Source: an uncultured virus (IMG/VR IMGVR_UViG_2061766007_000135)
Taxonomy: Duplodnaviria; Heunggongvirae; Uroviricota; Caudoviricetes
Direction: 5' to 3' (one strand)
Length of the DNA: 50,340 nucleotides
IMG/VR virus record: IMGVR_UViG_2061766007_000135
The notes beneath the pieces are model-generated. The model ran no database searches. It was not told the DNA's origin and saw nothing but the letters and a program-made list of their open reading frames with translations. Within the stretch, counting starts at the first letter, position 1. Every line of letters starts with the position of its first letter. Positions 1-50,340 of this stretch are shown in pieces. Made by a program: the position numbers and the translations under genes.

Positions 1-3000
1 TGTATAAGTAGATGATAAAGCTGCAGGAGTAATTGTAACTATACTACTATTTTGAATACGACCAACTGGTTCACCAATTTCAGTAATACGAATATAAGCA
101 GCATAATCGCTCATATCTTGCCAAACCCATTGACCATTCTATTTAACTTTCACTTTAGGATTCCATAAATAGCGATCAGTTTCTTCTACAGGGTAAGTTT
201 TATCTGGCAATGTCGCTTCAACAGTATTATCTGGTCTACATTCAGGATCCCAATAATTAGATAAAGTTATCTAATAACCATTCCATAACGCAGTCTAAGC
301 ACTTAAATAACCATAGGACTAAGTATAGCGCTTACTAGTTACGGCACTTACGCCCCCACTTTTCCTATATACACTATGAGCAGTAGGAACATTAAAATAA
401 TGATTATGCACAAATGTTTCTACATTTCGCATACTCAATGGTCCGTCTAAACTCCAATCATTTGGATCATCGGGATTAATTACAATAGCAGTTAAATTAT
501 CTATATTATAAATTTCATTATGTAAATCTTCTAAAGTAACTTCTTCTCCTTGTAAAGAACGTTCATACCAAGTAGCGATCTATCTATCCAAATATTCTGC
601 GGTATTACGTGCCGCAGTACCAAATGTATAATAATGATATACATCTTCTGAATATAAACTCTAATCAAAATATTGTGAAATACGGGCAAAAACACTTTCA
701 GGACTTGTAGGTGTCCAATCTTCAAACTCAAAAGTAGGAACAGTCTATGCATTCAAATAACCTTCTACATATGCCGCGATAACATTGGTTAAATCTAAAT
801 GCACCTATTGCGTATCTGGATCAGTTACTAATAAAGATTCTAAAACTTCACCAGGCGATTCTTCATCTGTAATAGACCAAGTTTCATTTGCTTCATCAAT
901 AATTACATAAGAAGAAAGAGTCTAATCATTTTCATCATAACTTAAATCATCACGCAAAAAAGTCTTAATCTAATTGACACTATCTTCATAAGAAATTTCG
1001 CCCTAACGATAAGCAGAATATAATTCATGCATATAACGATAACGCACTTTTGCACGTTCTGCTTTAACATAAGCTGCATATGTATTACCAGCACCTAATA
1101 ATTCAATAATAGCCGCATCAATTTCACTAGTTTCTTTAGTAGATGCCATACCTAAATACATATAACGACTTAAAGAAGGAACATTTTCATTAATATGTTC
1201 TTGATATAAACCTTGATTATTAATATACCAATTACCAATACGACCATACTTAGTAGCAATGCCGCCAGTAATTAATGTGCCTTGATTTGGATCAACAATA
1301 AAATAGTTATTTATTGGATCTTTTAAGAATTGATCCGCCCAAGTCATTTTATACTATTCTTCTTTTGGCAACATTAATTGAGTAGCACTAAGAGGAACTT
1401 TACAATATAGGAAATACTAAGAAATACCTGCTTCAGAAGTATCATACCAATTAGTTGTCTTATCTAAATATGTAACCGTATTAGGATTTAAATTTAAATA
1501 ACACGTTTTAGTTGAATTACTTAAAAGTGCATTACGACCATCGAATTGAATACGACCCTTACCTGCGGGACCAATAAAACCAGTACCATCTTCAGTAAAT
1601 CCAAAAGACATTGTTCCATTGTGGAAACCATAAATACCAGCTTGATCCATTGAAGAATCAGCTTTAACCGCCCAATTACCTAACATAACGCCAGTAAATT
1701 GATTACGACTATTTTTAGTGCCTGCGGCAATCATAGTGCTTAAAATTGCACCATTGGTTTCATCTAATGTTAAACTTACTCCATTCCAATCATTTACTAA
1801 AGATGAAGTATAAATATATCGCTAAAATGCAATAGCCTAACATACGTGTGTATGCGCCTAATCATTTAATTCAAAATGTAAATATGTGAAATATGGTTCA
1901 GTATTTAATTCATCTTTCCATTGCCAATAAGTATTATAATCATTGGTGTCGCCTTCTGCTTTATCGCCATAGCGAAGATAAAACTCATTAACTGGCGGAG
2001 GAGACTCTGTTGTGCCATCAGAAAAAGTAGTTGCTGTATTAACTTTATAATAAAATAATAAACCGGTACCAAGATCTTCCGCAAATTTAGCGGCTTTAGT
2101 TGAATCTCCAATATATAAAGGGTCATTATAATTAACTGCTATCCAACGATCTTCTCTTGGATCATATAACTAATAATTTAACTACTCATCTAAAGTATCG
2201 TTTTTTCCAACAGCATATCGTGTAGATTCATATTTAGGCTCGCTATATAAATGCACAACTTTTGTTAAAGCCTAAGCAGTTTCTAAATGCCATTGTGGAT
2301 AAAGAACTGTTTCTCCTAAATCTTGTTGGAAATTAGACAAATAATTATCTATAATAGAATTAGCGGTGCAATAAGTATTAATAACTTGCCAAACTTCCTC
2401 AGATAAATTATTCTATAAATAAGTATAATCATTACCTGGAGTATTAAAACGCGCTTTAGTTTTTAAAACCTATACAGCCTTACGTAATGCAGATTCTTCT
2501 TCATTTGTTAATATTTTGCGGCTCTTAATAACTTCAAATTTCCCACTTGGATAATGAGGAGCTTGACCGCTAGCATCAAATTCAATACGTGATACAGCAG
2601 TAATATTATATTTACTTAACCAGTCATTATTATTAGTAGTTAAAAAACCTCTAGTAGCCTAAATGTCATAATCAATAGATAAACCACCATTTTCTTCACC
2701 GATGCCACGAACTACACAATTAGTTACAAAAGGAACGGGCTCATTATTTAAAGCTTCATAGCGGCCTGTATAATAACTATTATCTTCACGATGATCTTCA
2801 TAGCTATAAGCATACATACTACCTATCGGCACGCCAACTTGACCAGAACCAGCATTTCCCAAAAATGACCAAGCACAAGAATAACCACTATTATAATAAT
2901 GCCCGAATTTATCAATTATACGACAGCGCAAAATATATTCTTGACCTACAGAAATAAAATCTTGACCAGTAGGTTCAACTAATTCAATTATTGGCGTATA

Positions 3001-5238
3001 TGGACACCCTTGAGCAAGAGCTCTACCAAAGAGCAACTCCTTCTTTGCAGTAAATTCTTGTCCATTACGCTTAACTGTAGCTATTAATGTATTATGATTT
3101 GCATTGATGTCATACACAGGAGAAATGCAAAATTCTCGTGTCGTTAAATAATCAACATCAGCTTTAGTAGGATATGCTCCTTCTTGTGCCTCATTAATAA
3201 ATGACTGTAAACCAGCAAATGATACTGGTTCAGCTGAACGATAATTCCAATACGGCAAACTAGCTAAAGTAGCTTTAGATACTGGCTAAAATGATTCAAT
3301 CATGGTTGGTTTTTGTAATGACGCCCATTCAACAGTGAATGGAACATATTGCGCAATCGGAGTCTAATTCGCATCATCCAAATGCCCCAAATCATAACAA
3401 AAATCTGCTAAACGCACATAACCATCAATAGTTAATGGTTTAGCTTCTGGCGCCGCATCTTTAAAAACGTCTTCTCTGATCCATAATTCCGCAAACCATT
3501 TAATATCAGAATATTTTACTTGATCAGGGAAAAGATACTCAATCTCTTGATAAGTATAAGTGCGCTTATCATCAGAAACCAATACGCGATTATTCTCATC
3601 ATAAACAAAGAAATTAGCGAAATCATCAGAAGCATAAAGCGTGCTATGAGTGCCTGCCGCATCTGTTAAAATAGTCGCTAAACGAATAATTAATTTATCA
3701 TTACGAGCCAAGTCCTAAGGATCAGTTTCTACATCTTTACGATTGGTAAATTCTAAAACATCACTTAAAATATAACCGTGTTGATGCTCAACTGCGGCAC
3801 GTAATTTATATGCACTTTTACCAATGTCTGGTAAAAATTCATAATGACTTTTATCATAAATAGCTTCATTAATAGATTGAATCGTAGTAGGTGTTGAATT
3901 ACTACCTGCTTCGCCACTCATAGGTGCCCAGAATAATCCCGCATATTTATGTTCTGGTTTGCTACCATCAAATGCCGCGTTTGAAGAATCAAACACCCAA
4001 GTTGGATCGTGATGATACCAGAAAATTTTTAAACCAGCATTGTCAAATTCTTCCTATGAATCATATAAGGTATATTGTTCAGTCTATTCATCATAATGAA
4101 TATAAGCTAAATAAGTTGTTTTATAATCTAAATTGATACGATCAACAAAAGAATCAGGATTTTCACCATAAACTTTGCCATCATAAGTATAAATAAATAA
4201 CTATTCTTTACCTAATGAACTAGCATCAAATCCCAAATATACACCAACATTATTAATAATAATATTTGGTGATTGTAAAATCGTACCATTATATTGCCAT
4301 TTTATATATTGATGATATTGATCAAAAAATAAAAAATCCTAAACAAAATAAACTTCAACTTTATTAATACGCATATATTCTGAAACATCAAAAATCATTT
4401 GCTGTTCAATAGGAACAATGTAGGCATAAGGATTACCATACATATTACTGCTCCAAAAATATGCGTCTCGTTCTTTTTCTGTCAACTCAGATTTTAATAA
4501 CCCTGTAACGTGTATGCGCAAACCATAACGTCCAGAAATAGGTTTATAAATATCAAGCAAACTAGTTAAATTAACTTTGACTCCTAATTGATCTCCTAGT
4601 GTAGGACCAGGAGTATCAGAAGTATTTGACCAATCCCATAAAAGAACTTCATTATGCGCCTATGCACTAACTGCTGTATCTTGTGTCATTGCACTAGTAT
4701 CAACAATTTCTGCATTACTTGCTTCTCCCAAGGCTAAAAATTTATCTTGCAAATAATTATAATCAGTACTTTCATCCTAATTTAATACCATATTACAATT
4801 AGCCAAGAAACCTTTGGCCTCTTGATGCTCAGGACTAATTAATTCTTTAATAGCTACAAAATTATCAAAAGGAAATTTATAATTATATAAAATTCCAGTA
4901 CCCTCTAAATCAATAGCACGGCCTTGAATAAATTTTTGTAAAGAAGTGTCTCCCATAGGAATAGTAACATATACAACATCATTTACAGCATAATGCGTAT
5001 TAGTGTTAGAATATGCTGTGTATTTAGCCACTTCAGACTTTACAATATATTCACCATTTTCCCAATTAGTATCGTCAACAATTACACATTTTTTAGTAAT
5101 GTCGGCGGGGATTTTTTGAATTTCTGATTTGGCGGCAATAGTAGCTGCTTGATATAAAGTATCTTGTAAATCAAGCATATTTTGCTAATAACGATTTTTA
5201 GATTTTTCATAAATAGATGCCATAACATTATCGGCCAA
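1..5238 (-). CDS. Large tail-tip/baseplate (host-specificity) protein, >1740 aa, runs off the window edge; needs TAG=Gln
   Basis: TTG start after AAGGAG RBS. Track fragments 4777-5178, 4339-4560, 3715-3996, 3364-3711, 2659-3258, 1417-1734 and 1003-1347 share one frame and each ends at TAG. Tail-protein-like motifs (FTGVMLG, GIYGFHNG..SFGF..DGTGFIG, GRIGNWYI); follows the tape measure gene. Confidence 0.75.
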
Positions 5239-5252
5239 ATCAATTCAACTCC

Positions 5253-5291
5253 TTTTTCTCTAATTCTATCAAAATTTCAAAGTTCGGTCAA
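5253..5291 (-). promoter_or_regulatory. Putative sigmaA-type promoter for the tail-tip gene
   Basis: Minus strand TTGACC-17 nt-TAGAAT upstream of the RBS. Confidence 0.45.
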
Positions 5292-5320
5292 ATTTATTAT
5301 AAGTAATTGCCCAATATAAA

Positions 5321-5350
5321 TAAATAGGGCGGAAAAATCCGCCCTATTTA
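5321..5350 (-). terminator. Intrinsic terminator after the tape measure gene
   Basis: Perfect 13-bp inverted repeat TAAATAGGGCGGA/TCCGCCCTATTTA adjacent to the TGA stop. Confidence 0.75.
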
Positions 5351-8300
5351 TCATCGTATGAATGTTGTTGAATTCTATGCTGCTCTCGCGGCTAAGCCTT
5401 CAAGAGCTTCACGAATTTCATTATGATCAACAGCATTTGGGAACTCCGCATAAATATTAGTATAATTAGACATATTATTAATAGCAGAAGATGAATTACC
5501 ACCCGCTAAACTACGAGCAGAAACATTGCCGCTAACCATACTATTAGCCGCAGCTGCTAATGTACTCAATAAAGTAGACACTTTTTCTTTATTTAATACT
5601 GCTGCCATTGCTCTAGTCTAATCTGGATTTAATACATATTCTGGCTTATCTGGAGATCCATCGACCCAAGCAGGACCAGTATAATTTACTAATCCACCTT
5701 CAGCATAAGAAGAACTACGATCCCAATATTGGAAAATAATTTCTGCTTCGCCGCCTTTATTAGCAGTTAATGTTGTGCCGCTAATTGTATAATATGCTGT
5801 TGATGTTTTCGCATAACCACCTTTAGCAAAACCATTCATTGGATTATGATTTAATGAAGCTTTTCCGCCCTTTTTTACATAATTAGGAGAAATTGTTGGA
5901 CTACCACCAGTCCATTCACCTTTATGTTTACCAGTTGTACAATAAGCAACAGCATGTAAGGTCAAATATTCATTCTATGTTGCAGCTGTACCTGTACCTG
6001 TTCCAGTACTTCCGCCAGTTCGGCCACCATTACCAGTGCCACCATTACCAGTACCACCATTACCAGTACCGCTACTAGAAGTAGGATGTGTTGTTGGTGA
6101 AGAGCTTAATGTATTAGAAGGCGCGGATGGAGTTGGCATTGTAGGTGTAGTTGCCGCGGTCTATTGTGCTTGAATAGTAGCTAAAATTGCCGCGCTAATC
6201 TATTCATAAGCAGATACAATTTGCATCAAAGCGGCATAATTAGAACTCCATAATTGTGTCTATGTACGAATATTTGCTAAACTATCGCCAATAGTTTTAT
6301 TTAAATCAGAAACCGCACTCTTAGTTAAACCAGCTTGTTGACTAAAGTTTTGCATTTCTTTTTCCATATCTGTATAATTAGCTTTAATTGTATCAGTAAC
6401 TGCTTGAGTCTATTGTGACATTATTTCTGTTGCTTGCGTATAACGAGTAATATAATTGTTTTCAACTGTTGTTAAGAAAGTATTAGTAGAATTTGTAATA
6501 TGATCCATTAACTTAGTAATCTAATCATTAGTTTCACCAGTATTTTTTTGGATATTCAAACCAAATTCTCGCACCCAAACTTCTTGATTAGTTAACATAT
6601 TCTGCTACACAATACCCATTTGATCTGCTGTTGCTTGAATAATTGGTGCATAATGATCCATAATTTCTTCATAGCGACGTTGACGCTCTTCGGCAGAAAG
6701 ATTCTCATCACGCATTAATTCATCTAACGCATCAGCTAATTCGCCTTCATATTTTAATAATGCATTGCCCAAACGCTTATATTCTTCTTCAGTCTTTTGA
6801 TTCATTTGATATAATACATCATTATAAGCCTATTGTGCTTCCATTACTTTATCTTGATCTGCGGTATACTGATAAATCATATTGCCACTAGCATCACGAG
6901 TTAATCTTACAGTCTTCTTCGCATTTTGTGCATTTTCAAGAGCCTAACGCTTAAGAATTAATTCATAAGATAATTCCATCATTTCTAAATCATATCTGGT
7001 CAACTATGATGACTTAGATTTTAAATTAATCTCTTCTTTTAACGCAGCAAGCTCCATAGCATTTTGCTTATCGCGCACTTGCATTAAAGCATTTTCAATC
7101 TTAGCATTTAATTTATTAATTTCATATAATTCAGTAACTGTATCCACATAAATTTCTGATTCTTCATTCCACCAATTCCATTTACGTGAAATCCAATCCA
7201 TATCTTCGCCTGTATCGCTAACAGCACGCTTATTAGCTTTAGTAATATCATCAATAGTAGCAAGCCAAGCATTTTTAATAGAATTTAAAGTTTCAATAGC
7301 TGCGGATTGGACGTCTTCCGTGGTCTTGCGGATTTCAGCTTCAAGATCCTCTAATTGCTGCTCAGCATATGTATCATCAGGATGTAATGTTAAAGTTTTT
7401 TCTAATTCTGCGCGTTCCGCATTTAAAGTCTCCAAATGCTATTGTAAATTCTCCATATAAGTCATATTGGTAATTACTTGCGTAGAATAAATCTTTGCAA
7501 TTTTATCATAAGCTTCGCCATTGCCAGTTAAGTTCAAAATTTCTAAATAATTATTAAGAACTTGAGTTTCGTGAGTCATAACACCATTCAATTTGTCTAA
7601 TTCTTCACGCGCCTTAGTTAAAGTATCACCATACCAATGTTTCATTTTCTCATCTAAGTCAGCAATACTGCTAAGATTTTCCAAGATTTTGTCATTCATT
7701 TCTTCTAATCCAGAAACATAATCTGCCTAATTAATTTCGCCACTTGCGAACTTAGCATTTAATTCATCTACTGCAGCTCCACAAGCTTCCAGATTATCTT
7801 TATATTCAAGCATTTGCTTTTGCATAGTTTCATAAGATTCATCAGCAGTATCAAGATATTTTTCATATTTCTTTAAATAATAATCTAAAAGTTTTAATTC
7901 GCGTTCATTTAAATCTACTCTTAATTCTACTTTATATTTAATAATTTCTAAATTCTATTGTGAAATTTTATTCTCATCTTCAAGAATATTATTAATCTAT
8001 TCGCGATATTTATCTAAAGAATCTTCATAATCATCTAAATATTTTTTGCGTTTTTCCCAATCTTTTTCAAAAGCTTTCCAAGAATCGTCATCCATTGGAG
8101 TTGCTGCTTTAGCATTATATTCATTCAATAAATCCATTTGTAATTGTGTCCAGTTAGAAATATTACCATTTTCATCAAATTGTGCATTACCAAATGCACT
8201 TAAAATATTAGCTTTATCCTGTTGTAAATAAGCATTCGCTTCATTTAAATATTCTTGATGCTATTCTTTTTGCTTCTTTAATAAATCGATTTCTGCTTCT

Positions 8301-11300
8301 AATTGTTTTAAATGATTGGCACCATAAGTACGAGTCTTTAATTTATCTACTTTTTCTAACTCTTTAGCCAAATCTTCTAAAGCTTTAGTTACTTCATGAT
8401 AACGTTCTGGGGCATCTTCTTTTTGGTCGTGGGTTTTGGCTTCATTGCCACCGCCTCCGCCACCACCCTTTTTACCTCCGCCACCACCGGATTTAGGATG
8501 TGATTTTACACCAGATGCGCCACCACCAGTTTTTTTAGCAGACTTAATTTTTGGTAAATAGTATTGTGTCTTTTCTTTTAATTCTGTATCAGCAGCAACT
8601 TCATAATAATTACCTTCTGAATCTCTAGCATACACTTTACCAGAAGCATGTTGTGCTTCATTCCAAGAAATAGGTTCGTATTCAATTTCTGGTTCCCAAC
8701 CAATCGCTGCTAATGCTTCGTTCATTTGATCAACAGTCATATCTCCAGCTTCTAATAATTCATTTAAGCCTTCAATAGCTGGAGTATTATCTAATGTAGC
8801 TTCAAAACCAATTGGCATATCTGCCCATTCGTCACCAAAATTATTTAATAATTCACCAATAGTATCAAGCTAATTAATCAATCCATCTTGATTAACATCA
8901 ATATTAATTTGTTTATCATAATCTAATCCATCTAATGCAAATTGTGCACGCAAAACAGCTTCTTCGACTTCTTCTGCCGCCCCTTCTACGCCATCTGCCA
9001 TTTTCTAAATTAAATCTTTGTTAGATTCAATAAAATCTTTAGTAATCGCTTTATTATTACCAAATATATTTTTTAAATCTTTTTGCAAAGTTGTTAATGC
9101 TTTTGAATATTCTTTTGTCCCTTGCACATTATCTCTCATTGCTTTTAAATTATTAGTTGCATTTTTATTAAAACTTTCAAAACCTTGGTTAGCTAATTCT
9201 GCTAAACGAGCACATTCAGCCCATTCTTTTTGTTCTTTTTCACTTAATTCATTAAATGAACGAGTTTCGCCATTAACTGCCATTAAAGTTTCGATATAAT
9301 CTTTAAATGCATCATTGGCTAATCCAACACTGTCACCTAACTACTTAATATATGTTTGCTATTCTTCTATATCTGCAGCTTTAGCATTATTTACTGTATC
9401 ACTAGTTTCAATCGCAGGAGTATCTGATGAAATTGGAACTTGTTGTTGCATTACTAAAGCATCACGAACCGCTTCTGCACCCTCAATAGCCATTTGATTA
9501 ATTTGATCTTGTAATTCTGGATTTGCATAACTAGTATAATCCTAATTGTGTTTTAAATAATCATTATAAACCTATTCGCCCTATAATTTTTGTTCATCTG
9601 TTAATAGACCCTACTCTGCTAATTGACCATAAGTAGACTATTTTGTTAATTCAATCTAACCATCTGGTCCAATACTAAATGCATCTGCTTGACCAGTTTG
9701 TAACATATACATAGCTTGGCCTAATTGCTATGCCATAGTCATCATTGCACTAGCTAATGCTGTTGCGGCTAAATTTAAAGTTTCTAATGATACAGCGCTT
9801 AAATCTGCTGCACCAGTCAGCTCTAATAATTTAGCTTGTTCCGCAGGAGATAAAGCTTCACTTAACTCTTTATTATTTAATAATGCTTCACGTGATTTAT
9901 TAATTAAATCTTGATCAGATTGCTTTCTACTTAGCCATTCTTCGCCTTCGGATTCAGCATTATACATACGCTATGCATTCCAATCATTCTCTGTAGCAAT
10001 AGCAGTACCATATAAATTTGCAAAATCTTGTTCTGTTAACTAATAAGCAGAAATAATTGCATCTCTAATACCTTGTATTAAAACATTTTGATCTTCTGAT
10101 GTTAAACTATAATTGCCATTTTCATCTTTCTATAAAACTTTATGATCTGCAAATGCACCTAACGCATAAGTTAAATCTTTTAATTGAGATTCTTCAGGTT
10201 CAGTTCGTGAAGATTTACCCTATAACTCATTATAACGAGCAACAGCTTGTGCCCAAGACATTCCCAAAGAATCGTCTTTAGTATGCCAAAAATCATCAAA
10301 AGTAGTCACACTATTAGCATAATTACGCACATTATTTTGATAATCTACAAATGATGTATCCTAAACTGATCCATTATTCCAATTTAAGAATCTCTATTTA
10401 CCCGCCTAAGAATATTCAGACATCGTAAATGGAGATGCTTTTAAACGATTCATATCTGCTTTAGGATTATTAAGATATTCTCTAATTTCAGCCAATTCCA
10501 TTCCTTGTTTGAGCAACTATTGAATAATTGCTGTCTAACCAGAAATGTCACCTAACATCGTCTTAGAAATTGCGTCACCAGCTAATAAACCTTTACGAGC
10601 CTCTGCAATAGCTTTAAAAGTAGAAACCCATAAATCATAAGTTTGTTGTGCTGTTTCTTCTTCATAAGACATTTGCTCAGTTGCAACTGAACCCAAAGTA
10701 TCTATCACACTTTGCCAATCAGCTTCAATTTTAATTACGATAGATTTACCTTGCTTTTCAATATATTTATTAACTTCATCAAACCATTCTTGAGTGCCGC
10801 GAGTTAAGTTTTTATCTGCAGCATACTACATTGCTTGATCTAAAACAATTTTGCGAGTTTCGGAAATTTGATCGTCATCCCAGAAACCGCCATTAAGATA
10901 ATCATCAATCCACTGCTATGATAAATCTTTTAAAGTTTCTTGATAAACTTTTTTATATGCCGCATTAGCTCGAATCATATCGCGCTCAGTATAATAAGTT
11001 TCATCTGATTCATCCGCTAATGCGAAAACATTACCTTGTGGTGTTACTTTACGATTTCTTGCTGCTGCCGCATCTAAAGAACGCTGTCGTGCGCGATTAC
11101 CAGCCTATTCTGCTAATGTTTTCCAAGAATTTTCTGAATCACCTTGAATTACAGCCAATTCACTATTTAGAGCATTTAGAATATCAGTACCAATACCTTC
11201 AAGACTTTCGCCCCAATTAATACTAGCTGCAGCCTCTCCCATACCTGTTCGCAAACCTTCAATAATCATTTGACCAACATATTCAGTTAATTTAGATGGA

Positions 11301-14300
11301 GAATGAATTTCGAATATGCCGCATAAAGTTGCTAAAACACTATCGCCTAAACCTAATGCTAATAATCCTGCATCAATCTGTCCTGCTTCTAAGCCAACGC
11401 CAGAAACAATACCTTGAATAATCATTCGCCCAATTTCTTCAAAACCAGATTCTTTAATCTTATCTTTAGCATCTTCTGCCGTTAAATCAATTCCATCGAA
11501 TAAAGCTTCAAATAAATTATCAAGTTCATTTGACCATGCCAAATCTTTTGGATTGTCTATTGCAGTTTCAAATATACCGGCAATTACATTACCAAATTCA
11601 ATTATACCAGCTTTAGTTGCTACATTTTCTAAATTAGCTAAATATTCAGTAGGATCTTCACTATTAAATGCATCCCAGAAATTCTTTGCCATAGTTTGAA
11701 TAGCATTTACAGAGTCCGTTCGAGTCTGTTCGCTATCAAAACGATCCTTATTCCTATCAGCAAATATATGCTAAAAACCGTATAAAATACTTAAAGCGCT
11801 ATCTGATGTATTATCTAATCCGCCACGAGAGGATATTTTATCTAATTTTGATAATTGATCTTCCCAAGCTTCAATTTGCTCTTGTACTTTTGTAAATGAT
11901 AATACAATAGGATGAGTACTAGCATATGTCTAAGCTTCAGCTAACACTTCTTCTACTGTATTAACTCCATTATCTTGTGCAAATTCATAAAAAACTTTTA
12001 AAATATTATTTGGATCAGTCGGATCCCATTCCTATCCTGGCTTATCAGTTTGTTCATCAGTTTGTTCTTTATGTTTATATTCCCAATATGCGTATAATGC
12101 ACCGACTAATATATTAAATTCCTCTGGTTTTGGTAATTGATCTTTCGAATTACCTTCTTCATCAATATCTTCACCATGCGCATAATACCATTTTGCATAT
12201 GAAACTGTTAAATCCTCATTCTTCGGCGTATCTTCATTAATAGAATTAAAAAATGATAAAACATTCGCTCCACCATGTTTATAGAACCAATAAGCAACTT
12301 GTGGAGTAAAATCAGTAGGTTTAGGTGTTATACTGCCCTGTTCTGTATATTGATACAACCAATTAACATATGGGTCACCTAAAGCGTTTTCCAAATCAAC
12401 TTTTTGAGGTAATTCTTCAGCACTGCCTAACCCCAAGAAAGATAATAATCCCTTATCTTTATGAGTGTATTTCCAAACTGCTTCAAATACATTTTTAAAT
12501 TCTTCTGGTGGAGTTGAACCTGTTTTAGCTTCCTAATATTTCCAATAAGCTGCCCAAGCTTCGCCATTATCAGTTTCTAAATCTTCCAATTTTGGTGTGT
12601 CTTCAGTAGTTGTTTGATTATGTACATATCGCCATATAGCTTCCCAGTAAGTTTTACCTTCATCATATAAATCTGATTCTTTAGGAGTGTCTCGATTAGT
12701 CTTATTTTTTTCAGCGTATTGCCAAAAAGCCTCCTTAGTTTCAAAGTCCCAACTACCATCAGGAGTTACTTCTGAAGTTGTCCCAGTTTGATGTGCATAA
12801 TACCAATGAGCTAAAAAATCACCCCACCCATTAGCAATTTGTTGTGGATCTTTCGCATCAGCTGGTAATTCCCCATTGATACCGGTTAATTGGCTATAAT
12901 ACCACTTCGCAAATACAGTCGCAATAGTTTTTTGATCTTCTGGAGGAATATCGATACCTGACTCCTAAACTTTATGCAAAGCCCATTCGACAAAAACATC
13001 GGCAGATTCAGTTGGTGTATCTTTATCTAACCCTATTGTTGCAGGAGTTTGACTAGCTGAAGTTTGCTGCGCTTGCCATTCAACAATAGCATCAGCTGTA
13101 TCAGTCGCAGTAGGTTTATTTAATCCAACATCTTCTGGAGTCTTACTGTCAGAAGATGGCTGTGCTTGCCAAGTAGTAGAATACATTTCTGCAACTGGAC
13201 TATCCTACATTTCACCATTAACTTGATAGCCATCAATTACAATAGTGGTATGCGAAGTATCATAAGCACTTAATTCTTCATAATAACTTTGTAAACTAGC
13301 TAATTGCGCATTAGCTTGCGCAAATCCAGCTTCTTGAATACGATCTTTTTGATCAGTTTCTGGATTAGTTAATTTTTTAATTAATGCCGCAGCTTCTTCA
13401 GCTGTATATCCAACTTCCATTAAATTAGTCTATAATTCAATTAATTCTTCATTGCTCATCTCAGCCCACGCTGTTGATGAAGTAATAAAATTCTCTAAAC
13501 TACTATTAACTAAATCCGCAGCAGAACGAATTTTTTCCCAATTCTCTTGGACTTCTTGTGCAACACTTTCAATTGTGGTTTTAAAACCTTCATAATAATT
13601 TTTAATAAAATCACTACGATCTTGTTGTGTTATTGCCGCCGCTATATCATCATTCAAAGATTTATACTGCGCGATTAATTTATCATATTCAGCAACACCA
13701 TGTTCAAAGATCATACGTTCCCAATCAGCACTATCTAAAGTTTGATATAAATCAGCAATATTAGGAATAACAGTCTCTAAAGCAGCTAATTGTTCAGTAT
13801 TTAATTTACCAGAACTGCCTAATGCAGAATTAAAAGCTTCAACTGCTTTTGTTGCTTCTTGAATTTTAGTAGTAATATTAGTATAATATTCTGCAGCTTC
13901 GGCATCTCGAGCTAACTAAGCAGCTTCAGTAGCACTATTTAATGCTACACCAGATAATTCGTTGTATTCATTAAATACATCCATTGTTTGCTATGCTTTT
14001 TGCTATGCTGCATCTAATTGGTCATTCAAACCTTCGATTGCCTTTTGGACTGCGTCCTAACTATCATATGTTTTTCCATTAGGCCCTTTATATGCTCTTC
14101 GCTTTGTTTCATCACCAATAAGTTCATTTAATGCATCAATCTAATCTTGAATATTTTGAACCTATTCTGCTTCATCAGTCATACGCTCAGACAATAAATC
14201 AAAAATAGCTTGTCCATCTTCTAAATTAGCAAGTTCATTTGGACTTAATACTTGCGCGACTAAGGCATTATGGGGTAAATTATCAATCCAATCTTGTACA

Positions 14301-17300
14301 GCTTCCTATGCTTCAATTCGACGTGGTTCTGCAGCTGCTGCAGCCGCCTTTAATGCGACTAATTCTGCTTCAGCTGCTTCATTCATATAACGCGACCATA
14401 ATTCAGTACGTGTGGCTTGATTTGACATAATAAAACGCTAGAATTCTTCTGGACGGTCTTTAAAGAAATCTAATTCAGCTAATGTAGCGTAATCTTCTTG
14501 AGAAATATTTTTAGCAGTAGCAGCTTTCTAATTTTCGTTTAATTCACCTTTTATTGCCTGTGCCGCAGCTAATTCGGCCTATGATTTTAAATATTCGATA
14601 GATTTTGGATTAATTTTCATTTTGCCGTCTTCTATAATTAAATCTGTTGGACGTGCATGTATAAGTACATCTAAAGTATATTGAGGATTAGATAATAAAT
14701 CATTAATATACTATTCTGTATCTTCTTTACTAGCGTTAGAATACTACATACGACCTTGTACTAAGTCTAATACAGCAGAAACTTGTGCTGCACCGGAACC
14801 ATACGCATCATATCCTTGTAATTCCTATAATACGCGTGCACGCCCTTCTTCATTATTTGTACTACTTTTAACAAGATCCCATACTTCTTGAGCAGTTTTA
14901 GTTGTACCTTTGGCATTAAACATATCAAAATTATCATTATCATATAAATTTTTTAATGCTTCAGCTTCATTTACAATTTTTTGTGCTTGAATTAATTCAG
15001 GAATGCCTCTTTCAGACAAAAATTTAAACAACTAATTAGTATAACTATTTTCATCTAAAGTAGCAATATTAAATTCTTTTTGTAATAATTCGTATAAAGC
15101 CTATTGACTCGCTAAAGAAGAATTATCAATATTATGTAATTCACCGGTATCTTTATTAAATGTCCAACCAGCTTGCTCTAAAGCTTTCTAAAATTCTTCA
15201 GAATACCATTTGCTTCCTTCGCTACTTAATTCATCTGCTGTCCAATTATGTCCTTCTCGACTAAATAAACCAGTCGTATTACCATCATTTTTACGTCCAT
15301 TACCATAATTCGCCCAAGCCTAATCTGTAAATAAACTTGCTCCTTTAGTTTTATAATTAAGTGAATCAGTAAAAATGGTACCCATATCATCATATAATTC
15401 ACCATATTTATAACCTAATTCACGCATTAAATATTGTGCAAATTCTTGATAATTAGTTGCGAAACTAGTACTTGATTTATTAAACTCTGCACGTTGAGCT
15501 TGTATAATCTTTTGTGAAACTAATCCACCATTTTGATCATACCACTATAAATGCCCAAAATTAGTTTCTGTAATATCCTCTAATGGTAAATAAAAATTAT
15601 CTTCGCCTAAATCTTCAACATCGACACCTTGGCGATAAGCCTCTAAAGCATTCTCATGTTGAGTAAGAATTTCTTTAGCATCACGTAAACTAAGATCCGC
15701 TTCTTGTTTTGCCACTGTAGTCATCTTAGTAATTAAATCACCATAATTACCAGACAATACATCTAATGCAGAAGCCTAAACACCATAAGCTTGTGTTACA
15801 GCATTAATGGCATCTAACTAAGATTCATAACTATCAGTAGTTTCATTTAAGGCAATAGATAAAGTTTGTAAATCATTAGTAACTTCTTGCTATTTAGATT
15901 CATGCTTAGCAATCGCTTTATCAGTTTCCGCAATCGCTTTCTTTAATTTATCTTCAGCACTTTCTACATTTTTTAAATGTGTAGCTACTAATGCAATGAT
16001 TCCAGCAAGAGCGGTTACCGCTAAAATCGCCCATCCAATTGGACCCATTGCGCCCCAAACTGCTGAAAAGCCTGCAGCTACAGCATGTAAACTTCCTGCC
16101 AACGTTGCATGTGTAATTGCAGATGTTGCTGCAGCAGCTCCACTAGCACCTTCAGCAACTGCTCCGAATGTAGTCAAAGCATTATAAACTGTTTTTAAAG
16201 CATTTAATCCTGATGTAATACTAGTTAATAAAGTCATACAAGCAATGACTTTTTCTAATCCACTAGCGTCAGGATTCGTAATAGTCTAAAAAGATGAAAC
16301 TACGCCTGTAATACTAACTGCTAAACCGGTGACACCTGCTGTAACTTTACCTATTGTATCAGCAAGAGTTACTGGATTCTATTTAGACAATGTTTCTAGA
16401 CCCTTACCAGCTTCTTCTTCAGCTTTTGCAGCTTCTTCAGCATTTTCTTTTAAATCAGCTAAGTTCTATTCTACTTGTTGTACTTGTTTACCATTATTGC
16501 CTAATTTAGTATCATAATCAGTTAATGCATCTTGTACAGTCTATAAATTATCTCCCATCTCTTCAAATGTAGTAGATAATTCTTCGACAGCTTGTTGATA
16601 ACTATCCGCATTACTTAAATTTTTACCTCTTAAAATATCGTCAGCTTTTCTACTAACTTCTTCATTACCTGCGGCCTATATACGTTCTAATAAATCTTTT
16701 TTAGCCTACTCTCCATTAAAACCATCTTTAGTCATATATTGATCTGTATTAGCACCAGCATTACTTAAATCTTGACTTAAAGATCTAATTTTAGTTATTT
16801 TTTCAGCTAAATTTGCAATCTATTGCTCAATAGCTTCACCAGTAGTTTGTAAAGCTCGATTTAATTTATCTCCTGACTCAAGCACTGCCTCTTCATTTGC
16901 ACTACCAGCTTTATTTAACTCATTTGTAAATTCTGTAACTGCCTGATTAATAACTGTTTGACCTTTATTTAAGGCATCTGTATAAGCAGTAATATCAATT
17001 TTCCCTGTTAATGCATTAATTGAATCCAATGCATCTTTATTAGCATTTGAGCCAGGTTCTTTAACAGTATTTAATATTGCAGTTTTATCCGCAATACCAT
17101 TTTGAGTTGCATTTGCAATAGCCTATCTAACATCATATCCTTGATATGTAGCCGCAGGCTTACGATTTAATGCTGCATTATAATCATTATATGCCTAAGC
17201 ACGAGCCTAACTAGCTGTTCGTAAAATATCCTATTGATTAGCATAAGCCTATTTTTGAGATTCAGACCAACGATGTTCATTCTATAAACGGCTAGCTTCA

Positions 17301-18997
17301 GCACGATGCATACTAGCCTAACTTTGTGCCGCAGCACGTTCTGAACCCGTAGTTGATTTTGTACGTGCATCAGCCACTTCTGCATATTCTAAATTGTTTT
17401 TAACAGCTTGTCTATTACTTTGTCCAGTAATAATATTAAAATTTTTAGTTAATTTACTAATAGTTTCACTAACACCGCCACGCGCAGCAAAATTACTCAT
17501 AAATGCCGCACCGACTAATCCTAAAACAGGTACAATACCACCCATTTTATCAATTAATTCAGTAACTAAATTAATGACAGTAGTTAAACCATCAGTCATT
17601 GTAATAAATGTAGAATCATCAATAATTTCAGAATATAAACCCTGCCAAGCATTTTGCATACGCTTAGTAGCAGCTTCCCAAGATTTTTCCCAAGTAGCAA
17701 ATTGTTGATCTAATGCACCCTATGAATCTTCTGCAATTTCTAAATTAATTTTATAAGTTTGATAATTGTCAAAGAATGCCATCATTTGTGTATATTGACG
17801 TGCACCACCAATAGTTTGCGCTAAAGCTGATTGCTGAGACTTAGATAATGTAGTCCATTTTGTACCAATCTCGTCAATAACACCGCCCATATCGCGCAAA
17901 TCGTCAGAAGCATCAAGAATTTTAACGCCAATAGTGTCTAATGCTTTTGAGTATTTATTTAAATCTACACCATCTTCTAGTGTTTCACCTAACTTTAAAC
18001 CACCGATACGACTTAAAATTGTATTCCAAGCAGTACCAATAGTTTCTGCACTTTGACGTGTAACACTTGCAGAAGTAGCAATAATACTAGACATTTGTTC
18101 CATACCAACGCCAACATTGTTAGCAGTTGCAGCAACTTTTTGTAATGCAGTAGAAATTTCTTCCATACTGGTTGCAGTATTAGCACCCAAGTTTGCCATA
18201 ATATCAACATACTTTTGCATTTCTTTTTCGCCAACTTGATAAGAGTTCCAAATAGCAGTCAAGTATTCAGACATATCCTCTGCGCTAGAATTAAATGAAA
18301 TCTATGCAGCCTTCATAGTGATTTCAGCTTTCTTTATAGCTTCTGCCATCTTATCGCCCTATTGGAAATAAATCAATGCAGCATCACTAAATGCTAAAGT
18401 AGAAGCACTTAATGACTTAGCGGCCTTTTGCGCAGATGCTGCGAACTAAGCCAAATTTTCATCAGACATTTGAGTAACAACTTGAATATTAGTTAATGAT
18501 TCATTTAAATGTTGAGCATACCCAACAGCTTCTTGTAATTTACCAACAAAACCATGAATAATAGAACTACTGATTTGCCATTGTGCAGTTTTCTTTAAAT
18601 TAATTAATAAACTATTAAGATGTGTACCTAGTGAAACAGTCTATTGTTGCATATTGGTTAAACCACGTGCAACCTAATTAAATGCTGCTTCACCACTAGC
18701 ACCAAATCCAGCTAAACTTGCATGTAATTCTTTAATAGAAGTCTTTGACTAATTTAATGAATTAGTAAATGCTGACATATTAATTTTGCCAGTATTCACA
18801 TCCATTGCAGCCTATAAAGCCGCACGCAACTCACGAGCACTCTAAATACCCTATTGAATCTCACGTGAGTCAAATTTTAATGGCTACAGATTAGCTATTT
18901 TGTTTAATTCAGAAAATGCAGACTAAACATCTTTGCGCAACTAAGTGGTGTCACCACGGATTTTTACCGAAGATTCAAGCACTGTATTAGCAGCCAA
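5351..18997 (-). CDS. Tail tape measure protein, 4548 aa with TAG=Gln
   Basis: TTG start after GAAAGGAGTTGA, TGA stop at 5351. About 19 track fragments share this frame. TP901-type TMP core (YVDIMANLGANTATSMEEIS..LQKVAATANNVGV), hydrophobic MGPIGWAILAV segment, FEIHSPSK motif, C-terminal YAEGGLVNYTGPAWVDG..PEYVLNP motif. Confidence 0.9.
6027..6071 (-). repeat. 15-bp tandem repeat encoding a GTGNG x3 Gly/Thr linker in the TMP C-terminus
   Basis: Plus strand ACCATTACCAGT(G/A)CC repeated three times. Confidence 0.8.
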
Positions 18998-19021
18998 TTG
19001 GACTCAACTCCTTTCTCTCAT

Positions 19022-19045
19022 AAAAAAAATGCCCGAAGGCATTTT
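19022..19045 (-). terminator. Intrinsic terminator between the 19044-19568 gene and the TMP
   Basis: Minus strand AAAATGCC-TTCG-GGCATTTT followed by more T (UUCG tetraloop). Confidence 0.75.
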
Positions 19046-19568
19046 AACTTAATTTTTCAAGTACTCCTTGTAATACTGGATTATCAGTGAATGTTTTTAA
19101 TTGTTCACTAAGTTCATTAATATCTTTCAACTCAGCATTTTGTGTAAGTGCTGAATTTTCAAGCAAGCCAGAAGCAGAAATATGGTATCTAAATAAAACA
19201 TCCATAGTATCTAAAACTACAGTACGCAAAAAGCTTAATTCTTCTTCTGGAATATTATTCAACACTACAGTAAATACATTATTTAATTGTAAAATATCAT
19301 ATGTATTACTAATATTATTAATCATTGTCTCTGTAAGATTAATATTAGTATAATACTGTACAAAATATACTGACATATAAATTTCATAACGTAACATACT
19401 AGGTATATTACGTTCATCCATAATATCAGCCAAAACCTTACTTACAAATTCAGATTTTTTATTTAATGGTAAATATTGTAAAATAGTAATCTATTCACCA
19501 TTTAACTCTGCAACAACTGGTTCTGCAGTTTTCTTTACATTTAATTTATTTAAACTAACTTTCGCCAT
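19044..19568 (-). CDS. Hypothetical protein, 174 aa, in the tail assembly chaperone position; one in-frame TAG (codon 26)
   Basis: ATG after AAGGAG; MAKVSLNKLNVKK...; TAA stop; directly upstream of TMP. Confidence 0.75.
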
Positions 19569-19602
19569 ATTGACTCTCTCCTTTTTCTCAAAAACTATAT
19601 AT

Positions 19603-19631
19603 AGTATAACGAAAAATTTTACCCCTGTCAA
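19603..19631 (-). promoter_or_regulatory. sigmaA-type promoter inside the tail module
   Basis: TTGACA-ggggtaaaatttttcgt(17)-TATACT; the -35 overlaps the upstream TGA stop. Confidence 0.7.
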
Positions 19632-20794
19632 GTAGGAATTACTCCTACTTTAAATCCTGCTTTATTACAAGCATCAATTACCGCAGCATCTGTCATAGTT
19701 TCAATGTTATTTCGATCAAAACCAACAATTGTTTTAGCCATTTGCGCAATTTCAGTAGCAGAAATAATTTTATCACTAACTAACATTTGAGCTAAAGTTA
19801 ACAAATCTTTATAACCACCCATACCAGCGCCTTTTGATTTAATAGCATAATATTCATTCTATTTTACCTTAATATCATCAATAAATGAAGCTAAACCATT
19901 ATCAACTTTGGCCATAAAATTACGAGTAAACCAATCAATAGCAGCATCATAAGTTGGAGCTTCATGCATCATAGTTTCTACAGTACCGCTAACCAATAAA
20001 GCAATGTAAGCTTCACGCATATCTCCTAATTGTTTTGTTGCAATTTTATGCCACTAATCATTTAAATTCCACATTAAATATTTTCCGCCACCACGTTCAG
20101 CACTAATCTACATACGATTTTCAATTTCATTAAATAAACTATTTAAATAAGTAATCTAATGTGGATCAGAAATACCAAAAACTTCTGCCGCAGTACCCAT
20201 AGTACTAACTAATCCACTACTAAGATTTTTTTTACCAACCGCGCTATTAGAATAACGGAATGTGATAAAACTACGACTAAATTCTCCCTCACGTGCGATA
20301 CGAGTTAAAGAATTACCTAATGCAAATTTAGGTAATAAATTAGTAATATCATATAATTGTGAAGATGTTTTAGTGCCGCTAACATAAATAGTTTTTACTA
20401 CTGTACCAGCCAATTCCTGTAATTTAATACGAAAATCATGCCAACTCTAAATTAATTGTGGAGCTATTAATTTTACATCACGTTCTGCAATTCCCAATGC
20501 TTGAATTTGATTAACAATCATTAAATTACTACTTAAAGAACTAGCTGTATTTATGTCAAATAAATTGCGTGCATGACTTTTAGCTAAAGCACTACGTAAT
20601 TCATTATTTTTTAACATAGCATCTAATAACTATTTATACTTTTTTAATTTTTCTTCAAATAATTTAGCATTATTAATAAAACTTACTATTATCTACTAAG
20701 TTTCAGCATTTTGCTACGAACGATATTTTTCAATTAACTCACGTAATTGCTTTTCTATCGCCGCAATTTCTGGATTCACATCTACTATTGCCAT
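19628..20794 (-). CDS. Hypothetical tail-module protein, 388 aa, several in-frame TAG
   Basis: ATG after GAAGGTGA; joins fragments 20156-20413 and 19628-19822 in frame; TGA stop. Confidence 0.7.
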
Positions 20795-20814
20795 ATGTCA
20801 CCTTCTTCTCCAAT

Positions 20815-20855
20815 AAAAAAAATAGGGGAGATACATATTTCGTATCTCCCCTATT
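20815..20855 (-). terminator. Intrinsic terminator after the major tail gene
   Basis: 14-bp stem AATAGGGGAGATAC/GTATCTCCCCTATT followed by a T-run on the minus strand. Confidence 0.8.
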
Positions 20856-20866
20856 GTCAAACTCCA

Positions 20867-21820
20867 TTAAGGAGTTGGATTCTGACCATTTGCAGGTGCC
20901 TTACCGAAGGTTTCATTATCTTCGATAATCTGGATAGCTGCAATAACTTTCTTGGTCTTATCAAATTTAGTATAATCTGGGAAAGCGTCAAGAGTAAAGG
21001 TGAAGGTTGAAGGATCACCAGTTGGAGCCATTGTGAAGGTAAAGTTAGACTGAACCTTGCAGTTAGGAATAATGAATTCAGCTGGGAGATCTTCACCAGT
21101 AGCTTGATCACGGAACAAAGTAGAAGCTTCAAGATAGTAAGAACCACCGAACTTAGAAGCCTCAATGTTGATCTGCTTTACTTTAGAAATAGCTTCTACA
21201 TAGTAATCAACATATACAACATTACCATCATTAATAGTTGGGATCTTATAAGTATCACTATCGGCAGAACCAGCAGTGAAACCTAAGTCCTGATGGCGGT
21301 CATCAGCACTATAAGCTGAAGCCCAAGCTGTTAATGCAGAACTAAGAGTAATTGTCTGACCAATTTCTGTGCTAGGAATCTTCATTGGCAAAGCGTTAAC
21401 ATCAATAGCACCATCACTAGTCATAACCATAAGATAGAATTCACCTTTATCAGATGGAATCTTATCAAGAGTAATAGTACCATTCTTAACTTCAACCTGC
21501 TCAGTTGTATGTACATAAATCTTATCATCAGAACTAGCATCAATCAAACCTGCACCAGAAAGAATTGAGAAACTTTCTGGAGAAATCAATGCATCTTCCA
21601 TAGTGAACGTAACAGTACGGTCACCTTCCCAAGCTACCAAACGTGGATTACCACGGCCGCCCTGTGCATAAACAGTGGTGGCTGCGCCTTCCAAACTAGA
21701 AGTCTTTAATGTATCGAAATACAAAACGGGCATATCCTTGTCAAGCCAGAGCTTGCCAAAATAACCTTCTGCCTTTTTCTTTAATACGACGTCGCAAATT
21801 TCGCGTACACCAAATTTCAT
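20867..21820 (-). CDS. Major tail (tube) protein, 317 aa, no TAG
   Basis: MKFGVREICDVV..PVLYFDTLKTSSLEGAATTVYAQGGRGNPRLVAWEGD..FTMEDAL and GDPSTFTFTLDAF motifs typical of Clostridia-phage tail tubes; strong AAGGAGG RBS; gene order. Confidence 0.8.
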   Translation of the reverse strand: MKFGVREICDVVLKKKAEGYFGKLWLDKDMPVLYFDTLKTSSLEGAATTVYAQGGRGNPRLVAWEGDRTVTFTMEDALISPESFSILSGAGLIDASSDDKIYVHTTEQVEVKNGTITLDKIPSDKGEFYLMVMTSDGAIDVNALPMKIPSTEIGQTITLSSALTAWASAYSADDRHQDLGFTAGSADSDTYKIPTINDGNVVYVDYYVEAISKVKQINIEASKFGGSYYLEASTLFRDQATGEDLPAEFIIPNCKVQSNFTFTMAPTGDPSTFTFTLDAFPDYTKFDKTKKVIAAIQIIEDNETFGKAPANGQNPTP

Positions 21821-21838
21821 AGGTTATTTCCTCCTTAT

Positions 21839-22585
21839 TTAATGAATGTCTTTCATCCAATCATCTGGCTTATCATCGGGCTTACCGCCTGCCAGACGCG
21901 ATTTTATATCTAAATCCCACCCAGTATATAAGCCATAACGTTCTAATAAATCATAGACTTGATATACTGTTAAGTTTAAACATTCTTTTAAACTCATAGA
22001 CGGTAGCCCGACAGTGAGAATAGAAACATATCTAGCTAAAACCCCATCAATGTTCTAACCCTTTCCGGCAGCTGCTCTAGAGCGACCTTTCATAATTTTA
22101 GCCGCAATCTCAGCAGCTTTCTTCCCTCTTGGATTAAAGTTGGCATTCTAGCCACCAATGGAATTATTTATCCCAAGAATCTCTGATAGCAGTTGACGAA
22201 TATCTTCAAAATTATTTTCATCCATTACAAAATGTTGTTTAGTTGAAGGATTATTAAAATAAATACTATGCGGCAAAATCTATGCTGTATAACCAGGAAA
22301 TAAAATAGTAAATACAGACAATAAATTATTCTATCGTGCCCCATAATTCTCTAATGAAGTATCTGCTATCAATGTCATAAATATCTAAAAATTCGACATT
22401 TGAGATAAATAAGAATTGCCCTCTGCTGCTAATATCGTATCACGATTAAAGCAAATTAATTGCAGAGTAGAAAAATAATCTAATTCACCAATATAAGAAA
22501 TATCCTAAATAGTTGGCTAATGAATTACAGTCTCTAATGCAGGTATTGGAATATCAATACCGGTCATTAACTAAAGTTTATTCAA
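21839..22585 (-). CDS. Conserved virion/tail-module protein (~248 aa; alternative ATG at 22567), absent from the ORF track
   Basis: With TAG=Q: MNKLQLMTGIDIPIPALETVIHQPTIQDISYIGE...DDWMKDIH, TAA stop; fills the gap between neighbours exactly. Confidence 0.75.
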
Positions 22586-23111
22586 CAGGAAGCACGTCCT
22601 CAACACCATGAATAATGCTATAATTTAAACTTAATCCCATTAATTGATCATTAAGCACTAAATTATGTGCATCATTAAATTGCGCGGTACCGATACCCGT
22701 TAACTTTTGTTTATTAATCATAGCATCAATTAAACCTGCAATTTTATAAGGACGTAATTCAAAATTACCAAGGTTCCAATGATCTGGATGGCACAAAATA
22801 TTAAATGTTAAATCACAATCGCGAAATTCGGTATTACTAGCATTTGGAGTAAAATTATTAAATACAATAATAACAAAAATTGGACATTCTTTTTGAATAT
22901 CTAATTTAGGAACAATTTTAATATGTTTATGCAACATACTATAAATTTGTTCTTGAGTTAAATCTTCACCTTTTAAAGCATCAGGTTCTGTGTAATATAA
23001 TAATTTTAATAGCTTCTAATTACCCATTAATTTCTTTGCGACTAATGCAAAATCTTTTTCCATGCCCCAGAAACTAGAATTAATTTTAAAATATTCCTGT
23101 CCTACTCTCAT
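22578..23111 (-). CDS. Putative tail completion/terminator protein, 177 aa; one TAG (codon 32)
   Basis: ATG after AAGGAG; KLLKLLYYT, FNILCHPDHW, LRPYKIAG..D..INKQKLTGIG motifs; neck position. Confidence 0.65.
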
Positions 23112-23131
23112 AGGCAATTCTCTCCTTTTAC

Positions 23132-24088
23132 TCAGAATAATGACTCAACAATAATAGTGCGTTCTAATTCGCCATAATGCAAAATATATGAACCACTAGT
23201 CATTGCTGTCCATTTTACCTCAAATGTATCATCCTCTTGTACTGTATAATCTAAAACATCATCAACTTCTTTATTTCTTTCTGCAGGTAATGTAATAGAC
23301 CAAGTAGCATTTGTTATTCTATATCGTGGCATAAATGTTACTAACTATAAAGGCTTTACATAAGTTGGTCCTTCAATTACATTCTAATAAGTATTATGTG
23401 TAACCGGTGTAGGATCTTCTTGTTTAATTAATAGCTCATTATGCTTACAATCATAATCTTCTTCAGCCTAAATTTCTAATATACCAGGAGTACTAATACT
23501 ATCTGGAGCCTACACTTTCCAAAAACGACCGCCAAATTCAAAATTCTCATATCGTTCAAAAGTACGTCGATTAACTTCATTATTCTACATATAAATATCT
23601 AAAGTTAAATTAGGTACATCTGCAACAATACCTGCCTTTTGAATAGTATTAATTTTAGTTTCAACTGGTCCGCGTACTGCACACCATTGCGTAAAACTTT
23701 CGCCTGTTTCTTTATCAGTAACAGTTAACTAAACACAACGACGCACATTTGCTCTAAAATAAGCCACTTCAGTATATTCTGGTTTTAAAATAATCCAATG
23801 ACTACCAGTATTTTTACCCCATTCAAAAGTATCACCTGGATGAAAATCATGCTCAAATTCAACTGAAACAATTTTTTCATCATAATCAAATTTTACTTTA
23901 TCGGGGTTCATTAAAGCACGTACCCAAGGATTCTCTTCATTGCCATCTTTACGAATCCAAGCTGCTTGATAAGAATATAATAATGCACGATATAAACTAC
24001 GTAATTTGTCACGCACCATGCGATCATGTTGACGATCATTATTTGCCGCACGAGCACGCATTTTAAATAACTCAAGATTTTCTAACAT
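23132..24088 (-). CDS. Putative head closure/neck protein, 318 aa with TAG=Gln
   Basis: Fragments 23729-24088 and 23132-23332 are in the same frame, joined through TAGs; TGA stop. Confidence 0.65.
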
Positions 24089-24383
24089 TTATTAAAGATG
24101 TAAGTTCAGTCATTAAAGAAATAATATTAAAAACTGAACTTCTATATAACATAAAATCATCGACTTCATGTAATCCCTCAAGCTGACTAAGCAGTATTAA
24201 GAAATCAAGTTGATCGCCAAACATACGATGAAGTCCACGTATTTCAATTAAAACGGAGTTTAATTGCTTTTGCCAATCCTCATTATTTTCTCGCATTGGA
24301 AGCAATTTCCATACCTAATTAATTAAACGCCGCATATCTTTAGCCACCAAAGAATTAGCGAATTTATAATCCTAATACATCAT
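24072..24383 (-). CDS. Conserved neck-region protein, 103 aa; TAG at codons 4 and 23
   Basis: MMYQDYKF...RRLINQVWKLLPMREN reads through TAG; start overlaps the upstream TGA. Confidence 0.7.
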
Positions 24384-24943
24384 TCGTGTTCAATAGGCTC
24401 CCATTCATATTCATCATGATTCTCATTATAAATAATAATAGTGCCATATTTGGTGGCTGTTTCAGTTGGCGTTGTATTATCATTAATAGCAGACTAATTT
24501 AAAGTCATCCAATTAGACATAACTGAACCATCACCGCGCTCACGACGACGTTTATACAAACGCTGTGCGTGAATATTCTCACGATGATTTTCTGCCTTTA
24601 AATTTAATAACTTCGCAAGATGATTAGCTTGCGAAGTCATTTTAAAATCTGCGCCTGAATATTTCATTCTAGTTACTTCAATAGAATTAATCTATCTATC
24701 AAGCCAAGCTTGTTTCATTAAAATAGCTAGAATATTTATTTCCTCAGTTGTTAGATCACTCATAAAGCATTCTAAACTAGCATCATAATCAAAAATTGGG
24801 AAACGAGGAAATTCAAAATAAGGAATGGCATCAAGTAAATACTATTTAGCATCACGGATAGTATCTTCTTCAGTAAGTTCTAAGTACATATCATCAGTTA
24901 TCTTACTGAGGAATCTATCTATAATAGTATGAAATGATGTCAT
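24380..24943 (-). CDS. Putative head-tail connector/adaptor, 187 aa, absent from the ORF track
   Basis: ATG after AAGGAGG; MTSFHTIIDRFLSKITDDMY...WLDRQINSIEVTRMKYSGADFKMTSQANHL with three TAG read as Q; TGA stop. Confidence 0.7.
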
Positions 24944-24954
24944 AATGATCCTCC

Positions 24955-25554
24955 TTAAGATTTTGTACTTACAACATTATACTTAGGGGTTGTTCTGCGG
25001 CCTGAGCCATTCTTAGCTGTAGTTGGCTGCACTCTGCGTGTAGGAGCAGCCTTGACTTCCATACCACTGCCAGTCTCCTCAGCTTCAGCAGCTAACTCTG
25101 CCGCAAGCTCTTCTTTATGCTTTAACGCCAAAGCTACATCAAATCCAGTTTTTTCTTTAATAGCCTTAATCTTTCTGGTATCTGTAAGTGGCAAATCAAT
25201 AGCATACTTTTGAACCAAATCAAGAACGCCATTAGGTGCAAAATCGAGACAATCAAGTAATGCATCTACCGAACCATTTTTTAGAAGATCAATAACTCCC
25301 TTGTCGTCTAAATAATACTCCGGCTCAACTCTCATCGGCATCTCATTCACCGTGGCAGGATCTGATATAAACAAACTATTACGAATAATATATGCGCCAC
25401 TTGCCTTTTGGCTTAAAGCCCAAAGTTCATCCACAGGAATCATTTTTACTTCGCCTGGAGCAAACTCACGACGCACACCCATATCTTCTACATGATAAAT
25501 TACAATAGAATTACTTCTATTGCGCACTTGCACTTTTTTACTTGTACTATTCAT
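24955..25554 (-). CDS. Conserved head-module protein, 199 aa, no TAG
   Basis: Intact ORF, AGGAG RBS, immediately downstream of the capsid gene. Confidence 0.75.
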   Translation of the reverse strand: MNSTSKKVQVRNRSNSIVIYHVEDMGVRREFAPGEVKMIPVDELWALSQKASGAYIIRNSLFISDPATVNEMPMRVEPEYYLDDKGVIDLLKNGSVDALLDCLDFAPNGVLDLVQKYAIDLPLTDTRKIKAIKEKTGFDVALALKHKEELAAELAAEAEETGSGMEVKAAPTRRVQPTTAKNGSGRRTTPKYNVVSTKS

Positions 25555-25602
25555 AATTAAACTCCTTTTTCTCCTAAAAAATTACGCGGGCGCGTATATG
25601 CG

Positions 25603-25870
25603 NNNNNNNNNNNNNNNNNNNNNNNNNNNNNNNNNNNNNNNNNNNNNNNNNNNNNNNNNNNNNNNNNNNNNNNNNNNNNNNNNNNNNNNNNNNNNNNNNN
25701 NNNNNNNNNNNNNNNNNNNNNNNNNNNNNNNNNNNNNNNNNNNNNNNNNNNNNNNNNNNNNNNNNNNNNNNNNNNNNNNNNNNNNNNNNNNNNNNNNNNN
25801 NNNNNNNNNNNNNNNNNNNNNNNNNNNNNNNNNNNNNNNNNNNNNNNNNNNNNNNNNNNNNNNNNNNNNN
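25603..25870. other. Scaffold gap that should contain the C-terminal half of the major capsid gene
   Basis: Run of N; capsid ORF enters it at ...KIVMDGIE. Confidence 0.9.
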
Positions 25871-26377
25871 TTCGATACCATCCATAACGATCTTAGTTAC
25901 TTCAGCAAAATCAGCACGACCATCAAGGAACTCTTCAAGACCAATCTGTGCGGCACCGCCGATAGCACTGGTCTGAACTTCGATTGGGGTATCCTTACCA
26001 AGCTTAAATACTTCGTAAATACCAGCCAAACCGACCTTGGTGATGAACTGCTTTGCACGCTGACGATCATGCTTGCGCCAGAAGACAGTTGAATTACCCT
26101 GAGCAATAGTCTTAACTTCAGCGAACTTACCATATTCTTCTTCAACTTTCTTTGGAAGAATATCATCCATAGTCTCTTCAATCAAAGAGAAAATAGTATT
26201 CTTGTTCTCACGATAGAGAGCAAATGTACCAGCGAGTTCATTCATTTCCTTACGTAAAGTCTCATTAAGAGCATCATAAGTAAGGTTCTCGCCATTGAAT
26301 GAATAAGCAACAGGAGTAGAGCGATCAGCCTTAGCAGTTGCCTTCATCAATTTAAGAAGTTCATTTCTTTCCAACAT
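25871..26377 (-). CDS. Major capsid protein, N-terminal part
   Basis: ATG after GAAAGGAG; ENKNTIFSLIEE..DDILPKKV.EEYGKFAEVK, FITKVGLAGIYEVFKL, AIGGAAQIGLEEFLDGR; follows scaffold and decoration genes. Confidence 0.8.
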
Positions 26378-26399
26378 TGACTTTTCTCTCCTTTCCTTA

Positions 26400-27227
26400 T
26401 TACTTAATTCTCATTACTTTGACAGCCTTCTGCATGTCACCGAGATTATAAATTTTAACAACCTGCCACTCCATACGAGTCTTATCGCCAGAGGCAGAGA
26501 GATAACCATGATTGTTTGGACCAAGTGTCGCGCCAAGAGTTACTGTTGCATCAGCAATAGTATTAGTAGTGAAAATATCACCCTCATGGGTCTTAAATAC
26601 ACGAGGAACCATTAAACCAGCAAGCTTATTAGGATCAGCCTGATCACCAGTATGACCAGCACGATCTGGACGTGCATAATCAGCCATCTGAGGAGTGTTC
26701 AAGCGTTCTACTTCATAAGCATTACCAATAGCATAATGATTGCGGCCATAATCTGGAGCCTGACCTGCAGCATTGGTATGAGCATCAGGATAAAGTTCAA
26801 CTTGCTCCTGAATCTTCTTCATCATATCCCAATCAGCAGAAGTAGCATAACCATTAATACGTACGCCATCAGCGAATCCCTGAGCGGAACCAAACTGACC
26901 AGCATTGGCGCCAACGCCAACTGGAGAATATACACGACCATTATAGTCGCGACGAATCATTGCGAAATCCTGATCTGTTTCATGATCTCTATAAACTTTT
27001 ACTTCATTGAAAACGAGCATCCACTCGCCAGCGCCAGTGAAGTTGCAAGCGCCATTCAAATAGTCATACTTTACGAACTGACCATTCTCAAGAATGTCAA
27101 TATTGGCTGCAGCAGGCAACTGTGCGTAAATTTCGCCAGTTCTCTGTGCACTGAGATGGTTAGGTTCGACCTGACCGAAGCCGAAAGTTACAAACTGGGC
27201 CTCTGGAGATAATCTAGTCCAAGCCAT
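26400..27227 (-). CDS. Capsid-associated structural (decoration-type) protein, 275 aa, no TAG
   Basis: FGQVEPNHLSAQRTGEIYAQLPA..LENGQFVKYD..PRVFKT..GDIFTTN; between scaffold and capsid genes; strong RBS. Confidence 0.65.
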   Translation of the reverse strand: MAWTRLSPEAQFVTFGFGQVEPNHLSAQRTGEIYAQLPAAANIDILENGQFVKYDYLNGACNFTGAGEWMLVFNEVKVYRDHETDQDFAMIRRDYNGRVYSPVGVGANAGQFGSAQGFADGVRINGYATSADWDMMKKIQEQVELYPDAHTNAAGQAPDYGRNHYAIGNAYEVERLNTPQMADYARPDRAGHTGDQADPNKLAGLMVPRVFKTHEGDIFTTNTIADATVTLGATLGPNNHGYLSASGDKTRMEWQVVKIYNLGDMQKAVKVMRIK

Positions 27228-27251
27228 AGTATAGCTTCCTCCTTATTAAAA

Positions 27252-28409
27252 TTAGTTAATTTCTTTGGCGGTCTCGCGCACTGCTTTAATCCAAGCTGGT
27301 GCGTTATCCTCACCATCATTGCCGTCCAATGAGAATGTCATTGGCTCTTTTGGAGTCTCAGACTCCTTTTTATTATCGTCATCAAGGTTAAAAGATACCT
27401 TGTTGCGAACACAGATAATAGATAATTTAGCTTCAATATCATCGAGCGAATACTTATCAATGTTATCGATGCAGTCTTTCTTCTCAACATCTGAAAGCAT
27501 ATAGAAGCCATCAATCATAGCTTGCTTTGCTTTACGATCTGCTTCAACTTTAAACTGACGAAGTGGCTCAATTTCAGCCTGGAGTGCAGTAAACTCTTTA
27601 CGTAACTCATCTAAATTATTAGAAAGAGTCTTATAAAGATCTGATTCGCGCACTTCATCATCACTTAATGAATGTTTACCTGAAGCCTTCTTCTTTTTAT
27701 CTTCATCTTCTTCATCTTCTGATCCTTCTTCAGAATCATCTGATGTACTTTTATCATCTTCGGCCTTATCTTCTGCCTTTGGAGGGAAGGGATTATCCTT
27801 CTTTTCTTCATCCTCATCCTTTTTCTTAAACTCAGCATCTTCTGGTTCAAGTTCCAAAGTAGGATCAACGACCTTCTTTTCCTCATCCATAGAAGTAAAT
27901 CCTCCTTTGTTCAAAGCATTCTTAATATCTTCCATTAAAGAAAATAATTTGTTCTTGAAGTCTCCGTCAAAGGAGAATTGTGCTGCAATACCCGCGCCCT
28001 CGAAGCAGGGCTCGACGTCTTCTCCAAGAATACAAAGTTTTTGTATCATTGCTTCATTGATTATGAAAAATTTAGGGGCACCTTTATCGTCAAATGTCCA
28101 AGTGCCATCTAATTTTTCTTCATTAAGTTCCATAGACTGATTATTACCGTGCTCAACTACACGTTTAGCTTCTTCATAAATACTTGTCCAAAGATAACCT
28201 TCAGTCATAAGATATTCATGTTCTACACCATCGTCAGTAAACTTCTGGAACCAAACCCTCGCAGCAGAATCAACAAAACCATAAGCTTTGGTTTTATCAA
28301 CAATACGGAACTTACCATCGCCAACCTCAATACTGCGGTTATGACCAGAAAAATCTTTTGTTTCTTTATCAAAATAACCAACGATAGGGCATCCGTGTAA
28401 AGTGGCAGC
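27252..28409 (-). CDS. Prohead protease/scaffold, allele B (5' end lost in gap)
   Basis: GCPIVGYF, NNQSMEL, LCILGEDVEPCFEGA protease motifs, then acidic/coiled-coil scaffold ending PAWIKAVRETAKEIN. Confidence 0.8.
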   Translation of the reverse strand, partial: AATLHGCPIVGYFDKETKDFSGHNRSIEVGDGKFRIVDKTKAYGFVDSAARVWFQKFTDDGVEHEYLMTEGYLWTSIYEEAKRVVEHGNNQSMELNEEKLDGTWTFDDKGAPKFFIINEAMIQKLCILGEDVEPCFEGAGIAAQFSFDGDFKNKLFSLMEDIKNALNKGGFTSMDEEKKVVDPTLELEPEDAEFKKKDEDEEKKDNPFPPKAEDKAEDDKSTSDDSEEGSEDEEDEDKKKKASGKHSLSDDEVRESDLYKTLSNNLDELRKEFTALQAEIEPLRQFKVEADRKAKQAMIDGFYMLSDVEKKDCIDNIDKYSLDDIEAKLSIICVRNKVSFNLDDDNKKESETPKEPMTFSLDGNDGEDNAPAWIKAVRETAKEIN

Positions 28410-28419
28410 NNNNNNNNNN

Positions 28420-29117
28420 ACATAATATGTTGCTTCTGGATCCCATGTACTTGCCTTTACGTAAGTAGTGGTATTGCCTTCAGTTACTGCAACATAATAG
28501 TTTGCAAGATTAGCTTCGGTTGGGTTCTGTACTGCAACATAAGTTGGAGTAGTTTCTTCTTCATCAGGAGTTGTAGCTGGAGTCTTATCTCCGCTATAAA
28601 CTTCATACTTACCAGCAAGTTCAGTGTTCTTATAAACACAAATATCTGGAGTCATAACAACGCCTACGCCAACCTTCTTGTAAACCTGAATTTCACGGCT
28701 GCGATCCTTGTTGACATATTCATCAACAATAGTAGAACCTTCCATAACAACCTTAACAGGCTTTACTGCGCCAGGAAGAATATAGCAATAACCTGGATCA
28801 ATAACCTTGGTTGTATGAGTAGCATCAGTGAAGCCCTGTGGGAGAATGTTAAGAACATGTCCCTTATAGCTTGCGAAACGACCCTAATTCCAAATGGTTT
28901 CCTTCATATTATCTGACCAAGAAGCCCACTTCTCTTCTGGAACGATAGTAGCAGCGAACTCTTCAGTGCAATAAATAGTTGGAGTACCATAAGAAGCTGA
29001 GATAGCCAATAAACGATCAAAAGCTTCACGATCAAACTTGTCAACTTCGACAGTATTTAAAGCTGGGAGCTGAGTAAGACCTTCCTTAAGAGCAGCACCG
29101 ATTTCCCAATAAATGAG
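28420..29117 (-). CDS. Major capsid protein, C-terminal part (misplaced between two short gaps); one TAG at 28884
   Basis: LIYWEIGAALKEG...WN(Q)GRFASYKGH..ILPQGFTD..KVIDPGYCYILP..KPVKVVMEG..EIQVYKKVGVG continues naturally from ...VMDGIE. Confidence 0.75.
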
Positions 29118-29127
29118 NNNNNNNNNN

Positions 29128-29667
29128 GCAAAGTTTTTGTATCATTGCTTCATTAATTATGAAAAATTTCGGGCATCCATTATCATCAAATGTCCAAGTG
29201 CCGTCTAAATTTTCTTCATTAAGTTCCATAGACTAATTATTACCATGAGTCAAAATACGTTTAGCTTCTTCATAAACAGAAGTCCACAAATAACCTTCTG
29301 TCATTAAATACTCATGCTCAACGCCTTCATCCATAAATTTCTGGAACCAAATTTTAGCACTTGAATCTACAAAACCATAAGCTTTAGTACGATCTACTAT
29401 ATGAAATTTACCATCGCCCACTTCAATACTGCGATTATGACCAGAAAAATCTTCGGTCTTTTCATCCCAATATCCGACAATAGGGCAACCATGTAAAGTT
29501 TTTGCCATCTTAGTGGCAGTACCTTTTTCGATCACACTACCATTACGATTTTCGCCCAAATAGCATACTTTAATCTCGCAATGTGATAGCAAAGGATTAT
29601 CTACAAGTGGAGTTACATTAAGCAACTCTATAGTCCCATCTACAGGAATGCTTATATGTTTTGGCAC
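29128..29667 (-). CDS. Prohead protease/scaffold, allele A, N-terminal part (TAG at 29233 read through)
   Basis: GTG start after AAGGAG; NPLLSHCEIKVCYLGENRNGSVI..GCPIVGY; reading continues past TAG as SMELNEENLDGTW up to the gap. Confidence 0.8.
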
Positions 29668-29672
29668 TTAAC

Positions 29673-31250
29673 TCACTCCTTTCCCATAGCTTCACGATTT
29701 GCTATTGTTTTATCTGATTTCTATTCATTACTTTTTTCTGGTCTGCCGCTCTACTTTTCATCTTGTGCTGCCACTTTAGAACCTGGTAAAATATCTTTAC
29801 CATTTAATGTAGAAGACATAAGTGGTGGAATCATAATTTCTTGTAACTTCAATACTTCATTCTCAAAATGAGCAGTAGCAATAATAGAACTTTGTGAATG
29901 TCCAAGAGCGATCTAAGGTAACATTTTAGAAAACCCTAATTGTGTTTGTTCTTTATACATTTTAGATAATTCTTTATAATTATTAATAGTTGTTTCCAAC
30001 ATACTAAAATGTAAACACCACATTTTATGACCAGGGAATTTTACCCGTAAAATACGACTAAATAATTCACTAAATTCAAAAATTAAATCACGCACACTAG
30101 CTTCATCTACTGCTGAAGCTTTTTCTAAAGCTAAATTGCTATTAGAATTAAATAAATTCTAAGATACACCAGCTTCATTATAAACAGTACGTTCAACTTT
30201 TGTTAATTCATCACGCGTAGTTGTAGTATTTTTATCCGCTAAGTCTGCAACATCAACATCAGCAAAAGTAGTCATAACATCTACACCAACCGCACGTTGC
30301 AACATTTGAACAGTGTTATTATGAATATCTTTTGCTTCATCCACATCGAATATTAAATCGCCATTCTTATCTAAAGGTAACTTTTGAATAATAACTTTCA
30401 AAAGTTGTTGCATCATCTTACGACGATCTAAGTCTTGAGCCTCGTCTAAATCCAAAATCTTCGGAGTAATATTAACAAGTAATGGATAATCGCGTCCATT
30501 CAGATTAATTTTAAATGCGCGATCAGGATCCAAAAGCCACCATCCACCTTCTTCTAAGGCATTTGCTGGCATTAACTTGCCTTTTTTATACGCGGCATAA
30601 GCTTGTGCAAATTCTTCTGGATACATTTTCAAGATACGAGAACGCATCTATAAATCAGGAAAATAATCATCAAAAAATTTAGGATTAAATTCAACTGCTG
30701 GACGATTACCTACCTTAAAGCGTGCGCGGCAATAAGGAATCGGTAATTCCTAAAAAGTAAATCCACGAGAAGTTTCAATGATATAACCATAATAACAACC
30801 ATTAACAATAATTTTTAAAGCTATATCATTGCACAATTTCTTAATTCCGCTTTCATCTAAATAATCTAAGGCTTTAGTAAATTCTGTTAATACTTTTTCA
30901 TCTTTCACAGAGTCATCAATTACATAAGGAGTTACATACCAATCATATCTATATAAACCAGCAAAATAATTACACAAGCGTTGATAAACACCACTGACTT
31001 CATAAAAGTAATTAGATATGTCGCGCAATCGCGCATAGTCCTTACGAGCTAAAGAAGAATAAATAGATAACTTATTATAACTACGTTTATCTACTTTCTT
31101 TAAAGAGCCTACATCAATAACTGCATCTTCAAGTGTCTAAAGATTAACTTTAATTTTACCATAATCCACTTGACTACCATAGATGTCTCTTAATTCTGGA
31201 CGGCGGACGATTGAGAAGCCTTTTGCGTGGATCGCATTTTGATCGCTCAA
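29673..31250 (-). CDS. Portal protein, 525 aa with TAG=Gln
   Basis: TTG after AAGGAGG; fragments 30750-31028, 30159-30647 and 29913-30095 in one frame; lies between terminase and protease; TGA stop. Confidence 0.8.
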
Positions 31251-31262
31251 TTCAATCCCTCC

Positions 31263-31619
31263 TTAATATCCAGCTTTCTCCATAATATAATCATAACTTA
31301 AAAGATTTTCATCTGTATAAGGAATTTCAATTAAATTATAATCATTTAGCGCACAAAAACGACGCTTATTTTTATCATTAAACTATTGACGATAAAATCC
31401 TTGCTTACCACCAAATTTGGCTGATGGCTCATAATGCTACTTTCCTTGATATTCAATTAAAAAGTCAACATTGCCATCATCATCATATACACAGAAATCA
31501 AACTTTAATGGTTTCCCATTTGGGCTATTTAGACCTTCAAAAGTTTGTTCCATTGTAAAATGCAAACCGGCTTCCCGCAAGATTTCTTCAATAATAATTT
31601 CTCCTCTTGAAGCTCGCAT
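31263..31619 (-). CDS. Small PD-(D/E)xK (Vsr/DUF559-like) endonuclease-fold protein, 118 aa
   Basis: SRGE..IEEIL, PLKFDF, LIEYQGK(TAG=Q)HY, ND..KRRFC...LIEIPY motif series; TAA stop. Confidence 0.8.
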
Positions 31620-31629
31620 CTTTGACACC

Positions 31630-33360
31630 TCAATTCAAAAATAACATATCACTAAATCTCTTACTACGTCTTTTACGTTTCTTATCTTCTTCTTGTTTAA
31701 TATAATATAATCCATATTCAAATGCAGAAAACTTATCTTTTTTAATACCTTTATTCGCTTGCTTCAAAATAATATTAACACCTTCGTTTTCTTCACGAAG
31801 ATTCATCATCTCTTCTTTTAATATGGAAGTTAAAGTAAATGGTTTTAAATATTCTGCCCTTTCTTCAGGCTTCATATCTTGACCACGTTTCGTACCCATT
31901 AGCTTAATTTTAGCAACACGCTCATCAATTAACATTTTTACGTGGCCAGAACTCAACTAAGATTGTGCATTAGCATGCGCTTCAGTATTAATTGGCGCAT
32001 TTGCTTTAATTATCCATAAAGCATTTTCTTCACACACTTGAGTACGATACTTTTTATACTCGCCATCATCATCATTATCGACACCAAAGTCAGGTAAAAT
32101 TTCTCCAGTATCAGGATCTGTTTGTCCTTTTACCAGATAGTCAACTAAACCAATACCTAAACCATTACCATCAATAACTAATTTCTTAGCTTTATATTTA
32201 TAATATAATTTTTTTAATTTAATAGCCTAATCTTCAAAATGCGTATCACTCATTGTATCAATATTTACAAGAGAGATAAATGCAATACCATTGACCTAAG
32301 GTGTAACTTTAAAAATACAACTTACAGTATCACAACCTTTTCGACCAACGTCTGTTGCGATTACATAATAAGCATTTTTAGTGCTGCGTCCAGAATATTC
32401 ATATTCTGGTTGCTTTAAAATACGGTTATGATCAAACTGTTCCGCATTAAAGAAGGCATCTTCAATAGTACCTGACCAACGACTTTCATATTCACGATCA
32501 AAGGATGATTCATTAAACGTACCATCCATTTTAAGATCTCGAATAAAACTCTTGTCTAATAATCCCATTAAAACAGGAATACGCCAAGTACCGCCTAAAA
32601 TCATTGCTCTTTCAGGTTTAATAATTTCCCATACCAAGAGCTAAATTAATTTGTCATATGCAAAAGTATTTTTCCAGCCAGCAGTTGTGACATAAATCTA
32701 GCTTTTATTTAATACTTCTTCATCATCTTTATCGCCCCAAGCACCACGTCTTGAAACATTCATCGTAGGGATAATAACTTCATTAAGGATCGTACCATCA
32801 ATTCCTACACACTCTTCCATGAGTCCGCCGTGCCGACGCTGTCCTCTTGAAGTTTCACGAGCTGCGATGTTGTCAAGAATAGAGCCATTGCGAAAGACGT
32901 ATCTGACATAATCTTTTCCCTCCATTGTCTTACCACGACGCCAATCCAATTCTTGATATAATGCAGGGATAAGATGACATAATTCTTGTACTTTAGCCTT
33001 TAAAATACTTGAAGCCTGCTCTTTACCACCAGAGGTAACAAATAATTTTGCTCCAGGATATAAGATACAACGCAGCATTAAAATTAAAGCTGCCAAAAAA
33101 GATTTTGAATAAGCACGTGGGAATACTGCATATGTATATTTATAACGCATTGCCGCACGCAAAAATACACGCTAATAATAAAATAAATGAAAATTTTCTG
33201 GATTATTTTTTGATGTTAAAAAATCTACAAATAAATCAGGATATTCTCTCCAAAAGGCAATATACTATCGCGCAACTGGAATACAGGCCCGCACTCGTTC
33301 TTCTGATAATCCAATTTTATCAACATTATTTTTCAGATTTAAGAGATCTTGAAGAGCCAT
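31630..33360 (-). CDS. terL: Terminase large subunit, 576 aa with TAG=Gln
   Basis: FYY(Q)R adenine-binding motif, FPRAYSKS Walker-A-like, RGQRRHGGLMEE Walker B, YVTTAG coupling motif, TDVGR, VIDGNGLG and KDKFSAFEYG RNase-H motifs; fragments in one frame. Confidence 0.9.
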
Positions 33361-34523
33361 TATTCTTCATCCTCTCCAAGCAATTCATTCATTGTTTCTT
33401 CATCTTCAGCTTGCTGTTGCGCAATAAAATTATAATGTTCCATAAAATCGCCATCGGTAAGGACTTCTTCTTCGATATTCTCAAAATTAAGTTCATCCAT
33501 ATCCGTAGTCTCAGCATCTTCTTCTTTTGCTTCTTCGCGTGCCATAGTACGCGCCGCAGATTCAATAAGATTGCCCAAATTCATTTCCTCTGTAACAAGT
33601 CTATGAGTATAATTCCGCAAATCAGCAAGAGTTTCATCAGGCTTGTCTTTTGGTTCATCGACATAGAATCTTGGGATAAATCCTTCACGCTCGCACATAA
33701 GAATAAATTCATCAATAGCGGAAACATATTCGCCGCTTTCTGCCTTATTTTGTGCCGCGGTAAATTTTGCAGATTTCATTAAGCTATCGTAAACTTTAGC
33801 CATTTTTTGGAAACCTTCAATATCTCCAAGATCTACAAGCTGATGGCACTTTAAAGAGGTTTTACATATTAACTTCAAATAATCCTCATGTGCCGGTGTT
33901 ACAATATCAAAAGCCGCCATCATCTCTTGATAAAGCTTTTCTAATTGTACCCATTCATAAGGACGATAACTTTTGCCCCATTTAATAGTAAGATACTTTT
34001 TATCTTCATCTGTTAAGTCATCGTTAAAAAATGCTGGTTCAGTTAAATCAATAGGAGTAGGAGCATCAGTTTCGTGTTTAAATTCTTCAGGCTTATCGGG
34101 CATAGTACCAGAAGCAATAGCGTTCTCAATTTCCTCGCCAGAATAACCTTGACGCGCCATAACTTCTTTTTTCTTTGCGTCAGCCTCTTGGCGCAATCTT
34201 TCGGTATCATCCCAGTGATAATCTTTAAATTGTTTGAGCTTCATCTTAGAAAGATAACGACCAAGAATTGTCATTCCAGTAAGTTTACGTGGATCTGCAG
34301 AATATCTATCCAATAGACGTGTCCATTCTTCTTCAATATAGGGCACATCAATTTCTTCTAAAATCCAAGTATAAGTTTTTGGATCCCAGTTATCAACATG
34401 TCGAGTAATACATTTTTTACATTCCGCCAAGTAGCCAGTTGGATACTTATCAGTTCGATTAGTTTGATAGAACTAGTTTTCATCCATTGTTCGATTACAA
34501 GTTTTACAATAAAGTGTTGCCAT
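33360..34523 (-). CDS. Zinc-finger protein in the terminase small subunit position, 387 aa; single TAG at codon 17
   Basis: MATLYCKTCNRTMDEN(Q)FY...ECKKC; acidic tail; stop overlaps the terL start. Confidence 0.7.
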
Positions 34524-35593
34524 TAAGATTCCTTCTTTTTATGATTTCTGCATTGTTTACAGATAGAATAAAAACCATCTTTCGATGTTTTATTTATTGA
34601 AAAGAACCGTGAGTGCGCTAATTTAATTTGTCCACATCGCGAACATTTTTTCCATTGTCCTTTTTCAACAAAAGTAAAATACCATAAAAGATATTCATCT
34701 TGAGCCTGTTGCGCAATTAACTTAGGTATCTTATTGCGCCATAAACTACTAATATATTCAACAGAATGAGTAAACTAAAATTCTTTTTGGAGAAAACTTT
34801 GTATCTCTGTATTTTGATATTTCTCCATTTTATATTTAACAATGCGGCGATACATTGGATAATCTTTAAGTGCACGATTAACAAGATCTTTAAAATCCAT
34901 AACCATAGCCCAACCATCGCTTTCAAATTTGCCCATTGAACGGCTTTGTAAAGCCGGCAAGATTTGAAAGATTTCACTAATTACCTTATAATTGCAAAAA
35001 GAAATGCCCCAATACTAAATGGTTGCATGATGCTAATCATCATATTCAATCCATTCACGCCAAGGCAAAGGGGGATAAACTTTTAAGCCTCTTGTTAACT
35101 TAGTGCAAACAATAGGCCGACGGTATGCATTTTTAATAATATATTGGTCTTTGCGCATTTCAATCAATGTGCGCTTAATAAGGAAAGCATCACGTCCGGT
35201 AGCTGTTTTCTACATTGCTTCCCAACGTTCAATACTTTCCCGCAATTGCTGCAATGCTGGAATTTCTTCAAGGTCTTTTTTGGTAATAGTAACCTTAGGC
35301 TAAAAGATAGTATTTTTACCATTTTCGGCAACTAAATTATAAATACCATCTTCGCCATTCTCTAACTATTCAACTAAACCTTCGTAAGAAATTTCGCGCT
35401 TATTAATTGTCGCCATTCTATTTGGCGTGAGTAATTTACGCTCCTTTTTCTCTTGTTTCTCCATGCAAAGAACAAGATAGTCGCCGAGGATTTCGAGATA
35501 CTACGCGCTTGGGTCGGGAGTTTCTGCTAAAATCTAATTTACTAACTTTAAGCGTTCTTCGGGAGATTCGATTGTATAATCTAATTTTATCAC
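34523..35593 (-). CDS. Conserved protein with C-terminal zinc finger, 356 aa, first gene of the packaging operon
   Basis: GTG after AAGGAG; MIKLDYTIESPEERLKLVN(Q)IL...KCSRCGQIKL..FFS.NKTSKDGFYSICKQC; many TAG; TAA stop. Confidence 0.7.
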
Positions 35594-35646
35594 TCTACAA
35601 TCTTCTCCTTTATAATTTGTAAAGTGGAACCCCACTCATTACACTC

Positions 35647-35675
35647 ATTATACTGAAAAATTTTACGATTGTCAA
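35647..35675 (-). promoter_or_regulatory. Consensus sigmaA promoter heading the packaging/structural operon
   Basis: TTGACA-atcgtaaaatttttcag(17)-TATAAT on the minus strand. Confidence 0.8.
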
Positions 35676-35695
35676 GAATCAAATCTGCCCATTAG

Positions 35696-35724
35696 TGGAA
35701 AATCTTAAAAAAATATGATATTAT
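35696..35724 (+). promoter_or_regulatory. Divergent promoter for the 35750-37657 operon
   Basis: TGGAAA-17-TATTAT with extended -10 TG and A-tract spacer. Confidence 0.45.
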
Positions 35725-35749
35725 ATATCTGTAAGAAAGGGAAAGAGCT

Positions 35750-35947
35750 ATGAAATTAGAAAAAGTTGAATTTACCTGTCCACGATGCGGGACTAAATGG
35801 ACTGAGTTACAAGATCCACATGACGACTGGTTTAGACTTGCGACAAATCGGACCTTATGTGCCAAATGCGGCAAGGCCGTAATCAAACGCATTAAAGGAG
35901 AGTGGGATAATGAAGATTTATCTAGCTGGCCCCGTAGTCACGGATGA
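35750..35947 (+). CDS. Small zinc-ribbon protein
   Basis: CPRC...CAKC; GAAAGGGA RBS. Confidence 0.6.
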   Translation: MKLEKVEFTCPRCGTKWTELQDPHDDWFRLATNRTLCAKCGKAVIKRIKGEWDNEDLSSWPRSHG

Positions 35948-36452
35948 TGCAGTTATAAAGCAGCAAATGGCGGAACTTGAAGAGACTATTGAGCGTATGC
36001 GGTTGCCGGCAATCAATCCTGGTGAATGTAATATGCGCGATGATTATGTCGAACTGTATAGACCGGGCAAACATAAAGTGCCGAATGCTTGGGGCATTGA
36101 TATGCGCACTTGGGGTCAGTGTGTTTTTACTATGGATGTGGTAGCTATTGATGAATGCGAGTGGATGGTACTTGCTGATTATGGCAGGTCGGCCACAGCT
36201 GGCACTTCTTGGGAAGCGGGCTATGCTTTTGCCAAGGGAGTAAAAATTCTAGTCGTACAGATGCCAGGAGTTGAGGAATCGTCCCTGATGACGCAGGGGT
36301 GCGCCGCAAATATTTGTAAATATGAAGATTTTATTGCGGGCATTGACTGTGATGAAAAAGATTGGAAAGTATGGGATGAAATTTACGACCATAAATTTGA
36401 ACGATTTTTTTATGAAAGAGGACGTAAACCGCAAGGAGTGGTGTTGAATTGA
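35910..36452 (+). CDS. Nucleoside 2'-deoxyribosyltransferase / nucleotide N-glycosidase family protein
   Basis: KIYLAGP, D..AIDEC, GTSWEAGYAFAKG family motifs; AAGGAG RBS. Confidence 0.8.
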   Translation: MKIYLAGPVVTDDAVIKQQMAELEETIERMRLPAINPGECNMRDDYVELYRPGKHKVPNAWGIDMRTWGQCVFTMDVVAIDECEWMVLADYGRSATAGTSWEAGYAFAKGVKILVVQMPGVEESSLMTQGCAANICKYEDFIAGIDCDEKDWKVWDEIYDHKFERFFYERGRKPQGVVLN

Positions 36453-36676
36453 CACATTGTGGAGATTGTGTATATGGGTTAATTTATGGCAATTGCGGCA
36501 TGAGCCCTGGTAATGCGGCTTGTTTGTATAGATTCAAGCGGTGGTGGGAAGAAGAGCCGCAAAAAGTTATTGATTATCTTGAGCGTATTAAGCAACATGA
36601 ACAAGAAGCATATACTTGGAGAATGGCAGAAATTGAAATAATGATAGAGACTGTGAGGAATTATCATCATGGGTAA
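36449..36676 (+). CDS. Hypothetical Cys-rich protein
   Basis: CGDC..C..C; overlaps both neighbours. Confidence 0.55.
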   Translation: MTHCGDCVYGLIYGNCGMSPGNAACLYRFKRWWEEEPQKVIDYLERIKQHEQEAYTWRMAEIEIMIETVRNYHHG

Positions 36677-36863
36677 GATTATTGGAATTATTATTCTGGT
36701 TGGTTTGGTAATCTTTTTGGGGCCGTGGGTTGTTATGACCGGTTGGAATATGATTGCGGCGGGGATGTTCGCGCTGCCGACAATGACGTATTGGTCCGCC
36801 TTCTTTGGCACATGGGCGTTGTATATAATTTTGGGACATTTTCAAGCCAAGTCAGGAGATTAA
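36669..36863 (+). CDS. Small membrane protein
   Basis: Two hydrophobic segments; GAGG RBS. Confidence 0.65.
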   Translation: MGKIIGIIILVGLVIFLGPWVVMTGWNMIAAGMFALPTMTYWSAFFGTWALYIILGHFQAKSGD

Positions 36864-36865
36864 TT

Positions 36866-37657
36866 ATGGGTTTGAAATGGAATGAAATGATTGGTAATGT
36901 TTATGGAGATATGTAGGTATTACGACGAGCAACTCAAGCTGAAACTCCTTGGCATAGTCATGAAACACCATTGTGGGTAAAATGTCAGCAATGTGGACAA
37001 GAATGGATTGGCCGCAAAGGTGATATTGAAAAGAAAAAACCTTGCCCTTATTGTCATAAAATTGGTGGACGTGGTCATTATAATAAAGAATTATTAGGAA
37101 AACGATTTGGGTATTTGACTATTAAAGCTTATGATAAAGAATCAACTGCTTCACATAGTGGTGATACTTATTGGATTTGTCAATGTGATTGTGGCAATGT
37201 GATTTCTGTTAGATTAGACCATCTATTGGGACGTTATAGACACTCGCCAACTATTTCATGTGGTTGTGCTACTCGTAGTTCTGGAGAAATTAACACTCAA
37301 TATGCTTTAAAAGATTTAGGATTAGATTATAAAATTGAAACTATTGTGCCGGAATGCCATCAATGGTCGCCTTTTGATATTGAAGTTATCGATCAAAATG
37401 GGGAACGAGTATGTTTTTTTGAATGCGATGGCGAACAGCATTTTAAATTTGTCCCTCAATTTCATACTTCTGAAATGGATTTGATTCATCAGCAAGAAAT
37501 AGATAATATTAAAACACTTTGGTGTAAAGAAAATCATGTGCCGTTATTTAGAATTCCATATACGGATTATACTAGTGTAAATGCGGAGTACCTTATCACT
37601 CGTTTTCCCGAATTCAAAAAACTCTTAGAAAGTTTAGAGTCCAGACAAAACCAATAA
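36866..37657 (+). CDS. Homing-endonuclease-like protein (CxC DNA-binding modules plus PD-(D/E)xK nuclease), 263 aa; TAG at codon 17
   Basis: ATG after AGGAG; MIGNVYGDM(Q)VL parallels the internal LLGKRFGYLTI..WICQCDCGN module; SCGC..SSGE, PFD, ECDGEQHF, D.IK..WC...LFRIPY; AT-rich. Confidence 0.75.
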
Positions 37658-37961
37658 GTCGATTTAAAAAAATTTTTTGCCCGAATGTTACCCGGGGTGA
37701 TTTTGTACTGAAGAAAAAGTGTAAGGGTAGTCTGCCCTAGCAGAAACGCACGCCGGGCCGCCTGCGATCAAGGCGGCCCGATTTTGCGCCCAAACTTCTA
37801 ATGCAAAAATATTTAATACAAATGTCATACAAATTTTACAGATCATTCCAGCCCGAAAGTTCAGCACCTAGTTAACAAAAACTTTACACAAAAACGTATT
37901 GACTTCCTGGCAGACCTATGCTATAATGTAGTCACAAGGTTGAGAGAGGGAGGCCACAAAG

Positions 37962-38363
37962 ATGACTTACTACTGGGACATGGACGGCGTGCTGGCAGAC
38001 TTCCACAAGGCGGCTAATGGTAATTGGTCGAAAGCTCTGCGCTATGACTTCATCGTGAATCTGCCGGCTTTTGAAGAGAATGTCAAAACCCTTAATGAGA
38101 TGATCGCCGCTGGCATTACCTGCTACATTCTGACCAAAGCCGCCAATGCGGACGCGCGCCGCGGCAAGATCGACTGGCTGAAGAAGTATGTTCCTGCGAT
38201 GGATGAAGAGCACTTCATCTGCCTGTACAAAGGTCGCAAGGTGGACAGCATGAAGGAAGAAGGAACGCTCATTGATGACGATCTGACCAACATCAAGCAA
38301 TGGCGCAAAGCTGGTTACACTGCAATCTATCTTGAGACTAAAGGTGAAGCGATTCACCTTTAA
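37962..38363 (+). CDS. HAD-family 5'(3')-deoxyribonucleotidase-like protein, paralog 1
   Basis: WDMDGVLADF, ILT, K.DWLKKY, LIDD..NI..W. Confidence 0.85.
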   Translation: MTYYWDMDGVLADFHKAANGNWSKALRYDFIVNLPAFEENVKTLNEMIAAGITCYILTKAANADARRGKIDWLKKYVPAMDEEHFICLYKGRKVDSMKEEGTLIDDDLTNIKQWRKAGYTAIYLETKGEAIHL

Positions 38364-38591
38364 TCTCAAGCAATAGTAAAGCATACCAGACACAACATAA
38401 TAAACAAAGAAGGGTTGCTTTATGCGAATCACTGTTTAGCAAGAAACAACTAATAACCTAACACTTTTAATATCCTATACAATCAATCTGTATACGTAAG
38501 TTTGAATAACACGTAATAAGTTCTTAACTTGACAGTCCGACGTATCTATGCTATAATGTCTACAGAAACAAGAGAGAGAGGTAAGTAAAAG

Positions 38592-38927
38592 ATGATCAGC
38601 AAGAAGATGGCGGCAATCCTGATGGTGATTATGGTGCTAACTGGTATGGTCCTGGGCGTGCCGTTGGGCAAGCAGTGGATGAGAGAGCACACAACCGTGA
38701 CAGACACTTATCCGCGTATGGGCATCGTAACAGTGGTTGATCACGACAATGATCTAATCACCATCACCGACAGCGTTGGCTTTGACTGGCTGTGGGAAGG
38801 TGCAGAAGATTGGTGCGAAGGTGATCTTGCAAGTATGATAATGGACACCAACGGCACCGACAGCATCACTGATGACATTATCGTGGACATCAGTTACAGT
38901 GGATGGCTTCAGGACGCGAAGTCCTGA
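38592..38927 (+). CDS. Membrane-anchored hypothetical protein
   Basis: N-terminal hydrophobic helix, acidic beta-rich domain; own promoter and RBS. Confidence 0.7.
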   Translation: MISKKMAAILMVIMVLTGMVLGVPLGKQWMREHTTVTDTYPRMGIVTVVDHDNDLITITDSVGFDWLWEGAEDWCEGDLASMIMDTNGTDSITDDIIVDISYSGWLQDAKS

Positions 38928-39154
38928 AGCCTTATCTCACGCAGGCGCGCGCACGGGCGTGTGCGCGCCTAATTCGCACCTATGTATAGTCACACATAAT
39001 TATACGAGCAATCGTCCAGGGTATGCGGCACGTGCGCGCTCCCGATAGTATGCCATACACTATTGACAGGCCCACAAAAAAAGTTGTGCAGACCTCTTGA
39101 CAATAAGCGGATTATGTGCTATACTATAGTCACAAAGAAGGGAGGCAATACTGA

Positions 39155-39601
39155 ATGACTAAAGCAATCTGGTTCGACATGGATGGTACTATCGCTGATC
39201 TGTATGCCGTAGAAGGATGGCTTGCTTACCTCCAGGCAGAAGATACCACTCCTTATGAGCAGGCGAAGGTTATGCACAACATGGCCCAGCTTGCAAAGCT
39301 CCTGCACAGTGTACAGCGCAAAGGTTATACAATAGGTATCATCAGCTGGACGAGCAAGCGTGGCACGCCAGAGTATAATGAGCGTGTGGCAGAGGTAAAG
39401 AGGGCGTGGCTTGACAAGCATCTGCACAGTGTTGTATGGGACGCCATCAATGTAGTAGAGTATGGTACTAACAAGTACAGCGTGTGCAAGGGTGGCATCC
39501 TCTTCGACGATGAGCAAGGCAACAGAGACGCTTGGCAGGATGAAGCACACGAGCCAAAAGACATCATCAAAATCTTGAAAAAAATTATCAAAGAGGCTTG
39601 A
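39155..39601 (+). CDS. HAD-family nucleotidase-like protein, paralog 2
   Basis: FDMDGTIADLY, IISW, KRAWL, ILFDD. Confidence 0.85.
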   Translation: MTKAIWFDMDGTIADLYAVEGWLAYLQAEDTTPYEQAKVMHNMAQLAKLLHSVQRKGYTIGIISWTSKRGTPEYNERVAEVKRAWLDKHLHSVVWDAINVVEYGTNKYSVCKGGILFDDEQGNRDAWQDEAHEPKDIIKILKKIIKEA

Positions 39602-39656
39602 CAACTCAAGCCTCTTGTGCTATAATAGAACCATCAAGAGAGAGGAGTTGACCACG

Positions 39657-39854
39657 ATGCTGTATGAACTGACACTGAACTATGATAATGGTGCGACGAA
39701 AAAAGAGATCGCTGACCTGCCGACACTGATGCACTGTCTGAGTTATTACATGGACGAAGAGCCATGGCACACCATCGACATTATGAACTGCCAGACAGGC
39801 GAAGTCATCGCTATGTGGGAACAGAATGATGACTATGGGGTCACAGTACGATAA
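39657..39854 (+). CDS. Hypothetical protein, 65 aa
   Basis: ATG after GAGGAG; own promoter; followed by a terminator. Confidence 0.7.
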   Translation: MLYELTLNYDNGATKKEIADLPTLMHCLSYYMDEEPWHTIDIMNCQTGEVIAMWEQNDDYGVTVR

Positions 39855-40079
39855 TCCAATGAAGGTTGACCGAAAGGCCAGCCTTTTACTTTTCGCTCGG
39901 CCGCGCGCGGGTGTGCGCGGCCGAGTTTACGCAAGACAATAAGCCCAAGAAAAACAAAATGAAAAAACGCCCTGGCGAACCGGAGTTTTTGATCCCGAAA
40001 TGACTTAACCAATTCTTAACTTGACTTCCTGGCTGATCAGTGGTATACTTAAACCAGAAAAAGGAAAGGGGACAGAACA

Positions 40080-40427
40080 ATGATTAACTTGACTACTTGC
40101 AAAATCTCGTATCACTTTCAGAATGATCGGCAAGAGCGCAAGGCCAAAATCGACAAAATCATCAATAACAATCTGGGGCAAGTGGTTATTGAAGAGTGGT
40201 ACCGCGATGCGTGGCGTTGCCTGACTGATACTGGATTGATTATCATTGTATCCGCAAAGCAAGATTTCATCCTGACTTATTACTTTGCTACAATGAAGAA
40301 AGCTAAAGCAATGTATCACGATGCTTTCAAGACTATGCCGCAAGCCGTAGCAAATAAGATCATCAAAAATGCTAACACCTATTCCGCAATCTATCACGCC
40401 AGCATCAGCGAACGAGACCACGATTAA
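40080..40427 (+). CDS. Hypothetical protein, 115 aa
   Basis: Own promoter and RBS. Confidence 0.75.
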   Translation: MINLTTCKISYHFQNDRQERKAKIDKIINNNLGQVVIEEWYRDAWRCLTDTGLIIIVSAKQDFILTYYFATMKKAKAMYHDAFKTMPQAVANKIIKNANTYSAIYHASISERDHD

Positions 40428-40511
40428 CCAACAGTTAACACAAAAAAGTATTGACAAACCGAACGTCCTATGATATAATAAGTACAACGAAATGAGAGAG
40501 AGGTAATCAAA

Positions 40512-40757
40512 ATGAAGAAGATTCTGGCTGAAGGTTCCCGCAATGTGCTGTTCGTCTGCCGCAACTGCTCCACCACTTACATGGCCGATCTGAGACTGAA
40601 GGGCGATTGGAGCGATGGTGATGCTTGGCGCTCCAGGTCCGGCAAGACCGCGTTCTGCAACTGCCCGCTGTGTGCCACCGAGAACCGCACCGTGCTTGCC
40701 ACCGCGACGGCTTACACCGCCTATGGCGAACTGCTCAATGCCCCTCAGCCTCGCTGA
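40512..40757 (+). CDS. Zinc-ribbon protein, 81 aa
   Basis: CRNC...CPLC; own promoter; terminator CCCCTCAGC/GCTGAGGGG-TTTTT overlaps the stop. Confidence 0.75.
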   Translation: MKKILAEGSRNVLFVCRNCSTTYMADLRLKGDWSDGDAWRSRSGKTAFCNCPLCATENRTVLATATAYTAYGELLNAPQPR

Positions 40758-40936
40758 GGGGTTTTTCATCGGGCCGCGCGCCATCGGTCCTGGCGCGCGG
40801 TTTTTGGGCTGATTGAAGGTCCTGGAGGTTTTTATAGGCAAATGCGCGAATGTTAAGATTTGATAAAGTTCCCGATACCCCTTGACATCCTGGCGCGGCA
40901 GATGTATAATAGTATCAGAAAGTGAGGCGAAAGCAA

Positions 40937-41143
40937 ATGCTTATGAACACTCTGTTAGGCAAGACTTTGGCAATCTGGATGCTGACTGGACACTTTTTCG
41001 CTGGCTGTGTTTTCCTTCTCGTTGGTCTTATCAACTACCACTGGCCGCGCATCAAGTATCGCATTCTCCGGTGGGCGGGCTGGAAGCCGGTTACAATAGT
41101 AGAGAAAACCCCATTCACGCCGACTGGCAAGTACCGCATTTAA
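40937..41143 (+). CDS. Small membrane protein, 68 aa
   Basis: Hydrophobic segment; GTGAGG RBS; own promoter. Confidence 0.65.
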   Translation: MLMNTLLGKTLAIWMLTGHFFAGCVFLLVGLINYHWPRIKYRILRWAGWKPVTIVEKTPFTPTGKYRI

Positions 41144-41216
41144 CCAACGCTTAACTTGACAAAACCCCTTTCACCTGCTATAATAGACTTATCAACAAGA
41201 GAGGAAAGTGATAAGA

Positions 41217-41399
41217 ATGAAAGAAAATAAGACTTCTGCTGGCATCGGTTTCAATGGCCTTCTGGCTCTGCTGTTTATCGGTCTCAAACTGTGTGGCGTG
41301 ATCTCCTGGTCCTGGCTGTGGGTGCTGTCGCCCCTCTGGATCCCTCTGGCTCTGGCTGTTGTGATCTGCCTGTTCATCCTGATTGCCAACCATTTTTAA
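41217..41399 (+). CDS. Small phage membrane protein (GIGF.GLL..LFI.LKL.GVI.WSW.WVL.PLW family)
   Basis: Characteristic motif of a widespread phage two-helix protein family; own promoter. Confidence 0.8.
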   Translation: MKENKTSAGIGFNGLLALLFIGLKLCGVISWSWLWVLSPLWIPLALAVVICLFILIANHF

Positions 41400-41477
41400 C
41401 AAACGCTTTACCTGCGGAGGGGTTGACAAAACCCCTCCAGGGTGCTACAATAGAACCATCGAAAGGAGCTGATTTGA

Positions 41478-41945
41478 ATGAATAAAGAAATCATTAAGGC
41501 TATGCAGGGCAAGAAGGAACACAAGATGCGCAAGTGGTGGCGCCAGAATGGTTACAAAGTTTGGCGTGTGGTACTGTTCCCGCTGTGGATTGGTGAGCTT
41601 CTGAAAAACAAGATTGACAAGCGTCTGAACAGCAAAGAGGAATGGAATGAGGAACGCGCTAATGAGATTCTCAGCTATTACATTCCGCGCCGCGCTGAAT
41701 GGGACGAAAAAGAACAGTGCTTCTACCTTTTCGACAATGGTATGGGCTGGGGCATCGCCTACGCTAAGAAGTTTCTCAAGAGGAAGGATCGCCGCTTCTG
41801 GCAAGTAAACGGCAGCTGGTGGGGCGGTCAAATGCGAATCTTCCTCATTGAAAAGTTTGAACTGGAAGGATTCACAAAAGAAGTCGGCGTTTGTGATGAC
41901 GGATGGACAGAAGTTACTTTCAATCTTAACAAAAAAGGAGCTTGA
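41478..41945 (+). CDS. Hypothetical Trp/basic-rich protein, 155 aa
   Basis: GAAAGGAG RBS, own promoter. Confidence 0.75.
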   Translation: MNKEIIKAMQGKKEHKMRKWWRQNGYKVWRVVLFPLWIGELLKNKIDKRLNSKEEWNEERANEILSYYIPRRAEWDEKEQCFYLFDNGMGWGIAYAKKFLKRKDRRFWQVNGSWWGGQMRIFLIEKFELEGFTKEVGVCDDGWTEVTFNLNKKGA

Positions 41946-41949
41946 TCTT

Positions 41950-42162
41950 ATGACCAAATCTAACACCTTCCCTAAGTCCTTCAACTACACTAACTCACTG
42001 GGTTGCCCCAAAAAGCTGGTGGTGAACGCACCTAACGAAGCGGGCAAGTATTTCGTAACTCTGTGGGAAATGCTCCACGGCGAGTTTTGCGGGAGCGGCG
42101 AAATGACCCGCGAAGAACTGAACAGCTACCTTGAACACTTCGGCATCAGCGGCGGGGTTTGA
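41950..42162 (+). CDS. Hypothetical protein, 70 aa
   Basis: ATG after AAGGAG; true start is downstream of the track start 41848. Confidence 0.7.
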   Translation: MTKSNTFPKSFNYTNSLGCPKKLVVNAPNEAGKYFVTLWEMLHGEFCGSGEMTREELNSYLEHFGISGGV

Positions 42163-42319
42163 TCCCTGCCGCTTTCGTCTGCGCGCCGACGGCCCTGGCG
42201 CGCAGAGTTTGCGATATGATAGGAGCTTCAGATTTTTCAATGTAAAAAGTTGGTAAACTGCCTTGACTTTGTGCGCCCGATATGGTATACTATACCCAGA
42301 TCAAGAGAGAGAGGTGCTT

Positions 42320-42913
42320 ATGATGAAGTCCAGTTACGAAGCTCGCGCGCTTAAGTTCGCCTACACCCTGGTTGCTCTGTTCGCCGATTGTCTGACCTAT
42401 CAGGATTTCCGCGCCGTGATTATGGAATACAATAGGCATCACAGCCGTCAGCTCAATTACTCCTGCGGCGTGTCGCGTATGGTTATCATTCGGGCCGATT
42501 ATGTCATCAAGTTCGACATGGTGCCCGAAGGAATGTTCTCCAATGGTTGTGCTGGTAACAATGCCACCGAAGCAGAAGTCTATGCGCGCAGTGTGGTTGA
42601 TGGTTATGAGTATCTGCTTGCTAAACCTACTTGCATTAACATCAATGGCCGCGATATTACCATTATGCCGCGCATCAGTCACGTGAATGATGAAAGCCGC
42701 TATTATGTCAACTATTGCACAGATGATGAGTATGATTGGCTTTGTGAGAATATCAATGACCTGCATGAAGGTAATCTCGGCTATCGCAATGGTAAGGTCT
42801 GTGTGATCGACTATGCGTGGGATGCCACTTCTGAGAATCAAGACTATGCAAGTCTGACAATGCCCACAAGCGCAAAAGAGCCAGAGCTCTGTTTGAAGTT
42901 CCCCAGTCTCTAA
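42320..42913 (+). CDS. Protein-kinase-like fold protein, 197 aa
   Basis: GVSRMV (Gly loop), YVIKF (catalytic Lys), E..VY (helix C), IMPR hinge, DLHEGN catalytic loop, VIDY Mg-binding. Confidence 0.7.
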   Translation: MMKSSYEARALKFAYTLVALFADCLTYQDFRAVIMEYNRHHSRQLNYSCGVSRMVIIRADYVIKFDMVPEGMFSNGCAGNNATEAEVYARSVVDGYEYLLAKPTCININGRDITIMPRISHVNDESRYYVNYCTDDEYDWLCENINDLHEGNLGYRNGKVCVIDYAWDATSENQDYASLTMPTSAKEPELCLKFPSL

Positions 42914-43119
42914 ACCTCAAGATGCCTAAAAGGCATCTTTTTTGTATGTTNNNNNNNNNNCATAATTATGCAGATCAAATGTATAGTTATGCGCCTGGAC
43001 CTGGCGGCCCGAAACCTGGCACTTTACCAACTCTTAACTTGCAATTTGGCTCCACCTGTGCTATAATAAATACGAACTTGAGGGAAGGACACCCGCCAAA
43101 CCAGAAAGGGATTGATAGT

Positions 43120-43818
43120 ATGACTACCACCAACAAAGCAATCGTTATCGACACCGAGACCTGCAACATCATCAAGAGCGACAAAGTCCAGCCCGGCAAC
43201 AACCTGACCTATGATATTGGCTATTCTAAGATTGAGCCGTCCACCGGCCGAGTGCTTGAGCGCCATTCCTACGTCGTGCGGGAAATCTTCTTCGGCGAAC
43301 GTGAGCGGATGGACAGCGCCTACTATGCGAACAAGCTGCCCCAGTATTATGATGATATTGCATCCGGCAAGCGGATTGTGAAATCCTTCTTTGAAGTGAT
43401 GAACGAAATCAACGAACAGTGCCACAATGACAATGTGATCGCTGTTATCGCTCACAATGCGCGCTTTGATGTGGATGCGCTGAACACCACCGCGCGCTGG
43501 CTGACTGGTCTGGATTATGTGACCGCCCTTCCGCGTGATGTGGAAATTTGGGACAGTATGCAGATGTGGAACGCGGTCAAGCCTGCTAAGTATTCCGCTT
43601 TTTGTGAAGAAAACGGATACAAGACGAACCACAAGCCGCCGCGGGATCGCCTGACCGCTGAAATTATTTACCGCTTCCTATCTGGTGAAATTGACTTTGA
43701 AGAAAGCCACACCGCGCTGGAAGATGTGGAAATCGAAAGTCAGATCGTTTTCGCCTGCTATCGAACCCACAAGCCGCTGAAAGAAGCGCGCGTCCTGTAT
43801 CACGCCAGAAAAGCGTGA
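43120..43818 (+). CDS. DEDDh (DnaQ-like) 3'-5' exonuclease, paralog 1, 232 aa
   Basis: VIDTET, AHNARFD, HTALED; own promoter and RBS. Confidence 0.85.
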   Translation: MTTTNKAIVIDTETCNIIKSDKVQPGNNLTYDIGYSKIEPSTGRVLERHSYVVREIFFGERERMDSAYYANKLPQYYDDIASGKRIVKSFFEVMNEINEQCHNDNVIAVIAHNARFDVDALNTTARWLTGLDYVTALPRDVEIWDSMQMWNAVKPAKYSAFCEENGYKTNHKPPRDRLTAEIIYRFLSGEIDFEESHTALEDVEIESQIVFACYRTHKPLKEARVLYHARKA

Positions 43819-43897
43819 TACAGGACATCACCGAAACTTAACTTGACTTCTGGCGCGATTGATGCTATAATTACTTACGTTGAAAGGGGTTGAGTAA

Positions 43898-44278
43898 ATG
43901 AATCAGATCGAAAAGCTGATGAAGAATCTGGGCATCACGCGCGAAGAAGCGGAACAGATGATGCGCGACGATGAAGCAATCGACAAAGGCGCAAAGCTGT
44001 TTGAACAGACAGCGGAACAGAAAGCCGCCGCGAAAGCCGCTTGCAAAGGGATGGCAAGAGCCGTCAATGCCTACGGTAAAGAAGTCAAGCGAGAGCGCAA
44101 ACCCAACGACTTGAAACGCTGGATCATCGCGCGCGTGAAAGTCCTCTGTGAGGGCTGGGAACTGAACGGCGATGCGCTTAACGTTGCGGTAACAAATCCT
44201 GAGCGCACGATTGACTTTGAGATCGATGGCCACAGCTTCACCTTGACACTGACCGAACACCGCAAACCGAAATCTTAA
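43898..44278 (+). CDS. Hypothetical protein, VNAYGKEVKR family paralog 1
   Basis: Clear similarity to 47909-48316. Confidence 0.8.
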   Translation: MNQIEKLMKNLGITREEAEQMMRDDEAIDKGAKLFEQTAEQKAAAKAACKGMARAVNAYGKEVKRERKPNDLKRWIIARVKVLCEGWELNGDALNVAVTNPERTIDFEIDGHSFTLTLTEHRKPKS

Positions 44279-44360
44279 CTTGACAATCCTGACCGACTGT
44301 GATACAATAAGTACATCAAAGGGCAAGGAAAAGCCCTAAAAACCAGAAAGGATTGATATT

Positions 44361-44708
44361 ATGACTAATAAGATGACCTACGTTGACGCCCTGAACATCG
44401 CCATCGAAACCCTGACCGACGCTGATGTGATCGAAAAGCTGACCGCCCTGCGTGACCAGACCGCGAAGCGCAACAGCACCGAGAACCGCAAGCCCACTAA
44501 GACCCAGCAGGAGAACGCGGAACTCCAGAAGGTGGTTCTCGCCGCCCTGACCCGCGAACCCTGCACCATCTCCGAGCTAATGACCCGCGACGCTCGCCTG
44601 AGCGCCCTGAGCAACCAGAAGGTCGCCGCGCTGACCAACGCTCTGGTCAAGAGTGGGGACGCGCTGAAGATTCCCGACGGTCGCAAGATGACCTTCGCCC
44701 TCGCGTGA
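44361..44708 (+). CDS. Winged-helix-like DNA-binding protein, paralog 1
   Basis: KRNST..KPTK.Q.EN, then TISEL...SNQKVAAL...LVK.G..K wHTH pattern. Confidence 0.7.
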   Translation: MTNKMTYVDALNIAIETLTDADVIEKLTALRDQTAKRNSTENRKPTKTQQENAELQKVVLAALTREPCTISELMTRDARLSALSNQKVAALTNALVKSGDALKIPDGRKMTFALA

Positions 44709-44897
44709 GGGCAATCCCCAGGCCCCAGCCCTCGCGGCTGGGGCTTCATTTGCCGGGCCGACCGCTGCTGGGCGCAGCGGTCGGAATTTGCGATGTATAC
44801 AGGTCTGCATAAATTTACATTCAAAAAGATCAAAAAAAGGGGTTGACAATCACTCCCGAATGTGGTACAATGTTATCAGAAAGTGAGGGACGAACCA

Positions 44898-45074
44898 ATG
44901 AAACGAGCCTTTTTCAAGAGAGTGGACAACCTGGCCGCCTGGGATTTAGACGCCGGATGCCGTCGCATTGTGGATCAATCCACCCCGGCTAATCGCCGCC
45001 TAAAAAAGCGTTTGCGCAAGATGGCCAGAAAGCAACTTAACAAAGAGTTTACAAACGAACCTATTGACAATTAG
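44898..45074 (+). CDS. Small basic protein, 58 aa (ends at TAG)
   Basis: GTGAGG RBS, own promoter; NRRLKKRLRKMARK. Confidence 0.65.
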   Translation: MKRAFFKRVDNLAAWDLDAGCRRIVDQSTPANRRLKKRLRKMARKQLNKEFTNEPIDN

Positions 45075-45119
45075 TCGGATGTATGCTATAATGAGTACAA
45101 CGAAAGGGGTTGAAAGAGA

Positions 45120-45566
45120 ATGAAGAAAGAAATCTGGTTCGATATGGATGGCACTATTGCTGACCTGTACGCGGTGGAAAACTGGCTGGAGTATCTGATC
45201 AATGAGGACACCTACCCTTACGCGCACGCGAAAGTGATGTTGAACTTCTCCCTGCTGGCGCGGTTGCTGAATCGCCTTCAGGATGAGGGCTGGAAGATCG
45301 GGATCATCAGCTGGACTAGCAAGAAGGGGTCGGAAGCCTACAACAGCGCGGTGGAAATGGTCAAGCGCGCGTGGCTGGCCCAGCACCTGCCCAGTGTTGA
45401 ATGGGACGAAATCCGCGTGGTACGCTATGGTACTAACAAGTATGAAACTTGCGGCGGTGGCATCTTGTTTGATGATGAGATCGGGAACCGCGAGAGCTGG
45501 AAAGATGAAGCGCACGAACCGACTGAAATTCTTGATACTCTGAAAGGGCTTCTGATGGGGAAGTAA
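45120..45566 (+). CDS. HAD-family nucleotidase-like protein, paralog 3 (close to paralog 2)
   Basis: IWFDMDGTIADLYAVE.WL.YL, IGIISWTSK, YGTNKY, GGILFDDE shared with 39155-39601. Confidence 0.85.
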   Translation: MKKEIWFDMDGTIADLYAVENWLEYLINEDTYPYAHAKVMLNFSLLARLLNRLQDEGWKIGIISWTSKKGSEAYNSAVEMVKRAWLAQHLPSVEWDEIRVVRYGTNKYETCGGGILFDDEIGNRESWKDEAHEPTEILDTLKGLLMGK

Positions 45567-45604
45567 ATCCCCATCAAGCCCACCAATAGAAAGGATGATA
45601 AATA

Positions 45605-45739
45605 ATGTCTATGAATACTCACATCGGTAAAGCGTTGGCTATTGGTATCTTTGCGGGACATCCTGTAATGGGTTGGTTGTGGGTTGGCGTGGCTTTTGTT
45701 GACTTAACCATCAAACACTGGAAAGCAAGAAAGGGCTAA
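45605..45739 (+). CDS. Small membrane peptide, 44 aa
   Basis: AAGGATGA RBS; MSMNTHIGKALAIGIFAGHPVMGWLWVGVAFVDLTIKHWKARKG. Confidence 0.55.
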   Translation: MSMNTHIGKALAIGIFAGHPVMGWLWVGVAFVDLTIKHWKARKG

Positions 45740-45743
45740 TAGT

Positions 45744-45992
45744 ATGAAGATACAAAAAGATGATTTGTATGATAATGGCTCACTAATCACCCGACAGATA
45801 AAAGAATTTGATGTTGAAATACAAGCATTGACCAACAGAGTTGAAAGAATGCGCAACTTACAACATTTGATCATTAATGGAGTGCGCGAAGGGCTCATTG
45901 TTGACACTAACACCGTGGATTTGGCAATGAGTTGGTTAAATCATTCTCAACTGTCTGCGGATGAAATAATGCAAAAGCTGGACATTTACTAA
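45744..45992 (+). CDS. Hypothetical coiled-coil protein, 82 aa
   Basis: RBS; followed by a terminator-like T-run and a GC hairpin. Confidence 0.65.
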   Translation: MKIQKDDLYDNGSLITRQIKEFDVEIQALTNRVERMRNLQHLIINGVREGLIVDTNTVDLAMSWLNHSQLSADEIMQKLDIY

Positions 45993-46291
45993 TGTCTGGC
46001 TTTTTGCGTTGGCGGCGCGTGCTCGGGCGGCACGCGCCGAGTTCGCGATAGGAGGAAGTGCACAAAAAAATAGATCAAACTTTGGGCATTTTACCGACTT
46101 GCATTTTTCTCCTGGAAGTAGTATACTATAATCGTTCCGAGGGGGAGAGTGAGACGCCGGCCTGGCGGCCTGGCTACCGAGGAAGACGGCTTAACCAAGA
46201 GTTAACTTGACAGCCGTCCACAAATGTGATACAATTAAGACATCAAAGGGGAGCTGCTAAACCCCACAAACAGAGAAAGAGAGTGATTAGT

Positions 46292-46639
46292 ATGACTAAT
46301 TCCTACACCTACATCAACGCCATCGACGAAGCCCTGTCCTGTGAGCTGTCCGACCAGTGCCGCGAGAAGCTGTCCGCGCTCCGCACCCAGATCGAGAAGC
46401 GCAACTCCACCCACAGCGACAAGCCGACCAAGAAGCAGGCCGAGAACGCCGAAGTGAAGGACATCATCCTGTCCAAGCTGTCCTCGACCGAGGGCAAGCG
46501 GTGCGGTGACATCGCCACCGAAGTCGGCATCAGTGGCCAGAAGTGCTCCGCCCTGCTGAGCCAGCTGGTCAAGACCGGCGAAGTCCTCAAGACCGAAGAG
46601 AAGCGGGTCGCTCTCTTCACCCTCCCTGTGGGCGGCTAA
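46292..46639 (+). CDS. Winged-helix-like DNA-binding protein, paralog 2
   Basis: QIEKRNST..KPTKKQ.EN..CGDIATEVGISGQKCSALLSQLVKTG. Confidence 0.75.
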   Translation: MTNSYTYINAIDEALSCELSDQCREKLSALRTQIEKRNSTHSDKPTKKQAENAEVKDIILSKLSSTEGKRCGDIATEVGISGQKCSALLSQLVKTGEVLKTEEKRVALFTLPVGG

Positions 46640-46652
46640 TGCCGCCCCTTAT

Positions 46653-46738
46653 GGGGATGAGGACGGTCGGGTAACTGTCACGGTGCCAGTCGCCAGGGGC
46701 AAGGCCCCAAGCGGGTTCGACTCCCGCCATCTCCACCA
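46653..46738 (+). ncRNA. Non-canonical tRNA-like RNA with tmRNA/tRNA-Ala-type acceptor stem, 86 nt
   Basis: GGGGATG/CATCTCC acceptor with G3-U70, A73 and encoded CCA; perfect T-arm GCGGG-TTCGACT-CCCGC; 6-bp D-like stem; 5-bp variable arm; degenerate anticodon arm; terminator follows. Confidence 0.75.
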
Positions 46739-46762
46739 GCCCCTTCGGGGGCTTTTCTTTTT
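46739..46762 (+). terminator. Intrinsic terminator after the tRNA-like RNA
   Basis: GCCCC-TTCG-GGGGC-TTTTCTTTTT. Confidence 0.85.
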
Positions 46763-46903
46763 GACCGCGCGTCTGCGGCCCAGACGCACGGTTTTGTGCA
46801 TCCTGGATACCTCTGCATATTTATCCGCAAAAATGTATGAATATTCTTGTTGACAAATGCTCCCGAATGTGCTATACTATCACTGTTGAAAGGGGTTGAG
46901 GTT

Positions 46904-47062
46904 ATGAAGTCTCTTATGCTGGGTCTGGGTTGTCTTCTGCTGATGGTTTCTTTCCTGTGTATGGTTGGCCTGGTGCTTGCTCCCTGTACTGGTTTCACGG
47001 TGGGCTGTGTGTCCACTATGTGCGGAGCCTGCGGCATTGTTAAATTCTTGGAAACCCATTGA
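46904..47062 (+). CDS. Small hydrophobic Cys-rich membrane peptide, 52 aa
   Basis: Own promoter, RBS; stop overlaps the next -35. Confidence 0.6.
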   Translation: MKSLMLGLGCLLLMVSFLCMVGLVLAPCTGFTVGCVSTMCGACGIVKFLETH

Positions 47063-47120
47063 CATCTTGTCTAGTCTATGGTATACTAATTCCATCAAAT
47101 AAAGAAAGAGGTTGATTTGA

Positions 47121-47831
47121 ATGCCTGCCACCACTATCATTACCCTTGCTATGCTTCTTGAACAGATCGCGCAGATCGCGTATGACCATCGCGGCGAAAA
47201 GCTCATCTGTATCGACACAGAAACCGCTTTTAACATGCCGTGGCAACGTTTCTATGACTTCGGGCTTGCTGTCATCAATAGGGCTGGAAAGATTTTTTTC
47301 AAGCTGTCGCTTGTCAATTCTTCCATCTTCTATGGTAGAGCGGACGCAATGCAATCTTGCTACTATGCTAACAAGTTGCCGCAGTACTATGTTGAAATAG
47401 AAGATGGAACGCGCATTGTTCTTACTTCTAAAGAAATCAAGATACTGTTCGCCGCAATTTGTGAACACTTCAACATCAAGAAAGTTTGCGCTTACAACAT
47501 TGCTTTTGATTATCGCGCTTGCAATAACACTTTGCGAAACTTCTTCCCTACTGATACTGAATATTGGGACATTATGAAGATGGCAAAAGATGTTTTCGGC
47601 ACGATGAAGTCTTATCACAGTTTTTGTGAAGATAATGGTTTTATGACCAAACACAAAAAGCCGCGCCACCAGCTGAAAGCCGAAACTGTTTATCGGTTCA
47701 TAACTAAAGATCCTGAGTTTGTCGAAGCGCACACCGGCTTGCGTGACGTAGAGATCGAAACGATTATCCTTGCAGAATGTTTCAAGCGGCATAAGAAAAT
47801 GACGCGAGTGTGGGAACCGAAGAGGGCTTAA
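47121..47831 (+). CDS. DEDDh 3'-5' exonuclease, paralog 2
   Basis: IDTET, AYNIAFD, HTGLRDVEIE; shares YYANKLPQYY and FCE.NG with paralog 1. Confidence 0.85.
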   Translation: MPATTIITLAMLLEQIAQIAYDHRGEKLICIDTETAFNMPWQRFYDFGLAVINRAGKIFFKLSLVNSSIFYGRADAMQSCYYANKLPQYYVEIEDGTRIVLTSKEIKILFAAICEHFNIKKVCAYNIAFDYRACNNTLRNFFPTDTEYWDIMKMAKDVFGTMKSYHSFCEDNGFMTKHKKPRHQLKAETVYRFITKDPEFVEAHTGLRDVEIETIILAECFKRHKKMTRVWEPKRA

Positions 47832-47908
47832 CGCCCTCTTCACATTCGGGCTATTGACAAAAGAAAAAAAATGTGATAAAATATTTTTAGAAAGTGAGGG
47901 ATGAGCAA

Positions 47909-48316
47909 ATGACTAAAGAGCAATTTATCGAACAGTGGCTTGACAAGTATGAGCAGGCCCACCCCGATGAGCGTCTGGACTATGACGCCCTGCGGGAGCA
48001 AGCCGACTGCGAGTGGTACGACAAAGAGGTGGACCGCGGCAACGCTACGGAGTACGATCTGAGCGCCGAGCAGCAGAAGGCCGTCAAGGCCGCTATGCAG
48101 GGGATGGCCCACCGGAGTGTCAACGCCTACGGGAAAGAGGTCAAGCGCGTGCGGAAGCCGAACGAGGCCAAGCGCGAACTGGTGCAGGCCATTGCGGACG
48201 CTCTCGCCGCCTACGGCGCGGACATCTCCAACCCCGAGCGGCAGGTCGATTTCACCTGGCAGGGCATCGCCTACAGTGTGACCCTGACGGCTCACCGCCC
48301 GCCCAAAGCCAAGTAA
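47909..48316 (+). CDS. Hypothetical protein, VNAYGKEVKR family paralog 2
   Basis: EQ.KA.KAA..GMA..VNAYGKEVKR.RKPN..KR, NPER..DF, LT.HR.PK shared with 43898-44278. Confidence 0.8.
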   Translation: MTKEQFIEQWLDKYEQAHPDERLDYDALREQADCEWYDKEVDRGNATEYDLSAEQQKAVKAAMQGMAHRSVNAYGKEVKRVRKPNEAKRELVQAIADALAAYGADISNPERQVDFTWQGIAYSVTLTAHRPPKAK

Positions 48317-48792
48317 GGCTCCGGCCCCCGCCGGGGCCTTTTCTTTTCGGCCGGCCGCTGCTGGGCGCAGCGGCCGGTTTTTACGCCTGGAGGGACCACC
48401 TGGAATTTTGCGCGCAAAAGGCCAATGTAAAGCGTGGGTTAAATCAGCCCGGAACCCCTTGACAGATCGGGCCGCAGGGTGTATAATGTGTTCGTAAGGT
48501 TGAGGGAGGGCAGGGCCCCACGGGGCCGGCTCGGACAGACGAAACAAACTCTTAACTTGACAATCCGGCTGATCAGTAGTATAATGGACACATCAAAAGG
48601 GGATGATACCGATGGTTTGAGATGGGGCGACACCCGACAGGCGCTTGCCCGCGCCGCGTCCACCTGGCGGGTAGCTCAGTAAGGCAAAAGGACGCTTAAC
48701 CAACACTTAACTTGACAAACCCAACCGACTATGCTATAATGAGTACATCAAAAGGGGAAGGAAAACCCCACAAACCAGAAAGGGTTGATATT

Positions 48793-49143
48793 ATGACCAC
48801 TAAAATCACTTACGCTGACGCTCTGAACACTGTCCTGACCACCTACGAACTGCCTGCCGAAGTCGCTGAGAAGCTGATCGCTCTGAAAGAGCAGATCGAA
48901 AAGCGCAACTCTACGGAGCGCAAGCCCACCAAAGTCCAGCAGGCCAATGTGGCTCTCCGTGAGAAGGTGCTGGCGGTGCTGACCACTGAGCCGGTCACTG
49001 TGTCCGAGTTGATGGCCCGCGATCCCGAGCTGGCGGCCCTGTCCAATCAGAAGGTGGCGGCTCTGGTGAACGCCCTCGTGAAGGACGGTCAGGCCCTCAA
49101 GCTGCCGGATGGCCGCAAGATGACCTTCTGCCTGCCGCGCTGA
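48793..49143 (+). CDS. Winged-helix-like DNA-binding protein, paralog 3 (close to paralog 1)
   Basis: LSNQKVAAL.NALVK.G.ALK.PDGRKMTF shared with 44361-44708. Confidence 0.75.
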   Translation: MTTKITYADALNTVLTTYELPAEVAEKLIALKEQIEKRNSTERKPTKVQQANVALREKVLAVLTTEPVTVSELMARDPELAALSNQKVAALVNALVKDGQALKLPDGRKMTFCLPR

Positions 49144-49438
49144 TGCGGCAACCCCTAGGGGAGGCGTAAGCCTCCCCCTTTTGGTGTCGCTCGGACGGGC
49201 CGGTCGCGGGCGATCCGGCCCGAGTTTCGCGATCGGTATGCATATGCAAATTTTTCGCTTGAAACTCCCATATGCGATCGGAATGCTTGAACTCCCGAAT
49301 ATATGCCTTATTTGGGCCGATCGGCAGACCGATTGGCTTCCAGCTCATTCGAGCGTCTCTTTGCGCTCTCTAAACAGAGCTACAACTCGCTGTAGCCCTA
49401 AAAAATACCATTTTGCACTACTTTCATCACAAAATGAT

Positions 49439-49653
49439 TGGATTTTATCAAAAAAATATGATAAAATATGTTTTGGGGACGATTTCTTTGCGATCGGGCA
49501 CTTGATTTCACCAAAAAAATATGATATAATAAAAGAAAAACCCCTAAGTGCCTATCGGGCACTTGATTTATATCAAAAAATATGATAAAATATTGTTGGG
49601 GGTTGTACAATTGCGATCGGATACTTGATTTTTATAAAAAATTTTGGTATAAT
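49439..49653 (+). promoter_or_regulatory. Four tandem promoter-containing repeats (61-63 bp period)
   Basis: T(T/G)GATT-17 (A-tract)-TA(T/A)AAT with -35 at 49439, 49502, 49563 and 49625; the last three are preceded by (G)C(G/T)ATCGG. Confidence 0.75.
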
Positions 49654-49717
49654 ATACATGTAAAAGATGAGAAAAGCCTTTTACGAAATACGTATTTAGT
49701 ATAAGGAGCGAAATTCG

Positions 49718-50185
49718 ATGGATCAGAAGACTATTCTGGACGCCCTGCAGAAGGCCCTGGCGAACGGTTCTGGCTCACTTGACGACCTCAATCAGTTGCT
49801 TGACCGAGCCAAGAGTGACATTGCACAGGCCAAGAGAGAAGAGGAAGAGGCTGCGCGCAAGGCTAAGGAAGCTGCCGAGCGTGCTAAGATCAAGAGAGGC
49901 GAAGATATTGCCGGCCTGGCTACTCGTTTGCTTGCCGAACAGCCAACTGCTGAAGACGTTGCAATGATGCTGACCGCATTTCTCAAGACTAAGGGCTTTG
50001 AGACCGGTGTTACTGCCGAGGAAGTTGAGGACTGTTTCGCCTCTAGTGTTAAGCTGCACTCTGAACTGGATCAGCTTATGAACGCAGTTAAGGACTTGGG
50101 CGATATATTCAACACTAAGCCTAAGAAGGAACGCGAAAGTGATGACATTCTCGACCAGTTCTTGCGTCAGAGAGGCTTGCGGTAA
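49718..50185 (+). CDS. Hypothetical coiled-coil protein, 155 aa
   Basis: TAAGGAG RBS; intact ORF; terminator follows. Confidence 0.8.
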   Translation: MDQKTILDALQKALANGSGSLDDLNQLLDRAKSDIAQAKREEEEAARKAKEAAERAKIKRGEDIAGLATRLLAEQPTAEDVAMMLTAFLKTKGFETGVTAEEVEDCFASSVKLHSELDQLMNAVKDLGDIFNTKPKKERESDDILDQFLRQRGLR

Positions 50186-50192
50186 AGAAAAT

Positions 50193-50215
50193 AGAGCCGC
50201 AAGGCTCTTTTTTTT
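50193..50215 (+). terminator. Intrinsic terminator
   Basis: AGAGCC-GCAA-GGCTCT followed by a T-run. Confidence 0.85.
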
Positions 50216-50340
50216 ATATATTAAAGGAAAACGATAACGGAATCGGTAACGAGTAAATATATATAGATGTCTAGCACCGATCGGCACCACCACACCTCTG
50301 TCACCTGCAATTTTTGTATAAAATCTTATAAATTATTAAA

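Follow-up and report, generated by a model that had tools for sequence, protein, structure and literature searches.

Hairpin-led linkers in the early region of a TAG-recoded cattle-gut phage, possible analogues of the PeSL cassettes of T4-type phages

The early region of a long-tailed cattle-gut phage harbours ten GC hairpins (H2, here #1 to #10), which raises the question of what these elements do and whether they form a recombination system of their own. The window analyzed is a stretch of 50,340 nucleotides of an uncultured virus (IMG/VR IMGVR_UViG_2061766007_000135). The late genes of this phage, which encodes a tape measure protein of 4548 aa, read TAG as glutamine; the hairpin region, its early region, uses the standard code and is GC-richer. 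A sequence-only reading had proposed that the hairpins delimit gene cassettes as an attC/REP-like array and are a strong candidate for an undescribed system. Its observation that paralogues are scattered across different cassettes was confirmed: three HAD-type deoxynucleotidases, two exonuclease-like genes, three winged-helix genes (44361, 46292 and 48793) and two further paralogues are dispersed in the region. Likewise, it had seen no recombinase in the window, and none was present among the 37 window ORFs scanned (21 early, 16 late).

All ten hairpins are present on the plus strand and together span 37754-49223. They are 27-29 nt in size, with a stem of 10-12 bp, a loop of 4-7 nt and RNA folding energies of -17.4 to -26.5 kcal/mol. 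A scan for hairpins with at least 10 pairs, at least 8 G-C pairs and at most one mismatch yielded 13 GC hairpins in 37600-49400, some of them separate terminators, against a mean of 0.09 (maximum 1) in 100 dinucleotide-preserving shuffles. The same scan found no GC hairpin in the 35.6 kb late region. Every H2 matches a covariance model of the family, #1 (37754..37781) with 36.4 bits. This first copy has a 10-bp stem and a 7-nt loop, and #2 (38943..38970) a 12-bp stem with one G-T pair and the loop GGGC. They are followed by #3 (39897..39925), #4 (40774..40800), which has five T directly 3' of the stem, #5 (42179..42205), #6 (44758..44784) and #7 (46013..46039). One C-A mismatch is found in #8 (46764..46792), #9 (48351..48377) has the same core as #6, and #10 (49196..49223) has an 8-bp outer stem with weaker inner pairing. 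Hairpins #1, #4, #5 and #8 constitute one repeat family (D12). As the sequence-only reading had noted, stem sequences vary and pairing is maintained: a compensatory double change separates #4 from #5, and likewise #6 from #9, where A-T is changed to G-C. The recurring 3' tail was also found as it had been quoted. The G-rich loop motif held within the window; over 99 unique family members it did not, the G:C ratio of the loops being 237:206, which is not significant.

The hairpins occupy a fixed place in the linkers between genes. They had been said to lie mostly just downstream of a separate terminator, and indeed a canonical terminator (T1) is located 5-18 nt upstream of nine of the ten, #1 being the exception. 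The T1 hairpin before #2 (38905..38931) is gene-proximal, reaches into the stop codon and is followed by a weak T tail; that before #3 (39861..39886) was found by folding the upstream stretch, and that before #7 (45967..46011) again overlaps the stop codon. The remaining T1 terminators precede #4 (40740..40762), #5 (42148..42173), #6 (44722..44744), #8 (46738..46753), #9 (48315..48340) and #10 (49158..49177), all on the plus strand. One more canonical plus-strand terminator (42919..42939) has no visible H2 and abuts a run of N (42951-42960), at which place a relative has 65 nt. None of the window terminators is bidirectional. Downstream of H2, the predicted AT-rich stretch and next promoter were both recovered: the next scanned -35 lies at 57, 57, 58, 81, 81, 95, 117 and 126 nt for eight hairpins and farther off for #7 and #10. 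Examples of these plus-strand sigma-70-type promoters are 42263..42291, 57 nt past #5, 44843..44871, 58 nt past #6, and 46850..46878, 57 nt past #8; the latter two share the spacer motif TCCCGAAT, which at 44843..44871 is assigned to family D15. Further linker promoters start at 37899, 39097, 40021, 40882 and 48459 (plus strand), and the linker promoters group into repeat families D1-D8.

The covariance search of related genomes that had been suggested revealed a family. Model R1, applied to the window and 13 viral loci (E<0.01), gave 75 matches, all 75 on the gene strand; among 41 metagenome loci, 29 of which had a match, this was 128 of 128. In complete relatives of 130-200 kb the matches (6, 6 and 7) fall only within 6.5-8.5 kb, and overall H2 elements are restricted to one genome region of 6-12 kb. 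Conservation of the arms is highest over their outer 7 bp, and where a G-C pair is swapped for C-G it is complementarity that is retained rather than sequence. The 5' flank consists of a T-rich terminator tail and a loose GGGC. The loci nearest to the window by their exonuclease-like protein (L001, L014 and L015, 60-62% identity) have no H2; an AT-rich palindrome of conserved sequence takes the equivalent place, 8-10 nt before the -35. In some relatives promoters adjoin the hairpin itself. A consensus promoter on the same strand, its -10 separated from the 5' foot by about 3 nt, occurs at L003 14201, L027 2260, L028 3630 and in phAss-1. A minus-strand TTGACA-17-TG-TATAAT lies 5-8 nt from the 3' foot of five L003 copies, L002 6950 and L011 6315. 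Farther on come bidirectional terminators flanked by A and T. L021, L022, L023 and L026 also have the motif on the 3' side of the hairpin.

The claim that hairpins delimit cassettes, and that gain, loss and mosaic junctions map to them, was borne out by mosaic, near-identical cattle-gut contigs. Of the 32 contig pieces listed, five have their left end exactly at a hairpin 5' foot (37754, 42179 twice, 44758 and 49196), where about 0.1 would be expected by chance according to our own arithmetic; the breakpoints are thus not unrelated to the hairpins. Contigs start exactly at 37754 (#1, run X7), at 42179 (#5, run X5) and at 44758 (#6, run X5), and one ends exactly at 49196 (#10, run X5). In a contig of run X6 the stretch 41411-42178, a unit of a promoter, two genes and a terminator, is swapped for a different 35-nt terminator-like hairpin, after which the contig rejoins the window at 42179. 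Another contig ends at 42205 (#5, run X7), and one of run X8 loses similarity to the window upstream of 44760 (#6). Junctions in promoter cores (in spacers, 48562>46249 and 48567>44300) and at ribosome-binding sites or start codons (40509>41476 and 41473>47909) are about as numerous as those at hairpins. The L004 clade shows gain or loss of a 2.3 kb cassette at a conserved block adjoining the -35, and the points where homology stops are clustered at ribosome-binding sites and start codons. For 447 of 679 linker pairs whose left homology boundary is internal, pairs that are not independent of each other, this boundary lies 3-12 nt before the model-defined foot. One hairpin, L031 3113, is chimeric: its 5' arm belongs to one type, its 3' foot and tail to another. 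H2 is inherited with the downstream promoter module, not with the upstream gene.

Such junctions might point to site-specific recombination of the attC or REP type, for which a search for a tyrosine recombinase or HUH nuclease elsewhere in the genome had been suggested. A profile search with positive controls found no tyrosine recombinase (PF00589), Y1 HUH transposase (PF01797) or serine recombinase (PF00239) in any of four relatives rated 100% complete, which argues against this part of the proposal. attC sites, which go with IntI, are structure-conserved, sequence-variable hairpins after gene cassettes; they are at least 57 nt long and have extrahelical bases and conserved core sites at their ends. 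H2 resembles them in its conserved structure, variable sequence and position after cassettes. However, it is 27-29 nt long and almost perfectly paired, lacks conserved core sites at its ends, has its junction at the 5' foot rather than the 3' end, and heads cassettes that have their own promoters. Membership of attC was rejected on its shortness, its too perfect pairing and the lack of a tyrosine recombinase in the four relatives. REP/BIME elements of enterobacteria and pseudomonads, which go with RAYT transposases, are short, oriented, G+C-rich extragenic palindromes after genes, spread genome-wide and preceded 5' by a conserved tetranucleotide. H2 is likewise oriented after genes, with kept pairing and varying stems, but its flank has no REP tetranucleotide. 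Its confinement to one 6-12 kb region and the absence of a RAYT-type Y1 HUH gene from the four complete relatives led us to reject REP membership as well.

A closer parallel is offered by the promoter-early stem-loop (PeSL) elements. These are mobile regulatory cassettes of T4-type phages in which a stem-loop, described as an effective terminator, an AT-rich region and a sigma-70 promoter follow one another, and indels and mini-circles result from recombination between cassettes (Arbiol, Comeau et al. 2010, PMC2839356; Comeau et al. 2014, PMC4122927). PeSL and H2 linkers share the order of a G+C-rich stem-loop, an AT-rich region and a strong sigma-70-type early promoter, occur in many copies between small non-essential ORFs of one plastic region, have the insertion, deletion and replacement junctions of related phages inside cassettes, and come with no dedicated recombinase known. 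The differences are clear as well. The window phage belongs to an unrelated group, TAG-recoded and long-tailed, without sequence homology; its stems are variable and alternate G and C, whereas the PeSL stems described are polyG/polyC; H2 is usually preceded by a separate canonical terminator, and its junctions pile up at the stem-loop 5' foot besides the promoter. Terminator activity and mini-circles are PeSL results; for H2, termination is a putative role. The H2 array is best read as a probable analogue of the PeSL cassettes and not as a new integron-like system. It is not an undescribed kind of system, since its junction pattern matches the homology-driven shuffling of PeSL cassettes described in T4-type phages (PMC2839356).

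With about even confidence, we propose that H2 is the stem-loop of repeated regulatory linkers, acting as an insulator or terminator, and that the linkers are exchanged by general recombination. Each linker, consisting of H2, an AT-rich spacer, a near-consensus promoter for the host sigma-70 and a ribosome-binding site, would separate small early genes of the host-takeover type, the upstream gene usually contributing its own T1. Most likely H2 would serve as a second, hairpin-dependent stop or insulator against read-through from very strong upstream promoters, so that each cassette is expressed on its own. General recombination of the phage would join cassettes at H2 feet, promoter hexamers and ribosome-binding sites because these are the only sequences common to otherwise unrelated cassettes. 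Only exchanges keeping the hairpin intact would survive, hence the mosaic junctions at the 5' foot.

The terminator part of this proposal can be weighed against a reading in which H2 elements are plain tandem backup intrinsic terminators without a part in recombination, the foot junctions reflecting a conserved hairpin after gene-specific sequence; we consider this unlikely. H2 resembles intrinsic terminators in being a G+C-rich hairpin that lies past a gene, on the transcribed strand, and is followed by T residues: four or more T occur in the 8 nt 3' of the stem in 83 of 108 unique family members, and #8 and #9, two of the ten window copies, pass a terminator scan. In the L004 clade the only T-rich tail is that of H2, because the preceding hairpin, which overlaps it by 4 nt, has none. 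In the window, however, H2 tails are T-poor, with 1-4 T in the 8 nt past the folded stem, compared with 2-7 T (at least four in eight of ten) for the neighbouring T1 hairpins; immediately past the stem the window copies have 2-5 T, often with A or G first. This counts against any terminator or insulator role, as do the failure of the other eight copies in the terminator scan and loops without the stable tetraloops of several T1 hairpins, and the need for a second terminator is not obvious because a canonical one already precedes nine H2. The H2-free loci nearest the window also weigh against the insulating linker. The promoters that directly abut the hairpin in several relatives, an unexpected arrangement for a simple terminator, weigh against both readings. 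Against backup terminators in particular, H2 is restricted to 6-12 kb, which makes the remaining terminators of these genomes of another type. Moreover, H2 travels with the downstream promoter module, and exchange at and within the element is evident from the chimeric hairpin and from re-association on both sides: a given hairpin type has several different partners upstream in 14 of 22 clusters and downstream in 12 of 22.

The same re-partnering, the chimeric hairpin and the exact 5'-foot junctions in four hairpins would also suit a DNA-level site, a cruciform or single-stranded fold bound or cut at its foot by a phage protein that starts exchange, resembling attC or REP without their enzymes. 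A junction-resolving or HNH-type nuclease could be the protein, and an HNH endonuclease gene (36971-37657) ends 97 nt before #1. The authors of the PeSL work had the same idea for their stem-loop and referred to a GGGC motif at which T4 deletions end (PMC2839356). Family stems are 94% Watson-Crick with few wobbles, arm length is narrow (10-11 bp in 73 of 99 unique members), loops are not RNA-type tetraloops, and negative supercoiling may be expected upstream of strong promoters. Yet extrusion is poor for arms of 10-12 bp whose centres are G+C-rich, and the four complete relatives lack a dedicated recombinase. The equally numerous junctions in promoters and ribosome-binding sites need no hairpin, and all model matches are co-oriented with transcription, which a symmetric cruciform would not require. 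Fewer wobbles in H2 than in T1 among unique sequences (G-T to A-C 12:13 against 42:10, Fisher p=0.007), a point that also speaks against a terminator role, no longer amount to a difference in ratio after de-replication (8:5 against 30:9). We regard a DNA-level site as improbable. Small RNAs or promoter-proximal leaders are a distinctly less probable function, in which a consensus promoter fires into the hairpin to give a short antisense RNA (H2 plus bidirectional terminator) or a sense transcript with a 5'-terminal protective hairpin. The perfect minus-strand promoters with bidirectional terminators beyond, the recurrence of their motif and the plus-strand -10 sequences at the 5' foot in the relatives named above are consistent with it. 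The promoter scan, however, found no adjoining minus-strand promoter at any of the ten window copies, whose terminators are not bidirectional, and this role cannot be the common function because the arrangement is lineage-specific. Operators for the winged-helix paralogues, with hairpin classes and regulators diversifying together, seem very improbable. Each of the three genes is followed by a different hairpin class, the outer 7 bp are best conserved and the closest relatives have their palindrome in the equivalent place; but the G-C to C-G swaps do not preserve sequence, hairpin centres in the window are some 70-140 nt upstream of the -35, and seven hairpins come after other genes.

Independently of the function of H2, the cassettes recall the morons of lambdoid phages, which are units of promoter, gene and terminator found as single insertions between genes. 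The unit 41411-42178, absent in a relative, similarly has a promoter at its start and a terminator at its end. In contrast to morons, H2 units are arrayed one after another, separated by a conserved linker that the hairpin heads.

Ten GC-rich hairpins (H2 #1 to #10), starting at 37754, 38943, 39897, 40774, 42179, 44758, 46013, 46764, 48351 and 49196, were found by sequence reading and folding of positions 37600-49400 of the window. They are 27-29 nt in size, with stems of 10-12 bp and loops of 4-7 nt, and their folding energies range from -17.4 to -26.5 kcal/mol (n=10). A scan for G+C-rich hairpins returned 13 in this region, some of which are separate terminators, whereas 100 dinucleotide-preserving shuffles averaged 0.09 with no more than 1 in any of them, and the 35.6 kb to the left contains none. 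The existence of the ten structured hairpins, claimed in a sequence-only reading of this DNA, is thus borne out. Within two sets, H2 #6 and #9 and H2 #4 and #5, the hairpins are near copies, set apart by compensatory changes of base pairs. The GGGC/GGCC motif, which the same reading noted in the loops, holds in the window, but the loop strand bias over the whole hairpin family was not significant.

Nine of the ten hairpins begin 5-18 nt past T1, a separate terminator hairpin at the end of the upstream gene, which agrees with the earlier statement that this is mostly so. Most T1 hairpins have a T tract, and stable tetraloops are common among them. On its 3' side H2 is followed first by the recurring tail, then by an AT-rich spacer and finally by the next promoter, again as had been read from the sequence. 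The -35 of this promoter lies 57-126 nt or more downstream (57 nt for #5 and #8, 58 nt for #6 and 81-126 nt for five others). In 32000-50340, 21 plus-strand promoter-like sites match 11-12 of the 12 consensus hexamer positions, and the promoter scan gave 68 promoter-like sites versus 32.3 in shuffles. The linker promoters form repeat families of 4-8 copies each. All T-tract terminators of the region precede an H2, with the one at 42919 as the sole exception. This canonical terminator abuts a run of ten N (42951-42960), and in the contig of a relative 65 nt separate 42943 from 42962, so that the gap may conceal an eleventh hairpin. Other N runs are located at 25603-25870, 28410-28419 and 29118-29127.

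The hairpins lie in the early region, of the host-takeover type, of a long-tailed phage in which TAG is recoded. In the left 35.6 kb the standard code gives short broken frames, and reading TAG as glutamine gives long minus-strand genes. These late genes encode a 4548-aa tape measure protein with 95 in-frame TAG codons, a portal protein, a terminase-like protein, virion proteins and a phage sigma factor; a 1746-aa open frame holds 32 in-frame TAG codons. The late region (1-35635, minus strand) has a G+C content of ~33 %, with 2-kb windows of 32-37 % except one (41 %, 26-28 kb). ARAGORN found no tRNA or tmRNA in the window, and hence no suppressor tRNA there. The early region (35900-50340) is encoded on the plus strand in the standard code; its hairpin-bearing part, at 47-53 % G+C, harbours ~28 small genes, mostly without family, and an HNH endonuclease gene. 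Paralogues are indeed scattered over the cassettes, namely three HAD-type deoxynucleotidases, two exonuclease-like proteins and three winged-helix proteins.

The DNA of the window is present in cattle-gut metagenome runs. Megablast of 37600-49400 against the phage collection gave no match, and the closest relatives in the metagenome scan reach merely 60-62 % protein identity at best. A distant relation exists to phAss-1, a TAG-recoded phage described in the literature, with 33 % identity of one protein. Clostridia were suggested as its hosts by the authors of its description (PMC10607447), which is only a weak lead to the host of the window phage.

Alignment of the ten hairpins of the window with 18 from relatives is strikingly regular, with changes on both sides in 10 of the 11 pairs, though the members were chosen as hairpins and the pairing is partly by construction. 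The only end motifs in common are a loosely kept GGGC and a tail in which A or G stands before TTT. A covariance model derived from these 28 sequences recovered the same ten H2 in the window and nothing else. It gave 75 matches at E<0.01 in the window plus 13 viral loci, and 128 matches in 41 metagenome loci, of which 29 hold at least one; L041 had been excluded as a duplicate of L011. All 75 and all 128 matches lie on the gene strand. The search of related genomes advised in the sequence-only reading found the same element. Three relatives rated complete (130-200 kb) have 6, 6 and 7 matches, confined to 6.5-8.5 kb, which indicates that H2 is special to the early region and not the general terminator type of the phage. 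In 14 kb of phAss-1 one clear and one weak match were found; the words terminator, promoter and hairpin are absent from the phAss-1 paper (PMC10607447). An exact search for the sequences of H2 #6 and #5 in viral contigs gave none.

Sister lineages carry other palindromes at the place of H2. In another linker type, which occurs at 24 places in L010 and 23 in L011, a T-less hairpin comes first, then CCCGGGC (or CCCGGGT), then A/T-rich sequence and finally a promoter of the consensus type; one L011 copy (7313) has the CCCGGGC/CCCGGGT motif as the loop of an H2 hairpin. L001, L014 and L015, the three loci nearest to the window when judged by the exonuclease-like protein, are without H2. They have a sequence-conserved AT-rich palindrome of the TTGGATGT-N-TAACATCCAA type after the terminator, 8-10 nt before the -35, which looks like an operator.

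H2 hairpins mark cassette boundaries, and exchange occurs at them. Because the best metagenome relative reaches only 60-62 %, the junctions on the window's own hairpins rest on contigs of four cattle-gut and other runs, which are mosaic and 85-99 % like the window. Among 32 listed contig pieces, there are five whose left end coincides with the first stem base of a hairpin (37754, 42179 in two runs, 44758 and 49196), while by our own arithmetic ~0.1 coincidences would be expected for ten feet (stem ends) at a tolerance of 2 nt. The suggestion that gain and loss breakpoints map to the hairpins thereby held. One further piece is unlike the window upstream of 44760. In one contig 41411-42178 (promoter, two genes and terminator) is swapped for a different 35-nt terminator-like hairpin, and similarity resumes at 42179.

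Every further short motif shared among the linkers is a site of exchange as well. Joints were found just before start codons (40509>41476 and 41473>47909, the first position being joined to the second), in promoter spacers (48562>46249 and 48567>44300) and inside the terminator before H2 #7 (45583>45984). The two joints that go back in the sequence, both seen in contigs only, fit a different gene order as well as mini-circles. The L004 clade, a group of related loci, varies in the presence of a 2.3 kb cassette, whose junction falls in a conserved block adjoining the -35; stretches of homology in this clade tend to stop at ribosome-binding sites and start codons and to begin 6-41 nt ahead of the hairpin. 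When all linkers were compared in pairs, the left boundary fell 3-12 nt upstream of the foot defined by the model in 447 of 679 cases, the pairs being non-independent and dominated by the L004 clade. More than one upstream cluster was found for 10 of 56 hairpin-plus-spacer clusters, versus 1 of 86 in the reverse direction. Clustering of H2 alone gave 22 types, of which 14 were joined to several partners upstream and 12 to several downstream. Two types are combined in one chimeric hairpin, which has a mismatch as a result.

The closest known system is the promoter-early stem-loop (PeSL) cassette of T4-type phages. The same parts are present in the same order: a stable G+C-rich stem-loop, found here ten times, an AT-rich stretch and a strong sigma-70-type early promoter in each cassette. 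Both occur as clusters in a region that is plastic and made up of small accessory ORFs, with indel and replacement junctions at the hairpin foot, promoter cores, ribosome-binding site or start codon, and both have the same effect on genome mosaicism and pose the same question on the stem-loop. However, the window phage, with its 4548-aa tape measure protein, portal, phage sigma factor and TAG as glutamine, is not a T4-type myovirus. The H2 stems, unlike the PeSL sequence classes, are not polyG/polyC, and the linkers are further marked by a separate terminator close to the gene and by a hairpin family that is sharply defined. The H2 linkers are an analogue of PeSL in an unrelated phage group, not a homologous member. 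The T4-type answer to fast-changing accessory genes, self-contained expression cassettes linked by repeated stem-loop and promoter units, is therefore also present in uncultured large TAG-recoded gut phages. As a well-defined, structure-conserved 27-nt family, H2 can be modelled and searched with junctions readable at single-base resolution, which makes the PeSL question testable, whether the stem-loop is a terminator only or a recombination target too. H2 also serves as an annotation marker for early-region cassette boundaries in these phages.

Judged from sequence, H2 most likely acts as an insulator or terminator. Position and strand fit, and the G+C-rich stem within 5-14 bp, the loop within 3-8 nt, and the location on the transcribed strand 3' of a gene are those of an intrinsic terminator. 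In 83 of 108 unique family members the 8 nt past the stem include at least 4 T, and the only T tract of the L004 clade sits on H2. The PeSL stem-loop was reported to be an effective terminator (PMC2839356). On the other hand, the tails in the window are T-poor (1-4 T in 8 nt), just 2 of the 10 passed a terminator scan, a proper terminator already stands before them, the loops are not RNA-type tetraloops, and several relatives have a consensus promoter directly adjoining the hairpin, on one strand or the other. H2 also has few wobble pairs; the contrast with T1, used to distinguish RNA-level from DNA-level constraint, is a weak hint (p=0.007 for unique sequences, with the difference gone after de-replication). 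T tracts on T1 and H2 are not complementary to each other in occurrence (Spearman -0.06). With evidence on both sides, the insulator or terminator role is kept as most likely, not as shown. Its main rival is a structural role at the DNA level. In its boldest form, which we consider improbable, H2 would be a structure-specific DNA site, and a phage enzyme not yet recognised would nick or resolve the palindrome at its foot once it is extruded. Cassettes of promoter, gene and terminator would be cut and pasted between phages, and the GCCCGGGC and AT-rich palindromes found in sister lineages would be alternative versions of H2. If true, this would amount to a phage 'integron without integrase' common to a wide group of gut phages.

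The likeness to attC sites or a REP array proposed in the sequence-only reading did not hold. Integron attC sites are imperfect palindromes of 57-141 nt with conserved core sites and extrahelical bases, and need the tyrosine recombinase IntI. H2 is too short for this, too well paired, with Watson-Crick pairs at 967 of 1025 stem positions, and without conserved end motifs, and no tyrosine recombinase (PF00589) was found in five relatives' records, four of them complete (control, 14 of 14 genomes). REP/BIME elements occur in hundreds of copies over a genome with a RAYT (Y1 HUH) transposase, unlike H2, which has 6-7 copies per genome of 130-200 kb, all inside 6.5-8.5 kb; PF01797 gave no match in the five relatives, including the four complete ones (control, 6 of 14). 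A serine recombinase profile likewise found nothing in these five records, four rated 100 % complete, while its control responded. A tyrosine recombinase or HUH nuclease elsewhere in the genome, for which a search had been advised, thus finds no counterpart in these relatives, and the remark that no recombinase is visible in the window agrees with the result for the 37 of its ORFs that were scanned.

Several other readings were discarded. An outer helix of 5' flank and tail, past a 5-nt bulge, has merely 2-3 bp in some copies and was judged to be chance. Both flanks of H2 show a T run followed by CG (window, L003 and L004 clade). A target-site duplication, left by a mobile palindrome inserted into terminator tails, was rejected, as the flanks fail to align consistently in the same three sets. 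No prediction of a CRISPR array, a replication origin or a DNA-injection stop signal was supported by the sequence. Rfam gave no match at gathering thresholds, and a c4-a1b1 match over H2 #9 was dismissed as weak (E=0.018, 23.9 bits vs 46.7).

Promoters adjoining the hairpins show further features. A perfect minus-strand promoter (TTGACA-17-TG-TATAAT) lies 5-8 nt from the 3' foot in L003 (6650-6700, and four more copies), L002 (6985) and L011 (6351); the motif recurs in L021, L022, L023 and L026. These promoters are aimed into the hairpin and a bidirectional terminator, and are candidates for producing an antisense RNA of ~80 nt. Plus-strand consensus promoters with the -10 ~3 nt before the hairpin were seen in L027 (2230-2300), L028 (3600-3670), L003 (14170-14250) and phAss-1 (L056, 6830-6900). 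Their own transcripts would start within the 5' arm and could escape the hairpin; read-through transcripts would hold it whole. In or near the spacer of early promoters a motif is conserved across lineages, TCCCGAAT in the window (44843-44871 and 46850-46878) and TCCCGAAAT or TCCTAAAAT in L003, L011 and L004 loci, and a TTGTGCAA-type motif is repeated between hairpin and promoter; both may be regulator binding sites. A hairpin at 41412-41444 (GGAGGGG..CCCCTCC around TTGACAAAA) has the -35 hexamer of promoter 41423 as its loop and lies at the left end of a unit missing from a relative. Right after H2 #10, at 49425-49654 (plus strand), stand four to five tandem promoter-like units (TTGAT..-17-TATAAT type, repeat family D3) with a period of 61-63 nt and a small hairpin before each.

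Past the stop codon of a winged-helix gene, and before T1/H2 #8, lies an 86-nt RNA gene (46653-46738, plus strand). The Rfam tmRNA model matched at its two ends only (E=7e-14, 41.6 bits; gathering score 47), with 47 nt in place of 326 between them. The gene product folds into a cloverleaf whose acceptor stem has 7 bp, with G-U as the third pair and CCA at the end, and is, judged by these features, a predicted mini-tmRNA with the tRNA-like domain only. Such a tmRNA is known in mycobacteriophage DS6A and is thought to inhibit trans-translation (PMC4131195). One near-identical relative contig is without it (joint 46639>46736), and a similar unannotated element occurs in phAss-1 (L056, 6645-6739).

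What the first reader, a model, noticed from the sequence alone, without database searches (positions are those of the whole stretch)
46653..46738. 86-nt tRNA mimic: alanine-identity acceptor, tmRNA-like ends, tRNA-Sec-like arms, no proper anticodon arm
Seen: GGGGATG-AG-[GACGGT cgggta ACTGTC]-A-CGGTGCCAGTCGCCA-[GGGGC aag GCCCC]-AA-[GCGGG TTCGACT CCCGC]-CATCTCC-ACCA, downstream of a wHTH gene and followed at once by a terminator. Known: G3-U70 plus A73 is the AlaRS identity; these termini resemble Firmicutes tmRNA; a 6-bp D-stem with a long variable arm recalls tRNA-Sec and allo-tRNAs. It lacks U8, a canonical 7-nt U33 anticodon loop (a TGC triplet is present but not in a clean loop) and any tmRNA tag frame. 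Inference: an aminoacylatable decoy acting on SmpB/trans-translation, EF-Tu, RelA/T-box sensing or anticodon nucleases. Notable in a phage that rewires termination.
Basis: partly seen in the sequence, partly recalled or inferred. Interest (0 to 1): 0.85.

Follow-up and report, generated by a model that had tools for sequence, protein, structure and literature searches.

The report
Anticodon-less alanine-type tRNA mimic in phage
A rumen phage that reads the TAG stop codon as glutamine carries a real, conserved 86-base gene for a tRNA-shaped RNA that keeps the alanine-accepting end of a tRNA or tmRNA but has no codon-reading loop, a new structural variant of decoy-like RNAs already known from a few phages.

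Summary
Window 46653-46738 (+) is an 86-nt RNA gene with a 7-bp acceptor stem (G3.U70, A73, encoded CCA), a 6-bp D arm, a 4-bp hairpin with a 5-nt loop, a 5-bp extra arm and a T arm, followed by a terminator. ARAGORN and Rfam at curated cut-offs find nothing. Rfam tmRNA aligns only the two ends (33 bits, cut-off 47).

A true homolog lies in a complete related phage, G007 (165.7 kb). It has the same five helices, 60 of 86 bases identical, 9 fully compensatory pairs and 54 of 54 cells paired. That excludes a decaying relic or an attP remnant. None of 5 complete relatives has an integrase.

The 3' 26 nt equal tmRNA 3' ends in at least 120 bacterial species. The core is a class-II-like cloverleaf, not the tmRNA tRNA-like domain: the D-loop motif, GGAC and helix P2 are all missing. 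It also differs from the DS6A "TLD-only" tmRNA.

It is accessory. Two strains with 92-96% identical flanks lack exactly this block.

Most likely it is a non-decoding, alanine-chargeable decoy. Its target is unproven, and interference with trans-translation is my leading guess. I class it as a new variant of a known kind.

The parts
46207..46235 (+). Sigma-70-type promoter (TTGACA, 17 nt, TACAAT, with a TG extension) of the transcription unit that ends with the RNA
   Evidence: 11 of 12 consensus matches. No other promoter-like site lies between it and the RNA.
46226..46639 (+). Small ORF upstream (137 aa from GTG; the likely start is ATG 46293), weakly MarR/winged-helix-like
   Evidence: phrog_1687, E 4.6e-5; no Pfam match. 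A homolog at 73% nucleotide identity lies in relative G036.
46630..46647 (+). GC-rich hairpin (GGGCGGC-TAAT-GCCGCCC) spanning the stop codon, 5 nt before the RNA 5' end. Its 3' half belongs to the insertion block.
   Evidence: Read. The G007 copy also has a GC hairpin just upstream of +1.
46641..46735 (+). Presence/absence block of about 95 nt that carries the RNA
   Evidence: table 5: one contig each in runs X5 and X6 (flanks 92-96% identical) joins 46639/46640 to 46736, with 3-4 other letters between.
46653..46738 (+). The 86-nt tRNA-like RNA gene (whole)
46653..46659 (+). Acceptor stem 5' strand (G1-G7). It pairs with 46728-46734, and G3 (46655) pairs with U70 (46732).
   Evidence: 7 of 7 pairs kept, 2 compensatory, G.U kept in both sequences.
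46662..46679 (+). D arm: 6-bp stem and 6-nt loop CGGGTA (the GG is conserved)
   Evidence: helix 2 has 3 compensatory pairs. The loop is CGGRTA in both sequences.
46682..46694 (+). Short hairpin in place of the anticodon arm: 4 bp and a 5-nt loop CCAGT (CTCGT in G007)
   Evidence: helix 3 has 1 compensatory and 2 one-sided changes and is fully paired. The alternative 5-bp stem with a 7-nt UGC loop is rejected.
46696..46708 (+). Extra (variable-type) arm: 5 bp and a 3-nt loop
   Evidence: helix 4 has 2 compensatory pairs.
46711..46727 (+). T arm: GCGGG, TTCGACT, CCCGC
   Evidence: Together with the 3' acceptor strand and ACCA it is identical to many bacterial tmRNA 3' ends.
46728..46738 (+). 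Acceptor 3' strand CATCTCC, discriminator A and the encoded CCA
46738..46765 (+). Intrinsic-terminator-like hairpin (AGCCCC-TTCG-GGGGCT) with a T run, directly after the RNA
46769..46797 (+). Second terminator-like hairpin

Best explanation
It is a stand-alone, accessory phage gene for a stable, full-size, L-shaped tRNA look-alike that accepts alanine but cannot read a codon.

Shown: a five-helix cloverleaf maintained by compensatory change; conserved G3.U70, A73, encoded CCA, D-loop GG and T loop; no conserved anticodon; early-type promoter context and a terminator; presence/absence among near-identical strains.

Inferred from established knowledge of tRNA and tmRNA handling (recalled, not tested): RNase P cuts the leader at G1. 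Host AlaRS, which needs only the acceptor helix with G3.U70, charges the RNA. EF-Tu can bind the acceptor/T minihelix.

Without an anticodon loop the RNA cannot take part in decoding. It would therefore act as a competitor or decoy for proteins that handle the alanine acceptor end shared by tRNA-Ala and tmRNA. My leading guess for the purpose is damping or re-balancing of host trans-translation. This phage lineage suppresses TAG with a Gln-type tRNA(CUA), which should increase read-through, stalling and demand for tmRNA. The mechanism would not be the canonical SmpB titration proposed for DS6A-type mini-tmRNAs.
For: Structure and selection. The homolog in G007 is 86 nt with 60 of 86 bases identical. 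It has 9 compensatory pairs over 5 helices and 54 of 54 cells paired. Model R1 scores 110 and 107 bits on the two copies. The G3.U70 wobble is kept although pairs 4-69 and 5-68 were replaced.

Non-decoding. The loop is 5 nt, CCAGT against CTCGT. The alternative fold with a UGC anticodon is 70% paired in its stem, has no compensation, and gives the triplet CCG in G007. ARAGORN at default settings finds nothing.

tmRNA-type end. The 26-nt 3' end is exact in at least 120 species, of which ARAGORN of 120 tmRNA and 0 tRNA.

Expression context. In the window the order is promoter, ORF, RNA, terminator. The G007 copy has its own TTGACT-17-TATAAT promoter.

Link to the trans-translation theme. The phage and G007 are TAG-recoded, and TAG columns hold Q in 486 of 677 cells. 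G007 has a tRNA(CUA) but no tRNA-Ala and no tmRNA. Two complete relatives (G004, G026) carry a full tmRNA at 102 bits.

Precedent. The DS6A 'TLD only' RNA is known, and a similar molecule is reported to inhibit tmRNA strongly (PMC4131195 and PMC11915505; passages read).
Against: - No experiment and no raw-read evidence shows transcription, processing or charging. The only RNA-library cover is a Logan contig (X20), which cannot show transcription.
- There are only two diverged members, so 'conserved' features rest on one comparison.
- The core lacks the tmRNA TLD features. At least 105 of 120 bacterial tmRNAs with the same 3' end have GGAC before the T arm, and the printed 5' ends carry the GG..TTCGAC D-loop. 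This RNA has AA and a paired D stem instead, so SmpB binding is doubtful.
- The tmRNA covariance model also gives ordinary phage tRNA-Ala 33-34 bits. That score therefore does not separate the two origins.
- The syntenic relative G036 and two close strains do without the RNA, so it is dispensable.
- The apparent either/or distribution of full tmRNA and mini RNAs rests on 2 and 5 of 14 near-complete genomes and is not significant.
Confidence: 0.4

Rival explanations
1. It is a canonical 'TLD-only' mini-tmRNA of the DS6A type that binds and titrates host SmpB, and thereby blocks trans-translation.
For: The best Rfam family is tmRNA (E 9e-12). The 3' 26 nt are identical to bacterial tmRNAs. DS6A is a precedent. 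Eighteen IMG/VR contigs carry 72-89-nt mini-tmRNAs, so the kind is widespread in phages.
Against: Only the ends align to the tmRNA model. DS6A scores 43 bits with helix P2 aligned. This RNA has three independent hairpins, proven by covariation, and no P2. GGAC precedes the T arm in 9 of the 18 IMG/VR minis, 15 of 18 end in AC there, and most carry a GG..GAC D-loop motif; this RNA has AA and a 6-bp D stem. On tmRNA, SmpB occupies the space of the missing anticodon stem-loop (PMC4131195 introduction), and here that space is filled with RNA.
Confidence: 0.15
2. It is a sponge against a host anti-phage toxin or nuclease that attacks tRNA acceptor or CCA ends, or tmRNA. It would be a bait that carries the recognised upper half without being needed for translation.
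For: It is accessory and mobile among close strains. It sits in an early, strongly promoted region. It has a full tRNA shape with a conserved acceptor end but a free-varying loop. Related phages carry several other unrelated-looking alanine-type non-decoders: a 60-nt form in G003, a 74-nt form in 8 records and a 97-nt form in G033.
Against: No such host system was identified here. There is no linked anti-defence gene.
Confidence: 0.12
3. It is a cis-acting RNA-processing or stability signal (like a t-element or tRNA punctuation). RNase P cuts at its 5' end to define the 3' end of the upstream message, and charging is irrelevant.
For: In the window it lies 13 nt after the stop codon of the upstream ORF, on the same transcription unit. 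A GC hairpin would be left at the new mRNA 3' end. Earlier notes of this scan propose this role for anticodon-less tRNA look-alikes after rIIB in other phages (unchecked AI notes).
Against: The G007 copy has its own promoter directly upstream and follows no ORF on that transcript. Strains without the block end the same gene at the same terminator. G3.U70, A73, the encoded CCA, the D-loop GG and the whole lower body are maintained by compensation, and a cutting signal would not need them.
Confidence: 0.12
4. It is a decaying tRNA-Ala or tmRNA pseudogene, or the attP core of an element that integrates into ssrA.
For: The 3' 28 nt alone occur in 360 phage records, some of them unannotated and typical of att cores, others inside phage tmRNA genes. 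Relatives carry ordinary tRNA-Ala genes, one of which has the same acceptor stem (G006).
Against: There are 9 compensatory pairs and no unpaired cell, including in the 5' half. No Phage_integrase and no Resolvase was found in 0 of 5 complete relatives, including G007, which has direct terminal repeats. No integrase-like hit was found among the window ORFs scanned. In the phage collection, 0 of 360 records cover 80% or more of the element.
Confidence: 0.04
5. It is a working decoder of unusual shape, either a tRNA-Ala(UGC) through the alternative fold that relaxed ARAGORN reports, or a reader that uses the 5-nt loop.
For: ARAGORN at 80% thresholds calls the window copy tRNA-Ala(tgc). G007 has no ordinary tRNA-Ala.
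Against: The alternative anticodon stem is 70% paired with no compensation, and pair 27-39 is unpaired in both sequences. The triplet is CCG in G007, where relaxed ARAGORN gives a different and inconsistent call. Three compensatory pairs support the 6-bp D stem, which excludes that fold. The loop letters differ between the two copies.
Confidence: 0.04

Closest known systems
'TLD-only' (CDS-less) tmRNA of Mycobacterium phage DS6A (JN698994, about 28478-28560; PMC4131195, PMC11915505)
   Same: Both are phage-encoded RNAs of about 83-86 nt. Both have a 7-bp acceptor stem with G3.U70, a tmRNA-type T arm and no tag reading frame. Both score below the Rfam tmRNA cut-off, and neither can decode.
   Different: DS6A keeps the TLD plan: an unpaired D-loop (AATGGTGGTCGAC), a closing helix P2 capped by a hairpin, and GCAC before the T arm. 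It scores 43.2 bits with P2 aligned. The window RNA has a 6-bp D arm, a 4-bp hairpin and a separate extra arm, no P2 and AA before the T arm, and scores 33 bits on its ends only. The DS6A copy ends in ACTA and this one in ACCA.
tRNA-like domain of bacterial tmRNA (Rfam RF00023)
   Same: The first 7 nt and the last 26-28 nt are identical to tmRNAs of many bacteria, including rumen and gut Clostridia. The alanine identity set is shared.
   Different: There is no mRNA-like domain and there are no pseudoknots. The D-loop motif, GGAC and P2 are absent.
Elongator tRNA-Ala, including the tRNA-Ala(UGC) genes of related phages
   Same: Cloverleaf-like shape, G3.U70, A73, CCA, D-loop GG and T loop. The G006 tRNA-Ala has the same acceptor stem.
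   Different: There is no 5-bp/7-nt anticodon arm and no conserved anticodon. The D stem has 6 bp, there is a long extra arm, and A8 replaces U8. ARAGORN at default thresholds does not find it.
tRNA-Sec and allo-tRNAs (Mukai et al., PMC5389517; only the start of the abstract in the search listing was seen)
   Same: A 6-bp D stem and a long extra arm. Some members are proposed to be regulatory non-coding RNAs.
   Different: The defining 8/4 or 9/3 acceptor/T branch (8/5 for bacterial tRNA-Sec, recalled) is not present; this RNA is 7/5. There is no UCA or other conserved anticodon.
CDS-less organellar tmRNAs (jakobid mitochondria; about 65-bp plastid forms in Mallomonadaceae; PMC11915505, passage read)
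   Same: Both are reduced tmRNA-derived alanine acceptors without a tag frame.
   Different: The organellar forms occur in organelles with a co-occurring imported SmpB and keep a TLD-like design. This RNA is in a phage, no SmpB gene was found in the 5 complete relatives searched (0 of 5), and its core is cloverleaf-like.

Membership tests
Canonical tRNA (ARAGORN / Rfam tRNA clan) | Detected by standard tRNA finders at default or curated thresholds | tested here: not met
   ARAGORN finds 0 genes in the window. Rfam finds 0 at gathering scores. Within the tRNA clan the best family is tmRNA, not tRNA.
Canonical tRNA (ARAGORN / Rfam tRNA clan) | 5-bp anticodon stem with a 7-nt loop and an anticodon conserved among orthologs | tested here: not met
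   The supported helix is 4 bp with a 5-nt loop, CCAGT against CTCGT. The alternative 7-nt-loop fold is 70% paired with no compensation, and its triplet is UGC in one copy and CCG in the other.
Canonical tRNA (ARAGORN / Rfam tRNA clan) | 7-bp acceptor stem, 5-bp T stem with a 7-nt T loop, D-loop GG and a 3' CCA | tested here: met
tmRNA (RF00023) | Score at or above the gathering cut-off, with an mRNA-like domain and a tag reading frame | tested here: not met
   33 bits against a cut-off of 47. 326 model positions are replaced by 47 nt. ARAGORN finds no tmRNA.
tmRNA tRNA-like domain / DS6A-type TLD-only tmRNA | Acceptor stem with G3.U70, A73 and a tmRNA-type T arm | tested here: met
   The 3' 26 nt are exact in at least 120 species, of which ARAGORN of 120 tmRNA and 0 tRNA.
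tmRNA tRNA-like domain / DS6A-type TLD-only tmRNA | Unpaired D-loop with the GG..(T)TCGAC motif and GGAC (or NNAC) just before the T stem | tested here: not met
   The window has AGGACGGTCGGGTAACT, paired as a 6-bp stem, and CCAA before the T stem; G007 has CTAA. At least 105 of 120 bacterial tmRNAs with the same end have GGAC. Among the IMG/VR minis, 9 of 18 have GGAC and 15 of 18 end in AC.
tmRNA tRNA-like domain / DS6A-type TLD-only tmRNA | Helix P2 closing the region between the D-loop and the T arm | tested here: not met
   Three separate hairpins are supported by 6 compensatory pairs. DS6A aligns with P2.
tmRNA tRNA-like domain / DS6A-type TLD-only tmRNA | Binds SmpB and inhibits tmRNA tagging | not testable with these tools
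   No RNA-protein prediction or assay is available. No SmpB gene was found in 0 of 5 complete relatives.
tRNA-Sec / allo-tRNA | 12-bp or 13-bp acceptor/T branch arranged as 8/4, 9/3 or 8/5 | tested here: not met
   The branch is 7/5. Pairs 1-7 with 76-82 and 59-63 with 71-75 are all kept.
tRNA-Sec / allo-tRNA | 6-bp D stem and a long extra arm | tested here: met
   Helices 2 and 4, with 3 and 2 compensatory pairs.
attP core of ssrA-integrating elements | Only the 3' part of ssrA is present, and an integrase is present in the element | tested here: not met
   The 5' strand is present and co-varies. 0 of 5 complete relatives have a tyrosine or serine recombinase. G007 has direct terminal repeats.
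tRNA-like mRNA processing signal (t-element type) | Lies at the 3' end of a coding transcript in all members and is cleaved by RNase P/Z | tested here: inconclusive
   The position fits in the window. The G007 copy has its own promoter and no upstream ORF on that transcript. Cleavage cannot be tested here.
Alanine acceptor (AlaRS substrate) | G3.U70 in a 7-bp acceptor helix, A73 and CCA | tested here: met
   The sequence features are present and conserved in both members. Actual charging was not tested.

The most novel reading that the evidence does not exclude
TAG-recoding rumen phages carry a previously undescribed class of full-size, all-RNA alanine acceptors. These combine a tmRNA-type acceptor/T arm with a class-II tRNA body whose anticodon loop is replaced by a 5-nt cap. 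In effect this would be an SmpB-independent RNA stand-in for the tmRNA-TLD/SmpB particle, or a dedicated non-ribosomal Ala carrier. It would act on ribosomes that stall or read through at UAG while the phage switches the cell to amber suppression. The other alanine-type non-decoders in sister phages (60, 74 and 97 nt) and the full tmRNAs in two relatives would then be alternative solutions to the same problem.
Probability: 0.12. Interest if true: 0.85.

Novelty: new variant of a known kind. Interest (0 to 1): 0.55.

Why it matters
Phage RNAs that copy the alanine-accepting end of tRNA or tmRNA but cannot decode are known from very few described cases (DS6A). Their mode of action is inferred from one E. 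coli experiment with a similar molecule.

This example shows that the same acceptor end can be mounted on a quite different, covariation-proven body. That body leaves no room for SmpB in its usual place. It therefore separates two ideas that are usually merged: mimicry of the alanine acceptor, and titration of SmpB.

The RNA sits in a lineage that reassigns TAG to glutamine. Read-through and stalling should load the ribosome-rescue system in such cells, and sister genomes carry a complete tmRNA. That gives a concrete, testable link between stop-codon recoding and manipulation of ribosome rescue.

It is also a practical warning. Standard tRNA and tmRNA finders miss these genes.

Tried and rejected
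- Neighbour-protein searches in IMG/VR, with the upstream ORF and the downstream 236-aa ORF, found no relatives.
- Two structure-derived DNA patterns in IMG/VR returned only G007.
- The one metagenome scan returned 5 bacterial contigs with an unrelated 90-nt tmRNA-ended stretch whose acceptor has a C.U mismatch. The window's own contig is not in IMG/VR, the JGI metagenomes or the phage collection.
- No whole genome is held for the window.
- Model R1 over 39 related records found only G007 as a clear member. The next scores were 43.7 bits (the G033 97-nt element) and 42.3 bits, an ordinary tRNA-Met by ARAGORN. The G033 element is therefore only a possible distant relative.
- Look-ups of earlier findings by place and by sequence gave nothing.
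- Read laying. Cover of the element by contigs of X10 ('probably DNA') and X20 (an RNA-seq library) does not show transcription. The X20 contig ends at 46736, but this is a single study and is not counted as evidence of a processed end. Bins without cover in X5 and X6 are used only where a contig joins across them.
- The stretch 46134-46206 behind another promoter is not unusually structured (z +1.07).
- A suppressor role was rejected. There is no CUA in the loop, and the lineage has its own tRNA(CUA).
- Not used: protein homology searches, structure prediction and complex prediction, because the feature is an RNA.
- Supplements of the papers were not consulted. Mao et al. 2009 was not seen and is cited only through PMC4131195.
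Full report
**What is there**

The minimum-free-energy fold is exactly this five-helix shape at -39.3 kcal/mol. The energy alone is not unusual (z -1.67; 14 of 200 shuffles fold as well).

ARAGORN finds no tRNA or tmRNA anywhere in the window. Rfam finds nothing at gathering scores. With permissive thresholds the best family is tmRNA at 33 bits against a cut-off of 47 (E 9e-12). Only the first 8-9 and the last 30 nt align, and 326 model positions are replaced by 47 nt.

A near-consensus promoter (TTGACA-17-TACAAT, 46207-46235) drives a small ORF. The ORF runs from a likely ATG at 46293 to 46639 and is weakly MarR-like (phrog_1687, E 4.6e-5, no Pfam match). The RNA starts 13 nt after its stop codon. 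Two terminator-like hairpins follow, at 46738-46765 and 46769-46797.

**The genome around it**

Positions 1-35.6 kb are 32-37% G+C, apart from one bin at 41%, and are coded on the minus strand. They are open only if TAG is read as a sense codon. One ORF has 4548 codons with 95 TAG. This part encodes the portal, the large terminase, virion proteins and a sigma-like factor.

Positions 36-50 kb are 40-53% G+C, on the plus strand, in the standard code. They hold many sigma-70-type promoters and early-type genes: three HAD nucleotidase paralogs, a nucleoside deoxyribosyltransferase and an HNH endonuclease.

The terminase has 208 relatives in IMG/VR at 70-95% identity for the 80 kept. Many lie on contigs of 100-195 kb. 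In an alignment of 16 terminases, columns where one sequence has TAG hold Q in 486 of 677 non-TAG cells.

The two compositional halves belong together. An independent 41-kb contig (G036) carries both the terminase and a homolog of the upstream ORF.

**The decisive evidence: a diverged homolog**

The complete relative G007 is 165,734 bp with direct terminal repeats and a terminase 83% identical to the window's. It has an 86-nt element at 148351-148436 with the same fold.

The two copies share 60 of 86 positions. On the five-helix structure all 27 pairs are standard pairs in both copies (54 of 54 cells). Nine pairs changed on both sides: 2 in the acceptor stem, 3 in the D stem, 1 in the short hairpin, 2 in the extra arm and 1 in the T stem. 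Two more changed on one side (G-C to G-U). One of 500 column shuffles reaches these values, and sliding the partners by 1-3 columns gives 0-1 compensatory pairs.

The features kept unchanged are G1-G3, the G3.U70 wobble (although pairs 4-69 and 5-68 were replaced), A73-CCA, A8-G9, the D loop CGGRTA, a G.U inside the D stem, the loop frame C-N-N-G-T, and AA before the T arm.

A covariance model of the pair (R1) scores 110 and 107 bits on the two copies. It finds nothing else in the window. It finds no other clear member in 39 related phage records.

**What it is not**

- *Not an ordinary tRNA.* The middle hairpin has 4 bp and a 5-nt loop, and the loop letters differ between the copies (CCAGT, CTCGT). 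Relaxed ARAGORN (80% thresholds) calls the window copy tRNA-Ala(tgc) through an alternative fold. That anticodon stem is only 70% paired across the two copies and has no compensatory change. It clashes with three compensatory D-stem pairs, and the triplet would be CCG in G007.
- *Not the amber suppressor.* G007 has a separate 95-nt tRNA(CUA) whose acceptor end looks Gln-like (U1-A72, G73; the identity rule is recalled).
- *Not tRNA-Sec or allo-tRNA.* The acceptor/T branch is 7/5 (definition from the abstract of PMC5389517).
- *Not an attP relic.* The 5' strand co-varies with the 3' strand. None of 5 complete relatives, including G007, has a tyrosine or serine recombinase. In the GenBank phage collection 360 records match only the 3' roughly 28 nt and none covers 80% of the element. 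That 3'-only pattern is what att cores and true tmRNA genes look like.

**Relation to tmRNA**

ARAGORN of these 120 loci tmRNA and none tRNA. The other 45 have upstream flanks too short for the program, but the ones printed show tmRNA-like 3' regions.

These tmRNAs begin with the same GGGGATG. They then carry the GG..TTCGAC D-loop motif, and at least 105 of 120 have GGAC directly before the T stem. The window RNA has neither. There is also no closing helix P2.

The DS6A 'TLD only' RNA is the described precedent (PMC4131195 and PMC11915505; passages read). It keeps the D-loop motif, P2 and GCAC, and scores 43 bits with P2 aligned.

Eighteen IMG/VR contigs (16 distinct sequences) carry such mini-tmRNAs of 72-89 nt. 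GGAC precedes the T stem in 9 of 18, and 15 of 18 end in AC there. The kind is therefore real and widespread, but this RNA has a different body.

One caution applies. Ordinary phage tRNA-Ala genes also score 33-34 bits on the tmRNA model, and a related phage's tRNA-Ala has the same acceptor stem (G006). Descent from tmRNA or from tRNA-Ala cannot be settled.

**It is accessory and moves**

The syntenic relative G036 (upstream ORF 73% identical at the DNA level) has unrelated hairpins in its place.

In two other rumen or gut data sets, contigs with flanks 92-96% identical to the window join 46639/46640 directly to 46736, with 3-4 other letters between. The gene is then followed at once by the terminator (tables 5 and 8). 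Another contig (X10) holds the element with 3 differences and then diverges downstream. A contig from an RNA-seq library (X20) spans the upstream ORF (about 89% identical) and the element. Contigs cannot show transcription or ends.

In G007 the element lies in another context. It sits behind its own TTGACT-17-TATAAT promoter with a leader of about 37 nt.

**How it most likely works**

Shown: it is a maintained, full-size tRNA-shaped RNA with the alanine acceptor set and no decoding loop, expressed from early-type promoters.

Inferred from recalled textbook knowledge:
- RNase P matures the 5' end.
- The CCA is encoded.
- AlaRS needs only the acceptor helix with G3.U70.
- EF-Tu binds the acceptor/T helix.
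- The 6-bp D stem plus the 4-bp hairpin give a lower limb about as long as a normal D-plus-anticodon stack, so the molecule should have the outline of a whole tRNA.

It should therefore compete for proteins that handle the alanine acceptor end of tRNA-Ala and tmRNA, without entering decoding.

The reason to favour trans-translation as the pathway is contextual. The lineage suppresses TAG. Two complete relatives carry a full tmRNA at 102 bits, with the tag AKPYRLAA in G026. G007 has neither a tmRNA nor a tRNA-Ala.

Canonical SmpB titration is less likely than for DS6A-type RNAs. The TLD features are absent, and RNA occupies the place where SmpB sits on tmRNA (PMC4131195). I put 0.4 on this explanation as a whole. 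The structural part is much firmer than the functional part.

The rivals are a canonical SmpB titrator, an anti-defence sponge, a cis processing signal, a relic and an odd decoder. They are scored in their own sections.

**Novelty and verdict**

The kind, phage anticodon-less alanine-type tRNA/tmRNA mimics, is in print for DS6A. Earlier notes of this scan describe it for other phages (unchecked AI notes). Those notes also raised the processing-signal rival, which I tested only by context.

This RNA is a new structural variant with two known members. It is rare in the collections searched, accessory, and missed by standard finders.

My literature searches for a description of this architecture found nothing beyond DS6A and allo-tRNAs. 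Searches returned listings, and one search returned none. This is not proof of absence: subscription papers and supplements were not searched.

Noticed in passing
window 1-35635 (- strand): The late module is TAG-recoded (TAG read as Gln). It includes a 4548-codon ORF (5351-18997) with 95 in-frame TAG and an open-ended ORF of at least 1746 codons (1-5238) with 32. The early module (36-50 kb) uses the standard code.
   Followed up: partly
window 1-36000 versus 36000-50340: There is a sharp compositional split within one phage: 32-37% G+C in the late genes (one bin at 41%) against 40-53% in the early region. An independent contig (G036) links both parts, so it is not an assembly chimera. In relative G007 the contrast is much weaker (31-39%).
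   Followed up: partly
window 35910-36452, 37962-38363, 39155-39601, 45120-45566: A nucleoside 2-deoxyribosyltransferase-like gene and three paralogous HAD / 5'-deoxynucleotidase-like genes lie in the early region. This suggests nucleotide-pool or DNA-base manipulation.
   Followed up: no
window 42922-43818 and 47121-47831: Two paralogs of phrog_20187 (function unknown; weak likeness to a DNA polymerase exonuclease subunit) flank the region.
   Followed up: no
G004:19504-19836 (L104) and G026:10465-10814 (L132): Two complete relatives encode a full-length tmRNA (102.5 and 102.6 bits). ARAGORN reads the tag AKPYRLAA* in G026. No SmpB gene was found in 5 complete relatives.
   Followed up: partly
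G003:84163-84222 (L106); L140-L147; G033:244721-244817 (L133): Sister phages carry other alanine-type non-decoding tRNA look-alikes. One is a 60-nt form behind its own promoter, ending in ACTT. Another is a 74-nt form in 8 records (5 distinct sequences, ending in ATCA, with a 4-bp/5-nt hairpin in place of the anticodon arm) that ARAGORN does not find. A third is a 97-nt form with the same acceptor stem and a 6-bp D stem as the window RNA.
   Followed up: partly
G007:10186-10280 (L290): This is a 95-nt amber-suppressor tRNA(CUA) with a long extra arm and a Gln-like acceptor end (U1-A72, G73). ARAGORN labels it tRNA-Pyl only because of the anticodon.
   Followed up: partly
L001-L018 (IMG/VR): Eighteen viral contigs (16 distinct sequences) carry 72-89-nt TLD-only mini-tmRNAs with the D-loop motif and a capped P2 stub. 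The DS6A kind is therefore widespread in uncultured phages.
   Followed up: partly
L019-L023 (metagenome contigs of 120-270 kb, about 59% G+C): Five near-identical 90-nt stretches have tmRNA-like ends but a C.U mismatch in the acceptor stem. They lie on long, probably bacterial contigs, and their nature was not examined.
   Followed up: no
window 46100-46133, 46850-46878, 47059-47087: Near-consensus sigma-70 promoters (TTGACA-17-TATACT/TATAAT, often with a TG extension) recur every few hundred bases. This fits a Firmicute-type host. The one at 46100 is followed by about 70 nt without an ORF and without unusual structure.
   Followed up: partly
window 46905-47062: A small Cys-rich hydrophobic ORF of about 52 aa lies directly downstream of the RNA, behind its own promoter.
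   Followed up: no
window 25603-25870, 28410-28419, 29118-29127, 42951-42960: Runs of N (268, 10, 10 and 10 bases) interrupt the window, including inside late genes.
   Followed up: no
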